Assembly (NCBI GenBank): GCA_030950905.1
Contig: JAUZQQ010000027.1
Coordinates: 9,306 to 73,305 of the forward strand
Source of the DNA: Mariprofundaceae bacterium
GTDB taxonomy: Bacteria > Pseudomonadota > Zetaproteobacteria > Mariprofundales > Mariprofundaceae
DNA length: 64,000 nt
Direction of reading: 5' to 3'
Position numbers and translations under genes: made by a program. Positions within the stretch are counted from its first letter, which is position 1. Each line of letters begins with the position of its first letter. Of the stretch, positions 1 through 64,000 are shown in pieces. The notes beneath the pieces are model-generated. The model saw only the letters and a list, made by a program, of their open reading frames with translations. It ran no database searches and was not told the origin of the DNA.

Positions 1-162
1 GGCTTCAAAGCCGCATTCGTAGGCAGATAGCTTTTCATCATCAGGTTTTTGCTCGGCCACGCCCATGGTCATCATCAAAGGAGCCGCGCCCATGGCAAAA
101 GCAATTAAGATAAATACAAAGATCGGGGCATATTCGTTTGCAAGGTATGCAGCACCCATCAT
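1..162 (-). CDS. nuoA: NADH-quinone oxidoreductase subunit A, N-terminal 54 codons (gene runs off the left edge)
   Basis: Not in the ORF track because there is no stop in the window. Minus-strand translation from ATG 162 (second ATG at 159) gives MMGAAYLANEYAPIFVFILIAFAMGAAPLMMTMGVAEQKPDDEKLSAYECGFEA. This is a TM helix followed by the NuoA/ND3 hallmark S-x-YECGF. GGAGG Shine-Dalgarno at 165-169. It replaces track ORFs 41..259(-) and 65..250(+). Confidence 0.8.
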   Translation of the reverse strand, partial: MMGAAYLANEYAPIFVFILIAFAMGAAPLMMTMGVAEQKPDDEKLSAYECGFEA

Positions 163-644
163 TTCCTCCTTTGGTATGGTAAGGCATTCGCCAGACCAAT
201 TTCGACCCTCCAGCCAAAGCATCCCAGCATTGATGCGGTCGGATTTCTAACAGAATCACCGCATCACCGCAAGAAGAAGATCATAACCTCAAGGCGTTAA
301 GTATTCGTTTTACTTGTTGCATACAGGGAAAATGAACAAAACATCATGAATGTTTTTTCATCATCGTATTGCGCACAGCCTTCTTCGAACCTCTGACCCG
401 AACCTGTTCCTTATTGAATTCGGTAGTAACTTAAGCGCTTTCCAATTTTTATCTGACATATGTGGGTAATGGCGTTGACCATTTGCAAATGCAATTGGCT
501 GACGTTCAATCGCAGGGCGATTTTTTGTAGTGTAAATCCACGGGCTACGAAGAAGATACCTTAGCAGAAAATTTGTGCTTGTGTTTAAACTTTCACGAAC
601 TTACGGGTTGTGGTACTAGCTTAGTAACGGATAGCTTACGAGAA

Positions 645-1130
645 TTAATGAACGTAACGGGTTAAAAAACGATCCAATGCGTTGGCAAAAGCCATACAAT
701 CACCCTTGCCAAAGACGGGGGGCCCGCCTGTGATAACGCCAGAACCACGCAAATTATCTAAGAAGTTACGCATAGCCAACGATTGTTGAACATTGTCTTT
801 GTTGTACAGTGTGCCGCGAGGGTTCAGTGCATGCCCCCCTTTGCCAATAACTTCGGCAGCCAAAGGGATATCAGCAGTAATCACCAAATCACCTGTTGAT
901 AAACGCGATACAATTTCTTGATCTGCCACATCAGCGCCTTTTTTCACGACAATATTTTTAATCCATGGTGAACGGGGAATATGCAATGAGGCATTGGCAA
1001 CCAAGGTAAGCTCTACCTCCAAGCGTTGACTGGCACGGTAGAGTATTGCTTTTATTGCTTTTGGGCAGGCATCAGCATCAACCCAAATATGCAATAGATC
1101 AATCTTCTCAGGCAAGAATCCAGCCTGCAT
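645..1130 (-). CDS. yaiI: YaiI/YqxD family protein (UPF0178, DUF188)
   Basis: Motifs IWVDADACP and ITADIPLAA are typical of YaiI. The track start at 1154 is probably too long. ATG 1130 or TTG 1094 (two codons before IWVDADACP, as in E. coli YaiI) is more likely. Confidence 0.75.
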   Translation of the reverse strand: MQAGFLPEKIDLLHIWVDADACPKAIKAILYRASQRLEVELTLVANASLHIPRSPWIKNIVVKKGADVADQEIVSRLSTGDLVITADIPLAAEVIGKGGHALNPRGTLYNKDNVQQSLAMRNFLDNLRGSGVITGGPPVFGKGDCMAFANALDRFLTRYVH

Positions 1131-1347
1131 GAAACAAATCATCCACAGAGTCAAAATGAAGAAATGTATGGCTGTTTTTCATGCAGCGTAAACGGTACAA
1201 GGATTTATCCATCTCTGCCTCGTAAACAAAATGGCGCGAACCATCAATGTTTTTAAAAACAATTTTACCATTTAACGATAAATAACGCGACTCGGTTATC
1301 GCAGAACGTGAGCGTTCTAACATTGTTTCAGACCATGTTTCACCCAT
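1108..1347 (-). CDS. Hypothetical small protein (79 aa)
   Basis: ORF only, with no motif I recognise. Its stop (1108-1110) lies 13 nt upstream of the TTG 1094 candidate start of yaiI, which fits co-transcription. Confidence 0.3.
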   Translation of the reverse strand: MGETWSETMLERSRSAITESRYLSLNGKIVFKNIDGSRHFVYEAEMDKSLYRLRCMKNSHTFLHFDSVDDLFHAGWILA

Positions 1348-1390
1348 GATACATCTCCCTCTTGGGTTTTATAGTAGCAGGTAGCCTCTA

Positions 1391-3619
1391 TTAAAAACTT
1401 GGAATCAAACCACCCAATGCTTTATTAACCTTATCTTTCGCTGCCTTTAGCGGGGCTTTACTTGCAGCATCTTTTAGTGTGTTAGCAACACCTGTGCCAT
1501 TGCCCTTAAAAGCATTTTTTACGCCGTTAATAAACGATGCAGCATCAAGCTCTGGGCTGATTGAAGGAGAATCAAACGGGCCAACAATACGCAATGGAAT
1601 GGTGATACCTGTACGCCCATTCGCTTGATCACCCTGCCCCACCAGCGTTGCCACCAATTTAGGTCGCATATGATAATCCATGGTTGACGTTGGCAGATTT
1701 ACCGTACCTTTTCCTGTTAAGCGAAACAATGGTGAAGCCATGAACAAATCATTGTTACTGACTATGCCATCACGAACTGTAAAGCTTGCTTGTAACTGGG
1801 CAAAGTCCGTGTACTGCGCGCCTTTTTTCTTGCCTAATGTACTTATATTTCGCAGTGCATGGGCTATATCAAAACCTTTAACTTTACCATTGGTCATTTT
1901 CACCTTTGCACTGCCGTTTAAAGCGCGTTTAATGGATGTTGGCAGTACACCCTTACCCTGAAAATTTGTTGTCAGTTGCAAACGACCATCCAATTGATCG
2001 GAATCAGCAAAGCGTTGCAACAATGGGCCAATATTAACCCCTTTAACAGATACAGACTCACGCCATGTTATGGGGTGATTGTTAATATTTATCCTTGCTT
2101 TTTCACGAACTTTACCGCCTGCAATAACAAAAGAAAGAGGGTTGATATTGATCATGCCCTGACTGCTTTGTACATTTAATGCAACATCATTGAACACTGC
2201 ATTTTTCACATGAAGCTGGCCAATAGAAGATTGCAGATTAATCTTCCATTTGGCATAGGCGCGCAAATCAGGCTCGCTTGTTGGGCTAACTTCTTTAACC
2301 GCAGGTGCATCATTTTCGTTATTTGCGCTTGAAGAAAACGGCAACCAAGGATCAAGGTGCAATTGATCAGCATGCAGTCGCAAACGTATATTGGGGTTTT
2401 TACCCATCACATAACGCCCCGATAATTTTAACAAGTCTTGATCCAAATGTACTTTCATGTTTTGTAAATTGATGATGCCATCGCTAACTTTTAGTGCCAA
2501 AGCAATATCCATTTGTTTCCAAGGGTTGGGGTGATCGGCATACATGGCCACCAGCGCTGGTAGCCATGTTGACAACCATTTTCGGGTAATAACTTCGCTA
2601 TTAATCTGCATTGCTACAGTAGGAGATCCCTCTTTCTCTAGGGTAATATTGCCTTTGGCATGTAACAAAGATTGTCCATCGAGTGACATATTGGATGACT
2701 TTAATTGCAGATGCTGAGCATCAATTTGTTCGACTATCCATTGCAGGCTTATTTCATGCGCAGCTTTTAAGGTAAAAGAACCATCAGAAGTGCGAAGACC
2801 ATCAGGGCGTTGTTCCACCTGTATATTCATCAGCACAGAAGCCTGTTCTTTACTGCCCAGTAAATCAGGGAAATCAGGGAATATTGCAGCAAAATTCGTT
2901 AAAGCCAAATGGCTGCTGCTAAGCTGAAGCTGCACAGGAATACGTTCAACAACCAACCTATCTATATCACCCACTGGGCCAACTTTACCCTGCAACGTAA
3001 TAGTATCATCGCCTATATTCACCGATGCTTGAACATTGATAGGCCGCTCTTGCTGTACATCATGCAAGGCCAATTGAATGTTTTTGAGCGTAATATTTTG
3101 CCCAGTGCTGGCATCGTCCCAAGCAATACGGCCATCATTGAGTAAAATAGACTCTGCTTCAAAAGCAAATGGCAAAGAGCCACTCTTCGTGGACTCACCT
3201 TTCGCTTCATCTTTGGGCGGAAGTGAAACATCGCCTTGCAAATCTTGCCAATTTCCTATGCCATCTTTATTGCGTTGCAAATGAATTTCTGGGGCATTCA
3301 GTTCAAAACGCTTAAGTTCAATCTTTTGCTGCAACAAGGGCAAAAAAGCCAACTGAACATCCAACCTTCCAACTTTAAGAAAAAAGGGCGCGCTAAAGCC
3401 ATCAGCATTGGCAAAATTAACGTCTTCTAATTTCAAACCAATCCAAGGGAACAACGATGCCTGCATCTTACCAATGTGCAATGCGCGCCCTGTTGAATCT
3501 TCAACCTGCTGCTCAATCTTTATTCGGTATTGATCCACATCAATGATGAATGGCGCAATCAATAATCCACCCAATAGCAGTACCACTGCAATACTAAAAT
3601 ACTTTAAACCACGCATCAT
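1391..3619 (-). CDS. asmA: AsmA family outer-membrane biogenesis protein
   Basis: 742 aa. N-terminal signal-anchor MMRGLKYFSIAVVLLLGGLLIAPFIID followed by a long beta-rich region, as in AsmA/DUF748 family proteins. Lies 15 nt downstream of glmM. Confidence 0.65.
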   Translation of the reverse strand: MMRGLKYFSIAVVLLLGGLLIAPFIIDVDQYRIKIEQQVEDSTGRALHIGKMQASLFPWIGLKLEDVNFANADGFSAPFFLKVGRLDVQLAFLPLLQQKIELKRFELNAPEIHLQRNKDGIGNWQDLQGDVSLPPKDEAKGESTKSGSLPFAFEAESILLNDGRIAWDDASTGQNITLKNIQLALHDVQQERPINVQASVNIGDDTITLQGKVGPVGDIDRLVVERIPVQLQLSSSHLALTNFAAIFPDFPDLLGSKEQASVLMNIQVEQRPDGLRTSDGSFTLKAAHEISLQWIVEQIDAQHLQLKSSNMSLDGQSLLHAKGNITLEKEGSPTVAMQINSEVITRKWLSTWLPALVAMYADHPNPWKQMDIALALKVSDGIINLQNMKVHLDQDLLKLSGRYVMGKNPNIRLRLHADQLHLDPWLPFSSSANNENDAPAVKEVSPTSEPDLRAYAKWKINLQSSIGQLHVKNAVFNDVALNVQSSQGMININPLSFVIAGGKVREKARININNHPITWRESVSVKGVNIGPLLQRFADSDQLDGRLQLTTNFQGKGVLPTSIKRALNGSAKVKMTNGKVKGFDIAHALRNISTLGKKKGAQYTDFAQLQASFTVRDGIVSNNDLFMASPLFRLTGKGTVNLPTSTMDYHMRPKLVATLVGQGDQANGRTGITIPLRIVGPFDSPSISPELDAASFINGVKNAFKGNGTGVANTLKDAASKAPLKAAKDKVNKALGGLIPSF

Positions 3620-3634
3620 TATGCTCTCCTATTG

Positions 3635-4993
3635 TTATCCCTGATTTTTTTGATGAACAGCATGGGTTAGCGCTGTTACCAAATGCTTGCCCGTGCTCTG
3701 CATCAGCATTTCATCTTTTGCCTCAACCATGACACGCAACTTAGGTTCCGTACCAGACATGCGAACATTGATGCGACCTTCGCCTTTTAATGAGGATTCT
3801 GAATCTTTAATCAACTGTTGCACACTTTTTTCTTTCAATAAGGGGAAACGCTTGGGCATGATGATGTTCCATAAATGCTGGGGAAAGAGTTTCATACTGC
3901 CAGCCAAAAGATTCAATGGCTGGTCTTCATCACGCATCGCACACAACAATTGCAGTGCAGTCATCAAGCCATCACCTGTGGTATTGTTGTCGAGCATAAT
4001 CATATGGCCTGATTGTTCACCGCCAAAATTACAGCCTTTTTCGCGCATCATTTCCAACACATAACGATCGCCAACATCCGAGCGGTGCATGGTCAACCCT
4101 ATGCTCGCTAAATAATGCTCCAAGCCCATATTGCTCATGCTTGTTGTGACGACACCACCACCTTTTAATTGGCCATGTTTCATGGCGTGGGTGGCTAAAA
4201 TTGCAATCACGCGGTCGCCATCAATGATCTGCCCTTGTGCATCGCAGGCAATAAGACGGTCTGCATCACCATCCAAGGCAAAGCCTACATCGGCTTGCTC
4301 GGCGATCACCCGTTTACACATCGCTTCAGGGTATGTCGAGCCGCATTCTTTGTTGATATTGTAGCCGTTGGGTCGATCAAACATCACGGTAAGCTTGCAG
4401 CCCAATTCACGAAACAAATGCGGGGCAACGTCGTAGGCTGCCCCGTGGGCGCAATCGACCACCACACGCAAACCATCAAAACGCATGTTTCGTGGCAACG
4501 AAGCTTTTAAAAATTCGATGTACCGTCCCCGTGCATCATCAATACGAAGAGCTTTACCAACCGCCAGCGCGGCAGGCAGTGGCGGCAGATTATCCATCGC
4601 CGCTTCAATCGCCAATTCTACAGAATCAGGAAGTTTAAACCCATCAGCGCCAAAAAATTTAATGCCATTATCGCCTGCTTGATTGTGCGATGCTGATAAC
4701 ATTACACCGGCATCAGCACGCAAGCTGCGTGTTAAGTAGGCCACTGCGGGGGTAGGTATTGGCCCAACCAAATGCACATTCATACCTTGTGCCGTTAAAC
4801 CAGCACACAAGGCTGATTCAATCATGTAACCTGATAAGCGCGTATCTTTACCGATTAAAACATGGGGTTGATGTGGTAAATGCTGCGTTAATACATGCCC
4901 CGCAGCACGCCCCAATTGCAAAGAAAATTCTGCGGTCATGGGGTATTGATTCACTGGTCCACGGACACCGTCGGTGCCAAAATATTTACGCAT
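3635..4993 (-). CDS. glmM: Phosphoglucosamine mutase
   Basis: N-terminus MRKYFGTDGVRG, phosphoserine loop SASHNQAGDNGIKFF, metal loop LDGDADR, and GEQSGH near the C-terminus. Confidence 0.95.
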   Translation of the reverse strand: MRKYFGTDGVRGPVNQYPMTAEFSLQLGRAAGHVLTQHLPHQPHVLIGKDTRLSGYMIESALCAGLTAQGMNVHLVGPIPTPAVAYLTRSLRADAGVMLSASHNQAGDNGIKFFGADGFKLPDSVELAIEAAMDNLPPLPAALAVGKALRIDDARGRYIEFLKASLPRNMRFDGLRVVVDCAHGAAYDVAPHLFRELGCKLTVMFDRPNGYNINKECGSTYPEAMCKRVIAEQADVGFALDGDADRLIACDAQGQIIDGDRVIAILATHAMKHGQLKGGGVVTTSMSNMGLEHYLASIGLTMHRSDVGDRYVLEMMREKGCNFGGEQSGHMIMLDNNTTGDGLMTALQLLCAMRDEDQPLNLLAGSMKLFPQHLWNIIMPKRFPLLKEKSVQQLIKDSESSLKGEGRINVRMSGTEPKLRVMVEAKDEMLMQSTGKHLVTALTHAVHQKNQG

Positions 4994-5006
4994 GTACGTG
5001 TATTCC

Positions 5007-5687
5007 TTATTTCAGCGGCATTTCGGCTGTTTTGGTTTTTATATTGGTATCGCGAAGATAGCCTTGCACAACAAACGTTGCATCTTTTTTATCCAGCTTT
5101 AATGCTTTACCCACAGGCACAACAATTCTCGCGGTTAATGTAAAAGCTCCTGATTGCAAGGCAGGACGCAGGGCTTCCGTTGACAAATAGGTTAATTCTT
5201 CAAACCAGATCTCAGGCCCGCTTATAGCCACGCTCTTTGGTGAAATGGTCTCATTTTCGACGTGCCAGCCTTCGACCAGATCAAATTTAGGATGAACATC
5301 AATATTTTTTCTCACCAAACGATCAACTTGCAATTGTAAACGATCGGGTTGAATGTTATCAACAACCAAGCCAGGCGGTAAATGAATCGCCTCAACCTCA
5401 ATGGGACGCTCCACCACCACAGGCTCAAGCAAGCCCTCTGCAGAAAGCGAAACATACAGTTTTTTTTCATCCAACGATTTCAATCGGGCTTGCAAGCCAC
5501 TGATTGTCACTTTAACGTGGTCAGGCAACTCATTGATCAAGACCATGCCATCAGCAAGGCCACGCAGTTGTAAAGAAACATCCATATTTAAGGTGCTCTC
5601 ACCTTGCCCATGCACTTGAAACCACAACAAAACAGCAATCAATACAGCCCAAGCATAAAGTGTAAGGCCACGCAAACGCTGATTCAT
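5007..5687 (-). CDS. cdaR: YbbR-domain protein, CdaA regulator CdaR-like
   Basis: N-terminal TM segment followed by repeated YbbR-like beta modules. ATG 5687 forms an ATGA overlap with the cdaA stop (5684-5686); the track start is 5699. Its position between cdaA and glmM matches the conserved cdaA-cdaR-glmM arrangement. Confidence 0.6.
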   Translation of the reverse strand: MNQRLRGLTLYAWAVLIAVLLWFQVHGQGESTLNMDVSLQLRGLADGMVLINELPDHVKVTISGLQARLKSLDEKKLYVSLSAEGLLEPVVVERPIEVEAIHLPPGLVVDNIQPDRLQLQVDRLVRKNIDVHPKFDLVEGWHVENETISPKSVAISGPEIWFEELTYLSTEALRPALQSGAFTLTARIVVPVGKALKLDKKDATFVVQGYLRDTNIKTKTAEMPLK

Positions 5688-6481
5688 GACTTTTTCCACA
5701 ATGGTGGCGTTGGACGCAATTCTCGCAATAAATAATCCACCAATGCTTGACGGTCCAAGGTTTCGCTTAAACCATGTTGATCTGCCACATGAATATCAGC
5801 CCGTTCTTCTGAAACAATAACCACCAAAGCGTCACTTTCTTCGGTTAAGCCCACGGCGGCACGATGGCGGGTTCCAAAATCACCAGGCAAGGTATGGGCT
5901 TGCGCCAATGGCAGCAATACCCGTGCAGCGATAACCCGTGCGCCATCATTACTTTGGCGCAATACAATTGCACCATCATGCAGGGGAGCCTTGGGACAAA
6001 ACAACGTTAAGGCGACATCGGGGGTTAATGGAACATCCATCTTCACGGCACTGTCAGTTAAATGATTCAACCCTGTTTCACGCTCAATAACAAACAATGC
6101 GCCCCAATGCCGATGGGTCAAAGCTAGCGCAGAGTCAGCCAAACTGTAAACCAATGATTCAACAGCACTCGCCGAAGATGAGGTCAAGGGATTGATTGCC
6201 ACTTGCATCAAGCCACGGCGTATTTCATGCTGAAACAAAACCACCATAATCACCACAAAAAAGGAGAAAAATTGAGAAAAAAGCCATTCCAAGGTCAATA
6301 GGTTAAAATACCGAGCCAAGGCATAAACCACCATTAATACAACCAAACCCACCAACATTTGCTCGGCGCGTGTGCCACGGATCAAACGCAGCGCAAAATA
6401 CACAAACAATGAAACAAGGGCAATATCTACAGCATCAATAAAATGAAAGTTTAAATCGTCAAAAAAATGATAAGAAAACAT
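5684..6481 (-). CDS. cdaA: Diadenylate cyclase (membrane-anchored DAC domain)
   Basis: Three predicted N-terminal TM helices, then the DAC hallmark motifs HDGAIVL (DGA) and GTRHRAAVG (RHR). Confidence 0.85.
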   Translation of the reverse strand: MFSYHFFDDLNFHFIDAVDIALVSLFVYFALRLIRGTRAEQMLVGLVVLMVVYALARYFNLLTLEWLFSQFFSFFVVIMVVLFQHEIRRGLMQVAINPLTSSSASAVESLVYSLADSALALTHRHWGALFVIERETGLNHLTDSAVKMDVPLTPDVALTLFCPKAPLHDGAIVLRQSNDGARVIAARVLLPLAQAHTLPGDFGTRHRAAVGLTEESDALVVIVSEERADIHVADQHGLSETLDRQALVDYLLRELRPTPPLWKKS

Positions 6482-6483
6482 GA

Positions 6484-7344
6484 TTAACGCCGAATGCTTG
6501 GGCGTTGAATATCACGCAGGGGGGTTGCGATTTGTGCCACTTCGCGTTGGTGAAGCACATCATGAACACGCAAAATATCTGCCCCCACAAAACAAGCAAT
6601 AGCCACCGCCGCTGCCGTTGCCCATTCCCGTTCATCAACGCTTTTTCCTGTGATTGCACCAAGAAAGGATTTGCGAGAAACACCCAGCAATACTGGCAAG
6701 GAAAAATAGTCGCAAAGCTCATTTAAACGGGCAATCAATTGAAGGTTATCATTCAATGATTTACCAAAACCAATGCCTGGATCAAGAATAATACGTTTTC
6801 GAGCAATACCTGCTTGTTCACAAGCATGCAAACGCTGCTCAAAAAAACGAATGACGCAAGCCATAACATCAGCATCATACTGGAGGTTATGCTGCATCGT
6901 TTGCGGCGATCCTTGCATGTGCATAAGACAAATATCGGCATCACAATCTGCAAGAACGCTCATGCTTTCAGGGTCAAAACACAAGGCTGAAACATCATTA
7001 ATCATGCTTGCCCCCATCGTTACAACCTCTTGCATCAGCGCTGCTTTCATGGTGTCTACTGACACATTGCAACCTGCATCAAGCAAGCCTTGAACAACAG
7101 GAATCACCCGCTCACGTTCAGTGTGCAAAGGCACGGGGCTCGCACCTGGGCGGGTAGATTCACCGCCAACATCAATAATATCAGCACCTTGATGCCACAG
7201 ATCAATCCCATGGCTTATGGCATCGCTTGTATTTTGGTGCGTTGCGCCATCAGAAAAAGAATCAGGGGTGCAATTAAGCACCCCCATGATCCGTGGTGTT
7301 TGTCCAAGCTGACGATGCCAAGAAGATTTTAGTGCATCGGGCAT
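6484..7344 (-). CDS. folP: Dihydropteroate synthase
   Basis: GVLNCTPDSFSDG, IIDVGGESTRPGA and INDVS motifs. Located between ftsH and glmM as in many proteobacteria. Confidence 0.93.
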   Translation of the reverse strand: MPDALKSSWHRQLGQTPRIMGVLNCTPDSFSDGATHQNTSDAISHGIDLWHQGADIIDVGGESTRPGASPVPLHTERERVIPVVQGLLDAGCNVSVDTMKAALMQEVVTMGASMINDVSALCFDPESMSVLADCDADICLMHMQGSPQTMQHNLQYDADVMACVIRFFEQRLHACEQAGIARKRIILDPGIGFGKSLNDNLQLIARLNELCDYFSLPVLLGVSRKSFLGAITGKSVDEREWATAAAVAIACFVGADILRVHDVLHQREVAQIATPLRDIQRPSIRR

Positions 7345-7370
7345 AACAGCAAACCAACGCGACTTTTAGC

Positions 7371-9290
7371 TTAACTGTCCTGTTTTAGTCCATCGCCATT
7401 TAATTCGCTCGTATCATCGGTCAAAATAGTATCATCCGATGTATCATCATCATTCGTGTTCACAAGGGGGACTGCCTCATCACGTTGAATAGCTTCGCCA
7501 GCTAAAATTTGTGTTATTTCTTTGCCTGATAATGTTTCATACTCCAATAAAGCCTTTGTTAAACAATGAAGGTCATCAAGGTGGGTGGTTAAAATGCTTT
7601 TGGCTTGCTCATAAGAAAGATCAATAAAACGACGAATTTCAGTGTCAATAAGGCGCGATGTTTCATCCGAAACATGCTGTTGCCTGGCCACAGAACGCCC
7701 CAAGAATACCTCTTCTTCATTTTCACCATACTGCAAGGGGCCCAATTTGTCGGACAAACCCCAGCGGGTCACCATATTGCGCGCCAAACCTGTGGCCATT
7801 TGAATATCGCCCGCTGCCCCAGACGTTACTTTATCGTAACCAAAAATCATTTCTTCGGCAACACGCCCACCCATGGCTATGGCCAAATTGGCATGCATTT
7901 TTTCTCGCGATTGAGAGTATTCATCTTTCTCGGGCAAGCGCATCACCATGCCCAATGCCTGACCACGTGGAATGATGGTCATTTTATGAATGGGGTCAGA
8001 TGCAGGGCAGTGTACAGCAACCAAGGCATGACCCGCCTCATGGTAAGCGGTACAACGCTTTTCATCTTCAGTCATGATCATAGAGCGGCGTTCTGCGCCC
8101 ATCATCACCTTATCTTTGGCTTCATCAAAGTCGATAGCCCGAACTTTATCTCGGTTAAATCTTGCTGCAATCAACGCCGCTTCGTTCACCAAGTTCGCCA
8201 AGTCCGCGCCAGTAAAACCTGGCGTACCACGGGCAATAACCTTGGCATCAACACTGCTTTCCAATGGCACTTTTTTCATGTGAACATGCAAAATTTGAAG
8301 ACGGCCATTCAAATCAGGGCGACCGACAACCACCTGACGATCAAAACGACCAGGACGCAACAACGCAGGGTCAAGCACATCAGGACGATTCGTCGCCGCC
8401 ACCAAAATTACCCCTTCATTGGATTCAAAACCATCCATTTCAACCAGCATCTGGTTCAATGTTTGCTCACGTTCATCGTTACCGCCACCGACACCAGCAC
8501 CACGATGGCGACCCATGGCATCAATTTCGTCAACAAAGATAATGCAAGGGGAGTTTTTCTTTGCTTGCTCAAACATATCGCGCACACGGGACGCACCCAC
8601 GCCGACAAACATTTCAACAAAGTCAGAGCCAGAAATAGAGAAGAATGGCACGTCCGCTTCACCAGCCACAGCCCGTGCCAGCAGTGTTTTACCCGTGCCA
8701 GGAGGCCCAACCAATAATACACCTTTGGGTAACTTTCCGCCCAAACGGGTGAACTTGTCAGGGTCACGTAAAAACTCAATGATTTCAGTGACTTCTAGTT
8801 TTGCTTCATCACAGCCTGCAACATCATCAAAGGTAACTTTGTTGGTGTTTTCATTCAGCAATTTGGCGCGGCTCTTGCCAAAAGACAATGCACCGCCTTT
8901 GCCCCCTCCCTGCATTTGGCGCATAAAGAAAATCCAAACACCAATCAACAACAGCATAGGAAACCAAGAAATCAATATGGATACCAAAAAAGGCACTTCA
9001 GCAGGATGTTCTGCTTGCACCTCCACTTTGTTGGCCAGCAAACGCCTGACCAAATCAGGATCATTGGGCGCAAGCACCGTAAATGTTTTGGTGTCGCCAG
9101 AAAGGTCACGGTAAGTGCCAGATATTTGATCGTCTGCAATCACCGCCTTGTCTACCATACCTTGATCAACACGCTCAACAAACGCAGAATAACTCATGGG
9201 TTTACTGACTTCTGAGGGCGCAGCAAACATATTGAACACGCTCATCATGACAAGACCAACGGCCACCCATAACAATATATTTTTACCCAT
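7371..9290 (-). CDS. ftsH: ATP-dependent zinc metalloprotease FtsH
   Basis: Two TM segments, Walker A GPPGTGKT, Walker B IIFVDEID and zinc site HEAGHA. Acidic Asp/Thr-rich C-terminal tail. Confidence 0.97.
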
Positions 9291-9468
9291 GCAGCCAAAC
9301 TCCCATTACCCGTAGAGGGTTCTTCTCAATTGATTTAATTTTTTATTGCTTTGATATTTGTTACCGTATCAAGCACCGAATCATCTATATAAGGGCATCC
9401 ATAACAAGAAACAACCCTGTGACAAACGCGGAAGTCTGCCTGAGCAGCCTAAAAAAGTCATGAATGAC

Positions 9469-11604
9469 TCAAGTTTTTTCCGAATCAAGCACCGTTAATT
9501 GCGCATATTTAAGCATTAAATGGCGCAAACCATACCCGTCAAACTGAATGCTAACCCTACGCGCAGAACCTTGCCCCTCCATGGTCATCACCACACCCGC
9601 ACCAAAGCTGGGGTGAACAACCTTGCAGGCGATGCAAATTTCTCCAAAGAATTCATTTGTGACCACAGCGGCACTGCTAGATTGCCAAACGGTATGCAAT
9701 AAATCATTGCTTAAATTACACATAAATCGGCTAGGCTGGGGGTATTGGTAATCACCAAAAACACGGCGGCTGCTTGCCGATGTTAGCAACAAACAATCAC
9801 GCGCTCTGGTGATACCGACATAGAGCAGTCGTCGTTCTTCAGCCAGGCTTTCACACCCTTCGTTCAACGCCCGTTGATGGGGCAATAAGCCTTCTTCTAC
9901 CCCGCAAATGGCAACGGTATTGAACTCCAGCCCTTTGGCTCGGTGTAAGCTCATCAATTGCACTTGTTTTGTTTCTGTATCATCAGCGGTTTTTTGTGCA
10001 TCAGCGATGCCATCGCTGCTCTGCAACAACGCGGCAAGATCTAAAATTTCAATCGGGGTAAAACCTTGGAGCAACTGCATTTCAATATGCGCGCGCAATG
10101 ATTGTAGATTTTCTTTGCGTGATACGGCTTCCAATTCACCCTGTGCTTCCAAATATTGAAAGTAACCTGTTTGCTCCAAAACGGCAAACAGCCCGCCATC
10201 ACCTGCTTCACGTTGGCTGATGCCGTTGCGAACATCAGCCACCACCGTTGCCAAAAAATGCAGCTTTTTAGCTGGCACAGAAACATTGTTTTGATGTGCC
10301 AAAAGATCCAACCAATCAGATACCCTAAGCCCTGAGTCTAACCACAATGATTGAATATTTCCCCATGTTTTTTCGCCAATACCGCATTTGGGTTTGTTTG
10401 CGATACGCATCAAATGCATGCCATCCGCACAAGCGTTTACCAACGCCCAAAAACACAATGCATCTTTCACTTCCACGCGCTCAAAAAAACTTAAAGCACC
10501 ATGAATGCGGTAGGGCAACGATAGCTCTCGAAAAATACGCTCGAGTGGCAAAGACTGGTGATTCGAGCGGTACAATACTGCCATATCTGACCATGGCACA
10601 CCCTTTTGATGGCGTTGTTGCAAAACTTCTGCGATGCGCCGCGCCTCGTCATGCTCATCATGGCAAGCTTGCCACGCTGGGATTTTTCCTGATCCGCGTG
10701 TGGGGCGAAGTTGTTTTTGGTGGCGATCTGAAGCCTCTGTAATAACAGCATTGGCAAGGCGCAAGATGGCTTCGCCTGATCGGTAGTTTTCTTCCAAACA
10801 ATACACCCCCGCATCGGGCCATTGTTTTTGAAAGTCCAAAATATGCCGAACATCCGCACCACGCCAGCCATAAATGCTTTGATCATCATCACCCACCACC
10901 GTTAAATTGCGGTGATCTTTACACAGTAACGAAAGCCACGCATGCTGCACAGGATTGGTGTCTTGGTATTCATCGACCAACACATGATCAAAGCTGCATC
11001 GCATAGCCTTAGCAATCACCCCATCAGCACGCAACAAACGCACACAATGAACAATAAGATCGGAGAAATCCATTCGTTCTAATTGCTTTAGTTGTTGTTG
11101 GTACAAGGCATACAAAGGCTGGAGTGAAATAGGGGATGGTGAATCTACGGCAATATCTTCAGGCATCTTTCCTGCATGTTTGTGCTGTTCAATCCAATGC
11201 AGTAATTGCGCGTGATGCAATACCTTAGGGTCAATATTTTGTGCTTTGAGCAAGCGTTTGATCAATGTGCGTTGATCGTTGCCATCAATAATTTGAAAGC
11301 TGCGTGGGTAGCCCACGCTGTCGGCATAACGGCGCAGAAAACGCAAGGAAATCGAATGAAACGTGCCCGAAACAATAGTGCCTGCATGCTCACCAATCAT
11401 GGCATCAAGACGCTCTTTTAGCTCAGATGCAGATTTATTGGTAAATGTTACTGCCAAAATACGATACGGCAGCACCCCGCACTCGCCAATAAGATGGGCA
11501 ATACGATGCACAATGGTACGCGTTTTCCCCGTGCCTGCACCCGCCAAAATAAGCTGTGGGCCAGCGGGTGCTTTAGCGGCGCGTTGCTGCTCGGCGTTTA
11601 ACAA
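9469..11604 (-). CDS. UvrD/Rep/PcrA-family ATP-dependent DNA helicase
   Basis: SF1 helicase motifs AGAGTGKT, VLVDEYQDTN and VVGDDDQSIYGWRGA, plus the C-terminal motif VGITRARD. Confidence 0.9.
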   Translation of the reverse strand: MLNAEQQRAAKAPAGPQLILAGAGTGKTRTIVHRIAHLIGECGVLPYRILAVTFTNKSASELKERLDAMIGEHAGTIVSGTFHSISLRFLRRYADSVGYPRSFQIIDGNDQRTLIKRLLKAQNIDPKVLHHAQLLHWIEQHKHAGKMPEDIAVDSPSPISLQPLYALYQQQLKQLERMDFSDLIVHCVRLLRADGVIAKAMRCSFDHVLVDEYQDTNPVQHAWLSLLCKDHRNLTVVGDDDQSIYGWRGADVRHILDFQKQWPDAGVYCLEENYRSGEAILRLANAVITEASDRHQKQLRPTRGSGKIPAWQACHDEHDEARRIAEVLQQRHQKGVPWSDMAVLYRSNHQSLPLERIFRELSLPYRIHGALSFFERVEVKDALCFWALVNACADGMHLMRIANKPKCGIGEKTWGNIQSLWLDSGLRVSDWLDLLAHQNNVSVPAKKLHFLATVVADVRNGISQREAGDGGLFAVLEQTGYFQYLEAQGELEAVSRKENLQSLRAHIEMQLLQGFTPIEILDLAALLQSSDGIADAQKTADDTETKQVQLMSLHRAKGLEFNTVAICGVEEGLLPHQRALNEGCESLAEERRLLYVGITRARDCLLLTSASSRRVFGDYQYPQPSRFMCNLSNDLLHTVWQSSSAAVVTNEFFGEICIACKVVHPSFGAGVVMTMEGQGSARRVSIQFDGYGLRHLMLKYAQLTVLDSEKT

Positions 11605-11636
11605 AAAAATAACCCTTCGCAGGTGGGTGTAATCAC

Positions 11637-13430
11637 CTACTCACCATGTTTAACAATCAATTTATGGTAGGTCGAAAAAACAGCATTGCGTGATAAAATC
11701 CCCAACATCTCCCCTTCTTTTGTCGCCGACATGACGGGCATTTGCTCAAAACTTTCACGATCCAGAATACGAATCGCATCCAGCAAGCTATCATCTTCTG
11801 AGACACTGATGACATGACGGTTGGCCACTTCAGCAGCCACCACAATTTGATCCAAGGTAGCATCCAATAGCCAGTGTTGTAGGTCAACAAAGGTGACAAT
11901 ACCAAGCATCCGACCCTTGGCATCAATGACTTGCACACAACCTTTGCCTGAATCCACATAGGCCTTTTTTAGCAATGCCAACGATGCATTGGCTGCAACA
12001 GCAGGAATTTTACGGCGGGGAATACGGCTGATGGGTACAGCGCGCATCCAAGAGCGTTCTAGCCCCCAGTTTGGTTCTAGCCCTTTTTCCTCAAGTGGCT
12101 CGGTTAATACCGACTGAGCACCAAAGGCGCGCTTGGTCAATGCTGCAATCACACAGGCAGCCATCAAGGGCATCATGATTTCATAATTGCCCGATAATTC
12201 AAAAACCATTAAAATACTGCTGATGGGTGCTTGCAACATGGCTGCCATCATAGCCCCAGAGGCAACCAATGCATAAGCACCATAAGTCTCTGTAATAGCA
12301 GGAAATAAAGCATGGACAATGATGCCGAAAAAGCCGCCCGCCGTCACCCCAATAAACAAGGAGGGACCGATCATACCGCCGCCAAAACCACCCGCCATAC
12401 ACACCGTGCTGGTAACGGCCTTGGCAAGAAACAGTACAGCAAGAAACAGTACCAGTGGTGTGCTTAAACCCCACAAATGTACGTTGGGTTGCTCGGTTAA
12501 TACCGCATCCAAAGTGCCATAACCGATCGACATAATCTCTGGTATGAACAATGCACAAAAACCCAAAATCAAGCCCGCTGTTGCAGGTCGCAACAATGGA
12601 TTGGGGACATACAGGGCAAATTGCCGCCTTGCTATCGGCATGGCACGAATAATAGCAGCAGAAATAAGCCCACAAAAAACCCCAAGCACAACATAAATAA
12701 GCACTTCCCACGATGAAACCAAGCGAAAGTCAGGAATGGTAAACGCAGGCATATTGCCAAAATAAGAACGTGAAATCACCGTGCCAATTACAGAAGCCAA
12801 CACAATGGGGGTAAATGTTGTGACTGCATAATCGACAAGAATCACCTCTAGGGCAAACATCACCCCAGCAATCGGTGCATTAAACGACGATGCAATGCCC
12901 GCTGCAACCCCGCAACCCACCATGGTTCGCATTTGTTTTTCATCCAGTTCAAGCAAAGAAGAGACGTGAGAAGCCAGTGCAGCTCCGAGAGCCACCGTTG
13001 GTGCTTCTCGCCCCATACTCGCACCACTACCGACCGAAATCATATTGCTGGCAAGTTCACCGATGGATTTTCTTGGGCTTAAATAGCCACCCCGCTCCGA
13101 TAATGATTCAATAACCCCAGGGATTACCTTGGCCTCATTGGCGGGTAAGATATATTTATTGATCAAACCAACCATCAAACCGCCACACACAGGCGCGAGA
13201 ATATAAATATACCATGGTGTTAAATGAATCGCCGCTGACCATGTAGGGGCATGCACCCACCATTCACTGATTGCCTCAATACCCATACGCACAGCGAGTG
13301 CCCCATAACCTGCCAGCACACCGATAACAACCGCCAGCATGCCAAGATGAAAGGACTCATGGCGCAGCATCCAAGCATACATTTGCTGGTAGGTTGCTGC
13401 TATACCATTGGGTAAGATTCGTACTTTCAA
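11637..13430 (-). CDS. ClC-type voltage-gated chloride channel/antiporter with C-terminal CBS pair
   Basis: Selectivity motifs GSGASMGREAP and GGMIGPS, about 10 TM helices, and a C-terminal region of about 140 aa with a CBS-pair-like pattern. Confidence 0.85.
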   Translation of the reverse strand: MKVRILPNGIAATYQQMYAWMLRHESFHLGMLAVVIGVLAGYGALAVRMGIEAISEWWVHAPTWSAAIHLTPWYIYILAPVCGGLMVGLINKYILPANEAKVIPGVIESLSERGGYLSPRKSIGELASNMISVGSGASMGREAPTVALGAALASHVSSLLELDEKQMRTMVGCGVAAGIASSFNAPIAGVMFALEVILVDYAVTTFTPIVLASVIGTVISRSYFGNMPAFTIPDFRLVSSWEVLIYVVLGVFCGLISAAIIRAMPIARRQFALYVPNPLLRPATAGLILGFCALFIPEIMSIGYGTLDAVLTEQPNVHLWGLSTPLVLFLAVLFLAKAVTSTVCMAGGFGGGMIGPSLFIGVTAGGFFGIIVHALFPAITETYGAYALVASGAMMAAMLQAPISSILMVFELSGNYEIMMPLMAACVIAALTKRAFGAQSVLTEPLEEKGLEPNWGLERSWMRAVPISRIPRRKIPAVAANASLALLKKAYVDSGKGCVQVIDAKGRMLGIVTFVDLQHWLLDATLDQIVVAAEVANRHVISVSEDDSLLDAIRILDRESFEQMPVMSATKEGEMLGILSRNAVFSTYHKLIVKHGE

Positions 13431-13461
13431 GTTTTTATGTGTGGCAAAGACATAGGCTTAA

Positions 13462-13635
13462 TTACTGATCTTGCTCGTCGTCGCCTGTGGCAACATCAAT
13501 AACAGCCCCTGCAACTTTAAAAGGAACTTTGATAACTTCGGTGGTAACATCCACGGCTGTACCAATCACTGTGCCGATACAGCCTGTACATACGCATACT
13601 GCCATGCATGCCATAAAAAAAGTTTTCTTGGTCAT
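13462..13635 (-). CDS. Small putative lipoprotein (57 aa)
   Basis: From ATG 13635: MTKKTFFMACMAVCVCTGC, a signal peptide with a lipobox-like V-C-T-G-C. AGAGGAA SD-like sequence immediately upstream. Lies 2 nt after the glgB stop. The track start at 13683 is probably too long. Confidence 0.45.
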   Translation of the reverse strand: MTKKTFFMACMAVCVCTGCIGTVIGTAVDVTTEVIKVPFKVAGAVIDVATGDDEQDQ

Positions 13636-13637
13636 TG

Positions 13638-15815
13638 TTATTCCTCTTGTTGCAAGACCAAACATGCCAACGGCGGTAAACAAAGAGACAATGATAGCGC
13701 ATGCCCCATCGCCGCAATCGGTTCGCTGACCACACTTCCGTCATTGCCTATGTTATCACCACCATAACATGCCGCATCACTGTTTAACCGTTCTTTGTAT
13801 ACACCCTCGGCAAATACACCCAAACGATAATTTTCACGTACCACAGGTGTCATGTTCAAGACCACGTAAATGACCCCTCCATTTTTATCCATACGCACAA
13901 AACTCAGCACCGATTGTGCATGATCGTTACAATCTAACCATTCAAAACCTTTGCTTTCAAAATCAAGCTCATGCAAGGCGGGGGTATCACGGTACAAATG
14001 GTTTAAATCACGAACCAATATTTGCAAGCCTTGATGGGGCATATGCTGGCATTGATCCCATTGCAAACTGCTTGCTTCGTTCCACTCCAGCCATTGGCCA
14101 AACTCAATGCCCATGAACTGCAATTTTTTACCAGGGTGGGTAAACATATAAGCATAAAGCAAACGCAAATTGGCAAATTTTTGCCCATCATCGCCAGGCA
14201 TTTTTTTGGCCATCGAACCTTTGCCATGTACCACTTCATCGTGGGAAAACGGTAAGATAAAATTTTCTGTGTGGGCATAAACCAGCGAAAATGTCATTTG
14301 GTTGTGGTGGTAGCTGCGGTGAATGGATTCGTGTTTGAAATATTCAAGGGTATCATTCATCCAGCCCATGTTCCATTTCATGGTAAAGCCCAATCCACCC
14401 AACCATGTTGGCCTAGAAACCATCGGCCATGAGGTGGATTCTTCGGCCATGGTGACAGTGCCCGGAAAACGCTCATGCACCAAATGATTAAATTGCTGAA
14501 GAAAGGCGACTGCTTCTAGGTTTTCACGGCCGCCATATTGATTGGGAACCCACTCACCTTCTTCTCGAGAATAATCCAAATACAACATCGAAGCCACAGC
14601 ATCGACGCGCAAACCATCAAGATGGTAACGATCAAGCCAAAACAATGCCGAAGCAATTAAAAAATTACGCACCTCATTGCGGCCAAAGTTAAAGATGTAG
14701 GTTCCCCAATCTTTATGTTCGCCCATACGCGGGTCTTCATGCTCATACAACGGCGTGCCATCAAAACGGGCTAGACCATGACTGTCTTTGGGGAAGTGTG
14801 CAGGAACCCAATCAAGAAATACCCCCAGGCCATGCTGGTGGCAATAATCGACAAAATAACAAAAATCATCGGGCGTGCCAAAACGGCTGGTCGGGGCAAA
14901 ATAACCAACGGTTTGATAACCCCAAGAGCCATCAAACGGGTGTTCTGTGATCGGCAGTAATTCAATATGGGTGTAACCCATCCAGCTACAGTATTCAACC
15001 AATTGATGCGCCAAATCACGGTAATTTAAAAACGATTCGCCATTTCTTTGCCATGAACCAAGATGCACTTCATAAATGCTCATGGGTTGATCCAACGCTT
15101 GATGTTTGACGCGATTTTTCAGCCAATCAGCATCGTTCCATACATAGGCATGGCCATCATGCACGACACTTGCGGTATTCGGACGAAGTTCCATTTGCTG
15201 CGCATAAGGATCCGTTTTTTCTAACAGTTCTCCTGATTGGGTGCGCACCTCATACTTGTACGTTTCACCACTGCATAAGCCTGGAATAAACAACTCCCAA
15301 ATGCCCGAAGCGCCTCTCACACGCATGGGGTTTTCACGGCCATCCCAATGGTTAAAGTTGCCAACCACGGAAACACGCGAAGCAGAGGGAGCCCAAACAG
15401 CAAATGCCACGCCTTGCACCCCTTCATGGTTACGCAAATGCGCACCCAAAATATTGTATTTTTCAAAGTGATTGCCTTCACCAATCAAATGCAAGTCCAT
15501 ATCGCCCAGCAACGGAGAAAAGCGATAGGTATCGTCTTGTTCCCAGCTATGCCCATCCGCATGAAACAAGCGCAAACGGTAATCTGTAATATCTATCTTC
15601 TTAGAAAAACGAAGACAAAAAAGATCAGTCCCTTCGCTGCGTTTCATGGGAACAACATCACCATTGTTTAAAACAACAGAAACATTGGCCAAACGTGGAC
15701 GAAACACACGAATGGTATGGCCGCCTTTTTTTCTTCGGTGGCAGCCCAAAAAAGAAAACGGATCATGACTGCGCGCTTCAAGAATTGGCTGGGCTTCAGC
15801 AGGAATAAGTACCAT
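13638..15815 (-). CDS. glgB: 1,4-alpha-glucan branching enzyme
   Basis: GH13 catalytic motifs [22 protein letters not shown] and [10 protein letters not shown]. 725 aa, the typical GlgB size. Confidence 0.95.
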
Positions 15816-15934
15816 GGTGTACGCTCCGTATTATGTTTTCATAAAAGTAGAATCTAACCAGATCACAACGACTTGTAACCACCGAGCTGCCCCTTAAACT
15901 ATTCAACGCAGTGGTGTGGGTGTTTTAAGGGTGG

Positions 15935-16870
15935 TTATCCATGGTGTGCTTTTGCCTGCATCTCTTCCCATGTGGCCGTTGCTGTGCCAACTTTTCCAAC
16001 GACGACACCAGCAGCCTGATTGGCCGTTGTCGCGGCTTCAAGGGCAGAATAATTACGAGACAAACACGCCGAAAATACAGCAATAACCGTATCACCTGCC
16101 CCTGTTACATCAAAAACATCACGGGCAACGGTTGGAATATGATGGCAGCAATCACCATCAAACAAGGTCATACCACATTCAGATCGGGTAATCAGCACCC
16201 ATTGTAAATCAAGTGTATGGTGCAAATGCTTGGCCATGGCATACACATGTTGATCCTCATTGATGGCAGCCATGCCACTCATAAGCGCGGCCTCTTGAAG
16301 GTTGGGGGTTATAAAACTTGCGCCGTGATAAGCACATGTATGCTCAGGCTTGGGGTCAACGCCCACCATACAGCCGCATGCTTGTGCAGCATCAATCAAT
16401 GCACGAATCATCGGCGGCGTAAGCACACCCTTGGCATAATCGGACAAAACGAGCACTTTGGCATCGACCATCATGGACTGGGCATGCGTGAGCAACTCTT
16501 GTTGAATAGCATCACTTAATGGGGTCAACCATTCTCGATCAAAACGAACAATTTGTTGATGGCGTGCAATAACACGGGTTTTAATGGCTGTTGGCCGACC
16601 GTTCTTTTTGGTTAATACAGCCGAATGATCGACACCCAAGAAGGCAAGCCGCTCATGTACCCACGCCCCCGGCTCATCATCGCCAACCACGCCAAACATG
16701 GCACAAGGTTGCATGAGGGCATGCAAATTACGAATAACATTCGCAGAGCCACCCAGCCTGCGATCACTGCGCTCCACATTGACCACAGGAACCGGTGCTT
16801 CTGGCGAAATACGTGTGACATCCCCCCAAATAAACGCATCGACGATAATATCGCCAACCACCAAAATCAT
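15935..16870 (-). CDS. D-glycero-beta-D-manno-heptose-7-phosphate kinase (RfaE domain I type, stand-alone PfkB kinase)
   Basis: N-terminus ILVVGDIIVDAFIWGDVTRISPEAPVPV and PfkB motif DVTGAGDT. There is no fused adenylyltransferase domain. Confidence 0.8.
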   Translation of the reverse strand: MILVVGDIIVDAFIWGDVTRISPEAPVPVVNVERSDRRLGGSANVIRNLHALMQPCAMFGVVGDDEPGAWVHERLAFLGVDHSAVLTKKNGRPTAIKTRVIARHQQIVRFDREWLTPLSDAIQQELLTHAQSMMVDAKVLVLSDYAKGVLTPPMIRALIDAAQACGCMVGVDPKPEHTCAYHGASFITPNLQEAALMSGMAAINEDQHVYAMAKHLHHTLDLQWVLITRSECGMTLFDGDCCHHIPTVARDVFDVTGAGDTVIAVFSACLSRNYSALEAATTANQAAGVVVGKVGTATATWEEMQAKAHHG

Positions 16871-17814
16871 GCGCGAAAACGGCTTTCAAGCGTCTGCACA
16901 AAGGCATCAGCTTTGCGGTATTCATGCCAATAACCGCGCAGCTTGGCGATACGGCGGGATAAATAATCAGCGCGACAATGGTAACTGAAGGTGTTGAATT
17001 GATGTATCGAAGCGCGAACATGCTGAACCTGTTTTTCATCGGGGATAATATGTTCAGGCACGGCTTGTTTGCGAAACAACATTTGAATATCGGGGTTGTT
17101 TGCATCAGTAAAGCGTTCTATGCATTCAAAGCCACAACGCTTGGCCAACAAGACCAATGTTTCTGGTGAAAAATTATACGTATGGGCAAAATGAAACAAA
17201 CGTGAAAAAGTAGCAAAAGGAGCGGTTACATTGGGGCATTCCATATACAACAAGCCATCATCACCCAATATACCTCGGATTGCCATCAAGGCACGAACAG
17301 GGGAAGTGAAATGTTCAATAACATGCACCAACAATACCATGTCTTGATCTCCCTTCAAAGGCAAGTCAAACAAATTACAGTTTTCAATTGCAGCTTGTAA
17401 AATAGCACGGCTGTATTGATTAAATTGTTTATTCGGCTCAATCCCCCGCGCTTTTATGCCGCGTTCTTCCAATGATTTAACGGTACAGCCAATACCAGCA
17501 CCCACTTCAAACACGGCAGTAGCTGTGGTAAGGTGTGGTATTAATTGATCGGCAATACGTTGACCATTGTGCCAAGCGCGCATGATTCTACGGGGCGAAG
17601 GCGTATTTTCCCCATGGTAATCACGGCGATACTGTTGCCGATAATAAGCAAGCATATCAGCCTCACTGGGCATCGGTTGATGGCAGAGCAAACCACATTG
17701 CAAGCATAAACCCGTATGCAATACATGCCCTTTTCGATCACGTTGGCTAACGGTTTCAAAATAATTTCCACCACACAAATCACAAGCCTGCGTTGATGGT
17801 TGCTGTATAGGCAT
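16867..17814 (-). CDS. Class I SAM-dependent methyltransferase with N-terminal Cys4 zinc-ribbon-like motif
   Basis: CDLCGG...CLQCG (two CxxC pairs) followed by SAM motif I VFEVGAGIGCT. 4-nt overlap with the downstream kinase gene. Confidence 0.65.
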   Translation of the reverse strand: MPIQQPSTQACDLCGGNYFETVSQRDRKGHVLHTGLCLQCGLLCHQPMPSEADMLAYYRQQYRRDYHGENTPSPRRIMRAWHNGQRIADQLIPHLTTATAVFEVGAGIGCTVKSLEERGIKARGIEPNKQFNQYSRAILQAAIENCNLFDLPLKGDQDMVLLVHVIEHFTSPVRALMAIRGILGDDGLLYMECPNVTAPFATFSRLFHFAHTYNFSPETLVLLAKRCGFECIERFTDANNPDIQMLFRKQAVPEHIIPDEKQVQHVRASIHQFNTFSYHCRADYLSRRIAKLRGYWHEYRKADAFVQTLESRFRA

Positions 17815-17819
17815 GAATA

Positions 17820-18836
17820 TTAATCCTTAGGGGGTATATTTTCAGCCTTAAGCTGACCGCAGGCAGCCGATATGTTTTGGCCACGCGATTGGCGAACAAC
17901 AGCAACATAACCTGCGCTATTCAGGGTTTGCCAAAATTGTTGTACCGCAGCATCGGATGATCGGCGGTAGCTCGTGCCATGGTGTGTATTTAACGGCAGT
18001 AAATTTACCGTACAAGGCAGATCTGCCAACAAATCAACCAAGGCCATGGCATCTTTTAGCGTATCATTTACACCATCAATCAACACATATTCAATCAATA
18101 CACGTTTGCGTTTTGTTTGCGCTGAGAAATCACGCAACACCGGCATCAATACAGAAAGAGGGTATTTATGATTCACTGGCATTAAATCGTTGCGCACAGT
18201 ATCGTTGCTGGCATTCAATGATACAGCCAAATTACACGGTAGATTATCAGCTTGCATGCGTTTAATCGCAGGCACCAGTCCTGATGTAGACAATGTAATG
18301 CGCCGTGGCGACAAGGCTATTCCCGCAGGGTCAGTCGCTATCCAAACAAAACGAGCCACTGCATTATAATTATGCAATGGCTCGCCCATGCCCATCAGCA
18401 CAACATTACGAGGGTATGAACCCATCAACCATTTGGCCTGCATCAATTGGGCGATCATCTCACTGGTATGCAGGTTTCGTTGCAAACCTGCCGTTGCTGT
18501 CAAACAAAACGTACAAGCCATGGCGCAGCCAACTTGACTGGAGATGCACTGGGTGATGCGCCCCGCAGCAGGGATCAAGACCGATTCCACCTCTCCACCA
18601 TAAGGCAGACGAAGCAACATCTTTTGGGTATGGTCAGTATCCACCTGGGTGTGCAACACGCTCACCGATGGGTGACAAACATGGGCTTTTAACCAATGGG
18701 TAAAAAGTTTCGGCAGCCCATGCATGGACAAAAAATCCCGTTCGCCACGACGAAAAATACAAGCGCGAAGTGTATCGGCGTGAACCTCTTTTACCCCTGC
18801 CTGCCGGCATAAATCCAGCAAATCGCCATGCAGCAT
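17820..18836 (-). CDS. rlmN: 23S rRNA/tRNA (adenine-C2)-methyltransferase, radical SAM
   Basis: Radical-SAM cluster motif GCAMACTFC (CxxxCxxC), GMGEPL, and a C-terminal conserved Cys (SAACGQL). Confidence 0.88.
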   Translation of the reverse strand: MLHGDLLDLCRQAGVKEVHADTLRACIFRRGERDFLSMHGLPKLFTHWLKAHVCHPSVSVLHTQVDTDHTQKMLLRLPYGGEVESVLIPAAGRITQCISSQVGCAMACTFCLTATAGLQRNLHTSEMIAQLMQAKWLMGSYPRNVVLMGMGEPLHNYNAVARFVWIATDPAGIALSPRRITLSTSGLVPAIKRMQADNLPCNLAVSLNASNDTVRNDLMPVNHKYPLSVLMPVLRDFSAQTKRKRVLIEYVLIDGVNDTLKDAMALVDLLADLPCTVNLLPLNTHHGTSYRRSSDAAVQQFWQTLNSAGYVAVVRQSRGQNISAACGQLKAENIPPKD

Positions 18837-18930
18837 TGCGGTAATCGCAGGTCGCGCAAGGATTGCAGCATTAATAACTTTTTACCCTCAAAGTCGATGA
18901 AAAAGCATCTCGGTTACTTAGCGTTTGTAC

Positions 18931-19275
18931 TTACAATCCGTATTTGGCCTTGTTGCTTGCGACAGCTTCAGCAGAAGGAACGTCCTGCTCTTTAACCTCT
19001 GCCAATGCATAAGCATCACGCTTGCTATCACATTGTTCATTCAGCGCAATATCACCTTCAAAAACATCAGGGACATCTTCCTCTGGGTAAATTGCTTCCC
19101 ACGGGCATTCTGGTTCGCATACCGCACAATCAATGCACTCATCAGGAGAAATAAGCAACATATTGGGGCTTGATTCACTGATTTCTGTGGGTTGATAAAA
19201 ACAATCCACGGGGCAAACGGCCACACACGCAGTATCGACACAATCTTTACACAATTGGGTGACAACAAAAGCCAT
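18931..19275 (-). CDS. Ferredoxin, FdxA-like (7Fe/2x[4Fe-4S] type)
   Basis: [25 protein letters not shown] plus a second cluster motif [12 protein letters not shown]. Confidence 0.85.
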
Positions 19276-19400
19276 AAGTTTTACCTCAACTTATTCAATA
19301 CAAATTCCAAAATCGGCGCACAAGCTAAAGAGCCTGCGAAAGAATAGCAAACCAAGCCCACACACCAGCACTCATGGTATAAAAAAACACCTGTAAAAAA

Positions 19401-19898
19401 TTATTGAAATAAAATATTCAAATCCAACAAGGGGTATTGTTCGCCCTTTATTTCTATGGTTCCACGTATATTATGATGACCATCAGACACGGGCAATAAA
19501 TCTTCACGTATTTGAACCACCTGACTGATAGAATCAACCTGCAAGCCCACTTTCATACGCGGATGTTTGTACAGTATAAATCGGGTATGTTCAGCAATAG
19601 CTGCCAATTCCCCTTTAAGACTTAACACTTTTACGGGGTCTACAATGCATGCAACCAAGCCATGTATATTGCAGACCCCAATCAGGTGGTTTGGGGCCAT
19701 TGGCACCGATGTTAAACGCTGGGGGCGAACGACTTTTTCAGCTTCTTTTACTCGAATTAAGAATTTTTTTTCACCGATATGCACCAGCATCAATTCTTCA
19801 TAATCAATCTGTGCAGAAATAGCCTCTTGCATGGCCGCATTGGCGGCTTCTTCCTCTGTTTTAGCGTTCGTATCTTTTGCTGTTAATTGCTCACTCAT
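19401..19898 (-). CDS. cheW: CheW-like chemotaxis coupling protein
   Basis: 165 aa, a single CheW-like domain pattern (KKFLIRVKEAEKVVRPQRLTSVPMAPNHLIGVCNIHGLVACIVD). Lies 18 nt downstream of the GspE-REC gene. Confidence 0.7.
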   Translation of the reverse strand: MSEQLTAKDTNAKTEEEAANAAMQEAISAQIDYEELMLVHIGEKKFLIRVKEAEKVVRPQRLTSVPMAPNHLIGVCNIHGLVACIVDPVKVLSLKGELAAIAEHTRFILYKHPRMKVGLQVDSISQVVQIREDLLPVSDGHHNIRGTIEIKGEQYPLLDLNILFQ

Positions 19899-19916
19899 CG
19901 ACAGCTCCTTATTCTA

Positions 19917-22103
19917 TTAAGCATTTAAGATGCGATCATACATCCGTAAAATTTTACGCACCCGTGCTTGCAATTTCATCGGCTCTAACGGCTTAAAAAT
20001 ATAATCATCAGCACCTGATTCTAGCCCAAGCACCTCATCATCTTCGTCGCGTCTTGACGTTAACATAACCACAGCAATACCATTGTAACGCTTTTGCTCA
20101 CGAATCTTCAATACCAATTCAGGGCCTGTCATATTGGGCATTTCATAATCGGTCAAAACAAGGTCAATTTGCCCAGACATTCGCTGCGTGGTCTCCCATC
20201 CTTGTTGACCATCTTCGGCCTCGATTACATCATAACCCTCTGATTGCAATACAAAACGAACCAAGCTGCGAATACTTTTGGAATCATCAACCACCAAAAT
20301 AGTTTTTTGATCACTGCTCGTTTTTTTAGAGCTTTGTACGGCTGCAGCCGCAGCCAGTTCATCGCCCAAGGTCATGAGCGACCCATCTTCATTGAGTCGA
20401 TCAGACAAACTAAATTCTTCTAAGGGCAAGGAGTTGCGCAATACCTCATCCATCGTGGTGATGCCCATCAGTGCCTTATTAAGACCATCTTCAAACAATG
20501 AAAACATGTGTTCTTCACGGGCTGCTGTGGCCAAATCACGGTTGCTTGCACTGCGTGCAATCATGTCACTGATCCGATCGCTTACATACAATACTTCATG
20601 CACGCCGACGCGGCCTTTGTAGCCAATATTCATGCATTCTTTGCAACCCACTGGCACATACAGCTCAAACCCCTCGGGGAAGCCAAAACGCTCCGCTATT
20701 CCTTCGGGAACCACTTCTTTTTTCTTGCACTTTTTACATAAACGACGCGCCAAACGTTGCGCCACCACCATGCTGATGGCCGAGGCTGCCACAGCGGTAT
20801 CAATATCCATTTCAACCAAGCGTGATATCGTTGATGCAGCATCATTGGTATGCAATGTTGATAATACCAAATGCCCTGTTTGTGCGGCATGCATGGCAAT
20901 ATGTGCGGTTTCATTATCACGGATTTCCCCCAACATCACCACGTCAGGGTCTTGGCGCAAAATCGAACGCAGTGCGGCTGAAAATGTCATGCCTGCCTTG
21001 ACGTTCACCTGCACCTGATTGATCCCTTTAAGCTGAAACTCAACAGGGTCTTCCACGGTCACAATGTTGGTTTCAATATCGTTGATATGATTAAGAAAGG
21101 AATAAAGCGTGGTTGTTTTTCCACTGCCTGTGGGGCCTGTTACCAGCACTGCGCCCGTAGGCCTTGCTATGCATTCACGAATACGTTGATCGGCACGTTT
21201 TTCAAAACCCAAAATGTCCAAGTCCAGTGATAAACCACTTTTATCCAAAATACGCATGACACATTTTTCACCAAACAAGGCGGGCAATGTAGACACACGC
21301 ACATCAAAGCTCTTTCCCCAGAGTTTTATTTTTAGACGGCCATCTTGCGGTGTTCGGGTATTAGAAATATCCAACTTGGACATGATTTTTATACGGGAAA
21401 TGGCCACGTGATGGACTTTAACAGGAAATTGTAAAGCCTTACGCAAGCGACCGTCAACACGCATGCGTACAACAGTGGCGCGTTCGCCTGCTTCAATATG
21501 AATATCTGAACTACCAAGCTTCATGGCTTGTACAAAAATACCATTGATCAACTTAATAATCGGTGATTGCGCGGCTCCTTTTTTGATGGAAGCAATGTCG
21601 GTATCTTCTTTTTCTTCCTCTTCTTCCACATCCATCTCGTCACCACCGAGACCAGTCATGGCATCTTCAAAGGCCGCATCACCTTGATAAAAATCACGTA
21701 TTTTTTTACGGATCACATCAGGTCTTGCAAAAATAGCACGAACCCGTTCACCCAGCTTAAATTGCAAGGCATCCAAGGATTGAAAATCCATAGGGTTGCC
21801 CGTTGCGATAATCATTTCCCCGTTTTTTTCATCAACAGGGACAAAACCATAATCGTTACATAATGACTCAGGGCATTTTGCCAGCAGCTTTTCAGAGGGT
21901 GTGAAGTGAGCAATATCAAGAAACGGGGCTTTATAAAGCCCCGCAAGTATTTGCATGATTTTTTCGCCATCGACGCCTTCAAGCATCAAGATGGAATACA
22001 GCAAACCAAACTTTTTTGTCTCTGAATTTGCCATTGCATCGTTTAACTGTTCGTCAGTTACGACACCTTGCGCAATCAGGTGTTGCCTGTGTTTCAATAG
22101 CAT
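19917..22103 (-). CDS. GspE/PilB-family secretion ATPase fused to a C-terminal response-regulator receiver (REC) domain
   Basis: T2SSE_N-like N-terminus, Walker A GPTGSGKTTT, Asp box/Walker B LRQDPDVVMLGEIRD, His box TGHLVLSTLHTN, and tetracysteine CKKC...CKEC. REC spans about the last 125 aa (nt about 19920-20303): ILVVDDS, phospho-acceptor context LVLTDYEMP, and conserved Lys in YIFKPLEP. Confidence 0.85.
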   Translation of the reverse strand: MLLKHRQHLIAQGVVTDEQLNDAMANSETKKFGLLYSILMLEGVDGEKIMQILAGLYKAPFLDIAHFTPSEKLLAKCPESLCNDYGFVPVDEKNGEMIIATGNPMDFQSLDALQFKLGERVRAIFARPDVIRKKIRDFYQGDAAFEDAMTGLGGDEMDVEEEEEKEDTDIASIKKGAAQSPIIKLINGIFVQAMKLGSSDIHIEAGERATVVRMRVDGRLRKALQFPVKVHHVAISRIKIMSKLDISNTRTPQDGRLKIKLWGKSFDVRVSTLPALFGEKCVMRILDKSGLSLDLDILGFEKRADQRIRECIARPTGAVLVTGPTGSGKTTTLYSFLNHINDIETNIVTVEDPVEFQLKGINQVQVNVKAGMTFSAALRSILRQDPDVVMLGEIRDNETAHIAMHAAQTGHLVLSTLHTNDAASTISRLVEMDIDTAVAASAISMVVAQRLARRLCKKCKKKEVVPEGIAERFGFPEGFELYVPVGCKECMNIGYKGRVGVHEVLYVSDRISDMIARSASNRDLATAAREEHMFSLFEDGLNKALMGITTMDEVLRNSLPLEEFSLSDRLNEDGSLMTLGDELAAAAAVQSSKKTSSDQKTILVVDDSKSIRSLVRFVLQSEGYDVIEAEDGQQGWETTQRMSGQIDLVLTDYEMPNMTGPELVLKIREQKRYNGIAVVMLTSRRDEDDEVLGLESGADDYIFKPLEPMKLQARVRKILRMYDRILNA

Positions 22104-22187
22104 GGACTATTTATTTTCCTCATTATTTATTCTTTCCAGAGATTACAGTGCTAGGGAAGGTAAGCCCACTTCGTCGAAAATCAAGTG

Positions 22188-23330
22188 CTATCCTATCTTA
22201 AACGAAAAGCCCACCCTACGCTGTAACCACTGAAACCACCCTTGTTCTACCAGTGTCGGCATGCGATCGTGCGTGGCGCGATAAAATAACCAAAACCCCA
22301 GCAGTAAAAAAACCGCTTGCCCCAGCCACATGACCCACCATGCAGCATCGCCGTGGGTCACTTGTTGATGCAAGGCCAATTGCACATTGTAGAGCAACAC
22401 CATCAACGCAATCCCCAAGATATAAGCGCTGGATTTGGATGCCCGTTTGACCGTATGGGACAAGGGCAGACAAAACAAAAACAATACCAGCAACGTTGTT
22501 GGCATCAACAAACGACGGTGCCATTCGGCCACAATATCAGGGCGGGCATTGCCCTCTTGTATTGCTGCCAACAATTCTGTGCCTTGCATTTCAAAAGAAC
22601 GCGCTTGCCACGTTGGTATTTTAAGCAAACCCAAAGCACCAAGATCCATGCCTATTTGATAGCGTTCAAAAGAAATAGAGCGCAATTTTTTGCCATCGCC
22701 TTCTAATCGAACGCCATCAAACAAAGTAAACCGCAATACATCGCCAATACGCTCCAAGGTTGCAGATTTGGCCATATACACCACCGAAACCGATGAACGG
22801 CGGTCTTCTAGCATAAAACCCTTGAAGCGACCATCAGCATCTTGGCCTTGCACATAAACGGTAAAATTTTCTAAATCTTGATTAAAACGAAGCGGTTCAA
22901 AACCTGGTGCTGGCTTCATTTTTTGAATAGCCATCAACAGACCTTGAAATAACTTTTGCCCTTGCGGCATCCATTGCATGGCGGTGACTTCCAGCAACAT
23001 AGCCAGCACCACGGCAAGCAACAACAACGAGCGAAACAAGCGCAAAAACGATATGCCTGCCGCACGAAAAGCATCCATCTCGCTGGTCTCGTACAAACGC
23101 AGCACCACATGCTGCATGGCGAAGAAAAAAGCCATCGGTACGGTGATCAATAAAAAATAAGGAAGAATCGCAAACAGCATAGAGACCATCAGTCCCCACT
23201 CAATGCCTTTGTCGGCAAACAGGGCGAGTAATTTTAATACCCGCCCCAGCAAAAGCATACCTACCACCACGATCAACGCACCAACAAAAGGCATAAACCA
23301 TAGCCGAAGAATATAACGATCCAGCACCAT
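22188..23330 (-). CDS. LptF/LptG family (YjgP/YjgQ) LPS export permease
   Basis: N-terminus MVLDRYILRLWFMPFVGAL is typical of the family. Six TM segments flank a periplasmic beta-jellyroll-sized insert. Confidence 0.75.
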   Translation of the reverse strand: MVLDRYILRLWFMPFVGALIVVVGMLLLGRVLKLLALFADKGIEWGLMVSMLFAILPYFLLITVPMAFFFAMQHVVLRLYETSEMDAFRAAGISFLRLFRSLLLLAVVLAMLLEVTAMQWMPQGQKLFQGLLMAIQKMKPAPGFEPLRFNQDLENFTVYVQGQDADGRFKGFMLEDRRSSVSVVYMAKSATLERIGDVLRFTLFDGVRLEGDGKKLRSISFERYQIGMDLGALGLLKIPTWQARSFEMQGTELLAAIQEGNARPDIVAEWHRRLLMPTTLLVLFLFCLPLSHTVKRASKSSAYILGIALMVLLYNVQLALHQQVTHGDAAWWVMWLGQAVFLLLGFWLFYRATHDRMPTLVEQGWFQWLQRRVGFSFKIG

Positions 23331-23363
23331 ATTTTTGCCTGCTTGCTTACTTAATGTAGACCT

Positions 23364-24788
23364 TTACAGCAACGCCTTCAAACGTGTATTGACCACCGAA
23401 GGGTTCGCTTGACCACGGGTTGCTTTCATCACTTGCCCGACAAAAAAACCAAATAATTTATCCCGCCCACCACGGTATTGTTCCACCTGTTTAGGGTTTG
23501 CCTCAATGATCTCTTTGATCAGGGCATCAATAGCCCCAGTGTCTGAGACTTGCTTCAAACCTTTTTCTTCGATGATTTGATCGGCAGATTGCCCTGTTTT
23601 TATCATGGTGTCCAAGACATCTTTGGCAATTTTTCCAGAAATTGTACCGTCGTCGATACGATCCAACAGTACAGCCAAGGTTTTTGCATCAATGGGTGCG
23701 TTGCTGATGTTTTGCCCTTGTTCATTCAAACGGCCAAGCAATTCATTGGCCATCCAGTTGGCACAACGCTTGGGGTCTTTAGGGTGCGCTGCGACGAGTT
23801 GTTCGTACCAAGTGGCAAGATCACGGGTTTGTGTTAATACATCGGCATCGTAGGCGGACAAGCCATATTCCTCTTCAAAGCGTTGCCGCAATTGTGGGGG
23901 TAATTCAGGCATGCCAGCACGAATAAGTGCCACTTCTTCGGCAGAGATCCGAAGCGGTGGTAGATCGGGTTCTGGAAAATAACGGTAATCATGCGCTTCT
24001 TCTTTGCTGCGCATGGAACGAGTTTCGCCTTTGACAGAATCGTACAAACGGGTTTCTTGCACCACCGTGCCGCCATCTTCGATTAATTCAATTTGACGAA
24101 TCACCTCGTATTCGATGCCTTGTTTGATAAAGCGAAATGAATTTAAATTTTTTAATTCAGCGCGTGTTCCCAAAGGTGCGCCAAACTGACGAACCGAAAC
24201 ATTGGCATCGCAACGAAATTGACCTTTTTCCATATTGCCACCTGAAACATCCAAAAAACGAATCAATTGATGCAATTGTTTCAAATAGGCGATGGCCTCA
24301 TCGGCACTGCGCATATCAGGCTCGGAGACAACCTCCATCAACGGCACACCTGAACGGTTTAAATCAATATGCGAAACAGCATCTAAACCTTCGTGCATGG
24401 ATTTCCCTGCATCCTCTTCCATATGAATACGGGTGATGCCGATGCGTTTTTTCCCATCGTTGCTGGCAATGTCCAAGTAACCACCGTCCACTAACGGCAC
24501 GGAAAATTGAGTGATTTGATAACCTTTTGGTAAATCAGGGTAAAAATAGTTCTTGCGATCAAAACGTGATTCTAAATTAATGGTGGCGTTGATGGCCAGA
24601 CCTGTAAGAATCGTTTTATCAACAGCAATATGATTTAATACGGGCAACTGCCCTGGCATACCAAGGCAAACGGGGCAGGTTTGACTGTTTGGTTCTGCGC
24701 CAAAAGCGGTGGAACATCCACAAAACGCCTTGGTTTTGCTGTTGATCTGCACATGGACTTCAAGGCCAATGACAACTTCCCAACTCAT
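23364..24788 (-). CDS. gatB: Asp/Glu-tRNA amidotransferase subunit B
   Basis: True start [14 protein letters not shown] at ATG 24788, which forms an ATGA overlap with the gatA stop. The track's 37-codon N-terminal extension to 24899 lies inside gatA and is rejected. Confidence 0.93.
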
Positions 24789-26257
24789 GCTGCATCTCCT
24801 GTAAATAATGCGGGGTGTTGGCGATGCCACGCTGTTGCTGCTTCGTACGCTGCTGCGGCTGATAGTACAGCCCCTTCTTGCCAAGCAGGGGCAATCCATT
24901 GTAAACCAACGGGCAAATCATCAGCCATACCGCACGGCTGCGACAAGGCAGGTAAACCCGCCAAGTTGACGGCAATGGTGAACACATCGGATAAATACAT
25001 GGTCAAAGGATCATCGGTTTTTTCGCCAATACGAAAAGCGGGAACGGGGCTGGTTGGCGTAGCCATTACATCAACGTGTTCAAAGGCATGTTCAAAATCT
25101 TGACGAATCAAGGTGCGAACTTGTTGTGCCTTTAAATAATAGGCATCGTAGTAGCCTGAAGATAACGCGAAAGCCCCCGTTAAAATGCGCCGTTTCACTT
25201 CTTCGCCAAAGCCTTCATCACGGCTGCGCGTGTACATGTCCAACAAATCCTCAGGGGAATCACAACGATGACCAAAACGAACCGCATCGTAGCGGGATAA
25301 ATTTGCCGATGCTTCTGATGGTGCAATCACATAATAAGCGGCTACCGCATACTTGGTGTGGGGCAATGAAACATCGATGATTTCTGCACCCAATTTACGG
25401 CATTGTTCCAGCGCAGCATCCACCGATGCACGCACACCATCATGCATGCCATCAATAAAATATTCACGCGGGCGCCCAATTTTTAGCCCTGTCATATCAC
25501 GCGATTCACATGCGCCCAACCAATCAACACGGGGCGCATCGGCGACCGAGGTGGCATCGGCAGGGTCATGACCGCTGATTACAGCGCCAATCATCGCTGC
25601 ATCCCGTACGGTTTGTGTCATCGGGCCTGCTTGATCCAGCGAGGAAGCAAAGGCAATAATACCACGGCGAGAGACGCGCCCATAGGTGGGTTTTAAACCT
25701 GTAATACCGCACAAGGCCGCAGGCTGACGAATAGAGCCACCTGTATCCGTGCCAATCGCAGCAGGGGTTAAAGCCGCTGCCACTGCCGCTGCCGACCCGC
25801 CCGATGAACCCCCCGGAATAGTTGCTGTATTCCAAGGATTTCGGCATGTGCCAAAAGCCGATGTTTCGGTCGATGAACCCATGGCAAATTCATCCATGTT
25901 TGTTTTACCGACCAAAACTGCGCCGGCTTCTTTTAAGCGGGTAATGACATGCGCATCGTACGGTGCATGGTAATTATGAAGAATCTTAGAGCAGCATTGG
26001 GTGGGACCATTGCTGGTACAAAAAATATCTTTTACTGCAATAGGTAGTCCTTCAAGCAGCCGCGCACCATGGGTTGCACGGTAGGCATCCGATGCCCCTG
26101 CCTGCGCCAACACATGCGGTACATTGCAATCAACAAAGGCGTTCAAGCCAGGGTTGTATTTTTGGATTCGATCCAAGTAGTGCTGCGCAAGGGCAACGGC
26201 TGTTGTTTCGCCAGCGTCTAAACGCTGTTGTAAACAGGTTAATGAACTAAAAGCCAT
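24785..26257 (-). CDS. gatA: Glutamyl-tRNA(Gln) amidotransferase subunit A
   Basis: Amidase signature [13 protein letters not shown], with catalytic Lys/Ser context (IAVKDIF). Confidence 0.95.
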
Positions 26258-26265
26258 GGGTTCCT

Positions 26266-26571
26266 CTATTCAATTACTTTTGGCACAACGTACAGGCCCG
26301 ACTCGGTTAAAGGGGCAGGTTTTTGCAAGGCATCGCGCTTATTGGTATTGCTCACAACATCAGCACGCAAGGGCATCGCCGCATCATGCGGATGGGCAGT
26401 TGCTGTTACACCATCGGTATCCACTTCGGCCAATTGCTCAATATAAGCCATAATACTGGTTAATTGCGGGCCTAAATCGCGGGTCTCTTGCTCGGTTAAT
26501 CGTATGCGTGCCAACATGGCAACTTTTTTGACATCAATATCCACAGATGGCCTCGTTTTATTTTTTATCAT
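26266..26571 (-). CDS. gatC: Asp/Glu-tRNA amidotransferase subunit C
   Basis: About 100 aa, VKKVAMLARIRLTEQE pattern, directly upstream of gatA. Confidence 0.85.
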   Translation of the reverse strand: MIKNKTRPSVDIDVKKVAMLARIRLTEQETRDLGPQLTSIMAYIEQLAEVDTDGVTATAHPHDAAMPLRADVVSNTNKRDALQKPAPLTESGLYVVPKVIE

Positions 26572-26583
26572 CGCCCGTACCCA

Positions 26584-27984
26584 TCAATCGCCTCTACAAA
26601 GCGTATCAACCAATTGCTTCACGCTTGGAACAAAACCATTGGTATACAAAGGATCATCTGCAAAACGGTAGGCAGTATGGCCTGCAAACATCAAATTACG
26701 GTCGAGTATACCGTCATGGGCAATGTCTTGTAAGGTTTTCTGAATACAAAAACTGCGGGGGTCAGCTTTACGCCCCGTTGTTCCTCGGTCATTTGCCGCC
26801 CAGTTAGAAAATTTACATTGGGACAAACACCCCATGCAATTTAACTGATCTTGTCGGATCTCTTGTGCTTTTTCTTCGCTGGCAAAAATTAATGTGGAAT
26901 CAGGCGTGGGCAAAGCTTTGCTAAAACCATCGTTGATCCATTCTTCGGCGCGTTTGGCATCCTGATGGGTAACAAAAACGATTTTGTCGCGAACCCCAAA
27001 AGTAAATGCTTCAACATGATCACCAGCAGGGTGATCAACAAAAGCGATTTCACGATCCGATCTAGCATACAACTCATGAAGAAAAGAATTGTATACAGCA
27101 GAAGAATAAAAACCCGTTGGTGAAAAACGATTCAACTGAATATCACCCTCTTTTAATTGCAGCAAGCGCGCCTTCCATGCATCGGAAATAGGGCTTTCTT
27201 GGGTCATTAATGGCCGCGTGCCTAATTGGAAAACAATCAAGCCAATCTCTGGATTGTCTAGCCAATCGGTCCATTCACGCAAGCACCATACCCCACCAGC
27301 CATTACAATCGGAGTTTCTTGCAGACCAAATTCATTCATGGTTTTGCGCAATAACGCAACACGTTGGTACGGTGACTCTGGTTTTTTAGGATCTTCTGAG
27401 TTGGAAAGACCATTGTGGCCACCAGCAAGCCATGGGTCTTCATAAACCACCCCCCCCAGCCATTCGGGGGCTTTGCGATAAGAGCGCAGCCATAAGGCGC
27501 GAAATGCACGCGCAGAAGAAATAATAGGGTAATAATACACCCGGTGTTTTGCCGCCAATGGTGCAAGACGAAAGGGCATACCAGCACCACAAGTCACACC
27601 GTCAATAAGATGAGAGGCTTGCTCCAATACGCCGTTTAGTACGCGTTCTGCACCACCCATTTCCCACAACACATTCATGTGCAAGCGACCACGCCCAGCA
27701 GCAATTTCGTGGGCAACACGCGCCTGACGAACACCACCAGCAATAGCCTGTGTTACCAACTCTTCAAACCGCTCTTTGCGACTCCGACCATGGTATACGG
27801 TGCGCACAATATTGCCTGATTCATCAAGCTGATCGGCATTAACCGCAGAAAATGTGCCAATGCTGCCAGCAGCAGCCCATGCGCCAGCACTTTCCCCCGT
27901 AGAAATAGCCACACCTTTTCCGCCTTCAACAAGCGGTAATACTTCTTTGCCTGAAAGCATCATTGGAGAAATATGAAATGACAT
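26584..27984 (-). CDS. FMN-dependent nitronate monooxygenase / FabK-like flavoprotein (long 466-aa form)
   Basis: TIM-barrel NMO/FabK-like pattern (VEGGKGVAIS, GVTCGAGMPF, IVMAGGVW) with a Cys-containing C-terminal extension (CMGCLSQC). The family call is by eye only. Confidence 0.5.
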   Translation of the reverse strand: MSFHISPMMLSGKEVLPLVEGGKGVAISTGESAGAWAAAGSIGTFSAVNADQLDESGNIVRTVYHGRSRKERFEELVTQAIAGGVRQARVAHEIAAGRGRLHMNVLWEMGGAERVLNGVLEQASHLIDGVTCGAGMPFRLAPLAAKHRVYYYPIISSARAFRALWLRSYRKAPEWLGGVVYEDPWLAGGHNGLSNSEDPKKPESPYQRVALLRKTMNEFGLQETPIVMAGGVWCLREWTDWLDNPEIGLIVFQLGTRPLMTQESPISDAWKARLLQLKEGDIQLNRFSPTGFYSSAVYNSFLHELYARSDREIAFVDHPAGDHVEAFTFGVRDKIVFVTHQDAKRAEEWINDGFSKALPTPDSTLIFASEEKAQEIRQDQLNCMGCLSQCKFSNWAANDRGTTGRKADPRSFCIQKTLQDIAHDGILDRNLMFAGHTAYRFADDPLYTNGFVPSVKQLVDTLCRGD

Positions 27985-28127
27985 GAACGTCCCTTAAATC
28001 CAGTTTTCCATTGCAAAATACGGCGTGTTTAAAAAAACAGCCGTTGCGCAATCAGCCCAAGCTAACGCGCATGCACTTTTTTGACCAGTTGATTTTTCCC
28101 ACCGTACACCCACCGCTGTAAAGGAAG

Positions 28128-29477
28128 TCAATGCATACCCGGTATTTTCATGCCAGCAGCCATTTGAGCCATCATGCGCTGACCTTTTTTCCCTTTAACT
28201 TTTTTCATCATTTTTTGCATTTGTTGAAATTGTTTAAGCATGCGATTTAATTCCATGACGCTGGTTCCTGAACCAACGGCAATGCGTTTTTTCCTGCTGG
28301 CATTTAACAGGCGGGGAAACTGCCGTTCTTTTGATGTCATGGAAGAGACCATGGCTTGCATGCGTTTGAAAACAGATTCATCAATCTGTGAAACAGTGTC
28401 CGTAGAAAGTTTAACGCCAGGGATCATTTTCATCATGCTTGACATGCCCCCCATTTTTTTCATCTGCCCCAATTGATCAGAGAAATCCATTAAATCAAAA
28501 GTGCCTTTGTTCACTTTGCGCGCCAGCCGAGCCGCTTGCTCTTCATCAACATTGGCCTGTATTTTTTCAACCAGTCCGACCACATCACCCTGACCAAGGA
28601 TGCGACCTGCCATACGTTCTGGATCAAACACCTCAAAGGCATCAACTTTTTCACCTGTGCCAACAAAACGAACGGGAACTTGCGTACTAAAAGCAACAGA
28701 AAGTGCAGCACCGCCACGCACATCGGCATCTGTTTTGCTTAAAATGCAGCCCGAGAGGGAAACCGTAGCATGAAAGTCTTCAGCAATTTTTAAAGCTGTT
28801 TGCCCTGTCATCGCATCAAGCACCAGCAAGCGTTCGGCCGCTTGAATGCCCGTGGCAATCTCTTCAATTTCAGCCATCAACCCTTCATCAACCACTTGCC
28901 TGCCTGCTGTATCCAAAATCAACACATGATGGCCGCCAAGCCGCGCCTGATGCAGTGCAGACTGCGCCATTTTCAAGGCCGAACCAGCTTCATTTTCAGT
29001 TGAGATATAAGGCACGCCGACTTGGCTTGCAAGTACACGCAATTGCTCACGGGCTGCGGGGCGCGTCGCATCAACACTTGTTACGGCAACCTTCTTGCCT
29101 TCTTTTTTTAACATACGTGCCAATTTGCCAGCAGTGGTGGTTTTGCCTGCACCTTGCAAGCCACAGAGCAAAATAACAGAAGGAATGGCCGCGAGATTCA
29201 AGGGGCGTTGTTTTCCACCTAGAATGTCGCCCAATACGTCGTGAAGGATTTTAATAATAACTTGCCCTGGCTGTAGGCTTTTGGCAACTTCCTCCCCGAG
29301 TGCTTGCTTGCGCACCTGTTCTATAAGGTGGTACACAACAGGCAAGGCCACATCGGCTTCTAATAATGCCAAGCGCATTTGGCGCAACGTAGCATCAAGG
29401 TCAGCCTCAGTAATGCGAACGGTTTTTCGCAGCTTGGCAGTAATATCACCCAATTTTTGACTTAAACGATCAAACAT
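28128..29477 (-). CDS. ffh: Signal recognition particle protein
   Basis: G-domain motifs GLQGAGKTTT, DTAGR and TKTDAD, and a Met-rich M domain (MKKMGGMSSMMKM). Confidence 0.96.
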   Translation of the reverse strand: MFDRLSQKLGDITAKLRKTVRITEADLDATLRQMRLALLEADVALPVVYHLIEQVRKQALGEEVAKSLQPGQVIIKILHDVLGDILGGKQRPLNLAAIPSVILLCGLQGAGKTTTAGKLARMLKKEGKKVAVTSVDATRPAAREQLRVLASQVGVPYISTENEAGSALKMAQSALHQARLGGHHVLILDTAGRQVVDEGLMAEIEEIATGIQAAERLLVLDAMTGQTALKIAEDFHATVSLSGCILSKTDADVRGGAALSVAFSTQVPVRFVGTGEKVDAFEVFDPERMAGRILGQGDVVGLVEKIQANVDEEQAARLARKVNKGTFDLMDFSDQLGQMKKMGGMSSMMKMIPGVKLSTDTVSQIDESVFKRMQAMVSSMTSKERQFPRLLNASRKKRIAVGSGTSVMELNRMLKQFQQMQKMMKKVKGKKGQRMMAQMAAGMKIPGMH

Positions 29478-29531
29478 ACAAAACTCACTTTTGTGGCCAG
29501 GGGCTGTCCTAGGTTACTGTTTAAAAATAAA

Positions 29532-29553
29532 AAGGCCTCCAAATGGAGGCCTT
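29532..29553 (-). terminator. Rho-independent terminator downstream of tRNA-Gln
   Basis: Perfect 9-bp stem AAGGCCTCC / GGAGGCCTT with a 4-nt loop. On the minus strand it is followed by TTTATTTTTAA. Confidence 0.75.
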
Positions 29554-29559
29554 GGATTT

Positions 29560-29633
29560 TGGCTGGGGGACAAGGATTCGAACCTTGGTTGGCGGAGTCA
29601 GAGTCCGCAGTCCTGCCGCTAGACGATCCCCCA
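29560..29633 (-). tRNA. tRNA-Gln (anticodon CTG)
   Basis: The minus strand reads TGGGGGATCGTCTAGCGGCAGGACTGCGGACTCTGACTCCGCCAACCAAGGTTCGAATCCTTGTCCCCCAGCCA. 7-bp acceptor stem (U1-A72 as in bacterial tRNA-Gln), anticodon stem GCGGA/TCCGC with loop CTCTGAC, T-arm CAAGG-TTCGAAT-CCTTG, and encoded CCA. Confidence 0.9.
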
Positions 29634-29798
29634 AAGGCAGGCGGCGAACTTTAACCGTGTCAGGCAATGTTTTCAACAGAACAAAGATAAGTTGTCGGAT
29701 CATGGCTTTTTCATTAAAAATTAAGTATGGTACAAGCTGAAAATAATACAGATAAAAATAAAATATCGGGGTTCAAGCAATGGTTTTTCGTTGTGGAC

Positions 29799-29816
29799 AA
29801 ACCTATTAATAGGTTT
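29799..29816. promoter_or_regulatory. Perfect 18-bp palindrome, candidate operator upstream of the HD-domain gene
   Basis: AAACCTATTAATAGGTTT is perfectly self-complementary and lies 62 nt upstream of ATG 29878. The half-site 10-mer TAATAGGTTT recurs at 29845-29854. Confidence 0.4.
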
Positions 29817-29877
29817 ATGTTTCGGTTGCTTGTATGCTTAATAATAATAGGTTTTTCTTGCTACAAAAGGTGATAAT

Positions 29878-30717
29878 ATGCCCCTCGACTCAAATTCACT
29901 GATAATCGCCTCTTTTATTAGGCAAATGAAAAGATCCTACGTGCAAGCATACGGCGAGACAAAACCACAATACGACGAAATAACGGCATGGGCAGGTCAC
30001 CTTGCTTTAGAAAACCTCAGCAACACCAATTCTTTGTACCACAATTTAGATCATACTATTTTGGTGGCTTCCGCTTCCTTGGTTATTCTTCAAGGAAAAC
30101 ACCTATTGGATGGTTGTGTTACCCCTTCAGACTGGATGCATTTCATGATCGCTTCGTTGTTTCATGATATTGGCTTTTTACCGGGCATTTGCCAAGGTGA
30201 TGATGGTGATGACTTGGTTATCAATGCGCAAGGCGAGCGAAAGCACTTCCCTAATCGAGGGACAAATGCAGCATTGATGGCCTACCATGTCGATCGCGGG
30301 AAAATTTTTATAAAGGAGCGTTTCGCACATCAATTGGCATATAATATTGATGTTGATCGCATTGTGGATTATATTGAAATGACACGCTTTCCTATTCCTG
30401 ATGATCAAGAACACAAAGAAAGTCATGGTTATGGCGCATTGGTTCGGGCTGCAGACTTAATCGGTCAATTGGGTGACCCTGCTTACATAAAAAAAATACC
30501 TGCGCTGTTTTATGAATTTGAAGAAATTGGCGCTAACAAACAATTAAACTACAAAACACCCGGTGATATGCGCGAAAAATACGCACCTTTTTTTTGGAAA
30601 TGTATTCATCCCTACCTTGCTGATGCCGTACGCTACTTGCAAGTAACACAGGAAGGGCGACAATGGATCACCAATCTAAACGCCCATGTATTTTCCGCAG
30701 AACATCAACAATTTTGA
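29878..30717 (+). CDS. HD-domain metal-dependent phosphohydrolase
   Basis: H...HD pattern: YHNLDHTILVA and SLFHDIGF. Confidence 0.6.
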   Translation: MPLDSNSLIIASFIRQMKRSYVQAYGETKPQYDEITAWAGHLALENLSNTNSLYHNLDHTILVASASLVILQGKHLLDGCVTPSDWMHFMIASLFHDIGFLPGICQGDDGDDLVINAQGERKHFPNRGTNAALMAYHVDRGKIFIKERFAHQLAYNIDVDRIVDYIEMTRFPIPDDQEHKESHGYGALVRAADLIGQLGDPAYIKKIPALFYEFEEIGANKQLNYKTPGDMREKYAPFFWKCIHPYLADAVRYLQVTQEGRQWITNLNAHVFSAEHQQF

Positions 30718-31880
30718 ATACCGATGCGCTAACCCACGCCATTGAATTAATTCAAAAAAAATCCATCACCCCAAAAGACCAAGGCTGTCAAGACTATATC
30801 GAACAAGTATTAGATCCCCTTGGGTTTTCTCGCGAATCTATTGATTGTGGCGGCGTATGGAACAGTATTTACTGCCGCAAAGGTGAATTGACTGGCTTGC
30901 TTGCTTTTGCAGGGCATACCGATGTTGTACCAACAGGCCCTGCTAATATGTGGCTGCATCCACCTTTTTCCGCCGTTGTGGCAATCGATAACGCAGGCAA
31001 AGAAATTTTACATGGACGTGGGGCGCAAGACATGAAGGGGGGTATTGCCTGCTTTCTTGCTGCCGTGCTTAGGCTTCATCAGCAAAATATAAACATGCCA
31101 AGCTTGCAATTGTTGATCACCTCCGATGAAGAAGGCGAGTCCATTGACGGTACGATTCGCATCGTTGAAGCCTTGCAAGAAAAAAAAGCCTTGCCTGACG
31201 CTGTGATTGTCGGTGAACCTTCTTGTCGCCATTATGTGGGTGATACCATTCGCCGAGGGCGACGTGGTGTGGTGCAGGCACGGATTGTTTTTCAGGGTAA
31301 ACAAGGCCATTCTGCATACCCTGATGATGCAAACAATGCCATTCATTTGGCATTGCCAGCATTGCATGCCATTGCTGCTATCCATTGGGGGCAAGCTTGC
31401 GATGGGTTCCCCGCGACGAGCTGCCAAATCAGCAACCTGAATGCTGGCACGGGAGCCATCAATGTAATCCCTGGTGAGGCGGTGGCAAGCCTGGATATTC
31501 GCTACAACCCCAACAACACCTTTGAAGATATTCAGGCGCGAGTTGACGCTTGCTGTATGAATATTACCTGCCATATTGAATGGAACCATACAGCGATAGC
31601 ATTTTCAACGCCTGATGGTGCTTTTCTTGATCTTGTTGACCGCAGCATTTTTCATTGCACGGGCATTAAAACCATTCGTGATACAGGCGGCGGTACATCT
31701 GACGGACGTTTTTTTGCTGCCGCAGGTGTGCCCGTGGTCGAGCTTGGTCTAACCAATAGCACTATTCATCAAATGAATGAATGCGTTGCTCTGGATGAAC
31801 TGACAACCTTGACCGATATTTATGCTCATATCATTGCATCTTTTGGCGATATTATGCCCCATCACTCCAACCAAACATGA
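30714..31880 (+). CDS. dapE: Succinyl-diaminopimelate desuccinylase
   Basis: M20 motifs FAGHTDVVPTGP, GRGAQDMKG, ITSDEEGES and GEPS. Start proposed at TTG 30714 (MNTDALTHAIELIQ), which aligns with the E. coli DapE N-terminus. The track ATG 30663 would overlap the upstream gene by 55 nt. Confidence 0.88.
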   Translation: MNTDALTHAIELIQKKSITPKDQGCQDYIEQVLDPLGFSRESIDCGGVWNSIYCRKGELTGLLAFAGHTDVVPTGPANMWLHPPFSAVVAIDNAGKEILHGRGAQDMKGGIACFLAAVLRLHQQNINMPSLQLLITSDEEGESIDGTIRIVEALQEKKALPDAVIVGEPSCRHYVGDTIRRGRRGVVQARIVFQGKQGHSAYPDDANNAIHLALPALHAIAAIHWGQACDGFPATSCQISNLNAGTGAINVIPGEAVASLDIRYNPNNTFEDIQARVDACCMNITCHIEWNHTAIAFSTPDGAFLDLVDRSIFHCTGIKTIRDTGGGTSDGRFFAAAGVPVVELGLTNSTIHQMNECVALDELTTLTDIYAHIIASFGDIMPHHSNQT

Positions 31881-33382
31881 TAATGCGTAACATCCTGTTT
31901 TAACCTAAACAAGGTGCGCGGATGCAAACCTTGTGCCAGCACTTCTTCCTGAATGGTGGTTATATTCATGCCTTGCTGGGTTAATAACTGTTGTATATTT
32001 TCAGGGATAATTGATGACAATGTATGCGCCTCATTGGCTGGCATGGTTATACAGAGGTCTTCTTCGTCAGGGCGGGTTATCTTCACCTTTAATGCCCGCG
32101 CCATGCCCTCGGAAATTTCTACTGGGGTAATATTTTGAGGACGTGCTTGCCATGCTTCTGCTTGGCCACGAACCGATTCGCTTACCGCTAAAGTAAGTAT
32201 TGGCCACCATGGTATTTTCACCTTTAGCAGAGCCAGTTGTGCGGTTAAACCTTGAAAAATACGCATCAACAAAAACAAATCAGCAGGCCCCGCCGAACGG
32301 AACCACCAACGTTGATCCCCGAGCAAGGTTGCAGCCTCTTTGCCGGGGTGCCATGTTTGAACATCAAAAGGATGATCCTCAATCAACGGTCGAAACAATG
32401 CATGGCTTAAAGCAGGCAGTTGCGGGGCAATAAAAGCAAGTTTATCTGCATCAAAACCAAGGGCAGCATAAACATCAATCATATTAATAGCCATGTCACC
32501 ACGCTGCGCCATGATCAGCTTTAACAAGGCCATGCGGCGTGTTTTTGTAATGGTAATGGTACAGCCAAAATCCAGTAAGGTAAGTTTCACACCATCGTTG
32601 CCATGTTGCACCATCATGTTGCCAGGATGCGGGTCGCCATGCACCAAACCATGGACAAACAAGCTTTGAAACAAGGTCATCATCAATGTTCTCGCTAAAG
32701 AAATACGCTCAGCCAACGGCCAATCTGCGGCTGTCGCCAAACGTTGCCCTTCGCACCATTCTTGCACCAGCACTTGGGCATGGCATAAGTGCGATTCAAC
32801 CTTTGGAATCATCAAGCCGGGTACGTCCAACTGTGAAAGAAACATTTGTTGCGTTTTCATTTCGTGGCAGTAGTCCAATTCATGGCGCATGTTATCTGCC
32901 AGTGTTTGGCGGTAAGCTTCCAAGTCAAATTGCCACCGCTTAACAGGCCCAACGCCCGGCATCAATCCCGTTATACGCATTTCTGAGGCAATGGATTTTG
33001 CAATACCAAGGTATTGTACTTTAATCGCCACCACCCGACCATTTTTTAATAGGCCCCTATGCACCTGCCCCAGCGAAGCCGCAGCCTCACTTTCTTCAAT
33101 ATTGAACAATACCTCCTCCAATGGGCATTGCCATGCTGATTCCAAAACGGGGCGCATGCGCGATAATGGCCAAGGTGTGACACTGTGGGTTAAGTTTTGA
33201 AATTCAGAAGCATCGCCCATTCCAGCGAGTACCTGCCCCATTTTCATGGGTAATCCGCGAGCATCGGCCATCTGTAACGATAGGGCGCGTCGTGCAACTG
33301 CGCGGGCATCTTCTGTATTTGCTATCCGCAGCTTCCAGACACTGTATGCCATGCGCAACCAATACCATATTCGTATGATCAT
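31862..33382 (-). CDS. ABC1/UbiB-family atypical protein kinase
   Basis: LGQVHRGLLKNGRVVAIKVQY (ATP-binding Lys context) and catalytic VHGDPHPGNMM. Confidence 0.8.
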   Translation of the reverse strand: MIIRIWYWLRMAYSVWKLRIANTEDARAVARRALSLQMADARGLPMKMGQVLAGMGDASEFQNLTHSVTPWPLSRMRPVLESAWQCPLEEVLFNIEESEAAASLGQVHRGLLKNGRVVAIKVQYLGIAKSIASEMRITGLMPGVGPVKRWQFDLEAYRQTLADNMRHELDYCHEMKTQQMFLSQLDVPGLMIPKVESHLCHAQVLVQEWCEGQRLATAADWPLAERISLARTLMMTLFQSLFVHGLVHGDPHPGNMMVQHGNDGVKLTLLDFGCTITITKTRRMALLKLIMAQRGDMAINMIDVYAALGFDADKLAFIAPQLPALSHALFRPLIEDHPFDVQTWHPGKEAATLLGDQRWWFRSAGPADLFLLMRIFQGLTAQLALLKVKIPWWPILTLAVSESVRGQAEAWQARPQNITPVEISEGMARALKVKITRPDEEDLCITMPANEAHTLSSIIPENIQQLLTQQGMNITTIQEEVLAQGLHPRTLFRLKQDVTHYHVWLE

Positions 33383-34020
33383 GTTTGGCCATAGCCATCT
33401 ATGAAATAACGATCAACATCAATCCCTTGCTCTTGCAATGTTTCGTAAAGCTCTCGCTGCTGAAAATCAAGCGTGGCATCTTTTAATGCCTGAATCGCTA
33501 CGCCTTCTGTAACCAGCAAGTCGCCCTCGCCAAGGCATAAAAACTCTGCGCGTTCGGTAATGCGCGCACGGGCTTTGTTGCGAAAGTCTACGGGGACAAT
33601 ACGCAATACATGGCGAACAAGGCTATCAACCTGTTCATCCCAAGGTAGGTTTTTAGGCAGTGGTGGCAGTACGGCCAGTTCATCTTCATTAAGTGTGCGG
33701 CACAAACAAAGTTGCAGCCCGCAATCGGTATTAAAATGTTGCCAGCATAATGCGCCTTGCTGCTGAATACTTGCATCCATGGCATACACGTGGGGTAGTT
33801 TTGATAAATACGACGAATCCACAGCCATATCCGTGCTATGCAATTGCAAGGCTACAGATGAAGGCTTGCCTGTATGCAACACAAGAGTGATCGCATCATT
33901 TTTTGCCAACCAACTTTCATCGTCTTGATAAAAACATTTAAAATCAAATGTATCACGAAGAAATAACGCTGCCTTTTTGGGCACTGGAACACTAAAATGA
34001 ATAGCCATTGCATAAAACAT
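33379..34020 (-). CDS. Hypothetical protein with possible C-terminal PCP_red-like (protochlorophyllide reductase 57-kD subunit C-terminal) domain
   Basis: The C-terminal stretch LPWDEQVDSLVRHVLRIVPVDFRNKARARITERAEFLCLGEGDLLVTEGVAIQALKDA resembles the W-x-EA...IP-FVR-xxA...E-xA...G...IT pattern of that domain. 4-nt overlap with the ABC1 kinase gene. Confidence 0.35.
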   Translation of the reverse strand: MFYAMAIHFSVPVPKKAALFLRDTFDFKCFYQDDESWLAKNDAITLVLHTGKPSSVALQLHSTDMAVDSSYLSKLPHVYAMDASIQQQGALCWQHFNTDCGLQLCLCRTLNEDELAVLPPLPKNLPWDEQVDSLVRHVLRIVPVDFRNKARARITERAEFLCLGEGDLLVTEGVAIQALKDATLDFQQRELYETLQEQGIDVDRYFIDGYGQT

Positions 34021-34080
34021 GGGGGAAACCCTTAGAGAAACAGAGAGATGTTAGAACAAATCAAGGCAAAAATTTTAACA

Positions 34081-35184
34081 TTAACAGTCCACCATTGATT
34101 GCGCTCGAATCACTGCTGCCCGTGTCTCTACTTCTTCAACCAAAATATCAATAATGTTTGCCGACTTTACCTTTCCTGCTTTTGCACCATCGCAATACAA
34201 GGTATGAATAGGGTAGCCCCCTGTAATGCCAAGGGCTACCTCTTGGGCTTCTCCTGGGCCATTCACGACACAGCCAATCACTGCCACATCCAAGCTTTCT
34301 TTAATGTGAGACAAGCGGTTTTCCAGTTCTGATACCACCTCAATCACGGCAAATTTTTGTCTTGCACAACTTGGGCAAGCAATAAGATTTACGCCACGGT
34401 GGCGCAAGCCCATGCTTTTAAGAATCTCAAAACCCACCCGAACTTCTTCTTCTGGTTCGGCAGCCAATGAGACACGAATGGTGTCGCCAATACCATCGAC
34501 CAGTAGCAAACCAAGTCCAATGGCCGATTTAATACTCCCAGCAAAACGACTGCCTGACTCAGTAATACCCAAGTGCAAAGGGTAATCCACCATGGTTGCC
34601 AACTTGCGGTAGGCCAGCACGGTCATCGGGATATTGCTCGCTTTAAGTGAAATTTTTATAGCATGAAAGTTCATATCTTCTAATATATGAATATGGTTCA
34701 TCGCTGACTCTACCATTGCATCGGCACAAGGTTCGCCATATTTTTCATACAGGCTTTTTTCTAGTGAGCCAGCATTGACACCAATACGAATCGAAACAGC
34801 ACGTTCACGCGCTGCTGCAACCACACGTTCGATGCGTGAACGCCCACCGATATTACCAGGGTTTAGGCGCAGTCCATGCACGCCTGCATCCAACGAAGCC
34901 AGTGCCATTTTATAACTAAAATGAATGTCGGCAATAATTGGGATGGTGGTTTGGTCAATAATCTCAGGCATGGCTGCTGCTGATTCGGCATCAGGCACTG
35001 AAACACGCACCACGTCTGCCCCCGCTTCAGCAATGCGTGTTATCTGCGCCACTGTTGCATCAATATCAGTGGTGGGGGTGTTGGTCATCGATTGCACGGC
35101 AATAGGGGCATCACCGCCAATACAAATACTGCCAACCTGCAAGGTTCGGCTTGTACGTCTTGCTTGTACAATGGTATCACGCAT
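34081..35184 (-). CDS. ispG: 4-hydroxy-3-methylbut-2-en-1-yl diphosphate synthase
   Basis: IAVQSMTNT N-terminal motif and Fe-S ligand motifs IACPSCARQ and GCVVNGPGE. Confidence 0.95.
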   Translation of the reverse strand: MRDTIVQARRTSRTLQVGSICIGGDAPIAVQSMTNTPTTDIDATVAQITRIAEAGADVVRVSVPDAESAAAMPEIIDQTTIPIIADIHFSYKMALASLDAGVHGLRLNPGNIGGRSRIERVVAAARERAVSIRIGVNAGSLEKSLYEKYGEPCADAMVESAMNHIHILEDMNFHAIKISLKASNIPMTVLAYRKLATMVDYPLHLGITESGSRFAGSIKSAIGLGLLLVDGIGDTIRVSLAAEPEEEVRVGFEILKSMGLRHRGVNLIACPSCARQKFAVIEVVSELENRLSHIKESLDVAVIGCVVNGPGEAQEVALGITGGYPIHTLYCDGAKAGKVKSANIIDILVEEVETRAAVIRAQSMVDC

Positions 35185-35186
35185 GG

Positions 35187-35378
35187 TTACGTGCCACGAA
35201 TCAAATGAAGACGCTCTTCCACTTGCAATGCTCGCTGCAAAACATCGCTGTACGCTTTATTGCTGGGCATAAATTTCACCGCCTTGTGCCAAAAATCCAC
35301 GCTTTCGTCTACCTGTTCGGTAGAAAAGTCTTGCCGCCCTTTGTTGAACCATGGTTTTCTATTCTTGTTCATGCTCAC
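35187..35378 (-). CDS. Hypothetical small protein (63 aa) immediately upstream of ispG
   Basis: ORF only. Its stop is 2 nt from the ispG ATG, suggesting co-translation. No recognisable motif. Confidence 0.3.
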   Translation of the reverse strand: MSMNKNRKPWFNKGRQDFSTEQVDESVDFWHKAVKFMPSNKAYSDVLQRALQVEERLHLIRGT

Positions 35379-35513
35379 AACGCAATGCTAGAATTTATGC
35401 TTGAAAATAGAAAGCCCTGGACGGGTATTTTTATTTTTAATATGTTTTTCACACAGCTGTTGCTTATTGCGTAATAAAAAAGATAATTACTTATTTTTCT
35501 AAGGATTATAAAT

Positions 35514-36791
35514 ATGTCAATGGAAAAATCCAAGGCTATTGTTTTGGCAGCCGTCCAATCAGGTGATTTTCTTTTGGCATCGCAAACATGTATCGCTTTG
35601 GCAAAAGAAACCAAACATGATGCTGAATTATGGGAAATGGCAGCGCAACTTTGCAATCAGGCAGGGCAGCCCAAAGCAGCCGCAACATGTTATGCTTACA
35701 GTGCTCGCGTGTTTATGGCACAAAAAAAACCAGCCCAAGCAATCAGCATGATGAAGCATTATGCTGCGCTTAGCTATCAAGACCCACAACAAGCTTGTCG
35801 CCACTTGTTTTTTGCCTGTCGTGCTGGCGGGCTTGATTGCAATATTTGCAGCATTCGTGAGGTTTCACAAGATGTTTGTTGCATGTTGTTTCGAAACGAT
35901 GATTTTTGGCGTAATATCCCTGATCAAGCTGTAGCCACCTTGTTAAAAGGGTCAAGTGTTCATCGTTATGCTGATGGCGCGTATATTGCCAAAGAGGGAA
36001 GCAAAAGCACTTCGATATACCTTGTTTCTCACGGCAGCATTCAATTGCAATTAAACGCTGTTAATGGCGGTCAAAAATCACTTTCCACCATTCATACAGG
36101 CAGTGTATGTGGTGAGATTTCTTATTACCTTCAATGGCCTGAGCGCGTTTATTCTATCATTGCAGGTGATGATTGCGAAGTGGTAGAAATTCCTTATCAG
36201 ACATTGCATAAACTTTGTCAGCAATACCCTGTTATAAAAAAATGGATGGATCATCATTTTGAAAAAGATATATTGGAACATATACTGGCCAATATACCTT
36301 TTTTTGAAAAGCTAGAAACATTAAAGCTGTATGATATTTCCCAACAAATGCAGCCAAAGGTGTTTGCCGCAGGAGACGTTGTTTTTCAACAGGACGACAT
36401 TCACGACTTGGATCTTTTTTTGATTCAAACAGGTTGGATTAACTTAAATTATGAATGGCATAACAAAACCTACCATCTATGCACGCTAAAGCCAGGTGAT
36501 GTTTTTGGTGCTGTGGCTATGATTGAATCAAAACGAAAAGTTACAGCGCGGTCTATTGCAGCGTGCAAGCTTATGTGTTGGTCTGAGTCGGACTTTAAAG
36601 CTGCCTACGCACAGTGTTTTCAGCTTCGGGACAATGTTGCCGAAAGCATGGCGCGTTACCAACATGCATTGGATGAAATTCGCCAATATGATCCCAAATC
36701 AAATGCACCACAGCCTGAAATTGATCGCGTGGTGTTATTGGATGCTATGTATTGCCGTAACAATATTGCTCAGGCCTACTTCAATACCTGA
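35514..36791 (+). CDS. Protein with helical N-terminal region and two cyclic-nucleotide-binding (CAP_ED-like) domains
   Basis: Two beta-barrel cNMP-like segments, each ending in a G-x-x-x-GE/GA...R-x-A pattern (VCGEISYY...RVYSIIA and GDVFGAVAMIESKRKVTARSIA). No enzymatic or DNA-binding output domain recognised. Confidence 0.55.
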   Translation: MSMEKSKAIVLAAVQSGDFLLASQTCIALAKETKHDAELWEMAAQLCNQAGQPKAAATCYAYSARVFMAQKKPAQAISMMKHYAALSYQDPQQACRHLFFACRAGGLDCNICSIREVSQDVCCMLFRNDDFWRNIPDQAVATLLKGSSVHRYADGAYIAKEGSKSTSIYLVSHGSIQLQLNAVNGGQKSLSTIHTGSVCGEISYYLQWPERVYSIIAGDDCEVVEIPYQTLHKLCQQYPVIKKWMDHHFEKDILEHILANIPFFEKLETLKLYDISQQMQPKVFAAGDVVFQQDDIHDLDLFLIQTGWINLNYEWHNKTYHLCTLKPGDVFGAVAMIESKRKVTARSIAACKLMCWSESDFKAAYAQCFQLRDNVAESMARYQHALDEIRQYDPKSNAPQPEIDRVVLLDAMYCRNNIAQAYFNT

Positions 36792-37367
36792 AGCAACACG
36801 CTTTACAGGCGCAAAAGAAAAACGGTGGTATGGTGAAGCACCAAGGGTGCGCAATGCTTCCATGTGCTGCTTGGTTCCATAACCCTTGTGTTGAGCAAAA
36901 CCATAACCCCTATATTTCACATCGGCCATGCCCATCAGTCGGTCACGCACCACTTTGGCGACAATCGAAGCCGCCGCAATAGAAGGCTCGGTATCGTCCC
37001 CGCCAACAATGGCTGTTGCTGGCATGGTGAGTGTTGGTAGGCGATTGCCGTCTATCAGTACGTGGTCTGGGGTAATGGCAAGTGCCTCGACTGCCATTTT
37101 CATGCATTGCAAGGTTGCTTGTAAAATATTAAGGCGATCAATATCAGCAGCAGACAGATAAGCCAACGCATAAGCAGATGCATGTTGGCGCAAATGATGG
37201 TAAAAAAACAAACGCTTTTTTGCACTAAGTTTTTTTGAATCGCGGTATTTTCCAAGGCAAGGGTCATTGCTGTCTAAAACAACCGCAGCACAAACCACAG
37301 GCCCTGCAAGAGGCCCACGCCCTACCTCATCAACACCTGCAACTATTTCTATTTTTTTAGGAAACAT
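36735..37367 (-). CDS. rnhB: Ribonuclease HII
   Basis: AGVDEVGRGPLAGPVV catalytic motif and DSKKLS. The C-terminal 19 codons overlap the convergent cNMP-binding gene. Confidence 0.92.
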   Translation of the reverse strand: MFPKKIEIVAGVDEVGRGPLAGPVVCAAVVLDSNDPCLGKYRDSKKLSAKKRLFFYHHLRQHASAYALAYLSAADIDRLNILQATLQCMKMAVEALAITPDHVLIDGNRLPTLTMPATAIVGGDDTEPSIAAASIVAKVVRDRLMGMADVKYRGYGFAQHKGYGTKQHMEALRTLGASPYHRFSFAPVKRVASGIEVGLSNIVTAIHSIQ

Positions 37368-38694
37368 CCGATACCTGTTGCCAACGTCGTAACAGCAACC
37401 AATATGCAGCCCCTATTTCAAGCAACAAAATTGGCCACTGTATAAGGGGGTATGCTTGTTCTGGCAAAGGCAGTAAAAACAAAGCCAGCCACTCTTGCGT
37501 ATTTGCAGCAAAAAAAATTGCGGGTAAAATACTGTAACTACAGGTCAAATAAACAACCATCGCAACCCTATTGGAAGGTTTAAAATGGGGGCGAAAACGC
37601 ACCCATAGCAATAAAATAAAGTCGCGTACGGCAAACAGTAAAAGACTTAGCAAAAAGAACACACTATTGGCAAGCTCAAGAAGCTGACTCGATATAAGGA
37701 AAAAAGGCAATACAAGCAGAGCGAGGGCAAGGCTTACCAACCAGCAGGGGATTAATTGAACCAATTCTTTGCCGTTTGCAGCACGCAATGCTATCAAACC
37801 ACGTTTAATATCAAGTGCCGTAGTATCTTCGAGAAAAAACATAAGATAAGCAATGGTCACAGCCAAAAGGAAAGCAATGGCCAAAGTAACTGACCACGGA
37901 TCATGAAGATTCAAAAAAGCAACATCAACAAAAAAACCTGCCATATATACCATTAAAAACAGCTCAAAAACAAGCCAGACAATAAAACCTTGACGCATTT
38001 GCAACTCAACCCGCATCAGCCGGTAAAGACCAAGCAATGCCCATGCTAAAAACAAAAGAGCACTGGCATTGATAAAAATAGTTTTTGGAATCTCCATCCC
38101 ATTCCATAGGGCAGGCGTATTTATATTAGCCAGCGCGCCAACAAACCACGGTGCTAGCATCAGCAACACCAATATCACATACGGAAAAGATTGATTGCGA
38201 CCCGATAAACCCATTCGGTTGATCGAGCGCAATGAAAACAAAAGCGTCAGGGCTTGCAACAAAAGGCCTGCCAACACAACAAACAATGCAAGTGCAGCAC
38301 GCAACGGCCATGCTTCAGAAGAGACCGACAGGTAAATAAGCAAACACCAGATCACACCATACCATGTAAACAAGGTACTCCCCAGCAACTTCCCCCATAC
38401 CAATTGCCACGGCGACAAGGCAGACATTCGTTGCGCGTGCCATGTTTGCCCACGCACTTCACCAAGCAGGGATTCTGAAGCCAAATGTGATCCCCATACA
38501 ATAAACCATGGTGCAATGAGCATTACCATTTTGCTAACACCAGAAAAATCGTTTGGACCATTATCCATATACCACACCATTAAACACAAAAGCCCAATAA
38601 TAATAGGCAGGCCAATCATACGGTGCAGGCTTAATTCTAGCCAAACATGACGCATAAACTCAGGGTTTTTAGCGGTCAAAACTGAAGGGGTCAT
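37357..38694 (-). CDS. Polytopic membrane protein, putative permease partner of the adjacent ABC ATPase
   Basis: At least 10 hydrophobic segments. 4-nt overlap with the upstream ABC ATPase gene and 11-nt overlap with rnhB. No family motif recognised. Confidence 0.5.
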   Translation of the reverse strand: MTPSVLTAKNPEFMRHVWLELSLHRMIGLPIIIGLLCLMVWYMDNGPNDFSGVSKMVMLIAPWFIVWGSHLASESLLGEVRGQTWHAQRMSALSPWQLVWGKLLGSTLFTWYGVIWCLLIYLSVSSEAWPLRAALALFVVLAGLLLQALTLLFSLRSINRMGLSGRNQSFPYVILVLLMLAPWFVGALANINTPALWNGMEIPKTIFINASALLFLAWALLGLYRLMRVELQMRQGFIVWLVFELFLMVYMAGFFVDVAFLNLHDPWSVTLAIAFLLAVTIAYLMFFLEDTTALDIKRGLIALRAANGKELVQLIPCWLVSLALALLVLPFFLISSQLLELANSVFFLLSLLLFAVRDFILLLWVRFRPHFKPSNRVAMVVYLTCSYSILPAIFFAANTQEWLALFLLPLPEQAYPLIQWPILLLEIGAAYWLLLRRWQQVSDVS

Positions 38695-39614
38695 GGTGTC
38701 TCCTGTGTCGCCAAGTACGCATCTTGTAAAGAAGACTGGTATTCATAAAAAGACAACACGGGTACCTCATGGGCAATCAATGTACGCAATAATTGCTGTC
38801 GTTTATGGGCGTCATCATCAAACAAAAAGCGAACCCCTGTTTTGGTTTCATGAATAGCACCCGTATTGGCTATAAGTTTGATCTGATTGATGGCATCTTG
38901 CCGCGCGGTTGCAGAAGGGGTGAGTAATTCTAATGCTAACCACAATTGGGCATGATTTTGCAAGGTATTGTGTTGATGATCAACGATTTTACCTTGTCTT
39001 AAGACAATCATGTCATCGCAATAGGCATCCAATTCGCTCAAAATGTGGGAAGAAACCAGTAGCGTTACGCCTTCTTTTTTTAAACGCAAAAAAACATCGG
39101 CCAACGAATGTCTTGCTTCAGGGTCAAGCCCTGAGGCGGGTTCGTCGAGCAATAAAAACTGCGGTTGATGGACAATGGCTTGGGCAATGGCCAAGCGTTG
39201 ACGCAAACCACGTGACAGGCTACCCGCTTCTTGCATCATTCGATCGGTTAATTGCAACAAATCACTGGCTCGCGTTACAGCAGCAGAAACTTGCAACCTT
39301 GGCAAACCATGTGCCAAAGCAAAATAGGTTAAACATTGCTTGACCGTTAAGCTATCATAAAGCCCAAAGAAATCAGGCAAAAACCCAATGTTTCGATGGG
39401 CTTCACGCGGGTTAAGAAACACATCGCAAGCATTTATTTTCACGCTGCCTGAAAAGGGACGTGTTAACACCGCCAAAATACGAAGCAAGGTGCTTTTCCC
39501 CGCGCCATTTGGCCCAACCAATGCGGTGATTGTCCCCTTGCGAATATCAAGAGATACTTGATTCAACGCACGCAATTGTGGGTATTCAAAACAAACATTT
39601 CGCACTTGCATCAT
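38691..39614 (-). CDS. ABC transporter ATP-binding protein (ABC-2/exporter type)
   Basis: Walker A GPNGAGKST, signature LSRGLRQR, Walker B LLLDEPASGLD and H-loop SSHIL. Confidence 0.9.
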   Translation of the reverse strand: MMQVRNVCFEYPQLRALNQVSLDIRKGTITALVGPNGAGKSTLLRILAVLTRPFSGSVKINACDVFLNPREAHRNIGFLPDFFGLYDSLTVKQCLTYFALAHGLPRLQVSAAVTRASDLLQLTDRMMQEAGSLSRGLRQRLAIAQAIVHQPQFLLLDEPASGLDPEARHSLADVFLRLKKEGVTLLVSSHILSELDAYCDDMIVLRQGKIVDHQHNTLQNHAQLWLALELLTPSATARQDAINQIKLIANTGAIHETKTGVRFLFDDDAHKRQQLLRTLIAHEVPVLSFYEYQSSLQDAYLATQETP

Positions 39615-39657
39615 ACAATAACGTCCTTGTTTTTATAGAGATTACCTGAAGGGATAG

Positions 39658-40752
39658 CTAAATATTGAATCGAAAATGCATCACATCACCGTCGCCAACT
39701 GTGTAGGTTTTTCCTTCTAAACGCATTTTACCTGCATCTTTAGCGCCAGCCTCACCAGCGTAGGCAATAAAATCATCATAAGCAATGGTTTCTGCGCGAA
39801 TAAAGCCTTTTTCAAAGTCTGTGTGAATCACTGCCGCAGCCTGCGGTGCAGTATCACCCCGGTGAATTGTCCATGCACGGACTTCTTTAACACCTGCGGT
39901 GAAATAGGTAATGAGGTTTAACAAGGTGTATGCTTCGCGAATGACCGTATTAAGCCCCGGTTCAGCAAGCCCCATATCAACCAAAAACTCGGTGCGCGAT
40001 TGGTCATCCATCTCAGCAAGTTCAGCCTCAATTTGGGCAGACACAACGACCACCCGCGCCCGTTCTTCGGCGGCATGATGCCGCACCCTTTGAACCAATG
40101 CATTGCCATCAGGCAGCGAAGCATCATCGACATTGGCAATATACAGAACAGGTTTCATGGTCAATAAACAAAGATCTTGCAAGGCTGTTAAATCATCATC
40201 ACTGAGGTTTTGTCGGCGCACGGTTATGCCGTCTTCTAAACTTTTTTGCACCCGTTCTTGTACAGCCAATAACGCACGGGCCTCTTTATCACCTGTTTTG
40301 GTTAATTTTTGGCTGCGCTGAATCACTTTTTCCATGCTGTCTAGGTCTTTAAGCATTAATTCTGTGTCAATAATTTCAATATCAGACAAAGGATCAACGC
40401 GGCCTGCCACATGGGTGACATTGCTGTCTTCAAAGCAGCGAACCACATGGGCAATAGCCGAGCATTCACGAATATTGGCCAAAAACTTATTGCCCAGACC
40501 TTCACCGCTCGCAGCACCAGCAACAAGACCTGCAATATCGACAAACTCTACCACCGCATGTTGTACCGCTTGTGGTTTTACAATAGCACTTAATGCATCC
40601 AGTCTACTATCAGGAACGGGAACGATGCCAATATTAGGGTCAATGGTGCAAAAAGGGTAGTTGGCAGCTTCTGCACCACCACCATTTAAAGCATTAAATA
40701 ACGTTGATTTCCCAACGTTGGGAAGGCCTACAATTCCGATACTAAGTGCCAT
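39658..40752 (-). CDS. ychF: Redox-regulated ribosome-binding ATPase YchF
   Basis: [17 protein letters not shown] and a C-terminal TGS-like end ([12 protein letters not shown]). Confidence 0.95.
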
Positions 40753-40779
40753 AATTTCCTCGTCTTTAGCAAAAGTTAT

Positions 40780-41355
40780 TTATGTGGGGTTGCGTTGCAA
40801 GTGAATGGCATTCGCCGCTTGGGCAATATCGCCATGAAGAATAGTGGGCAAATGTGTTCTTAGAAGTGCAAAAGCCGAATGTTCATCGGCGCGGTCTGAG
40901 ACATCGGCCTGCCCTAGAACCCATGGCGTAATATCACCATGGGGTGGCCTGCCAATGCCAATTTTTATACGGTAGTAATCGGCATCGGGCAAATGTTGGT
41001 GCAATGAACGAAGTCCATTATGACCACCATGACCGCCACCTTTTTTTAAGCGTATTTTGCCAGAGAAAAGATCAAGATCATCGACAACAACAAAGGCATC
41101 CATGCTCAATAAATGGTAGTAATGCAACAAAGGGGCAATCGCCTCACCACTGTTGTTCATAAAAGTTTGTGGTTTAACCAATAATATTTTCTCGCCAGCA
41201 ATATGAGCCGTAGCAATCAACGCACGAAATCGAGGGAGTGAAGAAAATGCCACCCCCTCATGCTCGGCGATAGTTTCGATAAAACGAAAACCAATATTAT
41301 GCCGTGTATGTTGGTATTGTTGCCCAGGATTGCCCAAGCCAACCAACAGTTTCAC
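40780..41355 (-). CDS. pth: Peptidyl-tRNA hydrolase
   Basis: VGLGNPGQQYQHTRHNIGF and GHGGHNGLRS motifs. Confidence 0.95.
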   Translation of the reverse strand: MKLLVGLGNPGQQYQHTRHNIGFRFIETIAEHEGVAFSSLPRFRALIATAHIAGEKILLVKPQTFMNNSGEAIAPLLHYYHLLSMDAFVVVDDLDLFSGKIRLKKGGGHGGHNGLRSLHQHLPDADYYRIKIGIGRPPHGDITPWVLGQADVSDRADEHSAFALLRTHLPTILHGDIAQAANAIHLQRNPT

Positions 41356-41367
41356 TGCAAGGTTGCC

Positions 41368-42000
41368 TTAAGACTCTTTTTCTGCTTCTTCTTCTTCGGT
41401 CTGTTCTTCAGTCTCTTCGTCGGTCTTAACGCCCTTCACCGTGCTAAGGTTTAAAATCGTAAAATTGACTTCATGCGGTGCAGTAACACCTTCGGGCAAC
41501 GTTACATCTTCAACATGAACAGTGTCTCCTAGATTAAGTTGCGAACAATCAATTTTAACATGCTCAGGAATAGCATCAGCACGGCAGCTAACTTGCAATA
41601 CATGACGAATCATATCAATCTTGCCGCCTTCAATAACACCGGGTGCTTTTTCAAAATTAATGGCCAGCACAGGGATTTCAATTTCCACAGTATCGCTGCC
41701 TTTCACACGAAAAAAGTCAAGGTGGATGGGCGTGTCTTTGATGGGATCCCATTGTACTTCTTTAAGTAAAACATGTTCTTCATCTTTCTTGTCGGCTATT
41801 GCAATGGTTAAAATCGTGGTGTGGAATTGTTCCACATTCAACGCCTTGCCTGTATCATTGGCATTTAAGGTAACAGGAAGCTCAGGCTTGCCGCCACCAT
41901 AGATAACAGCGGGCAAGTACCCAGCAAGACGCAAACGGCGGGAAGCGTTGCGCCCCGTTTTTTCACGTAACTTGGCATTTAACAGTATAGAATCGCTCAT
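41368..42000 (-). CDS. rplY: 50S ribosomal protein L25 / general stress protein Ctc (long form)
   Basis: N-terminus REKTGRNASRRLRLAGYLPAVIYGG, a long Ctc-type C-terminal domain and an acidic tail (TDEETEEQTEEEEAEKES). Conserved position upstream of pth. Confidence 0.9.
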   Translation of the reverse strand: MSDSILLNAKLREKTGRNASRRLRLAGYLPAVIYGGGKPELPVTLNANDTGKALNVEQFHTTILTIAIADKKDEEHVLLKEVQWDPIKDTPIHLDFFRVKGSDTVEIEIPVLAINFEKAPGVIEGGKIDMIRHVLQVSCRADAIPEHVKIDCSQLNLGDTVHVEDVTLPEGVTAPHEVNFTILNLSTVKGVKTDEETEEQTEEEEAEKES

Positions 42001-42327
42001 AAATTTCCTTGTATACCCTTGCTCATGAATAGCAGAGAGAGAGAGTTTGTTCCTGACGGGTATGCCCGTAGCAGGTTTGGCTTAAATTATTCAGGAATAA
42101 CGCAGCCTAGGAGGCTGTCCGAGATCACACTTAAAAAAGGCGGCGCATTATAGACAGCGATGCCAAGGGAGGCAATGATTAATGTCCTGCGCAGGTGCTT
42201 TCAACCTTGCAGGCGAAGTGTAGGGCATAGGCGCAGACATTCAAATCAGCATGAATGGTAAAGAACGAGGGAGCAACATCGCAAATCACCAGTGATAAAA
42301 ATCAGAGCGATGAAGGATCGGCACTTT

Positions 42328-43329
42328 TTACTGTCCCAGTGCATTTGCCTTGTTGGGTGGTACTTTTGGTTTAACCCTAGCAAGTCCATTCTCCAATATT
42401 AGTTGGATGACTTTATCATAGGCCAATCCATGCTCAATTTTACATGCTTTAGGAAAATAACTGGAATTAAATATCATGCCAGGAACCAAATTAGCCTCAA
42501 TAAAAAAACAATCTCCTGTTTTGTTGGCTTTAACATCTATCCTGCCAAAATCCCTCACACCCAAAGCCAAGAAAGAATCAATAGCAAGCTTTCTCACTTT
42601 ATTTTTCATTTCATCATGCTCAATTGATTTCAGCTCTTCCGAATCATCTTTTTTTACCTTTCGCCCTAAAATTCTAAGTCCATTTTTTGATTTCGGTGGG
42701 ACTATTTCGATAGGGGAAACTATTAATTCATTGCTTGAGGTATTTATTATAGCGACTGTAAATTCTTGTCCATCTAAATATTCTTCTACCAATACAGGGC
42801 TATTAAATGTGTTGTATAACGATAATACTTTACTTTCAAAGTCTGTATAATTTGTTACAAAAGACAAGTCATCAATTCCATTTCCGTTTGCTGCATTTAT
42901 AGGTTTCAAAAATAGAGGGAATTTAATCGGCAGTTCATTTGCACATTTATATTGCCTTGGAACTGCCATAAAATATTCCGCAGTTTTAATGCCTTTGTTT
43001 GCTAAATTTAATTTAGCACTAATTTTATTGGAATCGAACCTCAAAACATTCCTTGATGAACCTGTGAAATTTATTCCATGATGTGAAAAATATTCACTCA
43101 ACCAAATGTCATCTTCATTGTGAAGTGAAATATATTTTACAGCTAATACAAGCAAGCTTGGATTCCTTTTCACAATATTCCCTAAATCTTCTTTGGTTCT
43201 ACATATGCTTAACCTTACATCATAACCCATCCTTTCGATTGAATAAAATACGCTATTGCAAGCTTTTAGAGTTCCAAATCCTGTTTCGTTTAACGCCTCA
43301 TTTGGTGTTGTTACGATTTCAATTTTCAA
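42328..43329 (-). CDS. D-alanine--D-alanine ligase-like ATP-grasp enzyme (AT-rich, probably acquired)
   Basis: ATP-grasp C-terminal pattern FPLFLKPINAANGNGID, VLVEEYLDGQEFTVAI and FGRIDVKANKTGDCFFIEANLVPGM. Hand counts on several 60-nt lines give roughly 27-40% G+C, against about 45-60% in the flanking genes. Confidence 0.6.
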   Translation of the reverse strand: MKIEIVTTPNEALNETGFGTLKACNSVFYSIERMGYDVRLSICRTKEDLGNIVKRNPSLLVLAVKYISLHNEDDIWLSEYFSHHGINFTGSSRNVLRFDSNKISAKLNLANKGIKTAEYFMAVPRQYKCANELPIKFPLFLKPINAANGNGIDDLSFVTNYTDFESKVLSLYNTFNSPVLVEEYLDGQEFTVAIINTSSNELIVSPIEIVPPKSKNGLRILGRKVKKDDSEELKSIEHDEMKNKVRKLAIDSFLALGVRDFGRIDVKANKTGDCFFIEANLVPGMIFNSSYFPKACKIEHGLAYDKVIQLILENGLARVKPKVPPNKANALGQ

Positions 43330-43528
43330 TACGTATTCCCTTCCTAATTCTCTAAAAGTACTTGGTAGTTTTGATGCAACTAACGTCGCAATATAGCGTA
43401 CAGCAGCGTGTATAAATACGCAAGAAAATAAAAGTGTGTATCACACAGTTCATATATTTCTTGTTGTATTTTTTTCGAGCCATATCATAGCCATTTTTGG
43501 TGCTGGCTGTTGTATGATTTAATAGCCC

Positions 43529-46500
43529 ATGCGCCGATTTCCATATCAACCAAAGGTAAAGAAAAAGTACGTGCCCTCGCCCTCCTCCACCATGCAAGAA
43601 GAAAAAAAATACAAGTCTCGAGAAACCCCTATTGCCATCATTGGTATGGATGGTTTGTTTCCTGATTCACCGACGCTGGATGATTTTTGGCGCAATATTA
43701 CCAGCAAGCATACTGCCTCCCGAAGGCCTCCTGCCAACCGTTGGTTGCTTGATGCCGATACTGTTTATCACCCAGAAAGGGGGCGTGCTGATCGCGTCTA
43801 TTCCAAACAGGCATGCTTTCTTGATGATGCATGGTTGGCGCATGATCCATGTAAAAACAGTGCGATGGCTACAGCAGCGCTTGATCCCATGTTTCATTTG
43901 TTGCTTCGTGTTGGCAGGGGAGCGTGGCAAGATGCGGCCGTGGATAGTGCATCTGCTGCACGCACGGGGATTATTATGGGCAACTTGGCTTTGCCTAGCG
44001 AACAATCGTCTGCGTTGGCGCGCCGTTTTATTGACCGTACCTTAGAAGAAAAAATTCTAGCGCAGCACGCCAATCACGCACCCATGGCTTTGGATGCAAA
44101 CAATGCCCATGTTGCAGGTTTACCCGCTGCTGTCTTGGCCAAGGCATTGGGGCTTGGGGGCACGTGTTTTACACTGGATGCCGCCTGTGCCTCGTCGTTG
44201 TACGCCATTAAACTGGCGATGGATGAATTGCGCGCCCATCGTGCTGATGTGATGCTGGCAGGCGGTTTGTCGCGACCTGATTCGCTGTACACGCAAATGG
44301 GCTTTTCCCAACTGCAAGCTTTATCCGCTACGGGTGTGCCTGCGCCATTTGATGCCGCTGGAGACGGTTTGGTGGTCGGTGAAGGCTGTGGTGTTTTTGT
44401 GCTTAAACGTTTAAGCGATGCCGAGGCGGATGCTAATACCATTTATGGCGTGATTCATGCCGTAGGCGTAAGCAATGATCTAACAGGCGGCTTGCTTGCA
44501 CCAGAATCAGAAGGGCAATTGCGCGCCATGCGGTCTGCTTACCAACAAGCGGGCTGGTCACCTTCGGATGTTCAAATGATCGAATGTCATGCACCGGGTA
44601 CACCCGTGGGTGATGTGGTGGAATTTGAAAGCATGGCACGCCTGTGGCAAGATTGTAATTGGCAAGCAGGACAATGCGTTATTGGTTCAGTCAAATCAAA
44701 TATCGGTCACTTGCTCACCGCCGCAGGTTCAGCCGCCTTAATGAAAACATTGCTGGCCATGAAGCACGGCAAGCTTCCGCCCACCGCAAACTTTCACCAA
44801 GCTGCTGAGGGTATTACCCTAAAAGATAGCCCTTTTCAGGTATTGCAAGAAACACAAACGTGGGTAGCAACGGGTACGCCCCGCCGTGCAGCTATCAGTG
44901 CCTTTGGCTTTGGTGGGATTAATGCCCATTTATTGCTCGAATCATATGCCCCCAATAGCAGAAAAAAGATAATATATACTCAAAAAAAGGCAGAACCCAT
45001 TGCCATCATTGGCATGGCTGCACACGTCGGCGCATGGGACTCATTGGCGCGCGTGCAACAACAATTGTTTAGCAGCGAAACAGTAGAGCCGCAACCATTA
45101 ACCCATTGGTGGGGGGCTGAGAAGAGCCAATGGTTGGCTGCTTTGGGTATTCAAGTTGAGCGTGTTGTTGGTTATTGTATCGACGAAATTAGCGCGCCCC
45201 TTGGTGCTTACTGCATCCCGCCGCATGAAATGGCTGAGATGTTACCCCGTCAATTATTAATGCTCAACCTTGCGGCCGCTGCCTTGCTTCATGCTGGTGA
45301 TGATGATTCAAGCAATACAGGTGTATTTATCGGTACAGGGCTGGATATGCAGGCGAGCAATTTCAGTGCGCGTTGGGATGTTGCAAATAAAGTGGATGAA
45401 TGGCTTAAAATATTGGACATTGATCTTGATGAGGATGGCAAAGAAGCATGGACCACCAGTATTCGTGATGCCATTAGCCCGCCATTAAATGCAGGACGAA
45501 CCATGGGTGCATTGGGCAGCACAGTGGCCAGCCGTATTGCCAAAGCCTTTCGCACGGGGGGGGCTGCATTCACCGTCTCAGCGGAAGATCAATCAGGTTT
45601 GCGTGCGTTGGAAGTTGGGATTCATGCCTTGCAATGTGGTGATGTTTATCGCGCGTTGGTCGGGGCTGTGGACATGACCACCGATATGCGTTTATTTTTA
45701 AGTCGCCACGCACGGATGCAGACAAAAGAGTCCTTACCGCCCTTGGCGGATGGTGGTGGTGCATTAATTTTAAAGCGCGTTGACGATGCGCAGCGCGATG
45801 GTGATTGCATTTATGCCATCATTGATGGTTTTGGCACGGGCTTTGATGTATCTACATCCCTAAAGCAAGCCGTACACGACAGCCTAAAAAACACGCCCGA
45901 TCAGGCTTACAAAACCCCACAACGCCTTGGTGATGCAGGTGCAGCCAATGGCATACTTGCGACCATTCATGCGACATTATCGTTGCACCATCGTTTGCGA
46001 GCCGAAGTACCAAGCAAGGCATGGCTCAATAATCAGGCGGAAGGCAAACGCCAAATACTTGTTTCTGGCCACGGTATGGATGGCAGTTATGCCCATATTT
46101 TACTGCAAGAAAACAAAACTTCTTTGCCCAGCACCGCGCCAGCGATTATGCCCAAAGCTGGGTTGTTTGTTGTTTCTGGCACTGCCCCGAATGCGCTCAT
46201 ACAACAGCTCGAACAACTGGCGATACGCATCAAGCAATATGAAGGCAGCATTCATGATGTTGCTTGCCAAGCGTACCAGCATTTTTCACCAGGGTCATTA
46301 TGCTTAAGCATGGTTGCCGATGATGTTACCATGCTCTTGCAACACATTGCCTACGCCAAAGAATCGTTGCAGACAAACCCCACGGCATCTCTTGGTGGGC
46401 ATGGCAGCATCCCCATGCCCCAAAAGCATTTAAAAGATCGCGTTTTTTATAGCCACAAGCCACTCGCCAATAGAGGCAAGGTGGCTTTTATCTTTTCAGG

Positions 46501-49500
46501 TTCGGGCAATCATTACCCCCATATGGGAAAAGATTTATTGGCGCACTGGCCTCATAGTGTTGCAAGCCAAGAGCAAAAGAGCGATTGGCTCAAAGCGCAG
46601 TATTTACCCGATGCCGTATGGCAAAATAACATCCAACCCCTATACCAAGATCATAATGCGTTGGTGATTTCTCACGTTGCCTTGGGTACAGCCATCAGCG
46701 ATATACTGCGCGGTTTTGCTCTGCATCCATCAGCGGCAATGGGTTATAGTCTTGGCGAGTCGACCAGTTTATTTTCGCTGGGGGCGTGGTCAGACCGTGA
46801 TGCCATGGTACAAAGACTGAAAGCTTCACCCTTATTCACCGAAGAATTGGCAGGTGTGTGCCGAGCTGCGCGCAAGCAATGGCAATTGAATGAAAGCGAA
46901 ACCGTTGATTGGGTGATCGGCATGGTCAACGTGGCTGCAAGCCGTGTGAATGAAGAACTGCCAGCATTCCCAAGGGCTTATTTGCTGATCACCAACACTG
47001 CCACAGAATGTGTAATTGGTGGTCAACGCACGATGGTAATGGCTTTGGTGGGTGCACTTAACGCCCACTTTCACCCCTTGGATGGGGTCACTACCGTACA
47101 CTGTGACGTGGTCACGCCTGTGGCCGATGCCTACCATGCTTTGCATTTGTTTGACACAAAAACCCCTAAAGGCATTGATTTTTACAGCTTTGCCAGCGGT
47201 GAAAAATACACGGTTAATCGAGAAAATACAGCCAATGCGATGCTTGCGCAGGCCATGCACAGCGTGGACTTTCCTCGGCTTATTGAACAAGCCTATGGCG
47301 ACGGTGTTCGCATGTTTTTTGAGATTGGTGCAGGGCAATCCTGTTCACGTATGATTCACAGTATTTTAGGCGAACGCCCCCACCTTGCACGTTCTTCTTG
47401 CTTTGCTGGCGAATCAGCCAGTGGCCTTGTGCTGCGCACGTTGGCACAGGCTATAGCTGAGGGTCTTGATGTTGATCTTTCAAATTTATACCCTACGCCA
47501 ATAAACCAAGATCACGGGCGCACGGTAGCAGCAAGCAAGGCAGGTCTTGCCTTTTCTATAAGCTTGCCCAAGCGCAAAACAGGTATTCTCAAGACGATGC
47601 AGCCAACCCCCCAAAAGAATACGCCGCCAAGCCATACCATGGCCACAGCGTCAGAAACAAACGATTGGACATTGCCTATCCGCACGGTATTGGCAGCCAA
47701 GGCCGAAGCGCACGGGCAGTATTTGCAGTTTTCTACGGTCATGCAACATGCCATGCAACGCAGTCTTACCCTTGCCGCATCCATGCCTAAACCCACGGAT
47801 CCGCAACCACCATTACCCATGGTAAGCACGCCACCAAACTTTTTAAATCGTGCGCAATGTTTGGCTTTTGCGGTGGGTAATATTGGCGATGTGCTCGGTG
47901 AATCATTTGCTGCCATTGATCAACACCCAACACGGGTACGGCTGCCCGATGAACCCCTCATGTTGGTGGATCGCATTGTACATATCGAAGGTACGCCGCG
48001 CAGCATGCGCCATGGTCGTGTGGTAACGGAACACGATGTAAACGCCGACCGTTGGTACCTTGATGCGGGACATATCCCGACTTGCATTGCCGTGGAAGCA
48101 GGTCAAGCTGATTTGTTTTTATCGGCGTATTTGGGCATTGACTTTATCACCAAGGGCAAGGCCGTGTACCGCTTGCTTGATGCGGTCGTTACCTTTCACG
48201 ACAGCTTGCCTGTGGTGGGTGATGTCATTCATTATGACATTTATATTGATGAGTTTTTCTGCCAAGGTGATACTTGGCTATTCCGCTTTCATTTTGAAAG
48301 CACCGTGAATGGTCAAGCTTTGATGTCTATGCAAAAAGGATGTGCGGGGTTTTTCACCCAAGAAGAACTCGCTGGAGGTCAAGGCATTGTTCACACCGCT
48401 TTGGATATGCTGCCACAACAAGGTACGCTGCCGCCAAATTGGCAAGCACCACTGCCGATGCAGCAAGAACAATGGGATGATGGACACATTGCCGCTTTGT
48501 ATGCTGGTGATTTAACGGCATGTTTTGGCGCACCATTTAATAACCTGAACTTCACCCCCTACACACTTCCCCCTCAACCCCATTTGCGTTTGGTGGATCG
48601 TGTCATTTCGCTTGACCCTTCAGGTGGTCGTTACGGTATTGGGCAGATATGCGCCGAAATGGATATTCATCCCGATGATTGGTTTTTAACCTGCCACTTT
48701 GTTGACGATCAGGTGATGCCCGGCACGCTGATGTATGAATGTTGCATGCACACCTTGCGTATTTTCTTGTTGCGCATGGGTTGGGTGGGCAAAGAAGGAG
48801 AAACTTGGTGCGAACCTTTGGTGGCTATTGATAGCGGCCTTAAATGCCGTGGTCAGGTACTTGCCAGCACCAAGTTGGTGACCTACCAAGTAGACATCAA
48901 AACATTGGGTTATGAGCCAGCGCCTTTTGCTATCGTCAATGCACTGATGTTTGCAGATGGTAAACCCATTGTAGAAATCACCAATATGTCGGCATGCCTT
49001 CGTGGTTTAACACAAGAGAGCGTAGAAGCACTGTGGCAAGCACAAATAACGCAACAAATTCCAGTCCGCAGCGTATTGTACAATACCGAAAGAATCACTG
49101 CCTTTGCGATAGGCAAACCCTCTGAGGCCTTTGGTTCACGGTATACTGTTTTTGATGAACAACGAAAAATTGCCCGTTTGCCAGGGCCGCCGTTTCAGTT
49201 TTTGGATCGCATCATGGATGTCCAAGGTGAACCGTGGGTGATGCAAGCAGGTGCAAGCGTGGAAGTAGAATACACCATTCCCAGCGACGCTTGGTATTTT
49301 GAGAGCAACCGTCAAAAAAACATTCCTTTTAGTGTATTGCTGGAGATTGGTTTACAACCTTGCGGCTGGCTCGCGGCGTACATTGGTTCGGCATTAAGCT
49401 CAAGCATTGATTTATCGTTCCGCAACCTTGATGGCAATGCTGTTCAACACCGTGCAATCACGGCAAGCTCTGGCATATTAACCACCCACGTAAGCATCAC

Positions 49501-50149
49501 CAATGTTTCAAGCAGCGGTGGCATGGTGATTCAAAATTATGATTTTGAAACCCGTGATGCCCATGGTGTTGTATACACAGGAAATACAGTGTTTGGCTTT
49601 TTCTCCAAAGCCTCATTGTCGCAGCAAGTCGGTGTGCGCGGTGCTAGCCTCTACCAAGCAACAGTGCCAGAAACAGAAAGAGGGCAAAGTTTTGCCTACC
49701 CTACGCACTTCCCTTACCCCGCCCGTAAAATGCAAATGATTGATACCGTTGATCTATTTGTTCCCGACGGTGGAACCCATGGCTTGGGGTTTATTCGGGG
49801 AACAAAAAGAGTGGATCCTAATGAATGGTTTTTTAAGGCGCATTTTTACCAAGACCCTGTCTGCCCTGGTTCGCTGGGTTTGGAATCATTCTTGCAACTG
49901 CTTAAAATCGCGGCACTTCAGCGTTGGGGTGAATACAATAATGGAGAAATGCAATGCATTGTACTGGGGAAAAACCACAAATGGAACTACCGTGGGCAAA
50001 TTATTCCCAGCAACCAACAAGTAAGCGTTGAAGCCATGATTACAGCAGTGGATGAATCGGCACGAATGCTTACTGCCGATGGGTATTTATCGGTGGATGG
50101 AAAAACAATTTATCAGATGTTTGATTTTACCATCAAGTTGGGTGGATAA
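43529..50149 (+). CDS. PfaC/Pfa3-like multidomain PUFA-synthase-type protein: KS - CLF - AT - (pseudoDH-DH FabA-like) x2
   Basis: KS (about 43625-44945): DAACASS with Cys220 (44186-44188), ECHAPGTPVGD and KSNIGH. CLF (about 44994-46112): the aligned site reads FTVSAEDQSG, with Asp687 (45587-45589) in place of Cys. AT (about 46479-47400): GYSLGES with Ser1074 (46748-46750). FabA-like DH sites: LTCHFVDDQVMPGTL (His1723, 48695-48697) and FKAHFYQDPVCPGSLGLE (His2105, 49841-49843). No DSL/ACP, KR or ER motifs. The start is uncertain (ATG 43529 or ATG 43592, MQEEKK). Confidence 0.85.
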   Translation: MRRFPYQPKVKKKYVPSPSSTMQEEKKYKSRETPIAIIGMDGLFPDSPTLDDFWRNITSKHTASRRPPANRWLLDADTVYHPERGRADRVYSKQACFLDDAWLAHDPCKNSAMATAALDPMFHLLLRVGRGAWQDAAVDSASAARTGIIMGNLALPSEQSSALARRFIDRTLEEKILAQHANHAPMALDANNAHVAGLPAAVLAKALGLGGTCFTLDAACASSLYAIKLAMDELRAHRADVMLAGGLSRPDSLYTQMGFSQLQALSATGVPAPFDAAGDGLVVGEGCGVFVLKRLSDAEADANTIYGVIHAVGVSNDLTGGLLAPESEGQLRAMRSAYQQAGWSPSDVQMIECHAPGTPVGDVVEFESMARLWQDCNWQAGQCVIGSVKSNIGHLLTAAGSAALMKTLLAMKHGKLPPTANFHQAAEGITLKDSPFQVLQETQTWVATGTPRRAAISAFGFGGINAHLLLESYAPNSRKKIIYTQKKAEPIAIIGMAAHVGAWDSLARVQQQLFSSETVEPQPLTHWWGAEKSQWLAALGIQVERVVGYCIDEISAPLGAYCIPPHEMAEMLPRQLLMLNLAAAALLHAGDDDSSNTGVFIGTGLDMQASNFSARWDVANKVDEWLKILDIDLDEDGKEAWTTSIRDAISPPLNAGRTMGALGSTVASRIAKAFRTGGAAFTVSAEDQSGLRALEVGIHALQCGDVYRALVGAVDMTTDMRLFLSRHARMQTKESLPPLADGGGALILKRVDDAQRDGDCIYAIIDGFGTGFDVSTSLKQAVHDSLKNTPDQAYKTPQRLGDAGAANGILATIHATLSLHHRLRAEVPSKAWLNNQAEGKRQILVSGHGMDGSYAHILLQENKTSLPSTAPAIMPKAGLFVVSGTAPNALIQQLEQLAIRIKQYEGSIHDVACQAYQHFSPGSLCLSMVADDVTMLLQHIAYAKESLQTNPTASLGGHGSIPMPQKHLKDRVFYSHKPLANRGKVAFIFSGSGNHYPHMGKDLLAHWPHSVASQEQKSDWLKAQYLPDAVWQNNIQPLYQDHNALVISHVALGTAISDILRGFALHPSAAMGYSLGESTSLFSLGAWSDRDAMVQRLKASPLFTEELAGVCRAARKQWQLNESETVDWVIGMVNVAASRVNEELPAFPRAYLLITNTATECVIGGQRTMVMALVGALNAHFHPLDGVTTVHCDVVTPVADAYHALHLFDTKTPKGIDFYSFASGEKYTVNRENTANAMLAQAMHSVDFPRLIEQAYGDGVRMFFEIGAGQSCSRMIHSILGERPHLARSSCFAGESASGLVLRTLAQAIAEGLDVDLSNLYPTPINQDHGRTVAASKAGLAFSISLPKRKTGILKTMQPTPQKNTPPSHTMATASETNDWTLPIRTVLAAKAEAHGQYLQFSTVMQHAMQRSLTLAASMPKPTDPQPPLPMVSTPPNFLNRAQCLAFAVGNIGDVLGESFAAIDQHPTRVRLPDEPLMLVDRIVHIEGTPRSMRHGRVVTEHDVNADRWYLDAGHIPTCIAVEAGQADLFLSAYLGIDFITKGKAVYRLLDAVVTFHDSLPVVGDVIHYDIYIDEFFCQGDTWLFRFHFESTVNGQALMSMQKGCAGFFTQEELAGGQGIVHTALDMLPQQGTLPPNWQAPLPMQQEQWDDGHIAALYAGDLTACFGAPFNNLNFTPYTLPPQPHLRLVDRVISLDPSGGRYGIGQICAEMDIHPDDWFLTCHFVDDQVMPGTLMYECCMHTLRIFLLRMGWVGKEGETWCEPLVAIDSGLKCRGQVLASTKLVTYQVDIKTLGYEPAPFAIVNALMFADGKPIVEITNMSACLRGLTQESVEALWQAQITQQIPVRSVLYNTERITAFAIGKPSEAFGSRYTVFDEQRKIARLPGPPFQFLDRIMDVQGEPWVMQAGASVEVEYTIPSDAWYFESNRQKNIPFSVLLEIGLQPCGWLAAYIGSALSSSIDLSFRNLDGNAVQHRAITASSGILTTHVSITNVSSSGGMVIQNYDFETRDAHGVVYTGNTVFGFFSKASLSQQVGVRGASLYQATVPETERGQSFAYPTHFPYPARKMQMIDTVDLFVPDGGTHGLGFIRGTKRVDPNEWFFKAHFYQDPVCPGSLGLESFLQLLKIAALQRWGEYNNGEMQCIVLGKNHKWNYRGQIIPSNQQVSVEAMITAVDESARMLTADGYLSVDGKTIYQMFDFTIKLGG

Positions 50150-50158
50150 AAATAACCT

Positions 50159-51226
50159 ATGAATACACGTTCTATTATTCCCGAAGTTGCAGTTCCACGC
50201 GCTACGTTGCAAAAAATGCAAGACTTTGCAGCGTTAATGCTTGGGCTAAAAAAACAAGCTGCGTACCAACAATGGATTGCCAAAAGTGTTCCTGCCTCAG
50301 CCATGTTGGGCAATGATGATGCCCCCATATTAATGGGCTTTGATTTTCACCTTAGCCCTGATGGTCCTAAATTGATTGAAATCAACAACAATGCAGGTGG
50401 TTTGTTTACAGGCATCAATGGTTGGCTACCGCAGCCCGCGATTGATGGCTGTTTAACCGAGCGTTTGCTGCAAATGTTTCCAGAACATTGGCAGAGCATT
50501 GCTATTGTTGATGCCGATATTGAACAGCAATTCATGTTCCCCGAAATGCTCGCGTATGCGGGCATGCTGCGCGAGGCTGGCCGCGATGTCTTTGTGTGCA
50601 GTCCCGAAGCTATTGTGCGCCGTAATGATGGCTTGTATGTAGAGAATCAACGACTCGATGCTATTTACAACCGTCATACCGATTTTTATTTGCAAACGCC
50701 TGCGATGGCACATATTTGCGACGCTTTACAACACCAACACATTGCACTGAACCCATTCCCCCGTAGTTATGCGTTATTGGGCGATAAAAACCGCATGGCG
50801 GATTGGTGGCAAGCGGATGTCTTGGAGCAATGGTTTTCTGCCGAGTCATGCGCCATTGTTCGGAATATTGTTCCGCAAGTGCAACGCCTGCAAGATGTTG
50901 ATGCTGATACGGCTTGGTCGCAGCGCAAGCGTTGGGTATTTAAACCGCCCGACAGCCATGCGGGCAAAGGCGTGGTGCTTGGTAAGGCCATGTCGCGCAA
51001 ACGCTTTGCCTCACTTGACCGTTGCACCACGCTGATGCAGGAATATATTCCTGCCAGTGAAATCACCAGCGAGCATGGTGAGACTTTTCGTTTTGATGTG
51101 CGTCTGTATATGCACGGTGCAACAAGCATCGCATGGGCAGGACGCGCATGGCGCGGGCAATTAACCAATTTTAGAGAGCAAGGAAGTGGCTGGACAAGTA
51201 TTCAAGCGGTGGACGATCGTTGTTGA
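50159..51226 (+). CDS. ATP-grasp-fold protein of the circularly permuted / glutathionylspermidine-synthase-like type (tentative)
   Basis: FDFHLSPDGPKLIEINNNAGG near the N-terminus, LDAIYNRHTDFYL, ALNPFPRSYALLGDKNRMA and RWVFKPPDSHAGKGVVLG. The order of these blocks matches permuted ATP-grasp ligases. Starts 9 nt after the Pfa-like stop. Confidence 0.45.
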   Translation: MNTRSIIPEVAVPRATLQKMQDFAALMLGLKKQAAYQQWIAKSVPASAMLGNDDAPILMGFDFHLSPDGPKLIEINNNAGGLFTGINGWLPQPAIDGCLTERLLQMFPEHWQSIAIVDADIEQQFMFPEMLAYAGMLREAGRDVFVCSPEAIVRRNDGLYVENQRLDAIYNRHTDFYLQTPAMAHICDALQHQHIALNPFPRSYALLGDKNRMADWWQADVLEQWFSAESCAIVRNIVPQVQRLQDVDADTAWSQRKRWVFKPPDSHAGKGVVLGKAMSRKRFASLDRCTTLMQEYIPASEITSEHGETFRFDVRLYMHGATSIAWAGRAWRGQLTNFREQGSGWTSIQAVDDRC

Positions 51227-51900
51227 GCGTTGCCATCATCGTTCCTGTTTACAACGAGGAAAAAACCCTTGGCACGTTTTTGCCCCTCTTGGAAAAATTC
51301 GCTTGTGATCAATTGATCATCGTTGATGGTGGCTCGCAAGATGCTAGTCAAGCACGACTGAAAAAACAGGGGATAACTTGGGTACAAGGACGAAAAGGAC
51401 GCGCCAAACAAATGAATGATGGTGCGGCTGGGTGTACTAGCGATGTGCTGTTATTTCTTCATGTGGACACGCAACTTCCGCCACGGGCGATTGAATTCAT
51501 TCAAATTGCCATGCAAGACAGGACTACCGTCGGGGGTCGTTTTGATGTACGCCTTGATGGCAAAGAACCCGTATTCCGATTGATTGAAACACTGATTAAC
51601 TGGCGGTCGCGGTTGAGTCGAATTAGCACGGGGGATCAGGCCATGTTTGTACGCAGGCATGTGTTTGAGCGCGTGGGTGGTTTTGCCGAGCAAGCACTCA
51701 TGGAAGACATTGCGCTTTCCCGTTGTTTAAAACGGCATGGAAAGATTGCCTGTCTACGCCACACCGTCACCACCTCAGCCCGCCGCTGGCAATACCATGG
51801 TGTGATGCGCACGGTGCTGTTGATGTGGCGTTTGCGTTTTTTGTATTGGTGCGGCGTAAACAGCAACACTTTAGCCGCGATGTACCACGATGCGCGATGA
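51220..51900 (+). CDS. Family-2 glycosyltransferase-like transferase (type usually paired with DUF2064)
   Basis: VAIIVPVYNEEKTL, IIVDGGSQD, FLHVDTQLP and GDQAMFVRR. TTG start overlaps the upstream stop by 7 nt. Confidence 0.7.
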   Translation: MLSVAIIVPVYNEEKTLGTFLPLLEKFACDQLIIVDGGSQDASQARLKKQGITWVQGRKGRAKQMNDGAAGCTSDVLLFLHVDTQLPPRAIEFIQIAMQDRTTVGGRFDVRLDGKEPVFRLIETLINWRSRLSRISTGDQAMFVRRHVFERVGGFAEQALMEDIALSRCLKRHGKIACLRHTVTTSARRWQYHGVMRTVLLMWRLRFLYWCGVNSNTLAAMYHDAR

Positions 51901-52492
51901 TTGTCAGTGCATTATCATGGCCAAAGCCCCCGTTCTGGGTCATGTAAAAACCCGTTTAACGCCCTGTTATTCCCATACTGAAGCGTTGGTATGGCACAAA
52001 AAGATGTGCTGTGCCGTTATTGCGCAGGTCAAAGCCTTGTTTAAGCACACTGTATTGGCCACCGATGATGTTGGCCATGCCTTTTGGCAAAATTTTGACT
52101 TAACGTTGATGGATCAAGGCACAGGAGATTTGGGGCAACGCCTCACCCATGTGGTACGGCAACAGAGCATAGCAGCTTGGCGACCGCTTCTATTCATTGG
52201 CACAGACTCACCACACATGCCAGCCACACGTTTGCTCGCCGCCGCCGATGCACTACAAGATCATGATGTGGTTATTGGGCCTGTTGAAGACGGTGGTTAT
52301 AATTTAATCGGCATGGCCATGCCGATTTCAGGTTTATTTTTGCACACCGACTGGGGAACCTCAAATGTTTGTGCGCAAACAATAAAACGTGCCGAAGCGT
52401 GCAGTATTGCCATGCTGGATATGCACTATGATATTGATACCCCTGAAGATTTACAGCGTCTTTTGAAGTCCGCTAACCCTATTATTAAATAG
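51890..52492 (+). CDS. DUF2064 family (nucleotidyl/glycosyl-transferase-like) protein
   Basis: IIMAKAPVLGHVKTRL, IGTDSPHM and GPVEDGGYNLIGM are typical of DUF2064. 11-nt overlap with the GT2 gene. Confidence 0.7.
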   Translation: MRDDCQCIIMAKAPVLGHVKTRLTPCYSHTEALVWHKKMCCAVIAQVKALFKHTVLATDDVGHAFWQNFDLTLMDQGTGDLGQRLTHVVRQQSIAAWRPLLFIGTDSPHMPATRLLAAADALQDHDVVIGPVEDGGYNLIGMAMPISGLFLHTDWGTSNVCAQTIKRAEACSIAMLDMHYDIDTPEDLQRLLKSANPIIK

Positions 52493-52646
52493 GTGAGCGC
52501 GCTCTTTTCTTGCCTACACGCAGGGTTGTTCTGTGTGGCTCTTTGTAAATGACAAGTGGGAAAGCCAAGTTAATTCTGCATAATTGCCAGCCAACGTTTT
52601 AAAAACTTCCCCTTATTTTTATAAATACCCTACTAAGGATGTCCCC

Positions 52647-53903
52647 ATGCGTTTTATTCATGCAGCAGATTTGCATATTGACAGCCCGTTGCGAGGACTT
52701 AGTCGCTATGAAGGCGCGCCTGTTGAGCAACTGCGTAGTGCAACGCGAGAGGCATTTAAAAAACTGGTGGATCTGGCGATTTATGAAAAAGTTCAGTTTG
52801 TTATTCTTGCGGGTGATATTTATGATGGTGAGTGGCAAGATTTTCACACAGGGCTTTTTTTTCGTGGCGAGATGATTCGTCTGCAACAAAAAGCCATCCG
52901 TGTTTTTATTGTTCATGGCAACCACGACGCGGAAAGTGTGATAACACGCCAGTTGGATTTACCCAGCAATGTGAAGGTTTTTAGCAGTCGAAAAGCTGAA
53001 ACGGTTAAGATAAATGAACTTTCAGTGGCGATTCATGGCCGTAGCTTCCCCAACCGTGCGGTTGATGAAGATTTGGTTCCCAGTTACCCTGAGCCAATCA
53101 CAGCTTGCTTTAATATTGGTATATTACACACGAGCCTGAGCGGTAATGCTGCCCATGATACGTATGCGCCCTGCCACAAAGAAACGTTGATTGAGAAAGG
53201 TTATGATTATTGGGCATTGGGTCATGTTCATATGCGAGAAGTGGTCTGCGATATGCCCCGCATCATTTTCTCTGGCAACTTGCAAGGTCGCCATGCCAAA
53301 GAAACAGGGGCAAAGGGCTGTGAACTTGTCACGGTAAAATTAGGGATGATTAAATCTGAGTTCGTCGCTTTGGATGTGGTGCGCTGGCATCAAATCAGTA
53401 TTTGCCTTGATCGTATTGATACATTACAAGCCGTTGCCACTGCTTTTCGAGAAAAACTTAAACCGCTACTGCTTGAAGCTGACGATCAATTGCATGCTGT
53501 GCGTGTGCAACTGAATGGTTCAACCGATTTGCACGCCATAGAAGCCAATCAGCCGGGCACCTTAGATGCAGCCATTCGTGCGGCAGCTCAAGATGTTGAT
53601 GACAGTAAAATTTGGATTGAAAAAGTAAAACTTTCGCTCATTACTCGGTTAGATAGAACGCAATTGGGGCAACGTGATGATGCTATTGGCGAGCTTGTTC
53701 ATTTGGTGGATATGATGGCTCAAGATGAACACGGGCTTACACGTTTAATCGAGCAAGAGATAAACGCTGTTTTAAAACTGCCCCATGGCATGGATAACGA
53801 TGGTGACATGGCATTTGATAACCATGAAACACGTTTGAAATTATTACACGATGCTGAGGCAACCGTGCTTGCTCGCTTATCAAATATGGGAGAACAGTCA
53901 TGA
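52647..53903 (+). CDS. SbcD/Mre11-family metallophosphoesterase nuclease (YhaO/SbcF-like)
   Basis: Start moved to ATG 52647 (AAGGA SD at 52635-52639): MRFIHAADLHIDSPL. Also AGDIYDG, VHGNHD and ALGHVHM. Confidence 0.8.
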   Translation: MRFIHAADLHIDSPLRGLSRYEGAPVEQLRSATREAFKKLVDLAIYEKVQFVILAGDIYDGEWQDFHTGLFFRGEMIRLQQKAIRVFIVHGNHDAESVITRQLDLPSNVKVFSSRKAETVKINELSVAIHGRSFPNRAVDEDLVPSYPEPITACFNIGILHTSLSGNAAHDTYAPCHKETLIEKGYDYWALGHVHMREVVCDMPRIIFSGNLQGRHAKETGAKGCELVTVKLGMIKSEFVALDVVRWHQISICLDRIDTLQAVATAFREKLKPLLLEADDQLHAVRVQLNGSTDLHAIEANQPGTLDAAIRAAAQDVDDSKIWIEKVKLSLITRLDRTQLGQRDDAIGELVHLVDMMAQDEHGLTRLIEQEINAVLKLPHGMDNDGDMAFDNHETRLKLLHDAEATVLARLSNMGEQS

Positions 53904-56900
53904 AAATAAAACGTTTATTGCTTCATGCCTTTGGCCCCTTTAGCGAGAAAGAGATTGATTTATCAGCCCCTACAAATGAAAACGCTGGCCTTTTGCATTT
54001 AATTTATGGCCCCAATGAAGCAGGGAAATCATCGGCATTACGCGCCATGGGTGATTTGCGTTTTGGCATCCACGCCCGTAGTGCAGATAATTTTATCCAC
54101 GATTATAAAAAACTTCGCATTGCAGCAGAATTTATTGATAGCAATGGTCAAGCTGTGTGCCTGATACGCCGCAAAGGTCGTGGTAAAACACTGGCTATGT
54201 TTGATCGAGAAACAGGTGAAGAAATTGAAGGTTTGGATGTTTCCAGAGAACACCAACTGGCTTTAACTGATGGTTTGGATAAATCAAAGTTTGAGTCCAT
54301 GTTTGGTTTAAACCATGAACGTCTAAGAAAGGGTGGGCAATCACTGCTTAAAGGTGAAGGTGAATTGGGTTCGGCACTGTTTGAAGCCAGCACGGGCACG
54401 CGTGGCATCAATGACATGATCAAAGAACTGGATGATGAAGCAAGAGACTATTTTAGTCCGCGTGCTTCTACTTCTCTCATCATGGCTGCAAAAAACGAAT
54501 GGAATGAACAGAAAAAGATCTACAACCAAGCATTAAGCCGACCCAAAGCATGGAAAGATTTAAACAACGCTCATGAAGAGGCGAAAGAATATTTAAATAC
54601 AATCGATCAGAATTTAGAGAAAAAACGTCGGCGCAACAATGAACTCATCGAATTGCGTACGGTCGCGCCTTTATTACAGGCATATGATCACGCGCTTTAT
54701 ATAGTAGAATCCTTGCAGGATGCACCAAATATTCCCCAAGACTCGCGTGAAAAACGTTTGGCAGCCGAGCAAGCCATTACCCATGCCGAGCAAGCTATTG
54801 AAACGGCTGAGTCTGAATTGCACCATTGCCAAGAGGGTTTGAACCATCTGACCATAGAAGTTATTTTACTCAAACATGATGATACCATTGAACGCTTGGC
54901 TGCAAATATTGAATCGGTGCAACGAAGTCATATTGAAGCCTTAAAACAAGCAGCCGCTATCCAACAGCATAAAAAAACATTGCTTGAGCGGGTCAAACGC
55001 ATTTCTTCTGAGCAGTCTATTGATCAAATGCTTGCTACTAAACCATCCGATGCGGATGCCCTTGAATTAAACGAGCACTTGGATGCCATCGCCCGATTAT
55101 CTGAAAAACATAAAGGTTTAGAGGAGCGTATTGAAGATTTTGGTGAGACAGAAAAGCCGCAGATCAAGCACGAAATACTTTCAAGCGACCCTGTTACACG
55201 CCAAGCTTTGCAGCAAACGCTGAAAGAAGCCCAAGCACTTGGTGATATTTCTCAACAAAAATCCAATGTATTGCGTGAGATAAGAGAACTTGAAAAAAAA
55301 CTCGCCCGTTCTTTGACTGATTTGAATGCGCGCTCTGATCATGAACTTCGTATCCGCAAGGTCATGATGGAATCCCAGATCAATGAGGTTCAAAACAAAC
55401 AACGTGACATAAATACTGCCATTCGAACTTTAAAAGATGAAGACGAGCGATTACTTAACGACCTTGAAGAACAAAAAAATAAACAGCGGCAACTAAAAGC
55501 AGGGGGGCAGATGGTAACATTTGATAGCTTGCAAGATGCCCGGAAAAACCGAGATAAAACTTGGGCATTGATTTGTCAAACCTATATTGAGCCGATCTCG
55601 GATGCTTTTCAGCAAGGCGCTGATCAAACACTGCCAAAATATTTTGAATTGACACAGCAGAAGTCCGATGAACAAGCCGATCTTTTGCGAGCCGATGCAA
55701 AAAGGGCGACGCTTTTTGAAGCCAGCCTCGCACGCATGGAACGTATAAACAAAAGACATGCCATGATTGTTGAGCGTTTAACCCTACATTTCAACAAGAA
55801 AAAAAGGCTTGATCTAACATGGAAAGAACAATTAATTGAGGCCAAATTGCCTTTGTTGCCCCCTGAGGCTCTGCGTGAATGGCAAATGGCGCGGGATTCA
55901 AGTTTGGATATTGCAGATCAGTTGACTGAGAAAAAAAGAAACCATGATGTTTTTCTTAAAAATGAACACAAGGCAGTATCAGGGCTTGGCATCGCATTAC
56001 AGGCCGTGAATATAAAAATTTCATCTTCCCCGCCGCTTTCTCAATTGATGGAACAAGCAACTTTATGGGAGAAGTCGGCAACAGAAAATGATGCCAAACG
56101 CAATGCCGATGCTAAAAATGCAAAGGAGCGAGAAGCAGAATACAAAAAAATATCGGCGCAATATGAAACCATCAGCCACGAGCTTGATGGCCATAAACGC
56201 ACCGTTCAGAACTGGTGTCCACGGCTTTTTTTAAACGATAACAGTGGTGTTGAAACGATCAAAAAACGCTTGCTTGAGCTTGATAGTATTTACCGTGATG
56301 ACTTGTCATTAAGAGATTCAGAATTAAGACTTGAACAATCACAAGCCATTAGGGCTGATTTTGAAAAACAGGCATCTGAATTGGCGAATTTACTGGGCGA
56401 GCCCAAGCCAGACATCGCGGCTGATTTTGCATCCTGTTTGCGCAAACGCCTTTTAAATACGCGCCAACAAGAACAAAAACGAATCACCTTAGAAGAAAGC
56501 CAACAAGCATTCAATATTTCAAAATTAAAAGCCGAAGATGAAGCGGTAAAACAAACGATTGTATTAAAAAAACTTTGTAAAGCTGCGGCTGTTGATCAAC
56601 CTGCGAAGTTGCCTGATCAAGAAGAACGAGCGACGCAAAAACGCGAGGCTCAGCATAACGTTGAAACGCAGAAACGCATGCTACAGCAAGCTTCCAATCA
56701 CCCTGAAAAGGATTTGCGTGAACGATTGCTTGGACAAGATATTTTTTCGATTGATACTGAAAAAAAAGAATGTGGTGAAAATATTGCCCGTTTGGAAAAA
56801 GAGCGGGTGACTGCACGGCAAAGAGAAGAGACCACACGTATCGCATTAGAAGCGATTGATGCATCGGATAAAGCAGCGGCAGCACAAGAAGCGATGGAAT

Positions 56901-57409
56901 CTGCTGCTGCCAAATACCGAGAAGCGATCCAACCTTGGGCTAGGCTTAAAATTGCCCATAAGCTGTTACAATCTGCTTTAAATACCTTCAAAAAACGCGC
57001 ACAAGCACCCATGGTGGCATCGGCATCCAAGTACTTTGCCATTATAACCGATCAGCGTTATATTAGGTTGATGGCGGATGAATCTGAAAAAGTCCCCGTC
57101 CTTGTTGCCGAGCGAGAGGATGGAAAAACCATTCGGGTTGAAGCCATGAGTGCAGGTACGGCTGATCAACTCTACCTAGCATTACGCCTCGCCTCGCTTG
57201 AGCTTCGCAGCAGTACCAACAGCCAAATGCCGCTGATACTTGATGATGTATTGATGACCTCGGATGATCAACGCAGCAAAAATACCTTAAAAGCGCTGGT
57301 GAAGTTCGCACAATCGGGGCAAGTCATTTTGTTTACCCACCATCAGCATTTGATTAACCTGGCTAAATCCACGCTCCCCAAGCATGAGCTTATGGTGCAT
57401 GAGTTATGA
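53900..57409 (+). CDS. SbcC/Rad50-like AAA ATPase with long coiled coil (YhaN/SbcE-like)
   Basis: Walker A YGPNEAGKSS, about 800 aa of Glu/Lys/Gln-rich helical sequence, signature MSAGTADQLYLALRLA and Walker B PLILDDVL. ATGA overlap with the nuclease gene. None of the 7 cysteines forms a CxxC motif. Confidence 0.8.
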   Translation: MKIKRLLLHAFGPFSEKEIDLSAPTNENAGLLHLIYGPNEAGKSSALRAMGDLRFGIHARSADNFIHDYKKLRIAAEFIDSNGQAVCLIRRKGRGKTLAMFDRETGEEIEGLDVSREHQLALTDGLDKSKFESMFGLNHERLRKGGQSLLKGEGELGSALFEASTGTRGINDMIKELDDEARDYFSPRASTSLIMAAKNEWNEQKKIYNQALSRPKAWKDLNNAHEEAKEYLNTIDQNLEKKRRRNNELIELRTVAPLLQAYDHALYIVESLQDAPNIPQDSREKRLAAEQAITHAEQAIETAESELHHCQEGLNHLTIEVILLKHDDTIERLAANIESVQRSHIEALKQAAAIQQHKKTLLERVKRISSEQSIDQMLATKPSDADALELNEHLDAIARLSEKHKGLEERIEDFGETEKPQIKHEILSSDPVTRQALQQTLKEAQALGDISQQKSNVLREIRELEKKLARSLTDLNARSDHELRIRKVMMESQINEVQNKQRDINTAIRTLKDEDERLLNDLEEQKNKQRQLKAGGQMVTFDSLQDARKNRDKTWALICQTYIEPISDAFQQGADQTLPKYFELTQQKSDEQADLLRADAKRATLFEASLARMERINKRHAMIVERLTLHFNKKKRLDLTWKEQLIEAKLPLLPPEALREWQMARDSSLDIADQLTEKKRNHDVFLKNEHKAVSGLGIALQAVNIKISSSPPLSQLMEQATLWEKSATENDAKRNADAKNAKEREAEYKKISAQYETISHELDGHKRTVQNWCPRLFLNDNSGVETIKKRLLELDSIYRDDLSLRDSELRLEQSQAIRADFEKQASELANLLGEPKPDIAADFASCLRKRLLNTRQQEQKRITLEESQQAFNISKLKAEDEAVKQTIVLKKLCKAAAVDQPAKLPDQEERATQKREAQHNVETQKRMLQQASNHPEKDLRERLLGQDIFSIDTEKKECGENIARLEKERVTARQREETTRIALEAIDASDKAAAAQEAMESAAAKYREAIQPWARLKIAHKLLQSALNTFKKRAQAPMVASASKYFAIITDQRYIRLMADESEKVPVLVAEREDGKTIRVEAMSAGTADQLYLALRLASLELRSSTNSQMPLILDDVLMTSDDQRSKNTLKALVKFAQSGQVILFTHHQHLINLAKSTLPKHELMVHEL

Positions 57410-57454
57410 TGGTTCTTTAGGCTTCCTTTTAAGACAGTGAGGGGGGGTCATGCG

Positions 57455-57520
57455 AGGGGGTCAGGCTTGAATACTTGAAAAACAGCTAGTAAAAAATCAA
57501 CTTTTCAAGCCTGACCCCCT
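57455..57520. repeat. 17-bp perfect inverted repeat with 32-nt loop
   Basis: AGGGGGTCAGGCTTGAA (57455-57471) and TTCAAGCCTGACCCCCT (57504-57520). Flanked by the 9-bp direct repeat TTAAGACAG at 57429-57437 and 57528-57536. Confidence 0.7.
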
Positions 57521-57616
57521 TCCTTCATTAAGACAGAGGACAAGCTCATGTCAGCAGCCAATTATAATAGTCAATGGAACCATGAATGGTATAAATCGTA
57601 CAAGGAGAAATAACAA

Positions 57617-58054
57617 ATGAGTCATTTGGTACATTGTTTTAAAATGCGTGTGTATTATGAAGATACCGACCATGGACGGCGTGTATATTATGCCAATTAC
57701 CTTAAGTTTATGGAACGTGCGCGCACAGAATACTTGCGTGACTGTGGTCTTGAATTGGATGTTTTGGATGCCACAGAGCATGTGCAATTTGCCGTTACGG
57801 GGGTAGACATTCGCTACCTGCAAGGTGCTGGTTTTAACGATCTTTTGGAAGTGGAATCCACCCTTAGTATGGCGCAGGGTGCGCGTTTGGCTTTTCGGCA
57901 GGTTATTTATTTGTTGGATCGAAAAACCGCTGAACGCACCAGCCAATTAACAAGCGCAGATGTTCAACTCGCCTGCCTTAACAGTGGCAACCACCGCCCT
58001 TGTCGGATTCCTGAATCAGTGATGCCTGTGCTTAAAATCCATCAATCGGATTAA
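57617..58054 (+). CDS. ybgC: YbgC/4HBT-family hot-dog acyl-CoA thioesterase
   Basis: MRVYYEDTDHGRRVYYANYLKFMERARTEYLR is the characteristic YbgC N-terminal motif with the catalytic Asp. Confidence 0.8.
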   Translation: MSHLVHCFKMRVYYEDTDHGRRVYYANYLKFMERARTEYLRDCGLELDVLDATEHVQFAVTGVDIRYLQGAGFNDLLEVESTLSMAQGARLAFRQVIYLLDRKTAERTSQLTSADVQLACLNSGNHRPCRIPESVMPVLKIHQSD

Positions 58055-58060
58055 ATCCAG

Positions 58061-59164
58061 TTACCGAAGGGTATAACGACTTCCCGGTAATGATTCGATA
58101 ATCTGTTGCATTTCTAAGCCCAACAACAACGGTGCCAATGCTGGAATCGTTGATTGGCATGCCTCAGCCAATTGATCCAAATGCAGAACTTCATGCTGCA
58201 ACGCCCGAATAATATTTTGTTCTTCTGCATTGCATTGTTTCATCAGGGTGACCATGGCAAGTTCTTTGTCCATGGATGATGCAGCTTGATGCCAATCCAA
58301 TGCTTGCAACACATCGTCTGCCGATTCTGCAAGTGATGCACCTTCACGAATCAACTGGTGGCATCCTGCATGTGTTTGATTTAACACAGACCCAGGTACG
58401 GCAAATACATCGCGGGAATAACGCACGGCATGCCGGGCTGTGATCAATGAGCCTGAAGCAATATCGGCTTCCATCACCAATGTTGCTGTTGATAAGCCCG
58501 CAATAATTCTATTCCGCTGTGGAAAAGATTCTGGCCTTGCTGCTTGTTCTGGTGGGTATTCGCTGATCACGCAACCGCCATGCTCAATGATTGCACTTGT
58601 TTGCCGTTGCTGCATGGGGTACAAACTGGCCAATCCACAACCGAGTACTGCCACAGTCGGCGTTGCGCCTGCCAAAGCACCGCCATGGGCAGCGGTATCA
58701 ATACCATAGGCCATACCACTGATAACCATGACCTTTTTTCCAGAGAAATATTCGCACCAACGGCGGGTGATTATTCGCCCTTCTTTGCTTGCTTTTCTAG
58801 CCCCAACAACAGCCAGCGACCATGGATTTTCAAGTGCAGTAGAACAGCCCTGCAAAAACAATACCAGTGGCGCATCGTCCAATGCTTGCAACAGCTTGGG
58901 GTAAGCAGGGTCATCACGAACCAAGATGTGAATGTTGTTTTTATTGCACAACGCCGCCATGGCATGGGCAGTATCTGCATTGCTCTGCTGCAACATTTTA
59001 ATCAACTTGGGGCCAACGCCATCTTGCCCTTGCCATGCTTGGGCATCAGCCTGCCAAAAACTTACTGCGGAACCAAAGTATGAAATCAGTTGATTGCCAA
59101 TATAAGGGCCAATGCCACGCACAAGGTACAGCCGCAAACACGCCAAAACAGCATCTTCATCCAT
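58061..59164 (-). CDS. dprA: DNA-processing protein A
   Basis: Rossmann-like core SGMAYGIDTAAHGGAL and VFAVPG. 367 aa with a C-terminal winged-helix-sized region. Confidence 0.88.
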   Translation of the reverse strand: MDEDAVLACLRLYLVRGIGPYIGNQLISYFGSAVSFWQADAQAWQGQDGVGPKLIKMLQQSNADTAHAMAALCNKNNIHILVRDDPAYPKLLQALDDAPLVLFLQGCSTALENPWSLAVVGARKASKEGRIITRRWCEYFSGKKVMVISGMAYGIDTAAHGGALAGATPTVAVLGCGLASLYPMQQRQTSAIIEHGGCVISEYPPEQAARPESFPQRNRIIAGLSTATLVMEADIASGSLITARHAVRYSRDVFAVPGSVLNQTHAGCHQLIREGASLAESADDVLQALDWHQAASSMDKELAMVTLMKQCNAEEQNIIRALQHEVLHLDQLAEACQSTIPALAPLLLGLEMQQIIESLPGSRYTLR

Positions 59165-59206
59165 CGTTTTTACTGCAATAGCGGCAACAAATTAGCGTTC
59201 TCCCAT

Positions 59207-60367
59207 TCAATGGGTGGCAGGTCGCACATGATCGCCCATGTGTATGGGTGATACCGCCTCTGTAACAAAAGCCATGGCACTGTTGGGCGTAACAGAAATG
59301 ATCATAATACGTCCAATACGCTCCATCGGTAATTGTACATCATGCCCTGTCACCACATCTTCAATGATACGTCCAGCATGAAAAATAACGAATTTCATAC
59401 CTGGGCGTAACCCTTGTTTTTTACCCAGGTTGATAGCAACAATCTGACTGGAACTCACCTCTGTGGTATCATCTTGCAAATAAACCACCCGCCCTTGCAT
59501 ATTGTAAAGGGAAACAGAGGATGAAATTTTTGTTTCTATTTTGATGTTGGGAACCAACATATCACCACGTGAAATTTCAGAAAAGGCATACAAAACACGT
59601 CCTTTATAAACACCGCCCTTAATATCTACAACCTCAATCTTTCCCAAATGGTGCATTAATGTCCCCAATTCACCACCATTTTGAATATCGGCCACGGCAT
59701 GTCCTTTGCGAAAAACATCAAATTGTTCCCCCCGCAGGACAGCCCTAGAAAAACGCAAATAAAGCTGGTCACCCTCGCCATAGTTAAGGCGATGCATTTC
59801 AGAATCTAAAATATAACCTATGGATACAAAAGATTTTTTAGGATCAATAAAATCACGCCGCAACATCTCTGGAAATTCAAACGTCTGCTCAATATTACTT
59901 TCAAGCCGCTCGACTTCTTTGACAATGATACTTGGCCGAGGACGCACGGTGGTTAAACCACCCAATGTTTTAACCTCCCTTGGTGTCATTAGCCGTTCAT
60001 GGTTCATTTTTGACGCTGCAGTATCAGTGCCATTAAAAGATGAATGCCGAGGTTCTTGGGCAAGTTGCTTGGGCACATGGGCAGCATCAAACCAAATTTT
60101 ATTGCCCGGATAAATCAAGTCGGGGTTGGTGATGTAAAGATTACGATCCCAAATACTCATCCAGCGTTGGGGGTTTTTAAAAAAATGATCGGCAATATCC
60201 CATAGGGTATCGTTCTTTTTTACAATATACGGTTGCGCAACCGATGTTTTTAACGCCGTACCATTGGCATTATCCCCCGTCATGCCAAGTGTCGGATAAA
60301 GAATGAATCCAAGGCACGCGATGAATCCATATACGATTTTTCGAATCAACATCTCTCGAATCAGCAT
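59207..60367 (-). CDS. LysM peptidoglycan-binding domain protein
   Basis: Signal peptide, then LysM YIVKKNDTLWDIADHFF...NPDLIYPGNKIWF. Position upstream of dprA as in many proteobacteria. Confidence 0.75.
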   Translation of the reverse strand: MLIREMLIRKIVYGFIACLGFILYPTLGMTGDNANGTALKTSVAQPYIVKKNDTLWDIADHFFKNPQRWMSIWDRNLYITNPDLIYPGNKIWFDAAHVPKQLAQEPRHSSFNGTDTAASKMNHERLMTPREVKTLGGLTTVRPRPSIIVKEVERLESNIEQTFEFPEMLRRDFIDPKKSFVSIGYILDSEMHRLNYGEGDQLYLRFSRAVLRGEQFDVFRKGHAVADIQNGGELGTLMHHLGKIEVVDIKGGVYKGRVLYAFSEISRGDMLVPNIKIETKISSSVSLYNMQGRVVYLQDDTTEVSSSQIVAINLGKKQGLRPGMKFVIFHAGRIIEDVVTGHDVQLPMERIGRIMIISVTPNSAMAFVTEAVSPIHMGDHVRPATH

Positions 60368-60376
60368 AAATAGCCC

Positions 60377-60985
60377 CTATTTTTTTCCAATCGTTGGTTC
60401 TTCATGACGCAACAAACGCTGAATATTGCTAATGTGGCGAATGATCACAAGTGCCGCTAAGATTAAAGCAGCCAAAAGTGTTGCCCTCCCGCCTGTATGC
60501 GAGAAAAAAACCAATACGGGAACCAATGCCGCAGCGACGATTGAAGCAACGGCAACATAGCGGGTGGTGAAAAGCACAATCAACCATGCTGCAAAAGCTG
60601 TTACACTGATCCATGGCAACCACGGCAATAACACCCCAAACATCGTAGCCACGCCTTTGCCACCACGAAACTTTAAATAAACAGGGAAAATATGACCGAC
60701 AAAAGCGGCCAAGGCGACACATACGAGCAATATTTCATCGCCATGGCGTTCTGCCAAAGCAACCACCAATGCACCCTTGCCCACATCGGCCAGCAAAGTC
60801 AATATGCCCACTGTTTTCCCTGCGGTGCGCAAGGCATTGGTTGCGCCAATATTACCGCTGCCATGCTCGCGCGGGTCTTTGTTGCTTAAAGCTTTGCTAA
60901 ATAACAAGCCAAAAGGAATACTTCCCAACAAATATGCGCCGATACACCACAGCCAAAATGTAGACGTTGCAAGGAAATCAATCAT
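60377..60985 (-). CDS. plsY: Glycerol-3-phosphate acyltransferase (acyl-phosphate dependent)
   Basis: Hallmark HGSGNIGATNALR, FRGGKGVAT, and 5-6 TM segments. Confidence 0.93.
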   Translation of the reverse strand: MIDFLATSTFWLWCIGAYLLGSIPFGLLFSKALSNKDPREHGSGNIGATNALRTAGKTVGILTLLADVGKGALVVALAERHGDEILLVCVALAAFVGHIFPVYLKFRGGKGVATMFGVLLPWLPWISVTAFAAWLIVLFTTRYVAVASIVAAALVPVLVFFSHTGGRATLLAALILAALVIIRHISNIQRLLRHEEPTIGKK

Positions 60986-61000
60986 TATAGATCATAAAGA

Positions 61001-61954
61001 TCATAATTTACGGTAACTTTTTCGATTAATGTTTAATTGTTGCTGAAGCCGTTTTGCTTGAACACCATTGATATAGCGCGGTAAAACAGACTCAACCGAT
61101 GATGGCGAACCAAAACAAACAGGGAATGGTGTGTCGCCATCAACAACATTATCTGATTGAAGCATCGTCAATTGATCGGGGGTTAGCGGCGGCACAGGTA
61201 AAAACTGTAAGACTTTGGCCAGCATGCCTGCGATGGCGTTGGGTACGGGCAGACACAAGCGTGTTCGTTGTTTGTGTGCCAACAATACATCAACCAGTGT
61301 ATGAAAGGTGTATGATGTTGGTCCGCCAAGATCATAACTTTGCCCAACGCTTGTCATACTGCCCATGCTTTGAACAAAAGCACGGGCAACATCTTCTACC
61401 CACACAGGTTGAAAACGGGTATTGCCTGCAATAACAGGAAAAACAGGAAGAAAGCGAGACATCACATCAAGCTTGTTAAAAAAATCATCCTCCTGTCCAA
61501 AAATAACGGAGGGACGCATGATTGTCCAATCAAGGGGTGAATCACGCACCAGTTTTTCTGCTGCATGTTTACTGCGCCCATACGCACTCTCACTTTGACC
61601 GCTCGCGCCCAATGCACTCATATGAAGGTAGCGTTGAACACCCAAGGCCTCACAGGCCTTTAGAATGTTTCGTGTGCCGTGCACATGCGCAGCATCAAAA
61701 GTATAACAGCCACGTTCAAACAATAACCCGACCAAATTAATCACACCATCCATGCCAGCCACGGCTTCCTTCAAGCCTTTGCCACTGCAAATATCAGCTT
61801 TGCATAAATCGCTAACACCAGCAACCAATAAATACCTGGCCTTTTCAGGATGCCTACAAGCCACGCGCACTTGATAACCTGCCATCAAAGCCTGCCGCAT
61901 CACTGAGCGTCCAACAAAGCCACTGCCACCAATAATACAGATGTTTTTCGCCAT
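61001..61954 (-). CDS. NAD(P)-binding atypical SDR (NDUFA9 / NmrA-like epimerase-dehydratase family)
   Basis: Start moved to ATG 61954 (GGAGG at 61962-61966): MAKNICIIGGSGFVGRS Rossmann motif. The track start is 61996. Confidence 0.7.
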   Translation of the reverse strand: MAKNICIIGGSGFVGRSVMRQALMAGYQVRVACRHPEKARYLLVAGVSDLCKADICSGKGLKEAVAGMDGVINLVGLLFERGCYTFDAAHVHGTRNILKACEALGVQRYLHMSALGASGQSESAYGRSKHAAEKLVRDSPLDWTIMRPSVIFGQEDDFFNKLDVMSRFLPVFPVIAGNTRFQPVWVEDVARAFVQSMGSMTSVGQSYDLGGPTSYTFHTLVDVLLAHKQRTRLCLPVPNAIAGMLAKVLQFLPVPPLTPDQLTMLQSDNVVDGDTPFPVCFGSPSSVESVLPRYINGVQAKRLQQQLNINRKSYRKL

Positions 61955-62257
61955 AAAATCCCCTCCATTTAAGCCCATTATGCAACGCCTTTGCAAGCGG
62001 TCTATCCATCAGTATTGATGATAACATCGTACAACAGGCTGCCAATACAACAAAGGATAGCATTAACGGTAAAGACTACAAATATGTATTTCGGCATTAA
62101 AACATGCGGCTAAGCATTCATCATAAATAAGGTGGGGCTCTGTGACCAATACGCTTGAATTTACCGCGATCATCCCTACTTTTTTAAAGGGGGTTGCCAT
62201 TTTTAATGCAGCGTTTTAGGCTAACAATTTTTAGAGGACATACTATTATAACAACCC

Positions 62258-63883
62258 ATGGATATTAACAAATTTACATCGGTCTGGGATTTTGGAAATA
62301 TGAGCCTTGGGGAATTGGTTTCCAACCCCTTTGAGCATATCAAAGAGCGCTTGTTTGATTACAAAACGAACCCTGATGTTGAAAGTATCAAAGAATTGCG
62401 CATGCTAATACAAAGCTATTTGCGAGAGATGAACAGCAACACCAACACGCCGCTATCGCATCGCTTGCGCGTGATTGATGCGCTTGGTTCGTATATTACC
62501 ATCTTGCAAGAGATTGGTGTGCCAAATTTGTTGGAAAGTTATGATAAAGTTATTGCCCCTATTGCCGAACGCGCCGATAAAAAACCCCTCTTTGCCGAAG
62601 CCTTGGTGGAATTGGCTGCTTTATCTTACCATTTGACGCTTGCTGATTTACAACGCACCCTGATGCAATACCGACCTGTATCACTGGTATCTATCCGTCG
62701 CGCATTGTCGTTGATGCATACTGTATTAAAAATATTTCGCAAGCATCGTTTACCATCAACCCCTTGGTTGGTGCGCTTAACCCGATTGTATGTGTTGCAT
62801 GAATTATTGCGCATGGTTAATACTTATGCCATGACCACGGAAAAACAAAAATCTGCGATCATGCAGTTACACAAGCATATGGAGGGGGGGCTGGCCGTAA
62901 ATCTGCGTTTTTTCTTTGCTGGTGAACATGTTGTTTGCACGGGTTTGGTATTAATGACCGACCCACAAAAACCACACGCTTCTCCGGTGCGTTCCTTGCG
63001 CTACGATGCAGTCATAGAGCACGATACTATCGTGATTGATCTTGATGCCATGGCGCAAAAATCTTTGGCTGAAATGCGCCATGCCGAGAAAAAAACAAGT
63101 CCACAACATCAAGGGCAACGTGACGATTATGTGGTGATTTCAAATGCCTTGCGTGATGCCATAGCCTTGGGGGACATGATGCGAGAAGTCATGTACACCC
63201 GTCCCCGTCAACACCCCCGCCATCGCCCTCAAGGGAAAAAGAGCGTGGCTCTGCAAACAAAGCTGGATAAAGGCTTGCGTCATTTGTACAAGCAGCAACG
63301 TTATTTGAACGATCATATGACCATGAAAACACCCGATGCTGTTAATTTATGGCACGTGGTAGATATATCAGATGGTGGCTTTTATTTGGAACAAATGCCC
63401 ATCAGGGAGCGGGTTAAATCGGTATTTTCTGCGCACCAGTATGAGGACAAACCCCCACCGATGGAAGTGGGAATTGTCGTCAGCTATGCCTTAATTGAAC
63501 CTGCTACCCACCAATTAAAGGACAACCCACAAGTTGAATTATTGGCGTGTGGAATCGCCAAAATATCTTGGTTTCGTATTAACAGCAATGACCTAAAAAC
63601 TATCGGCGTGGCCAAAGTTATGCGCGGAGAAATCACCCAAATTAAACGCATTCGTGAAATGAACGCAACGACACCCAGTGATCAATTTTATGCGTGGGTG
63701 GAAACAGTCGATGATACGCACAAAAAACTATGGTCAACACAGAGTCAATTAACATCAGGGGCACCCATTGCCATAGGCAACAACAACGAATTACAAAAAG
63801 GCCGGGTTGTTAAAATGATTGAACGGGGCGTGAATTATGTGGTTCATTTATGCAAAATGGATACAAAGGATGGCACACCATGA
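62258..63883 (+). CDS. Large hypothetical protein with a PilZ-like (c-di-GMP-binding) motif pair in the C-terminal half
   Basis: RQHPRHR (RxxxR) is followed about 50 aa later by DISDGGFYLE (DxSxxG). The N-terminal region of about 300 aa is helical with no motif I recognise. Confidence 0.4.
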   Translation: MDINKFTSVWDFGNMSLGELVSNPFEHIKERLFDYKTNPDVESIKELRMLIQSYLREMNSNTNTPLSHRLRVIDALGSYITILQEIGVPNLLESYDKVIAPIAERADKKPLFAEALVELAALSYHLTLADLQRTLMQYRPVSLVSIRRALSLMHTVLKIFRKHRLPSTPWLVRLTRLYVLHELLRMVNTYAMTTEKQKSAIMQLHKHMEGGLAVNLRFFFAGEHVVCTGLVLMTDPQKPHASPVRSLRYDAVIEHDTIVIDLDAMAQKSLAEMRHAEKKTSPQHQGQRDDYVVISNALRDAIALGDMMREVMYTRPRQHPRHRPQGKKSVALQTKLDKGLRHLYKQQRYLNDHMTMKTPDAVNLWHVVDISDGGFYLEQMPIRERVKSVFSAHQYEDKPPPMEVGIVVSYALIEPATHQLKDNPQVELLACGIAKISWFRINSNDLKTIGVAKVMRGEITQIKRIREMNATTPSDQFYAWVETVDDTHKKLWSTQSQLTSGAPIAIGNNNELQKGRVVKMIERGVNYVVHLCKMDTKDGTP

Positions 63884-64000
63884 CGTGGCAAGTCCTTTTT
63901 TTGTTGCTATGTCTACTTCCTGCATACGCTTCTTGGGCTGAGGTTTACCATTGCAAGACTGGGCGTGGTACCATCAATTACACCAATGTTCCATGCATTG
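63880..64000 (+). CDS. DUF4124-like secreted protein, N-terminal part (runs off the right edge)
   Basis: Not in the track because there is no stop in the window. ATG 63880 forms an ATGA overlap with the previous stop. MTWQVLFLLLCLLPAYASWAEVYHCKTGRGTINYTNVPCI is a signal peptide plus a VY-x-C/W...G...Y-x-x-x-P-C pattern like DUF4124. Confidence 0.45.
   Translation, partial: MTWQVLFLLLCLLPAYASWAEVYHCKTGRGTINYTNVPCI

What the first reader, a model, noticed from the sequence alone, without database searches (positions are those of the whole stretch)
43529..52492. Four-gene operon: Pfa-like megasynthase + permuted ATP-grasp + GT2 + DUF2064, a candidate novel lipid or secondary-lipid pathway
Seen: the four genes are co-oriented and translationally coupled. 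There is a 9-nt gap at 50150-50158, a 7-nt overlap at 51220-51226 and an 11-nt overlap at 51890-51900. A second ATP-grasp gene is divergently transcribed upstream. Established: PUFA/secondary-lipid (pfa-type) clusters normally comprise pfaA (KS-AT-tandem ACPs-KR), pfaB, pfaC, pfaD and a PPTase. I know of no described pfa-type cluster whose partners are ATP-grasp ligases and a GT2/DUF2064 transferase pair. Inference: the operon may build a fatty or polyenoyl chain that is then ligated to an amine or amino acid (ATP-grasp) and/or a sugar or nucleotide (GT2/DUF2064), making an undescribed lipo-amino-acid or glycolipid.
Basis: partly seen in the sequence, partly recalled or inferred. Interest (0 to 1): 0.85.

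Follow-up and report, generated by a model that had tools for sequence, protein, structure and literature searches.

The report
Lipid-synthase gene inserted beside conserved operon
One large gene from a known polyunsaturated-lipid/hydrocarbon cluster of other bacteria sits directly in front of a three-gene unit of unknown function that nearly all iron-oxidising Zetaproteobacteria carry, so the "four-gene lipid pathway" is most likely two separate modules sharing a transcript.

Summary
Four co-oriented, tightly packed genes lie at 43529-52492 in a Mariprofundaceae (Zetaproteobacteria) genome. They encode a KS-CLF-AT-DH-DH megasynthase, a glutathione-synthetase-like permuted ATP-grasp ligase, a GT2 (TIGR04283) and a DUF2064 protein (TIGR04282).

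The pathway interpretation is weakly supported. The ATP-grasp/GT2/DUF2064 triad is an old unit. GT2 follows the ATP-grasp in 71 of 76 species-representative loci and DUF2064 follows GT2 in 61 of 70. A megasynthase lies upstream in only 1 of 65.

The megasynthase is a "Type I" PfaBC fusion. Its relatives (about 50-59% identity, mostly Desulfuromonadales) sit in pfaD-pfaA-pfaBC-oleABCD-PPTase clusters and never next to the triad (0 of 38 loci). Only the window lineage and one sister lineage share the four-gene order.

The megasynthase is not a relic: its catalytic residues are intact and dN/dS is 0.13. It has no ACP, KR or ER, and none is encoded in the window. It most likely works with partners encoded elsewhere. 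A real functional link to the triad cannot be excluded.

The upstream Ddl-like gene is unrelated AT-rich DNA. Interest is modest. The conserved, uncharacterised triad may be the more interesting object.

The parts
43529..50149 (+). Type I PfaBC-fusion megasynthase (KS-CLF-AT-DH-DH), 2206 aa; no ACP, KR or ER
   Evidence: Pfam and NCBIfam hits. It is 50-59% identical over its full length to Desulfuromonadales-type PfaBC. It forms a clade with L003, L010 and P0123 in 100 of 100 NJ bootstraps. dN/dS is 0.13 against L003.
43625..44968 (+). KS domain (residues about 33-480), catalytic Cys/His/His present (DAACASS, CHAPGT, NIGHLL)
45026..46378 (+). CLF (KS-like domain without the active-site Cys; about residues 500-950, boundaries approximate)
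   Evidence: Second ketoacyl-synt stretch. KS residues 170-292 align to residues 667-778. SAEDQSG stands in place of DAACASS.
46469..47398 (+). AT domain (residues about 981-1290), GYSLGES serine motif; PfaB-like
   Evidence: TIGR02816 109 bits, below the 144 cutoff; Acyl_transf_1 25 bits, below the 32.7 cutoff; motif seen
47939..50149 (+). Two FabA-type dehydratase/isomerase modules (residues 1471-1826 and 1881-2206), catalytic His in both (CHFVDD..PG; AHFYQDPVCPG)
   Evidence: FabA 257.8 bits, 3 stretches; internal repeat; motifs
50150..50158 (+). 9-nt spacer between the megasynthase stop and the ATP-grasp start; no room for an intergenic promoter
50159..51226 (+). Glutathione-synthetase/GspS/YgiC-like (permuted) ATP-grasp carboxylate-amine ligase; first gene of the conserved Zetaproteobacterial triad
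   Evidence: AF2 model and Foldseek; PDB profile hit to homoglutathione synthetase, E 0.0085; 148 relatives in species genomes, the best 80 all Zetaproteobacteria
51220..51900 (+). GT2 glycosyltransferase, TIGR04283 family (named 'arsenosugar biosynthesis glycosyltransferase' by NCBI by association)
   Evidence: 258.5 bits against cutoff 182; directly downstream of the ATP-grasp in 71 of 76 loci
51890..52492 (+). DUF2064 / CofC-like nucleotidyl- or glycosyl-transferase, TIGR04282 family
   Evidence: 168.3 bits against cutoff 134; PDB 3cgx at E 2e-12; follows GT2 in 61 of 70 loci
52517..52537 (+). Terminator-like hairpin after the last gene (candidate operon end; weak evidence)
   Evidence: 9-pair stem; overall counts not above shuffles
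42328..43329 (-). Divergent Ddl-like ATP-grasp: judged NOT part of the unit
   Evidence: Absent next to the cluster in all 90 related loci, including sister L003. GC 0.335 and GC3 0.266 against 0.46 for the window. Ddl equivalog scores are far below cutoff, 94.6 against 243.

Best explanation
Two independent modules became neighbours through an insertion and are now probably read as one transcript.

Module 1 is the ATP-grasp/GT2/DUF2064 triad at 50159-52492. It is an ancestral three-gene operon found in nearly all Zetaproteobacteria. By inference, it makes a small soluble conjugate. DUF2064 (CofC-like) would activate a phospho-compound with a nucleotide, the GT2 would transfer it, and the glutathione-synthetase-like ligase would add an amine or amino acid to a carboxylate.

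Module 2 is the megasynthase at 43529-50149. [quoted passage not shown] The common ancestor of the window lineage and one sister lineage acquired it horizontally from a Desulfuromonadales-type donor.

Shown: PfaBC is functional. Inferred: because it lacks ACP, KR and ER, it works with a PfaA/PfaD-type partner (or another carrier protein) encoded outside the window to build an unsaturated acyl chain. Its product is not the substrate of the triad.
For: Triad without megasynthase:
- M. micogutta, Ghiorsea and other Mariprofundaceae have it.
- Across GTDB species representatives, GT2 follows the ATP-grasp in 71 of 76 loci and DUF2064 follows GT2 in 61 of 70.
- A megasynthase lies upstream in only 1 of 65.
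- The ancestral upstream neighbours are divergent rlmN and MTA phosphorylase, in 41-42 of 60 loci. This includes the 67%-identical relative L012.

Megasynthase without triad:
- D. soudanensis and Malonomonas rubra have pfaD-pfaA-pfaBC-oleABCD-PPTase.
- None of 35 metagenomic relatives has the ATP-grasp, GT2 or DUF2064 nearby. Most have oleA directly downstream.
- The closest outgroup, L010, has a pfaA C-terminus (ACP-KR-DH) overlapping its start.
- This architecture matches published Type I, which has a sporadic, HGT-prone distribution, and partial clusters are known (PMC3098273).

Other points:
- Only two 90%-identity protein clusters in 5.8 billion proteins are more than 60% identical to the megasynthase.
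- Tight spacing is not evidence of shared function here. In L003 the same megasynthase overlaps housekeeping lspA by 1 nt.
- All structural neighbours of the ATP-grasp ligate small peptides or acids to amino acids or polyamines, not fatty acids.
Against: The four-gene order is kept between two lineages whose synonymous sites are saturated (dS 1.3-2.3), although both flanks differ. That is what selection for linkage would give. Dependence of the triad on an upstream promoter would give the same result.

No pfaA, pfaD, PPTase or ole gene lies in the 64-kb window or in the 13.5 kb of L003. None of the 120 best PfaA homologues listed carries a Zetaproteobacteria name, although only about a quarter of proteins carry any name. 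So the assumed partner is unverified.

The megasynthase is under the same purifying selection as the triad genes (0.13 against 0.115-0.12).
Confidence: 0.55

Rival explanations
1. The megasynthase, with a carrier protein in trans, builds an unsaturated acyl chain. The triad then decorates it: the ATP-grasp forms an amide with an amine or amino acid, and GT2/DUF2064 add a sugar or nucleotide-activated head group. The product would be a new lipo-amino-acid or glycolipid. In this lineage a pre-existing head-group pathway was recruited.
For: Four-gene order and tight junctions are conserved in two lineages with different flanks. The usual pfaA/ole neighbours are absent. The megasynthase is intact and under purifying selection. 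No literature describes this combination.
Against: The triad is near-universal in Zetaproteobacteria without any lipid synthase next to it, so its native substrate is not this chain. Relatives of the megasynthase never have these partners. The structural relatives of the ATP-grasp use small hydrophilic carboxylates. There is no ACP, thioesterase or acyl-activating enzyme in the cluster to hand a chain over.
Confidence: 0.15
2. The megasynthase acts without a PfaA. It uses the housekeeping type II FAS carrier protein and reductases, and serves as a FabA/FabB-like source of cis-unsaturated fatty acids. It is functionally unrelated to the triad.
For: It carries exactly the KS/CLF, AT and FabA-type dehydratase/isomerase activities but no ACP, KR or ER. 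No pfaA or pfaD is in the window. A paper found (PMC8174602; title and abstract only seen) reports a secondary lipid synthase suppressing lethal mutations in fatty acid biosynthesis.
Against: No PfaBC-type protein is known to me to work with a free AcpP; this rests on my own knowledge, not on a test. The nearest outgroup still has pfaA fused in an operon. Only a tiny subclade has the gene, so it is not the class's general route to unsaturated fatty acids.
Confidence: 0.15
3. The megasynthase is a functionless leftover of a degraded, horizontally acquired pfa cluster. It persists only because the triad's transcription now runs through it.
For: It is an isolated subunit of a multi-subunit system. 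It has several deletions of 8-44 residues relative to D. soudanensis.
Against: The 6.6-kb reading frame is open in two lineages. All catalytic motifs are intact. dN/dS is 0.09-0.22 in every 300-codon block at saturated dS.
Confidence: 0.04

Closest known systems
[quoted passage not shown]
   Same: Same PfaBC fusion architecture (KS-CLF-AT-DH2). It is 50-55% identical over the full length to Desulfuromonadales proteins. It groups with them in the tree. Catalytic motifs are identical.
   Different: Here pfaA, pfaD, oleABCD and the PPTase are not adjacent and are not in the 64-kb window. The gene is in a Zetaproteobacterium. The downstream neighbour is an ATP-grasp/GT2/DUF2064 operon instead of oleA.
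TIGR04283 / TIGR04282 transferase pair (NCBI: 'arsenosugar biosynthesis glycosyltransferases'; from my memory of the TIGRFAMs notes, originally 'rSAM/selenodomain-associated transferases 2 and 1')
   Same: Both window proteins score above the curated cutoffs and are adjacent, as the pair usually is.
   Different: No ArsS-type radical SAM or ArsM gene is in the window; the only radical SAM gene is RlmN. In Zetaproteobacteria the pair is instead led by a glutathione-synthetase-like ligase. I found no experimental work on either family.
Eukaryotic-type glutathione/homoglutathione synthetase, glutathionylspermidine synthetase, YgiC/YjfC peptide-spermidine ligases, fungal Cp1B (E-64 pathway)
   Same: Same permuted ATP-grasp fold over the whole protein (Foldseek E 1e-14 to 1e-11, TMq 0.59-0.68). 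There is a weak profile match to homoglutathione synthetase. All of these are ATP-dependent carboxylate-amine ligases acting on small molecules (PMC12568646).
   Different: Only 10-15% sequence identity. The protein is shorter (355 aa against 370-600). No Pfam or NCBIfam family is reached. The substrates are unknown.

Membership tests
Pfa-type (Type I) secondary lipid synthase | PfaBC-type subunit with KS-CLF-AT-DH-DH and intact catalytic residues | tested here: met
Pfa-type (Type I) secondary lipid synthase | Sequence clade with known Type I PfaBC proteins | tested here: met
   50-59% full-length identity; NJ tree with 100 of 100 bootstraps
Pfa-type (Type I) secondary lipid synthase | Adjacent pfaA homologue (KS-AT-tandem ACP-KR) | tested here: not met
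   tblastn of D. soudanensis PfaA and the L010 PfaA fragment against the window hits only the megasynthase's own KS/CLF/AT. It is also absent from L003.
Pfa-type (Type I) secondary lipid synthase | Adjacent pfaD enoyl reductase | tested here: not met
   No hit in the window. The NMO-like ORF at 26584-27984 does not match PfaD and reaches no NCBIfam family.
Pfa-type (Type I) secondary lipid synthase | pfaA, pfaD and a PPTase present somewhere in the genome | not testable with these tools
   Only 64 kb of the genome is available. Lookups to extend the contig failed. None of the 120 best PfaA homologues listed carries a Zetaproteobacteria name, and most carry no name.
TIGR04283 / TIGR04282 'arsenosugar-type' transferase pair | Score above the curated NCBIfam cutoff for both proteins | tested here: met
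   258.5 against 182 and 168.3 against 134
TIGR04283 / TIGR04282 'arsenosugar-type' transferase pair | Association with an ArsS-type radical SAM (TIGR04167) and arsenic methylation genes | tested here: not met
   None in the window; the only radical SAM gene is RlmN. In related loci the neighbouring radical SAM gene is also RlmN. Presence elsewhere in the genome is not testable.
Glutathione synthetase / GspS-type permuted ATP-grasp ligases | Shared permuted ATP-grasp topology | tested here: met
   Foldseek whole-length matches at TMq about 0.65, against 0.31-0.35 for a classical ATP-grasp
Glutathione synthetase / GspS-type permuted ATP-grasp ligases | Significant sequence-family membership (Pfam or NCBIfam model) | tested here: not met
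   Only sub-threshold ATPgrasp_ST (19.9 bits) and ATP-grasp_3 (17.7 bits) hits, and no NCBIfam hit. The PDB profile E-value is 0.0085.
Glutathione synthetase / GspS-type permuted ATP-grasp ligases | Substrate-binding residues for gamma-Glu-Cys, glutathione or spermidine | not tested
   At 10-15% identity no reliable residue mapping was attempted.
D-alanine--D-alanine ligase (upstream gene 42328-43329) | Score above the Ddl equivalog or subfamily cutoffs | tested here: not met
   Best score 94.6 bits against cutoff 243. Only the Pfam C-terminal domain passes (77 bits).

The most novel reading that the evidence does not exclude
In this Mariprofundaceae subclade an orphan PfaBC may have been recruited to an older head-group pathway. 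Its polyenoyl or unsaturated chain would then be joined to the triad's product. That product may be a 5-substituted ribosyl ('arsenosugar-type') or aminoacylated unit. The result would be an undescribed glyco- or amino-lipid, conceivably an arsenolipid-like compound, made without a canonical PfaA.
Probability: 0.12. Interest if true: 0.8.

Novelty: new variant of a known kind. Interest (0 to 1): 0.35.

Why it matters
If the modules are independent, the result is a cautionary example. Translational coupling and two-lineage synteny can arise from an insertion into an operon, so the 'novel lipid pathway' should be downgraded.

Two things remain worth attention. First, a PfaBC subunit is kept under strong purifying selection without its usual partners nearby, in iron-oxidising Zetaproteobacteria. 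That bears on how modular Pfa synthases really are.

Second, the triad is conserved across the class and is uncharacterised: a glutathione-synthetase-like ligase plus the two transferase families that NCBI labels 'arsenosugar biosynthesis'. Ancestrally it sits beside MTA phosphorylase. Working out its product would give the first functional handle on DUF2064/TIGR04282 and TIGR04283.

Tried and rejected
- Looked for ArsS/ArsM, pfaA, pfaD, oleABCD and a PPTase in the window. None was found; the radical SAM gene at 17820-18836 is RlmN.
- Tested whether the NMO-like ORF at 26584-27984 is a PfaD. It gave no match.
- Tried to extend the contig beyond the window with two end genes. The exact products were not on record.
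- Searched PfaA homologues with the L010 fragment, hoping to see a Zetaproteobacterial PfaA. None of the 120 best carries a Zetaproteobacteria name, though many are unnamed, so this is inconclusive. The top hit P0248 turned out to be an unrelated fragmented pfa/ole cluster.
- The metagenome scan with the megasynthase recovered only relatives at 57% identity or less and no new four-gene examples.
I rejected this: P0192 fills its own 7,282-bp contig, the other pair differs in source and length, and L127 shows no pfa, GT2 or DUF2064 genes.
- Promoter and terminator scans were uninformative, with counts at or below shuffle expectation.
- Literature searches for DUF2064 and for ArsS plus glycosyltransferase returned nothing, and the TIGR04282/TIGR04283 search returned only papers restating NCBI's annotation.
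- The first NJ and bootstrap script timed out and was redone.
- Considered the Ddl-like gene as a fifth member and rejected it on absence from relatives and on base composition.
Full report
OBSERVATION. The ATP-grasp starts 9 nt after the megasynthase stop. The GT2 TTG start overlaps the ATP-grasp stop in TTGTTGA. The DUF2064 ATG lies 11 nt inside the GT2 gene. A divergent Ddl-like ATP-grasp gene lies 199 bp upstream. Everything else in the window is housekeeping: L25, Pth, YchF, RNase HII and IspG upstream, SbcD and an SbcC-like gene downstream, and RlmN, FtsH, UvrD and GatAB further away. Exact protein matches show that the window is from a Mariprofundaceae (Zetaproteobacteria) MAG contig of 79 kb.

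GENE IDENTITIES. The 2206-aa protein is KS-CLF-AT-DH-DH. The catalytic residues are present: KS Cys/His/His, a Cys-less CLF, the AT serine (GYSLGES) and both FabA-type histidines. There is no ACP, KR or ER domain.

ORF2 reaches no curated family. A confident AF2 model (pLDDT 85, pTM 0.87) matches several enzymes over its whole length. These are eukaryotic-type glutathione and homoglutathione synthetases, glutathionylspermidine synthetase, YgiC/YjfC and the fungal ligase Cp1B. A profile search of PDB sequences gives homoglutathione synthetase at E 0.0085. These enzymes are the permuted ATP-grasp ligases that join a small carboxylate to an amino acid or polyamine (PMC12568646).

ORF3 and ORF4 pass the curated cutoffs of TIGR04283 and TIGR04282. 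NCBI names this pair 'arsenosugar biosynthesis glycosyltransferases'. I found no experiment behind that name, and the papers that use it only repeat the annotation. No paper in the library mentions DUF2064. The only solved relative is the structural-genomics entry 3cgx.

THE TRIAD IS AN OLD, SELF-CONTAINED UNIT. The ATP-grasp has more than 120 protein clusters at 49% identity or above, and every named one is from Zetaproteobacteria. M. micogutta, Ghiorsea and other Mariprofundaceae carry ATP-grasp-GT2-DUF2064 with no megasynthase.

A profile scan of one genome per GTDB species found 148 relatives, and the best 80 are all Zetaproteobacteria. In those loci:
- GT2 follows the ATP-grasp directly in 71 of 76.
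- DUF2064 follows GT2 in 61 of 70.
- A megasynthase is upstream in 1 of 65.

The usual upstream neighbours are divergently transcribed rlmN and an MTA phosphorylase, in 41-42 of 60 loci. This includes L012, whose ATP-grasp is 67% identical to the window's. The Ddl-like gene is next to the triad in none of the 90 loci. Its GC is 0.335 and GC3 0.266, against 0.46 for the window. It is unrelated, probably recently acquired DNA.

THE MEGASYNTHASE BELONGS TO A KNOWN CLUSTER TYPE. Apart from one sister protein (74% identity), its best relatives are 50-59% identical over the full length. Where named, they come from Desulfuromonadales. In Desulfuromonas soudanensis and Malonomonas rubra the gene order is pfaD, pfaA (KS-AT-ACP-KR), this gene, oleA, oleB, oleC, oleD, PPTase.

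Among 35 metagenomic relatives, none has the ATP-grasp, GT2 or DUF2064 within the fetched flanks. Most have oleA directly downstream and pfaA/pfaD upstream.

This is the 'Type I' pfa-like cluster of Shulse & Allen (PMC3098273). That type has a pfaBC fusion, is proposed to feed olefin synthesis, has a sporadic distribution attributed to horizontal transfer, and partial clusters are already on record.

In an NJ tree the window and sister proteins group with L010 and P0123 in 100 of 100 bootstraps, beside the Desulfuromonadales group. L010 has 63% GC and still has a pfaA C-terminus (ACP-KR-DH) overlapping the gene start.

IS THE MEGASYNTHASE ALIVE? Yes. Against the sister orthologue, dN/dS is 0.13 overall and 0.09-0.22 in each 300-codon block, with dS 1.0-1.8 per block (1.33 overall). 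The triad genes give 0.115-0.12. GC3 is only slightly above that of housekeeping genes, so the acquisition is not recent.

The protein cannot work alone, and the window holds no ACP, KR, ER, PPTase or ole gene. Whether these lie elsewhere in the genome could not be tested.

WHAT THE JUXTAPOSITION MEANS. The four-gene order occurs only in the window lineage and in one sister lineage, seen in three assemblies (L003, L004, L011). Its flanks differ between the two lineages. In L003 the upstream gene is lspA, overlapping the megasynthase start by 1 nt, and the downstream gene is an integrase. That overlap with a housekeeping gene shows that tight junctions in these genomes do not by themselves indicate a shared pathway.

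The simplest reading is an insertion of a pfa fragment directly upstream of the triad in a common ancestor. The triad then became dependent on transcription through the megasynthase, because a 9-16 nt spacer has no room for a promoter. That dependence alone would preserve the order. I give this 0.55.

An integrated lipid-decoration pathway is possible (0.15) but has no positive support. A PfaA-independent role with the type II FAS is also possible (0.15). A dead relic is essentially excluded (0.04). The remainder is unassigned.

WHAT THE TRIAD MAY DO (inference only). One scheme fits the folds. A CofC-like nucleotidyltransferase activates a phosphorylated compound, a GT2 transfers it, and a glutathione-synthetase-like ligase forms an amide.

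The ancestral neighbour, MTA phosphorylase, produces a 5-substituted ribose-1-phosphate. This is formally analogous to the 5-deoxy-5-arsinoyl-ribose of arsenosugars, for which this transferase pair is named. So a 5-deoxy- or 5-methylthio-ribosyl conjugate is a testable guess.

The ATP-grasp family is broad, with 616 clusters at 50% identity scoring E 1e-30 or better. Elsewhere it has other partners. In a Desulfuromonadaceae contig it sits by a Nif11/cupin gene, near lysine-2,3-aminomutase, a GNAT and two Ddl-like ligases.

NOVELTY AND SCORE. The gene combination is undescribed as far as I could search. But it is a rearranged piece of a known cluster type next to known, uncharacterised families. 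I class it as a new variant of a known kind and score interest at 0.35. The most novel reading still open is a PfaBC-derived chain joined to the triad's head group. I put that at about 0.12, with interest of about 0.8 if true.

Noticed in passing
window 42328-43329 (-) and intergenic 43330-43528: The Ddl-like ATP-grasp gene has GC 0.335 and GC3 0.266, against 0.46 for the window. It scores far below all Ddl cutoffs and is absent from every related locus. It looks like a recently acquired AT-rich gene of unknown function.
   Followed up: partly
L012 990-2970 (-); same arrangement in 41-42 of 60 Zetaproteobacteria loci (L011-L090): Ancestrally the triad is divergently adjacent to rlmN and an MTA phosphorylase (TIGR01694, 314 bits against cutoff 275). 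The phosphorylase makes a 5-substituted ribose-1-phosphate. This is suggestive given that the GT2/DUF2064 pair is named for arsenosugar (5-substituted ribose) synthesis.
   Followed up: partly
L005, L006, L013, L036, L038, L056, L080 and others: In about 9 of 70 loci the ATP-grasp and GT2 are present but DUF2064 is not directly downstream. In L034 it lies about 4 kb away. A few loci (L019, L068, L074) have the ATP-grasp without either partner nearby.
   Followed up: no
window megasynthase residues about 354-359 (nt about 44588-44605); also L003 and L010: The first KS histidine motif reads CHAPGT in the window, L003 and L010, against CHATGT in the Desulfuromonadales orthologues. This Thr-to-Pro change is specific to that clade.
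   Followed up: no
L126 (ENA ERZ19045193 scaffold_169), 4999-23864: A fragmented pfa/ole cluster. pfaD, an ACP-KR-DH protein and a stand-alone DH-DH protein are separated by opposite-strand hypothetical genes and followed by oleA, oleB and oleC. No KS-AT gene is seen in the stretch.
   Followed up: no
L127 (Desulfuromonadaceae, JGI 3300033232), 274-6273: A distant homologue of the ATP-grasp (37% identity) sits at a contig end next to a Nif11/cupin protein. Nearby are MgtC, lysine-2,3-aminomutase, a GNAT and two Ddl-like ATP-grasps. This may be a beta-lysine-type small-molecule cluster.
   Followed up: partly
window 26584-27984 (-): A 466-aa protein with only a weak NMO/FabK-like Pfam hit (37.8 bits) and no NCBIfam family. 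It is not PfaD-like by tblastn.
   Followed up: partly
L003 2918-3415 / 3415-9984: In the sister lineage the megasynthase start overlaps the stop of lspA (lipoprotein signal peptidase) by 1 nt, and a phage-type integrase lies convergent right after DUF2064. The block has therefore moved or its flanks have been rearranged.
   Followed up: partly
window 35514-36791 (+): A 425-aa protein with hits to cyclic-nucleotide-binding (CRP-like) models and, at residues 263-369, to the start of the mycobacterial acetyltransferase Pat model. It may be a cNMP-regulated protein acetyltransferase.
   Followed up: no

Follow-up and report, generated by a model that had tools for sequence, protein, structure and literature searches.

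The open reading frame at 43529-50149 (+) is a real gene, and its 2206-aa product is identical in sequence to NCBI MDQ6975415.1, from a metagenome-assembled genome (MAG) of Mariprofundaceae (Zetaproteobacteria). The window, the whole stretch of DNA analysed, comprises 64 kb of a 79-kb contig, the other 15 kb lying outside it, and the MAG itself is possibly incomplete. Pfam, NCBIfam and PDB searches resolve a KS-CLF-AT-(pseudoDH-FabA DH)x2 architecture encoded throughout on the + strand. An active ketosynthase domain (KS, aa 31-480, 43619..44968; Pfam/NCBIfam match at aa 33-480) is followed by a second KS-like stretch of chain-length-factor type (CLF, aa about 490-870, 44996..46138) and by a PfaB-type acyltransferase domain (AT, aa 981-1300, 46469..47428), for which the AT match is weak (987-1138) and PfaB_fam TIGR02816 covers 981-1280. 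Past a Pro-rich linker (aa 1301-1420, 47429..47788) come two pairs of a pseudo-DH and a FabA-like domain, the first a dehydratase/isomerase (aa 1421-1830, 47789..49018) and the second a dehydratase (aa 1831-2206, 49019..50149); the Pfam/NCBIfam searches return three FabA stretches. The closest solved structure is the KS-CLF didomain of Moritella PfaC (6riw, E 2e-116). Neither a PP-binding nor a KR domain is found by Pfam or NCBIfam inside the 2206-aa protein, and no acyltransferase Pfam match follows the second FabA-like DH, where the protein stops. The preliminary description had allowed for an overlooked ACP or KR between AT and DH; domain searches and a profile HMM find none in this linker, which is poorly conserved (six family-invariant columns).

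The KS retains the triad Cys220 (in FTLDAACASSLYAI), His354 (HAPGTP) and His394 (NIGH), while the second KS-like domain carries Asp687 at the Cys-equivalent position, as in a chain-length factor. The AT retains Tyr1073-Ser1074 in GYSLGES together with its His, and both FabA-like DH domains possess their catalytic His (His1723 and His2105), each after a pseudo-DH segment. These assignments, first made from the bare sequence, all hold; one point missed was the type of the AT. The domain lacks the Gln and Arg found in malonyl transferases, and Tyr-Ser without the malonyl-binding Gln/Arg is the hallmark of PfaB (PMC12895367). Judged by its motifs, the AT is a PfaB-type, long-chain acyltransferase and no malonyl loader. 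The protein thus also lacks a malonyl loader of its own, and an external FabD-like loader is needed in any case.

Domain order, similarity and catalytic residues all identify the protein, at the sequence level, as a pfaBC-fusion subunit of Type I Pfa-like synthases. The domain order is supported by the domain searches and by an alignment with 119 homologues. Over its full length the protein matches the Type I pfaBC proteins of Desulfuromonas, Malonomonas and Desulfuromusa at 50-55% identity with 98-99% coverage (D. soudanensis pfaBC, 50.6% over 2375 aligned positions). The earlier idea of a PfaB+PfaC fusion is right. Type I pfaBC of Desulfuromonas, Geobacter, Pelobacter and Gemmata have the same KS-CLF-AT-DH'-DH-DH'-DH order (Shulse & Allen 2011, PMC3098273). 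In those organisms the gene belongs to pfaD-pfaA-pfaBC-oleABCD-PPTase clusters, with five tandem ACPs in D. soudanensis PfaA, whereas here the partners are absent from the 64 kb. The C-terminal half of the CLF is also shorter than in Type I (deletions of 43, 13, 10 and 10 aa), and P0004, the closest relative with a linked pfaA, has these deletions too. In the nearest PfaA-linked relatives (P0004/L003 and L050), pfaA overlaps the start of pfaBC.

Two other known systems share parts of this architecture. The preliminary description had likened the protein to the third subunit of myxobacterial PUFA synthases, and the domain order indeed agrees: Pfa3 of Aetherobacter and Minicystis likewise carries KS-CLF-AT-DH/DH' in one polypeptide of a three-subunit synthase (PMC8436480). 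However, identity to Pfa3 is only 35-37% (Myxococcota/Polyangiales loci), Pfa3 has a C-terminal AGPAT domain (PMC8436480) that is absent here, and it is clustered with pfa1 and pfa2 whereas the Mariprofundaceae gene is an orphan. The low identity and the extra AGPAT rule out Pfa3 as the closest family in favor of the Desulfuromonadales/Geobacter Type I proteins. PfaB and PfaC of marine gammaproteobacteria (Moritella, Shewanella, Photobacterium) share the KS-CLF match to 6riw, the Tyr-Ser AT (PMC12895367) and the pseudo-DH segments preceding the FabA-like DH domains of PfaC (PMC4882568). They are, in contrast, separate proteins, always encoded in pfaABCD(E) clusters with a tandem-ACP PfaA, and here they are fused and orphaned.

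Pfa clusters each contain at minimum one KS, one ACP and one KR (PMC3098273). At this locus, a linked pfaA homologue with ACP and KR is absent both from the 64 kb and from the second Zetaproteobacterial locus described below, a result that applies at the level of the locus. A profile HMM recovers no ACP in the six-frame translation of the window, compared with five in a Desulfuromonas control, and tblastn yields no match to PfaA, PfaD, Sfp/AcpS-type PPTases, FabG or OleABCD beyond the ORF itself. The earlier statements that the window lacks an ACP and an Sfp-like gene therefore stand. The further claim that it lacks a Rossmann KR or ER is accurate for pfa-type reductases, D. soudanensis PfaD in particular giving no tblastn match to a PfaD-type enoyl reductase, but too broad for reductase families at large. 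An extended SDR/NAD-binding Rossmann protein (61001-61996, -) shows no resemblance to the PfaA KR, and an NMO-family flavoprotein (26584-27984, -), the sole gene of that family in the window, is FabX-like and has no significant similarity to PfaD. A malonyl-loading AT is likewise missing from the 64 kb, and the 43 kb upstream and 14 kb downstream of the pfaBC-type gene contain no pfa-like gene.

Upstream, an AT-rich divergent intergenic region of 199 bp (43330..43528), the presumed promoter region, though with no convincing consensus promoter, separates the pfaBC-type gene from a Ddl-like ATP-grasp gene (42328-43329, -). Downstream lies a native Zetaproteobacterial trio encoding an ATP-grasp ligase (355 aa, glutathione-synthetase-like fold, 50159..51226, +), a GT2 glycosyltransferase (TIGR04283, 51220..51900, +) and a DUF2064/CofC-like transferase (TIGR04282, 51890..52492, +). 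The ATP-grasp start is 9 bp past the pfaBC stop, which makes co-transcription likely, and the region's best terminator-like hairpin (9-bp stem, 52517..52547, +), directly past the trio, is the likely end of a pfaBC-trio transcription unit.

A second Zetaproteobacterial contig carries a pfaBC-type gene with 74% identity, likewise as an orphan. Both copies lie upstream of the ATP-grasp/GT2/DUF2064 trio, while the genes on the upstream side differ, the copies following lspA or facing the divergent Ddl-like gene. The 20-kb locus of this relative contains no ACP, PfaA, PfaD, PPTase, FabG or Ole, and the readable flanks of its copy, 10 kb on the upstream side and about 3.6 kb on the downstream side, contain no pfa-like gene. 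The junction with the trio is kept in both genomes (gap of 16 bp in the relative) despite the differing upstream genes, and the sole good terminator-like hairpin comes after the trio, as would be expected if recruitment had placed the pfaBC-type protein in a new pathway together with the three enzymes, one whose product might for instance be lipid-like and acylated or glycosylated. Such recruitment is nevertheless improbable: the trio occurs without pfaBC upstream in other Zetaproteobacteria (420 ATP-grasp homologues, including the closest at 62-67% identity), one ancestral insertion suffices for the shared junction, the fold of the ligase has no link to lipids, and a pathway with the trio would still be without a carrier. 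The ATP-grasp ligase probably has no functional tie to pfaBC.

Comparison of the two copies reveals strong constraint. The dN/dS ratio is 0.13 overall at a dS of about 1.3, matching the native neighbors (0.11-0.13), and stays between 0.09 and 0.18 in the five catalytic regions (KS 0.09, CLF 0.18, AT 0.11, first and second DH pairs 0.09 and 0.10). It is raised only in linkers (0.31 in the AT-DH linker). Every catalytic domain is under purifying selection, with dN/dS of about 0.1. A non-functional relic of partial horizontal transfer, heading for loss, would fit the local absence of every partner function and the rarity of the gene, which is seen in just two related assemblies out of the hundreds of Zetaproteobacterial ones with the neighboring trio. 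Yet the 6.6-kb frame is intact in two lineages, the catalytic residues are all kept, and the GC content has ameliorated to the host value (49.5% for the gene, 49.1% for the host trio and 57-64% for relatives). The selection analysis strongly disfavors the relic reading, which is very improbable, and GC at the value of the host trio, unlike that of relatives, points to a long residence. To our knowledge, no pfa-type gene has previously been noted in Zetaproteobacteria, and the presence of this one bears on marine iron mat lipid biomarkers.

The best reading is that the gene encodes an intact, selectively maintained and horizontally acquired PUFA-synthase subunit that is functional and acts in trans. 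The preliminary description had offered two routes for this, a partner subunit encoded elsewhere or the use of the FAS ACP and FabG, and that framing is still correct. Under the first, a conventional synthase would be split, with pfaD, pfaA (KS-MAT-ACPn-KR-DH') and a PfaE-type PPTase elsewhere in the genome and a polyunsaturated chain built on the PfaA tandem ACPs. The conserved positions of the protein are indistinguishable from those of pfaA-linked relatives: it retains 93-95% of 719 family-invariant columns, on par with P0004, and only 9 of the 719 are altered in the Zetaproteobacterial proteins alone, mostly conservatively, so that nothing indicates that the protein has adapted to a new carrier. 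Unlinked arrangements are also common. Adjacent pfaA is missing from about 6 of the 21 GTDB loci having at least 3.5 kb of upstream sequence (∼30%), including the pfaBC-oleABCD loci L042, L014 and L020, and a pfaA-like gene of Desulfobacterales (L131) has no pfaBC after it. Type J of Planctomyces limnophilus (pfaD and pfaA only), regarded as an incomplete Type I cluster (PMC3098273), is likewise interpreted as a Type I-like cluster that was transferred or retained only in part; it is the converse of the present locus, since the carrier, KR and ER subunits are retained and pfaBC is missing. In addition, pfaE is often unlinked (PMC8436480).

Against a split synthase, besides the lack of pfa-like genes around both copies, neither a scan of metagenome contigs nor a search in which the nearest relative's PfaA was compared with 5.8 billion proteins finds a co-inherited Zetaproteobacterial PfaA. 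The protein search recovers the PfaA of the L050 lineage, its positive control, at the expected 53-56% identity. The other PfaA matches listed are at most 52% identical, and the named ones are mostly of Desulfuromonadales/Geobacter type, with none from Zetaproteobacteria. The contig scan reaches at best 48% identity, and the metagenome containing the 74% relative contributes none of its matches. Since organism names are attached to only about one in four database proteins, an unnamed, divergent PfaA of Zetaproteobacteria might lie among the 42-48% matches of the protein search. A literature search yields no paper naming both Mariprofundus and polyketide synthases. A split synthase is plausible though somewhat doubtful, and an unlinked PfaA/PfaD pair as the carrier merits the same reserve. 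Were it correct, pfa genes may be scattered across genomes more often than cluster-based mining assumes; with ∼30% of the surveyed loci devoid of adjacent pfaA, mining anchored on tandem ACPs misses such loci.

With no carrier, ketoreductase, enoyl reductase or malonyl loader in the protein or nearby, action in trans on type II FAS appears most likely, and the absence of a co-inherited PfaA in searches that recover their control argues for it. The unlinked pfaBC and pfaA loci of other lineages and the near absence of lineage-specific remodelling count against it and for a partner elsewhere, and we advance the FAS II explanation as a whole only tentatively, with the FAS II ACP as an equally tentative candidate for the carrier. 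The gene is of horizontal origin and stands as an orphan in two genomes. The ancestor of one Mariprofundaceae sublineage would have gained it from a Desulfuromonadales-like donor pool; it would have come, or persisted, without pfaD, pfaA, ole and PPTase, and then become embedded among housekeeping operons. The KS-CLF pair would elongate using FabD-loaded malonyl-ACP and acyl-ACP, with FabG reducing the beta-keto group, the FabA-like DH pairs introducing cis double bonds by dehydration and isomerisation, FabI or FabK providing reduction where needed, and the PfaB-type AT loading long acyl chains onto the carrier or unloading them from it. We infer these partners (FAS II ACP, FabG, FabI and FabD) and the identity of the product.

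The net effect would be a fused FabA/FabB-like unsaturation-elongation module. Its chemistry would be that of the FabA/FabB pair of type II fatty-acid synthesis, FabA-type dehydration/isomerisation plus a KS elongating the cis intermediate on ACP. FabA and FabB are, however, discrete small proteins, with neither the CLF nor the PfaB-type AT of the 2206-aa fusion, and the proposed parallel is one of analogy. PUFA synthases are regarded as machines that require several subunits built around the PfaA tandem ACPs, and we know of no demonstrated case of a PUFA-synthase KS-CLF using AcpP. A precedent for cross-talk with FAS is the DH region of Photobacterium profundum PfaC, which alone raises total fatty acids in E. 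coli up to 5-fold (review PMC4882568). If the subunit has long been kept on its own under strong selection, Pfa subunits may plug into ordinary fatty-acid synthesis, which would be useful for unsaturated-lipid engineering and would bear on the evolution of megasynthases from FabA/FabB/FabD-like parts. The host is a marine, microaerophilic iron oxidiser, and its own enzyme for unsaturated fatty acids may be FabX-like. It is conceivable, if uncertain, that the carrier-less PfaBC has been domesticated there as a stand-alone, oxygen-independent FabA/FabB-like unsaturation-elongation device acting on type II FAS acyl-ACP. The same principle might extend to the Desulfobacterales pfaBC-oleABCD loci without nearby pfaA.

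The pfaBC gene is a horizontally acquired, orphaned and selectively maintained subunit, and the preliminary description of its product was essentially right overall. In a window of ∼46% GC, a single 6.6-kb ORF (43529-50149, +) encodes 2206 residues, in which Pfam recognizes a ketosynthase (KS, residues 33 to 480), a second KS-like stretch, a weak acyltransferase (AT) and three FabA stretches, with no PP-binding, KR or ER domain. NCBIfam places a PfaB-family match at residues 981 to 1280, in addition to FabA matches, and among solved structures the protein best matches the Moritella PfaC KS-CLF didomain (6riw, E 2e-116). All the residues originally named were located: Cys220, His354, His394, Ser1074 in GYSLGES, His1723 and His2105, and, in the second KS-like domain, Asp687 where the active-site Cys would align. 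The AT carries Tyr-Ser in place of the malonyl-transferase His-Ser, retains the catalytic His and lacks the malonate-binding Gln and Arg; it is an AT of the PfaB kind. PfaB-type ATs act on long acyl chains rather than loading malonyl groups (PMC12895367). With such an AT and no carrier or reductase domains, the pfaBC protein lacks a carrier, a KR, an ER and a malonyl loader. A cryptic ACP or KR between the AT and DH domains was also considered and rejected: this segment is a Pro-rich, fast-evolving linker without any Pfam or profile match.

A Mariprofundaceae MAG encodes an identical protein, MDQ6975415.1, on a 79-kb contig, and the next relative of the pfaBC protein, a second Zetaproteobacterial copy on a 77-kb JGI contig, shares 74% identity. 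Two homologues share 59% and over 100 others 50-55%, the named ones among the latter belonging to Desulfuromonadales. In Desulfuromonas soudanensis, the homologue sits in a pfaD-pfaA(5 ACP)-pfaBC-...-oleABCD-PPTase arrangement; this Type I cluster with a pfaBC fusion has been proposed to supply olefin synthesis (PMC3098273), and a pfa-ole connection has been described (PMC6463001). The Zetaproteobacterial proteins and P0004, a pfaA-linked homologue, are mutual nearest relatives. In the nearest loci from outside Zetaproteobacteria (L003, which encodes P0004, 63% GC; L050, 57% GC), pfaA overlaps the start of pfaBC. The GC content of Zetaproteobacterial pfaBC is host-like, at 49.5% versus 49.1% for native neighbors.

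Comparison of the two Zetaproteobacterial copies (dS ∼1.3) gives an overall dN/dS of 0.13, the same as that of the native neighbors (0.11-0.13). By region, values are 0.09 for the KS, 0.18 for the CLF, 0.11 for the AT, 0.09 for DH1, 0.10 for DH2 and 0.2-0.3 for the linkers. An alignment of 116 homologues has 719 columns with an invariance of at least 97%. The Zetaproteobacterial proteins conserve 93-95% of them, a fraction equal to that of P0004, and only nine changes at these columns, mostly conservative, are exclusive to Zetaproteobacteria. A HAPGTP motif and a shortened CLF are likewise common to the Zetaproteobacterial proteins and P0004. Together, the low dN/dS, the preserved columns and the features in common with P0004 show that the enzyme is maintained as a canonical PfaBC; that the gene is a decaying relic is highly improbable. 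Within the CLF domain, ∼75 residues have been lost from the Zetaproteobacterial proteins and P0004 (residues 728 to 870, about 45710-46138). Among Desulfuromonadales homologues, at least that of D. soudanensis keeps an ETHGSG-like KS motif within the lost region, so CLF degeneration varies between subclades of the family.

Downstream of pfaBC lies a trio of genes (50159-52492, +). It begins after 9 bp with a 355-residue ATP-grasp protein, modeled by AlphaFold with a glutathione-synthetase-like fold (pLDDT 89), followed by a GT2 glycosyltransferase (TIGR04283) and a DUF2064 protein (TIGR04282). The pfaBC-trio junction is the same in the 74% relative, where the upstream genes differ and lspA overlaps the pfaBC start by one base. 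This recurrence in two independent assemblies, together with host-like gene GC, rules out an assembly chimera. The trio is spread across Zetaproteobacteria (420 homologues of the ATP-grasp protein, including those of Mariprofundus and Ghiorsea), and lacks any accompanying pfaBC in M. micogutta and the closest relatives (62-67% identity), one of which shares RNase HII-ABC synteny with the window. The pfaBC gene was therefore inserted upstream of a native operon in one sublineage, and its recruitment by the trio is distinctly unlikely. The strongest terminator-like hairpin lies just after the trio; a promoter scan gave nothing above chance. NCBIfam names the GT2 and DUF2064 proteins as 'arsenosugar biosynthesis' transferases. 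However, an arsenosugar or arsenolipid link was rejected: no ArsS-type radical-SAM gene lies near the trio, the radical-SAM gene of the window is RlmN, and the trio-adjacent one in relatives is RlmN-like (37% identical). In these relatives, the divergent neighbors of the trio comprise this RlmN-like gene and a PNP_UDP_1 nucleosidase-family gene. The trio was also seen at loci L001, L006, L007 and L049. Directly after it, the window encodes an SbcD/Mre11-like phosphoesterase and a 1169-residue AAA_27/SMC-like ATPase (52584-57409, +); these form an SbcCD-like pair, whose adjacency to the trio is not kept in the other Zetaproteobacterial loci.

The large ORFs annotated across the 64 kb are housekeeping genes (FtsH, UvrD, GlgB, RlmN, GatAB, Ffh and IspG, with RNase HII, YchF, Pth, L25, DprA, PlsY and others). 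Outside the pfaBC ORF, the window yielded no match to D. soudanensis PfaA, PfaD, PPTase or OleABCD, nor to E. coli AcpP, FabG and AcpS or B. subtilis Sfp. An ACP profile that recovered five of five ACPs in the Desulfuromonas control had no match in the window, translated in all six frames. The initial claim that the 64 kb hold no ACP or Sfp-like gene is confirmed. Its companion, that no Rossmann KR or ER is present, holds for pfa-type domains but had overlooked two proteins. The first is an extended SDR/NAD-binding Rossmann protein (61001-61996, -) adjoining plsY (60377-60985, -); its HpnA and OleD matches are weak and far below threshold, and it is probably unrelated to pfaBC. The second is a 466-residue NMO-family flavoprotein (26584-27984, -). 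It was rejected as a displaced PfaD, having no PfaD similarity; the only solved structures related to it are those of H. pylori FabX (7e1q among others; E 1.6e-16, residues 15 to 315 aligned). It retains the GGH catalytic motif, and a CxxCxxxC...C motif (residues 383 to 413) resembles the four cysteines that hold the [4Fe-4S] cluster in FabX. This protein may serve its microaerophilic host as a FabX-type enzyme of unsaturated-fatty-acid synthesis.

To find a PfaA partner, the ACP-KR-DH' region of the PfaA adjoining P0004 was used as a query against 5.8 billion proteins. Among the matches listed, only P0302 and P0258 exceeded 52% identity (53-56%); they come from the L050 lineage, which has its own pfaBC, and show, as a positive control, what identity to expect within the clade. 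None of the matches listed bears a Zetaproteobacterial name. A scan of metagenome contigs peaked at 48% identity, and the metagenome in which the 74% relative occurs contributed no contig to the results. Three low-GC contigs with pfaA and pfaBC (L051, L052 and L123) were rejected as Zetaproteobacterial clusters: with a PfaA sharing 58-61% identity with the Desulfuromonas protein, they are ordinary Desulfuromonadales-type clusters. Both searches make an unlinked PfaA in Zetaproteobacteria less likely without eliminating it. We tentatively favor action of the pfaBC enzyme in trans on FAS II carriers over a PfaA/PfaD set encoded elsewhere in the genome. Cross-talk with FAS II has a precedent in the PfaC DH region, which raises fatty-acid output in E. 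coli (PMC4882568).

The unlinked set, against which the failure of either search to return a Zetaproteobacterial PfaA weighs, is a possible, somewhat less probable reading, and other lineages offer parallels for it. A genome-contig scan with the pfaBC protein, which served for linkage base rates, returned 41 loci, none Zetaproteobacterial. Unlinked pfa subunits seem frequent: of the 21 GTDB loci that extend far enough upstream, about 6, pfaBC-oleABCD loci included, have no adjacent pfaA. The flanks read contain neither pfaA nor pfaD at L042 (pfaBC then oleABCD), L020 (then oleA/B/C), L014 (then oleA) and L025 (pfaBC-type), each read for 10 kb upstream, or at L015 (pfaBC then oleA) and L045 (pfaBC-type), read for ∼4 kb. 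Conversely, L131, from Desulfobacterales, has a pfaA-like gene (ACP-KR-DH) with no pfaBC after it, and the Type J cluster is a reciprocal partial set (PMC3098273). Cluster-anchored mining would overlook such subunits. One of the homologues at 59% identity, P0003 (2305 residues, full-length CLF), is encoded at 461-7378 of L005 (Logan SRR25425419), where the 460 bp upstream are AT-rich and non-coding, without pfaA. L005 and the Zetaproteobacterial trio contig L007 come from the same sample, and P0003 may be another orphan pfaBC.
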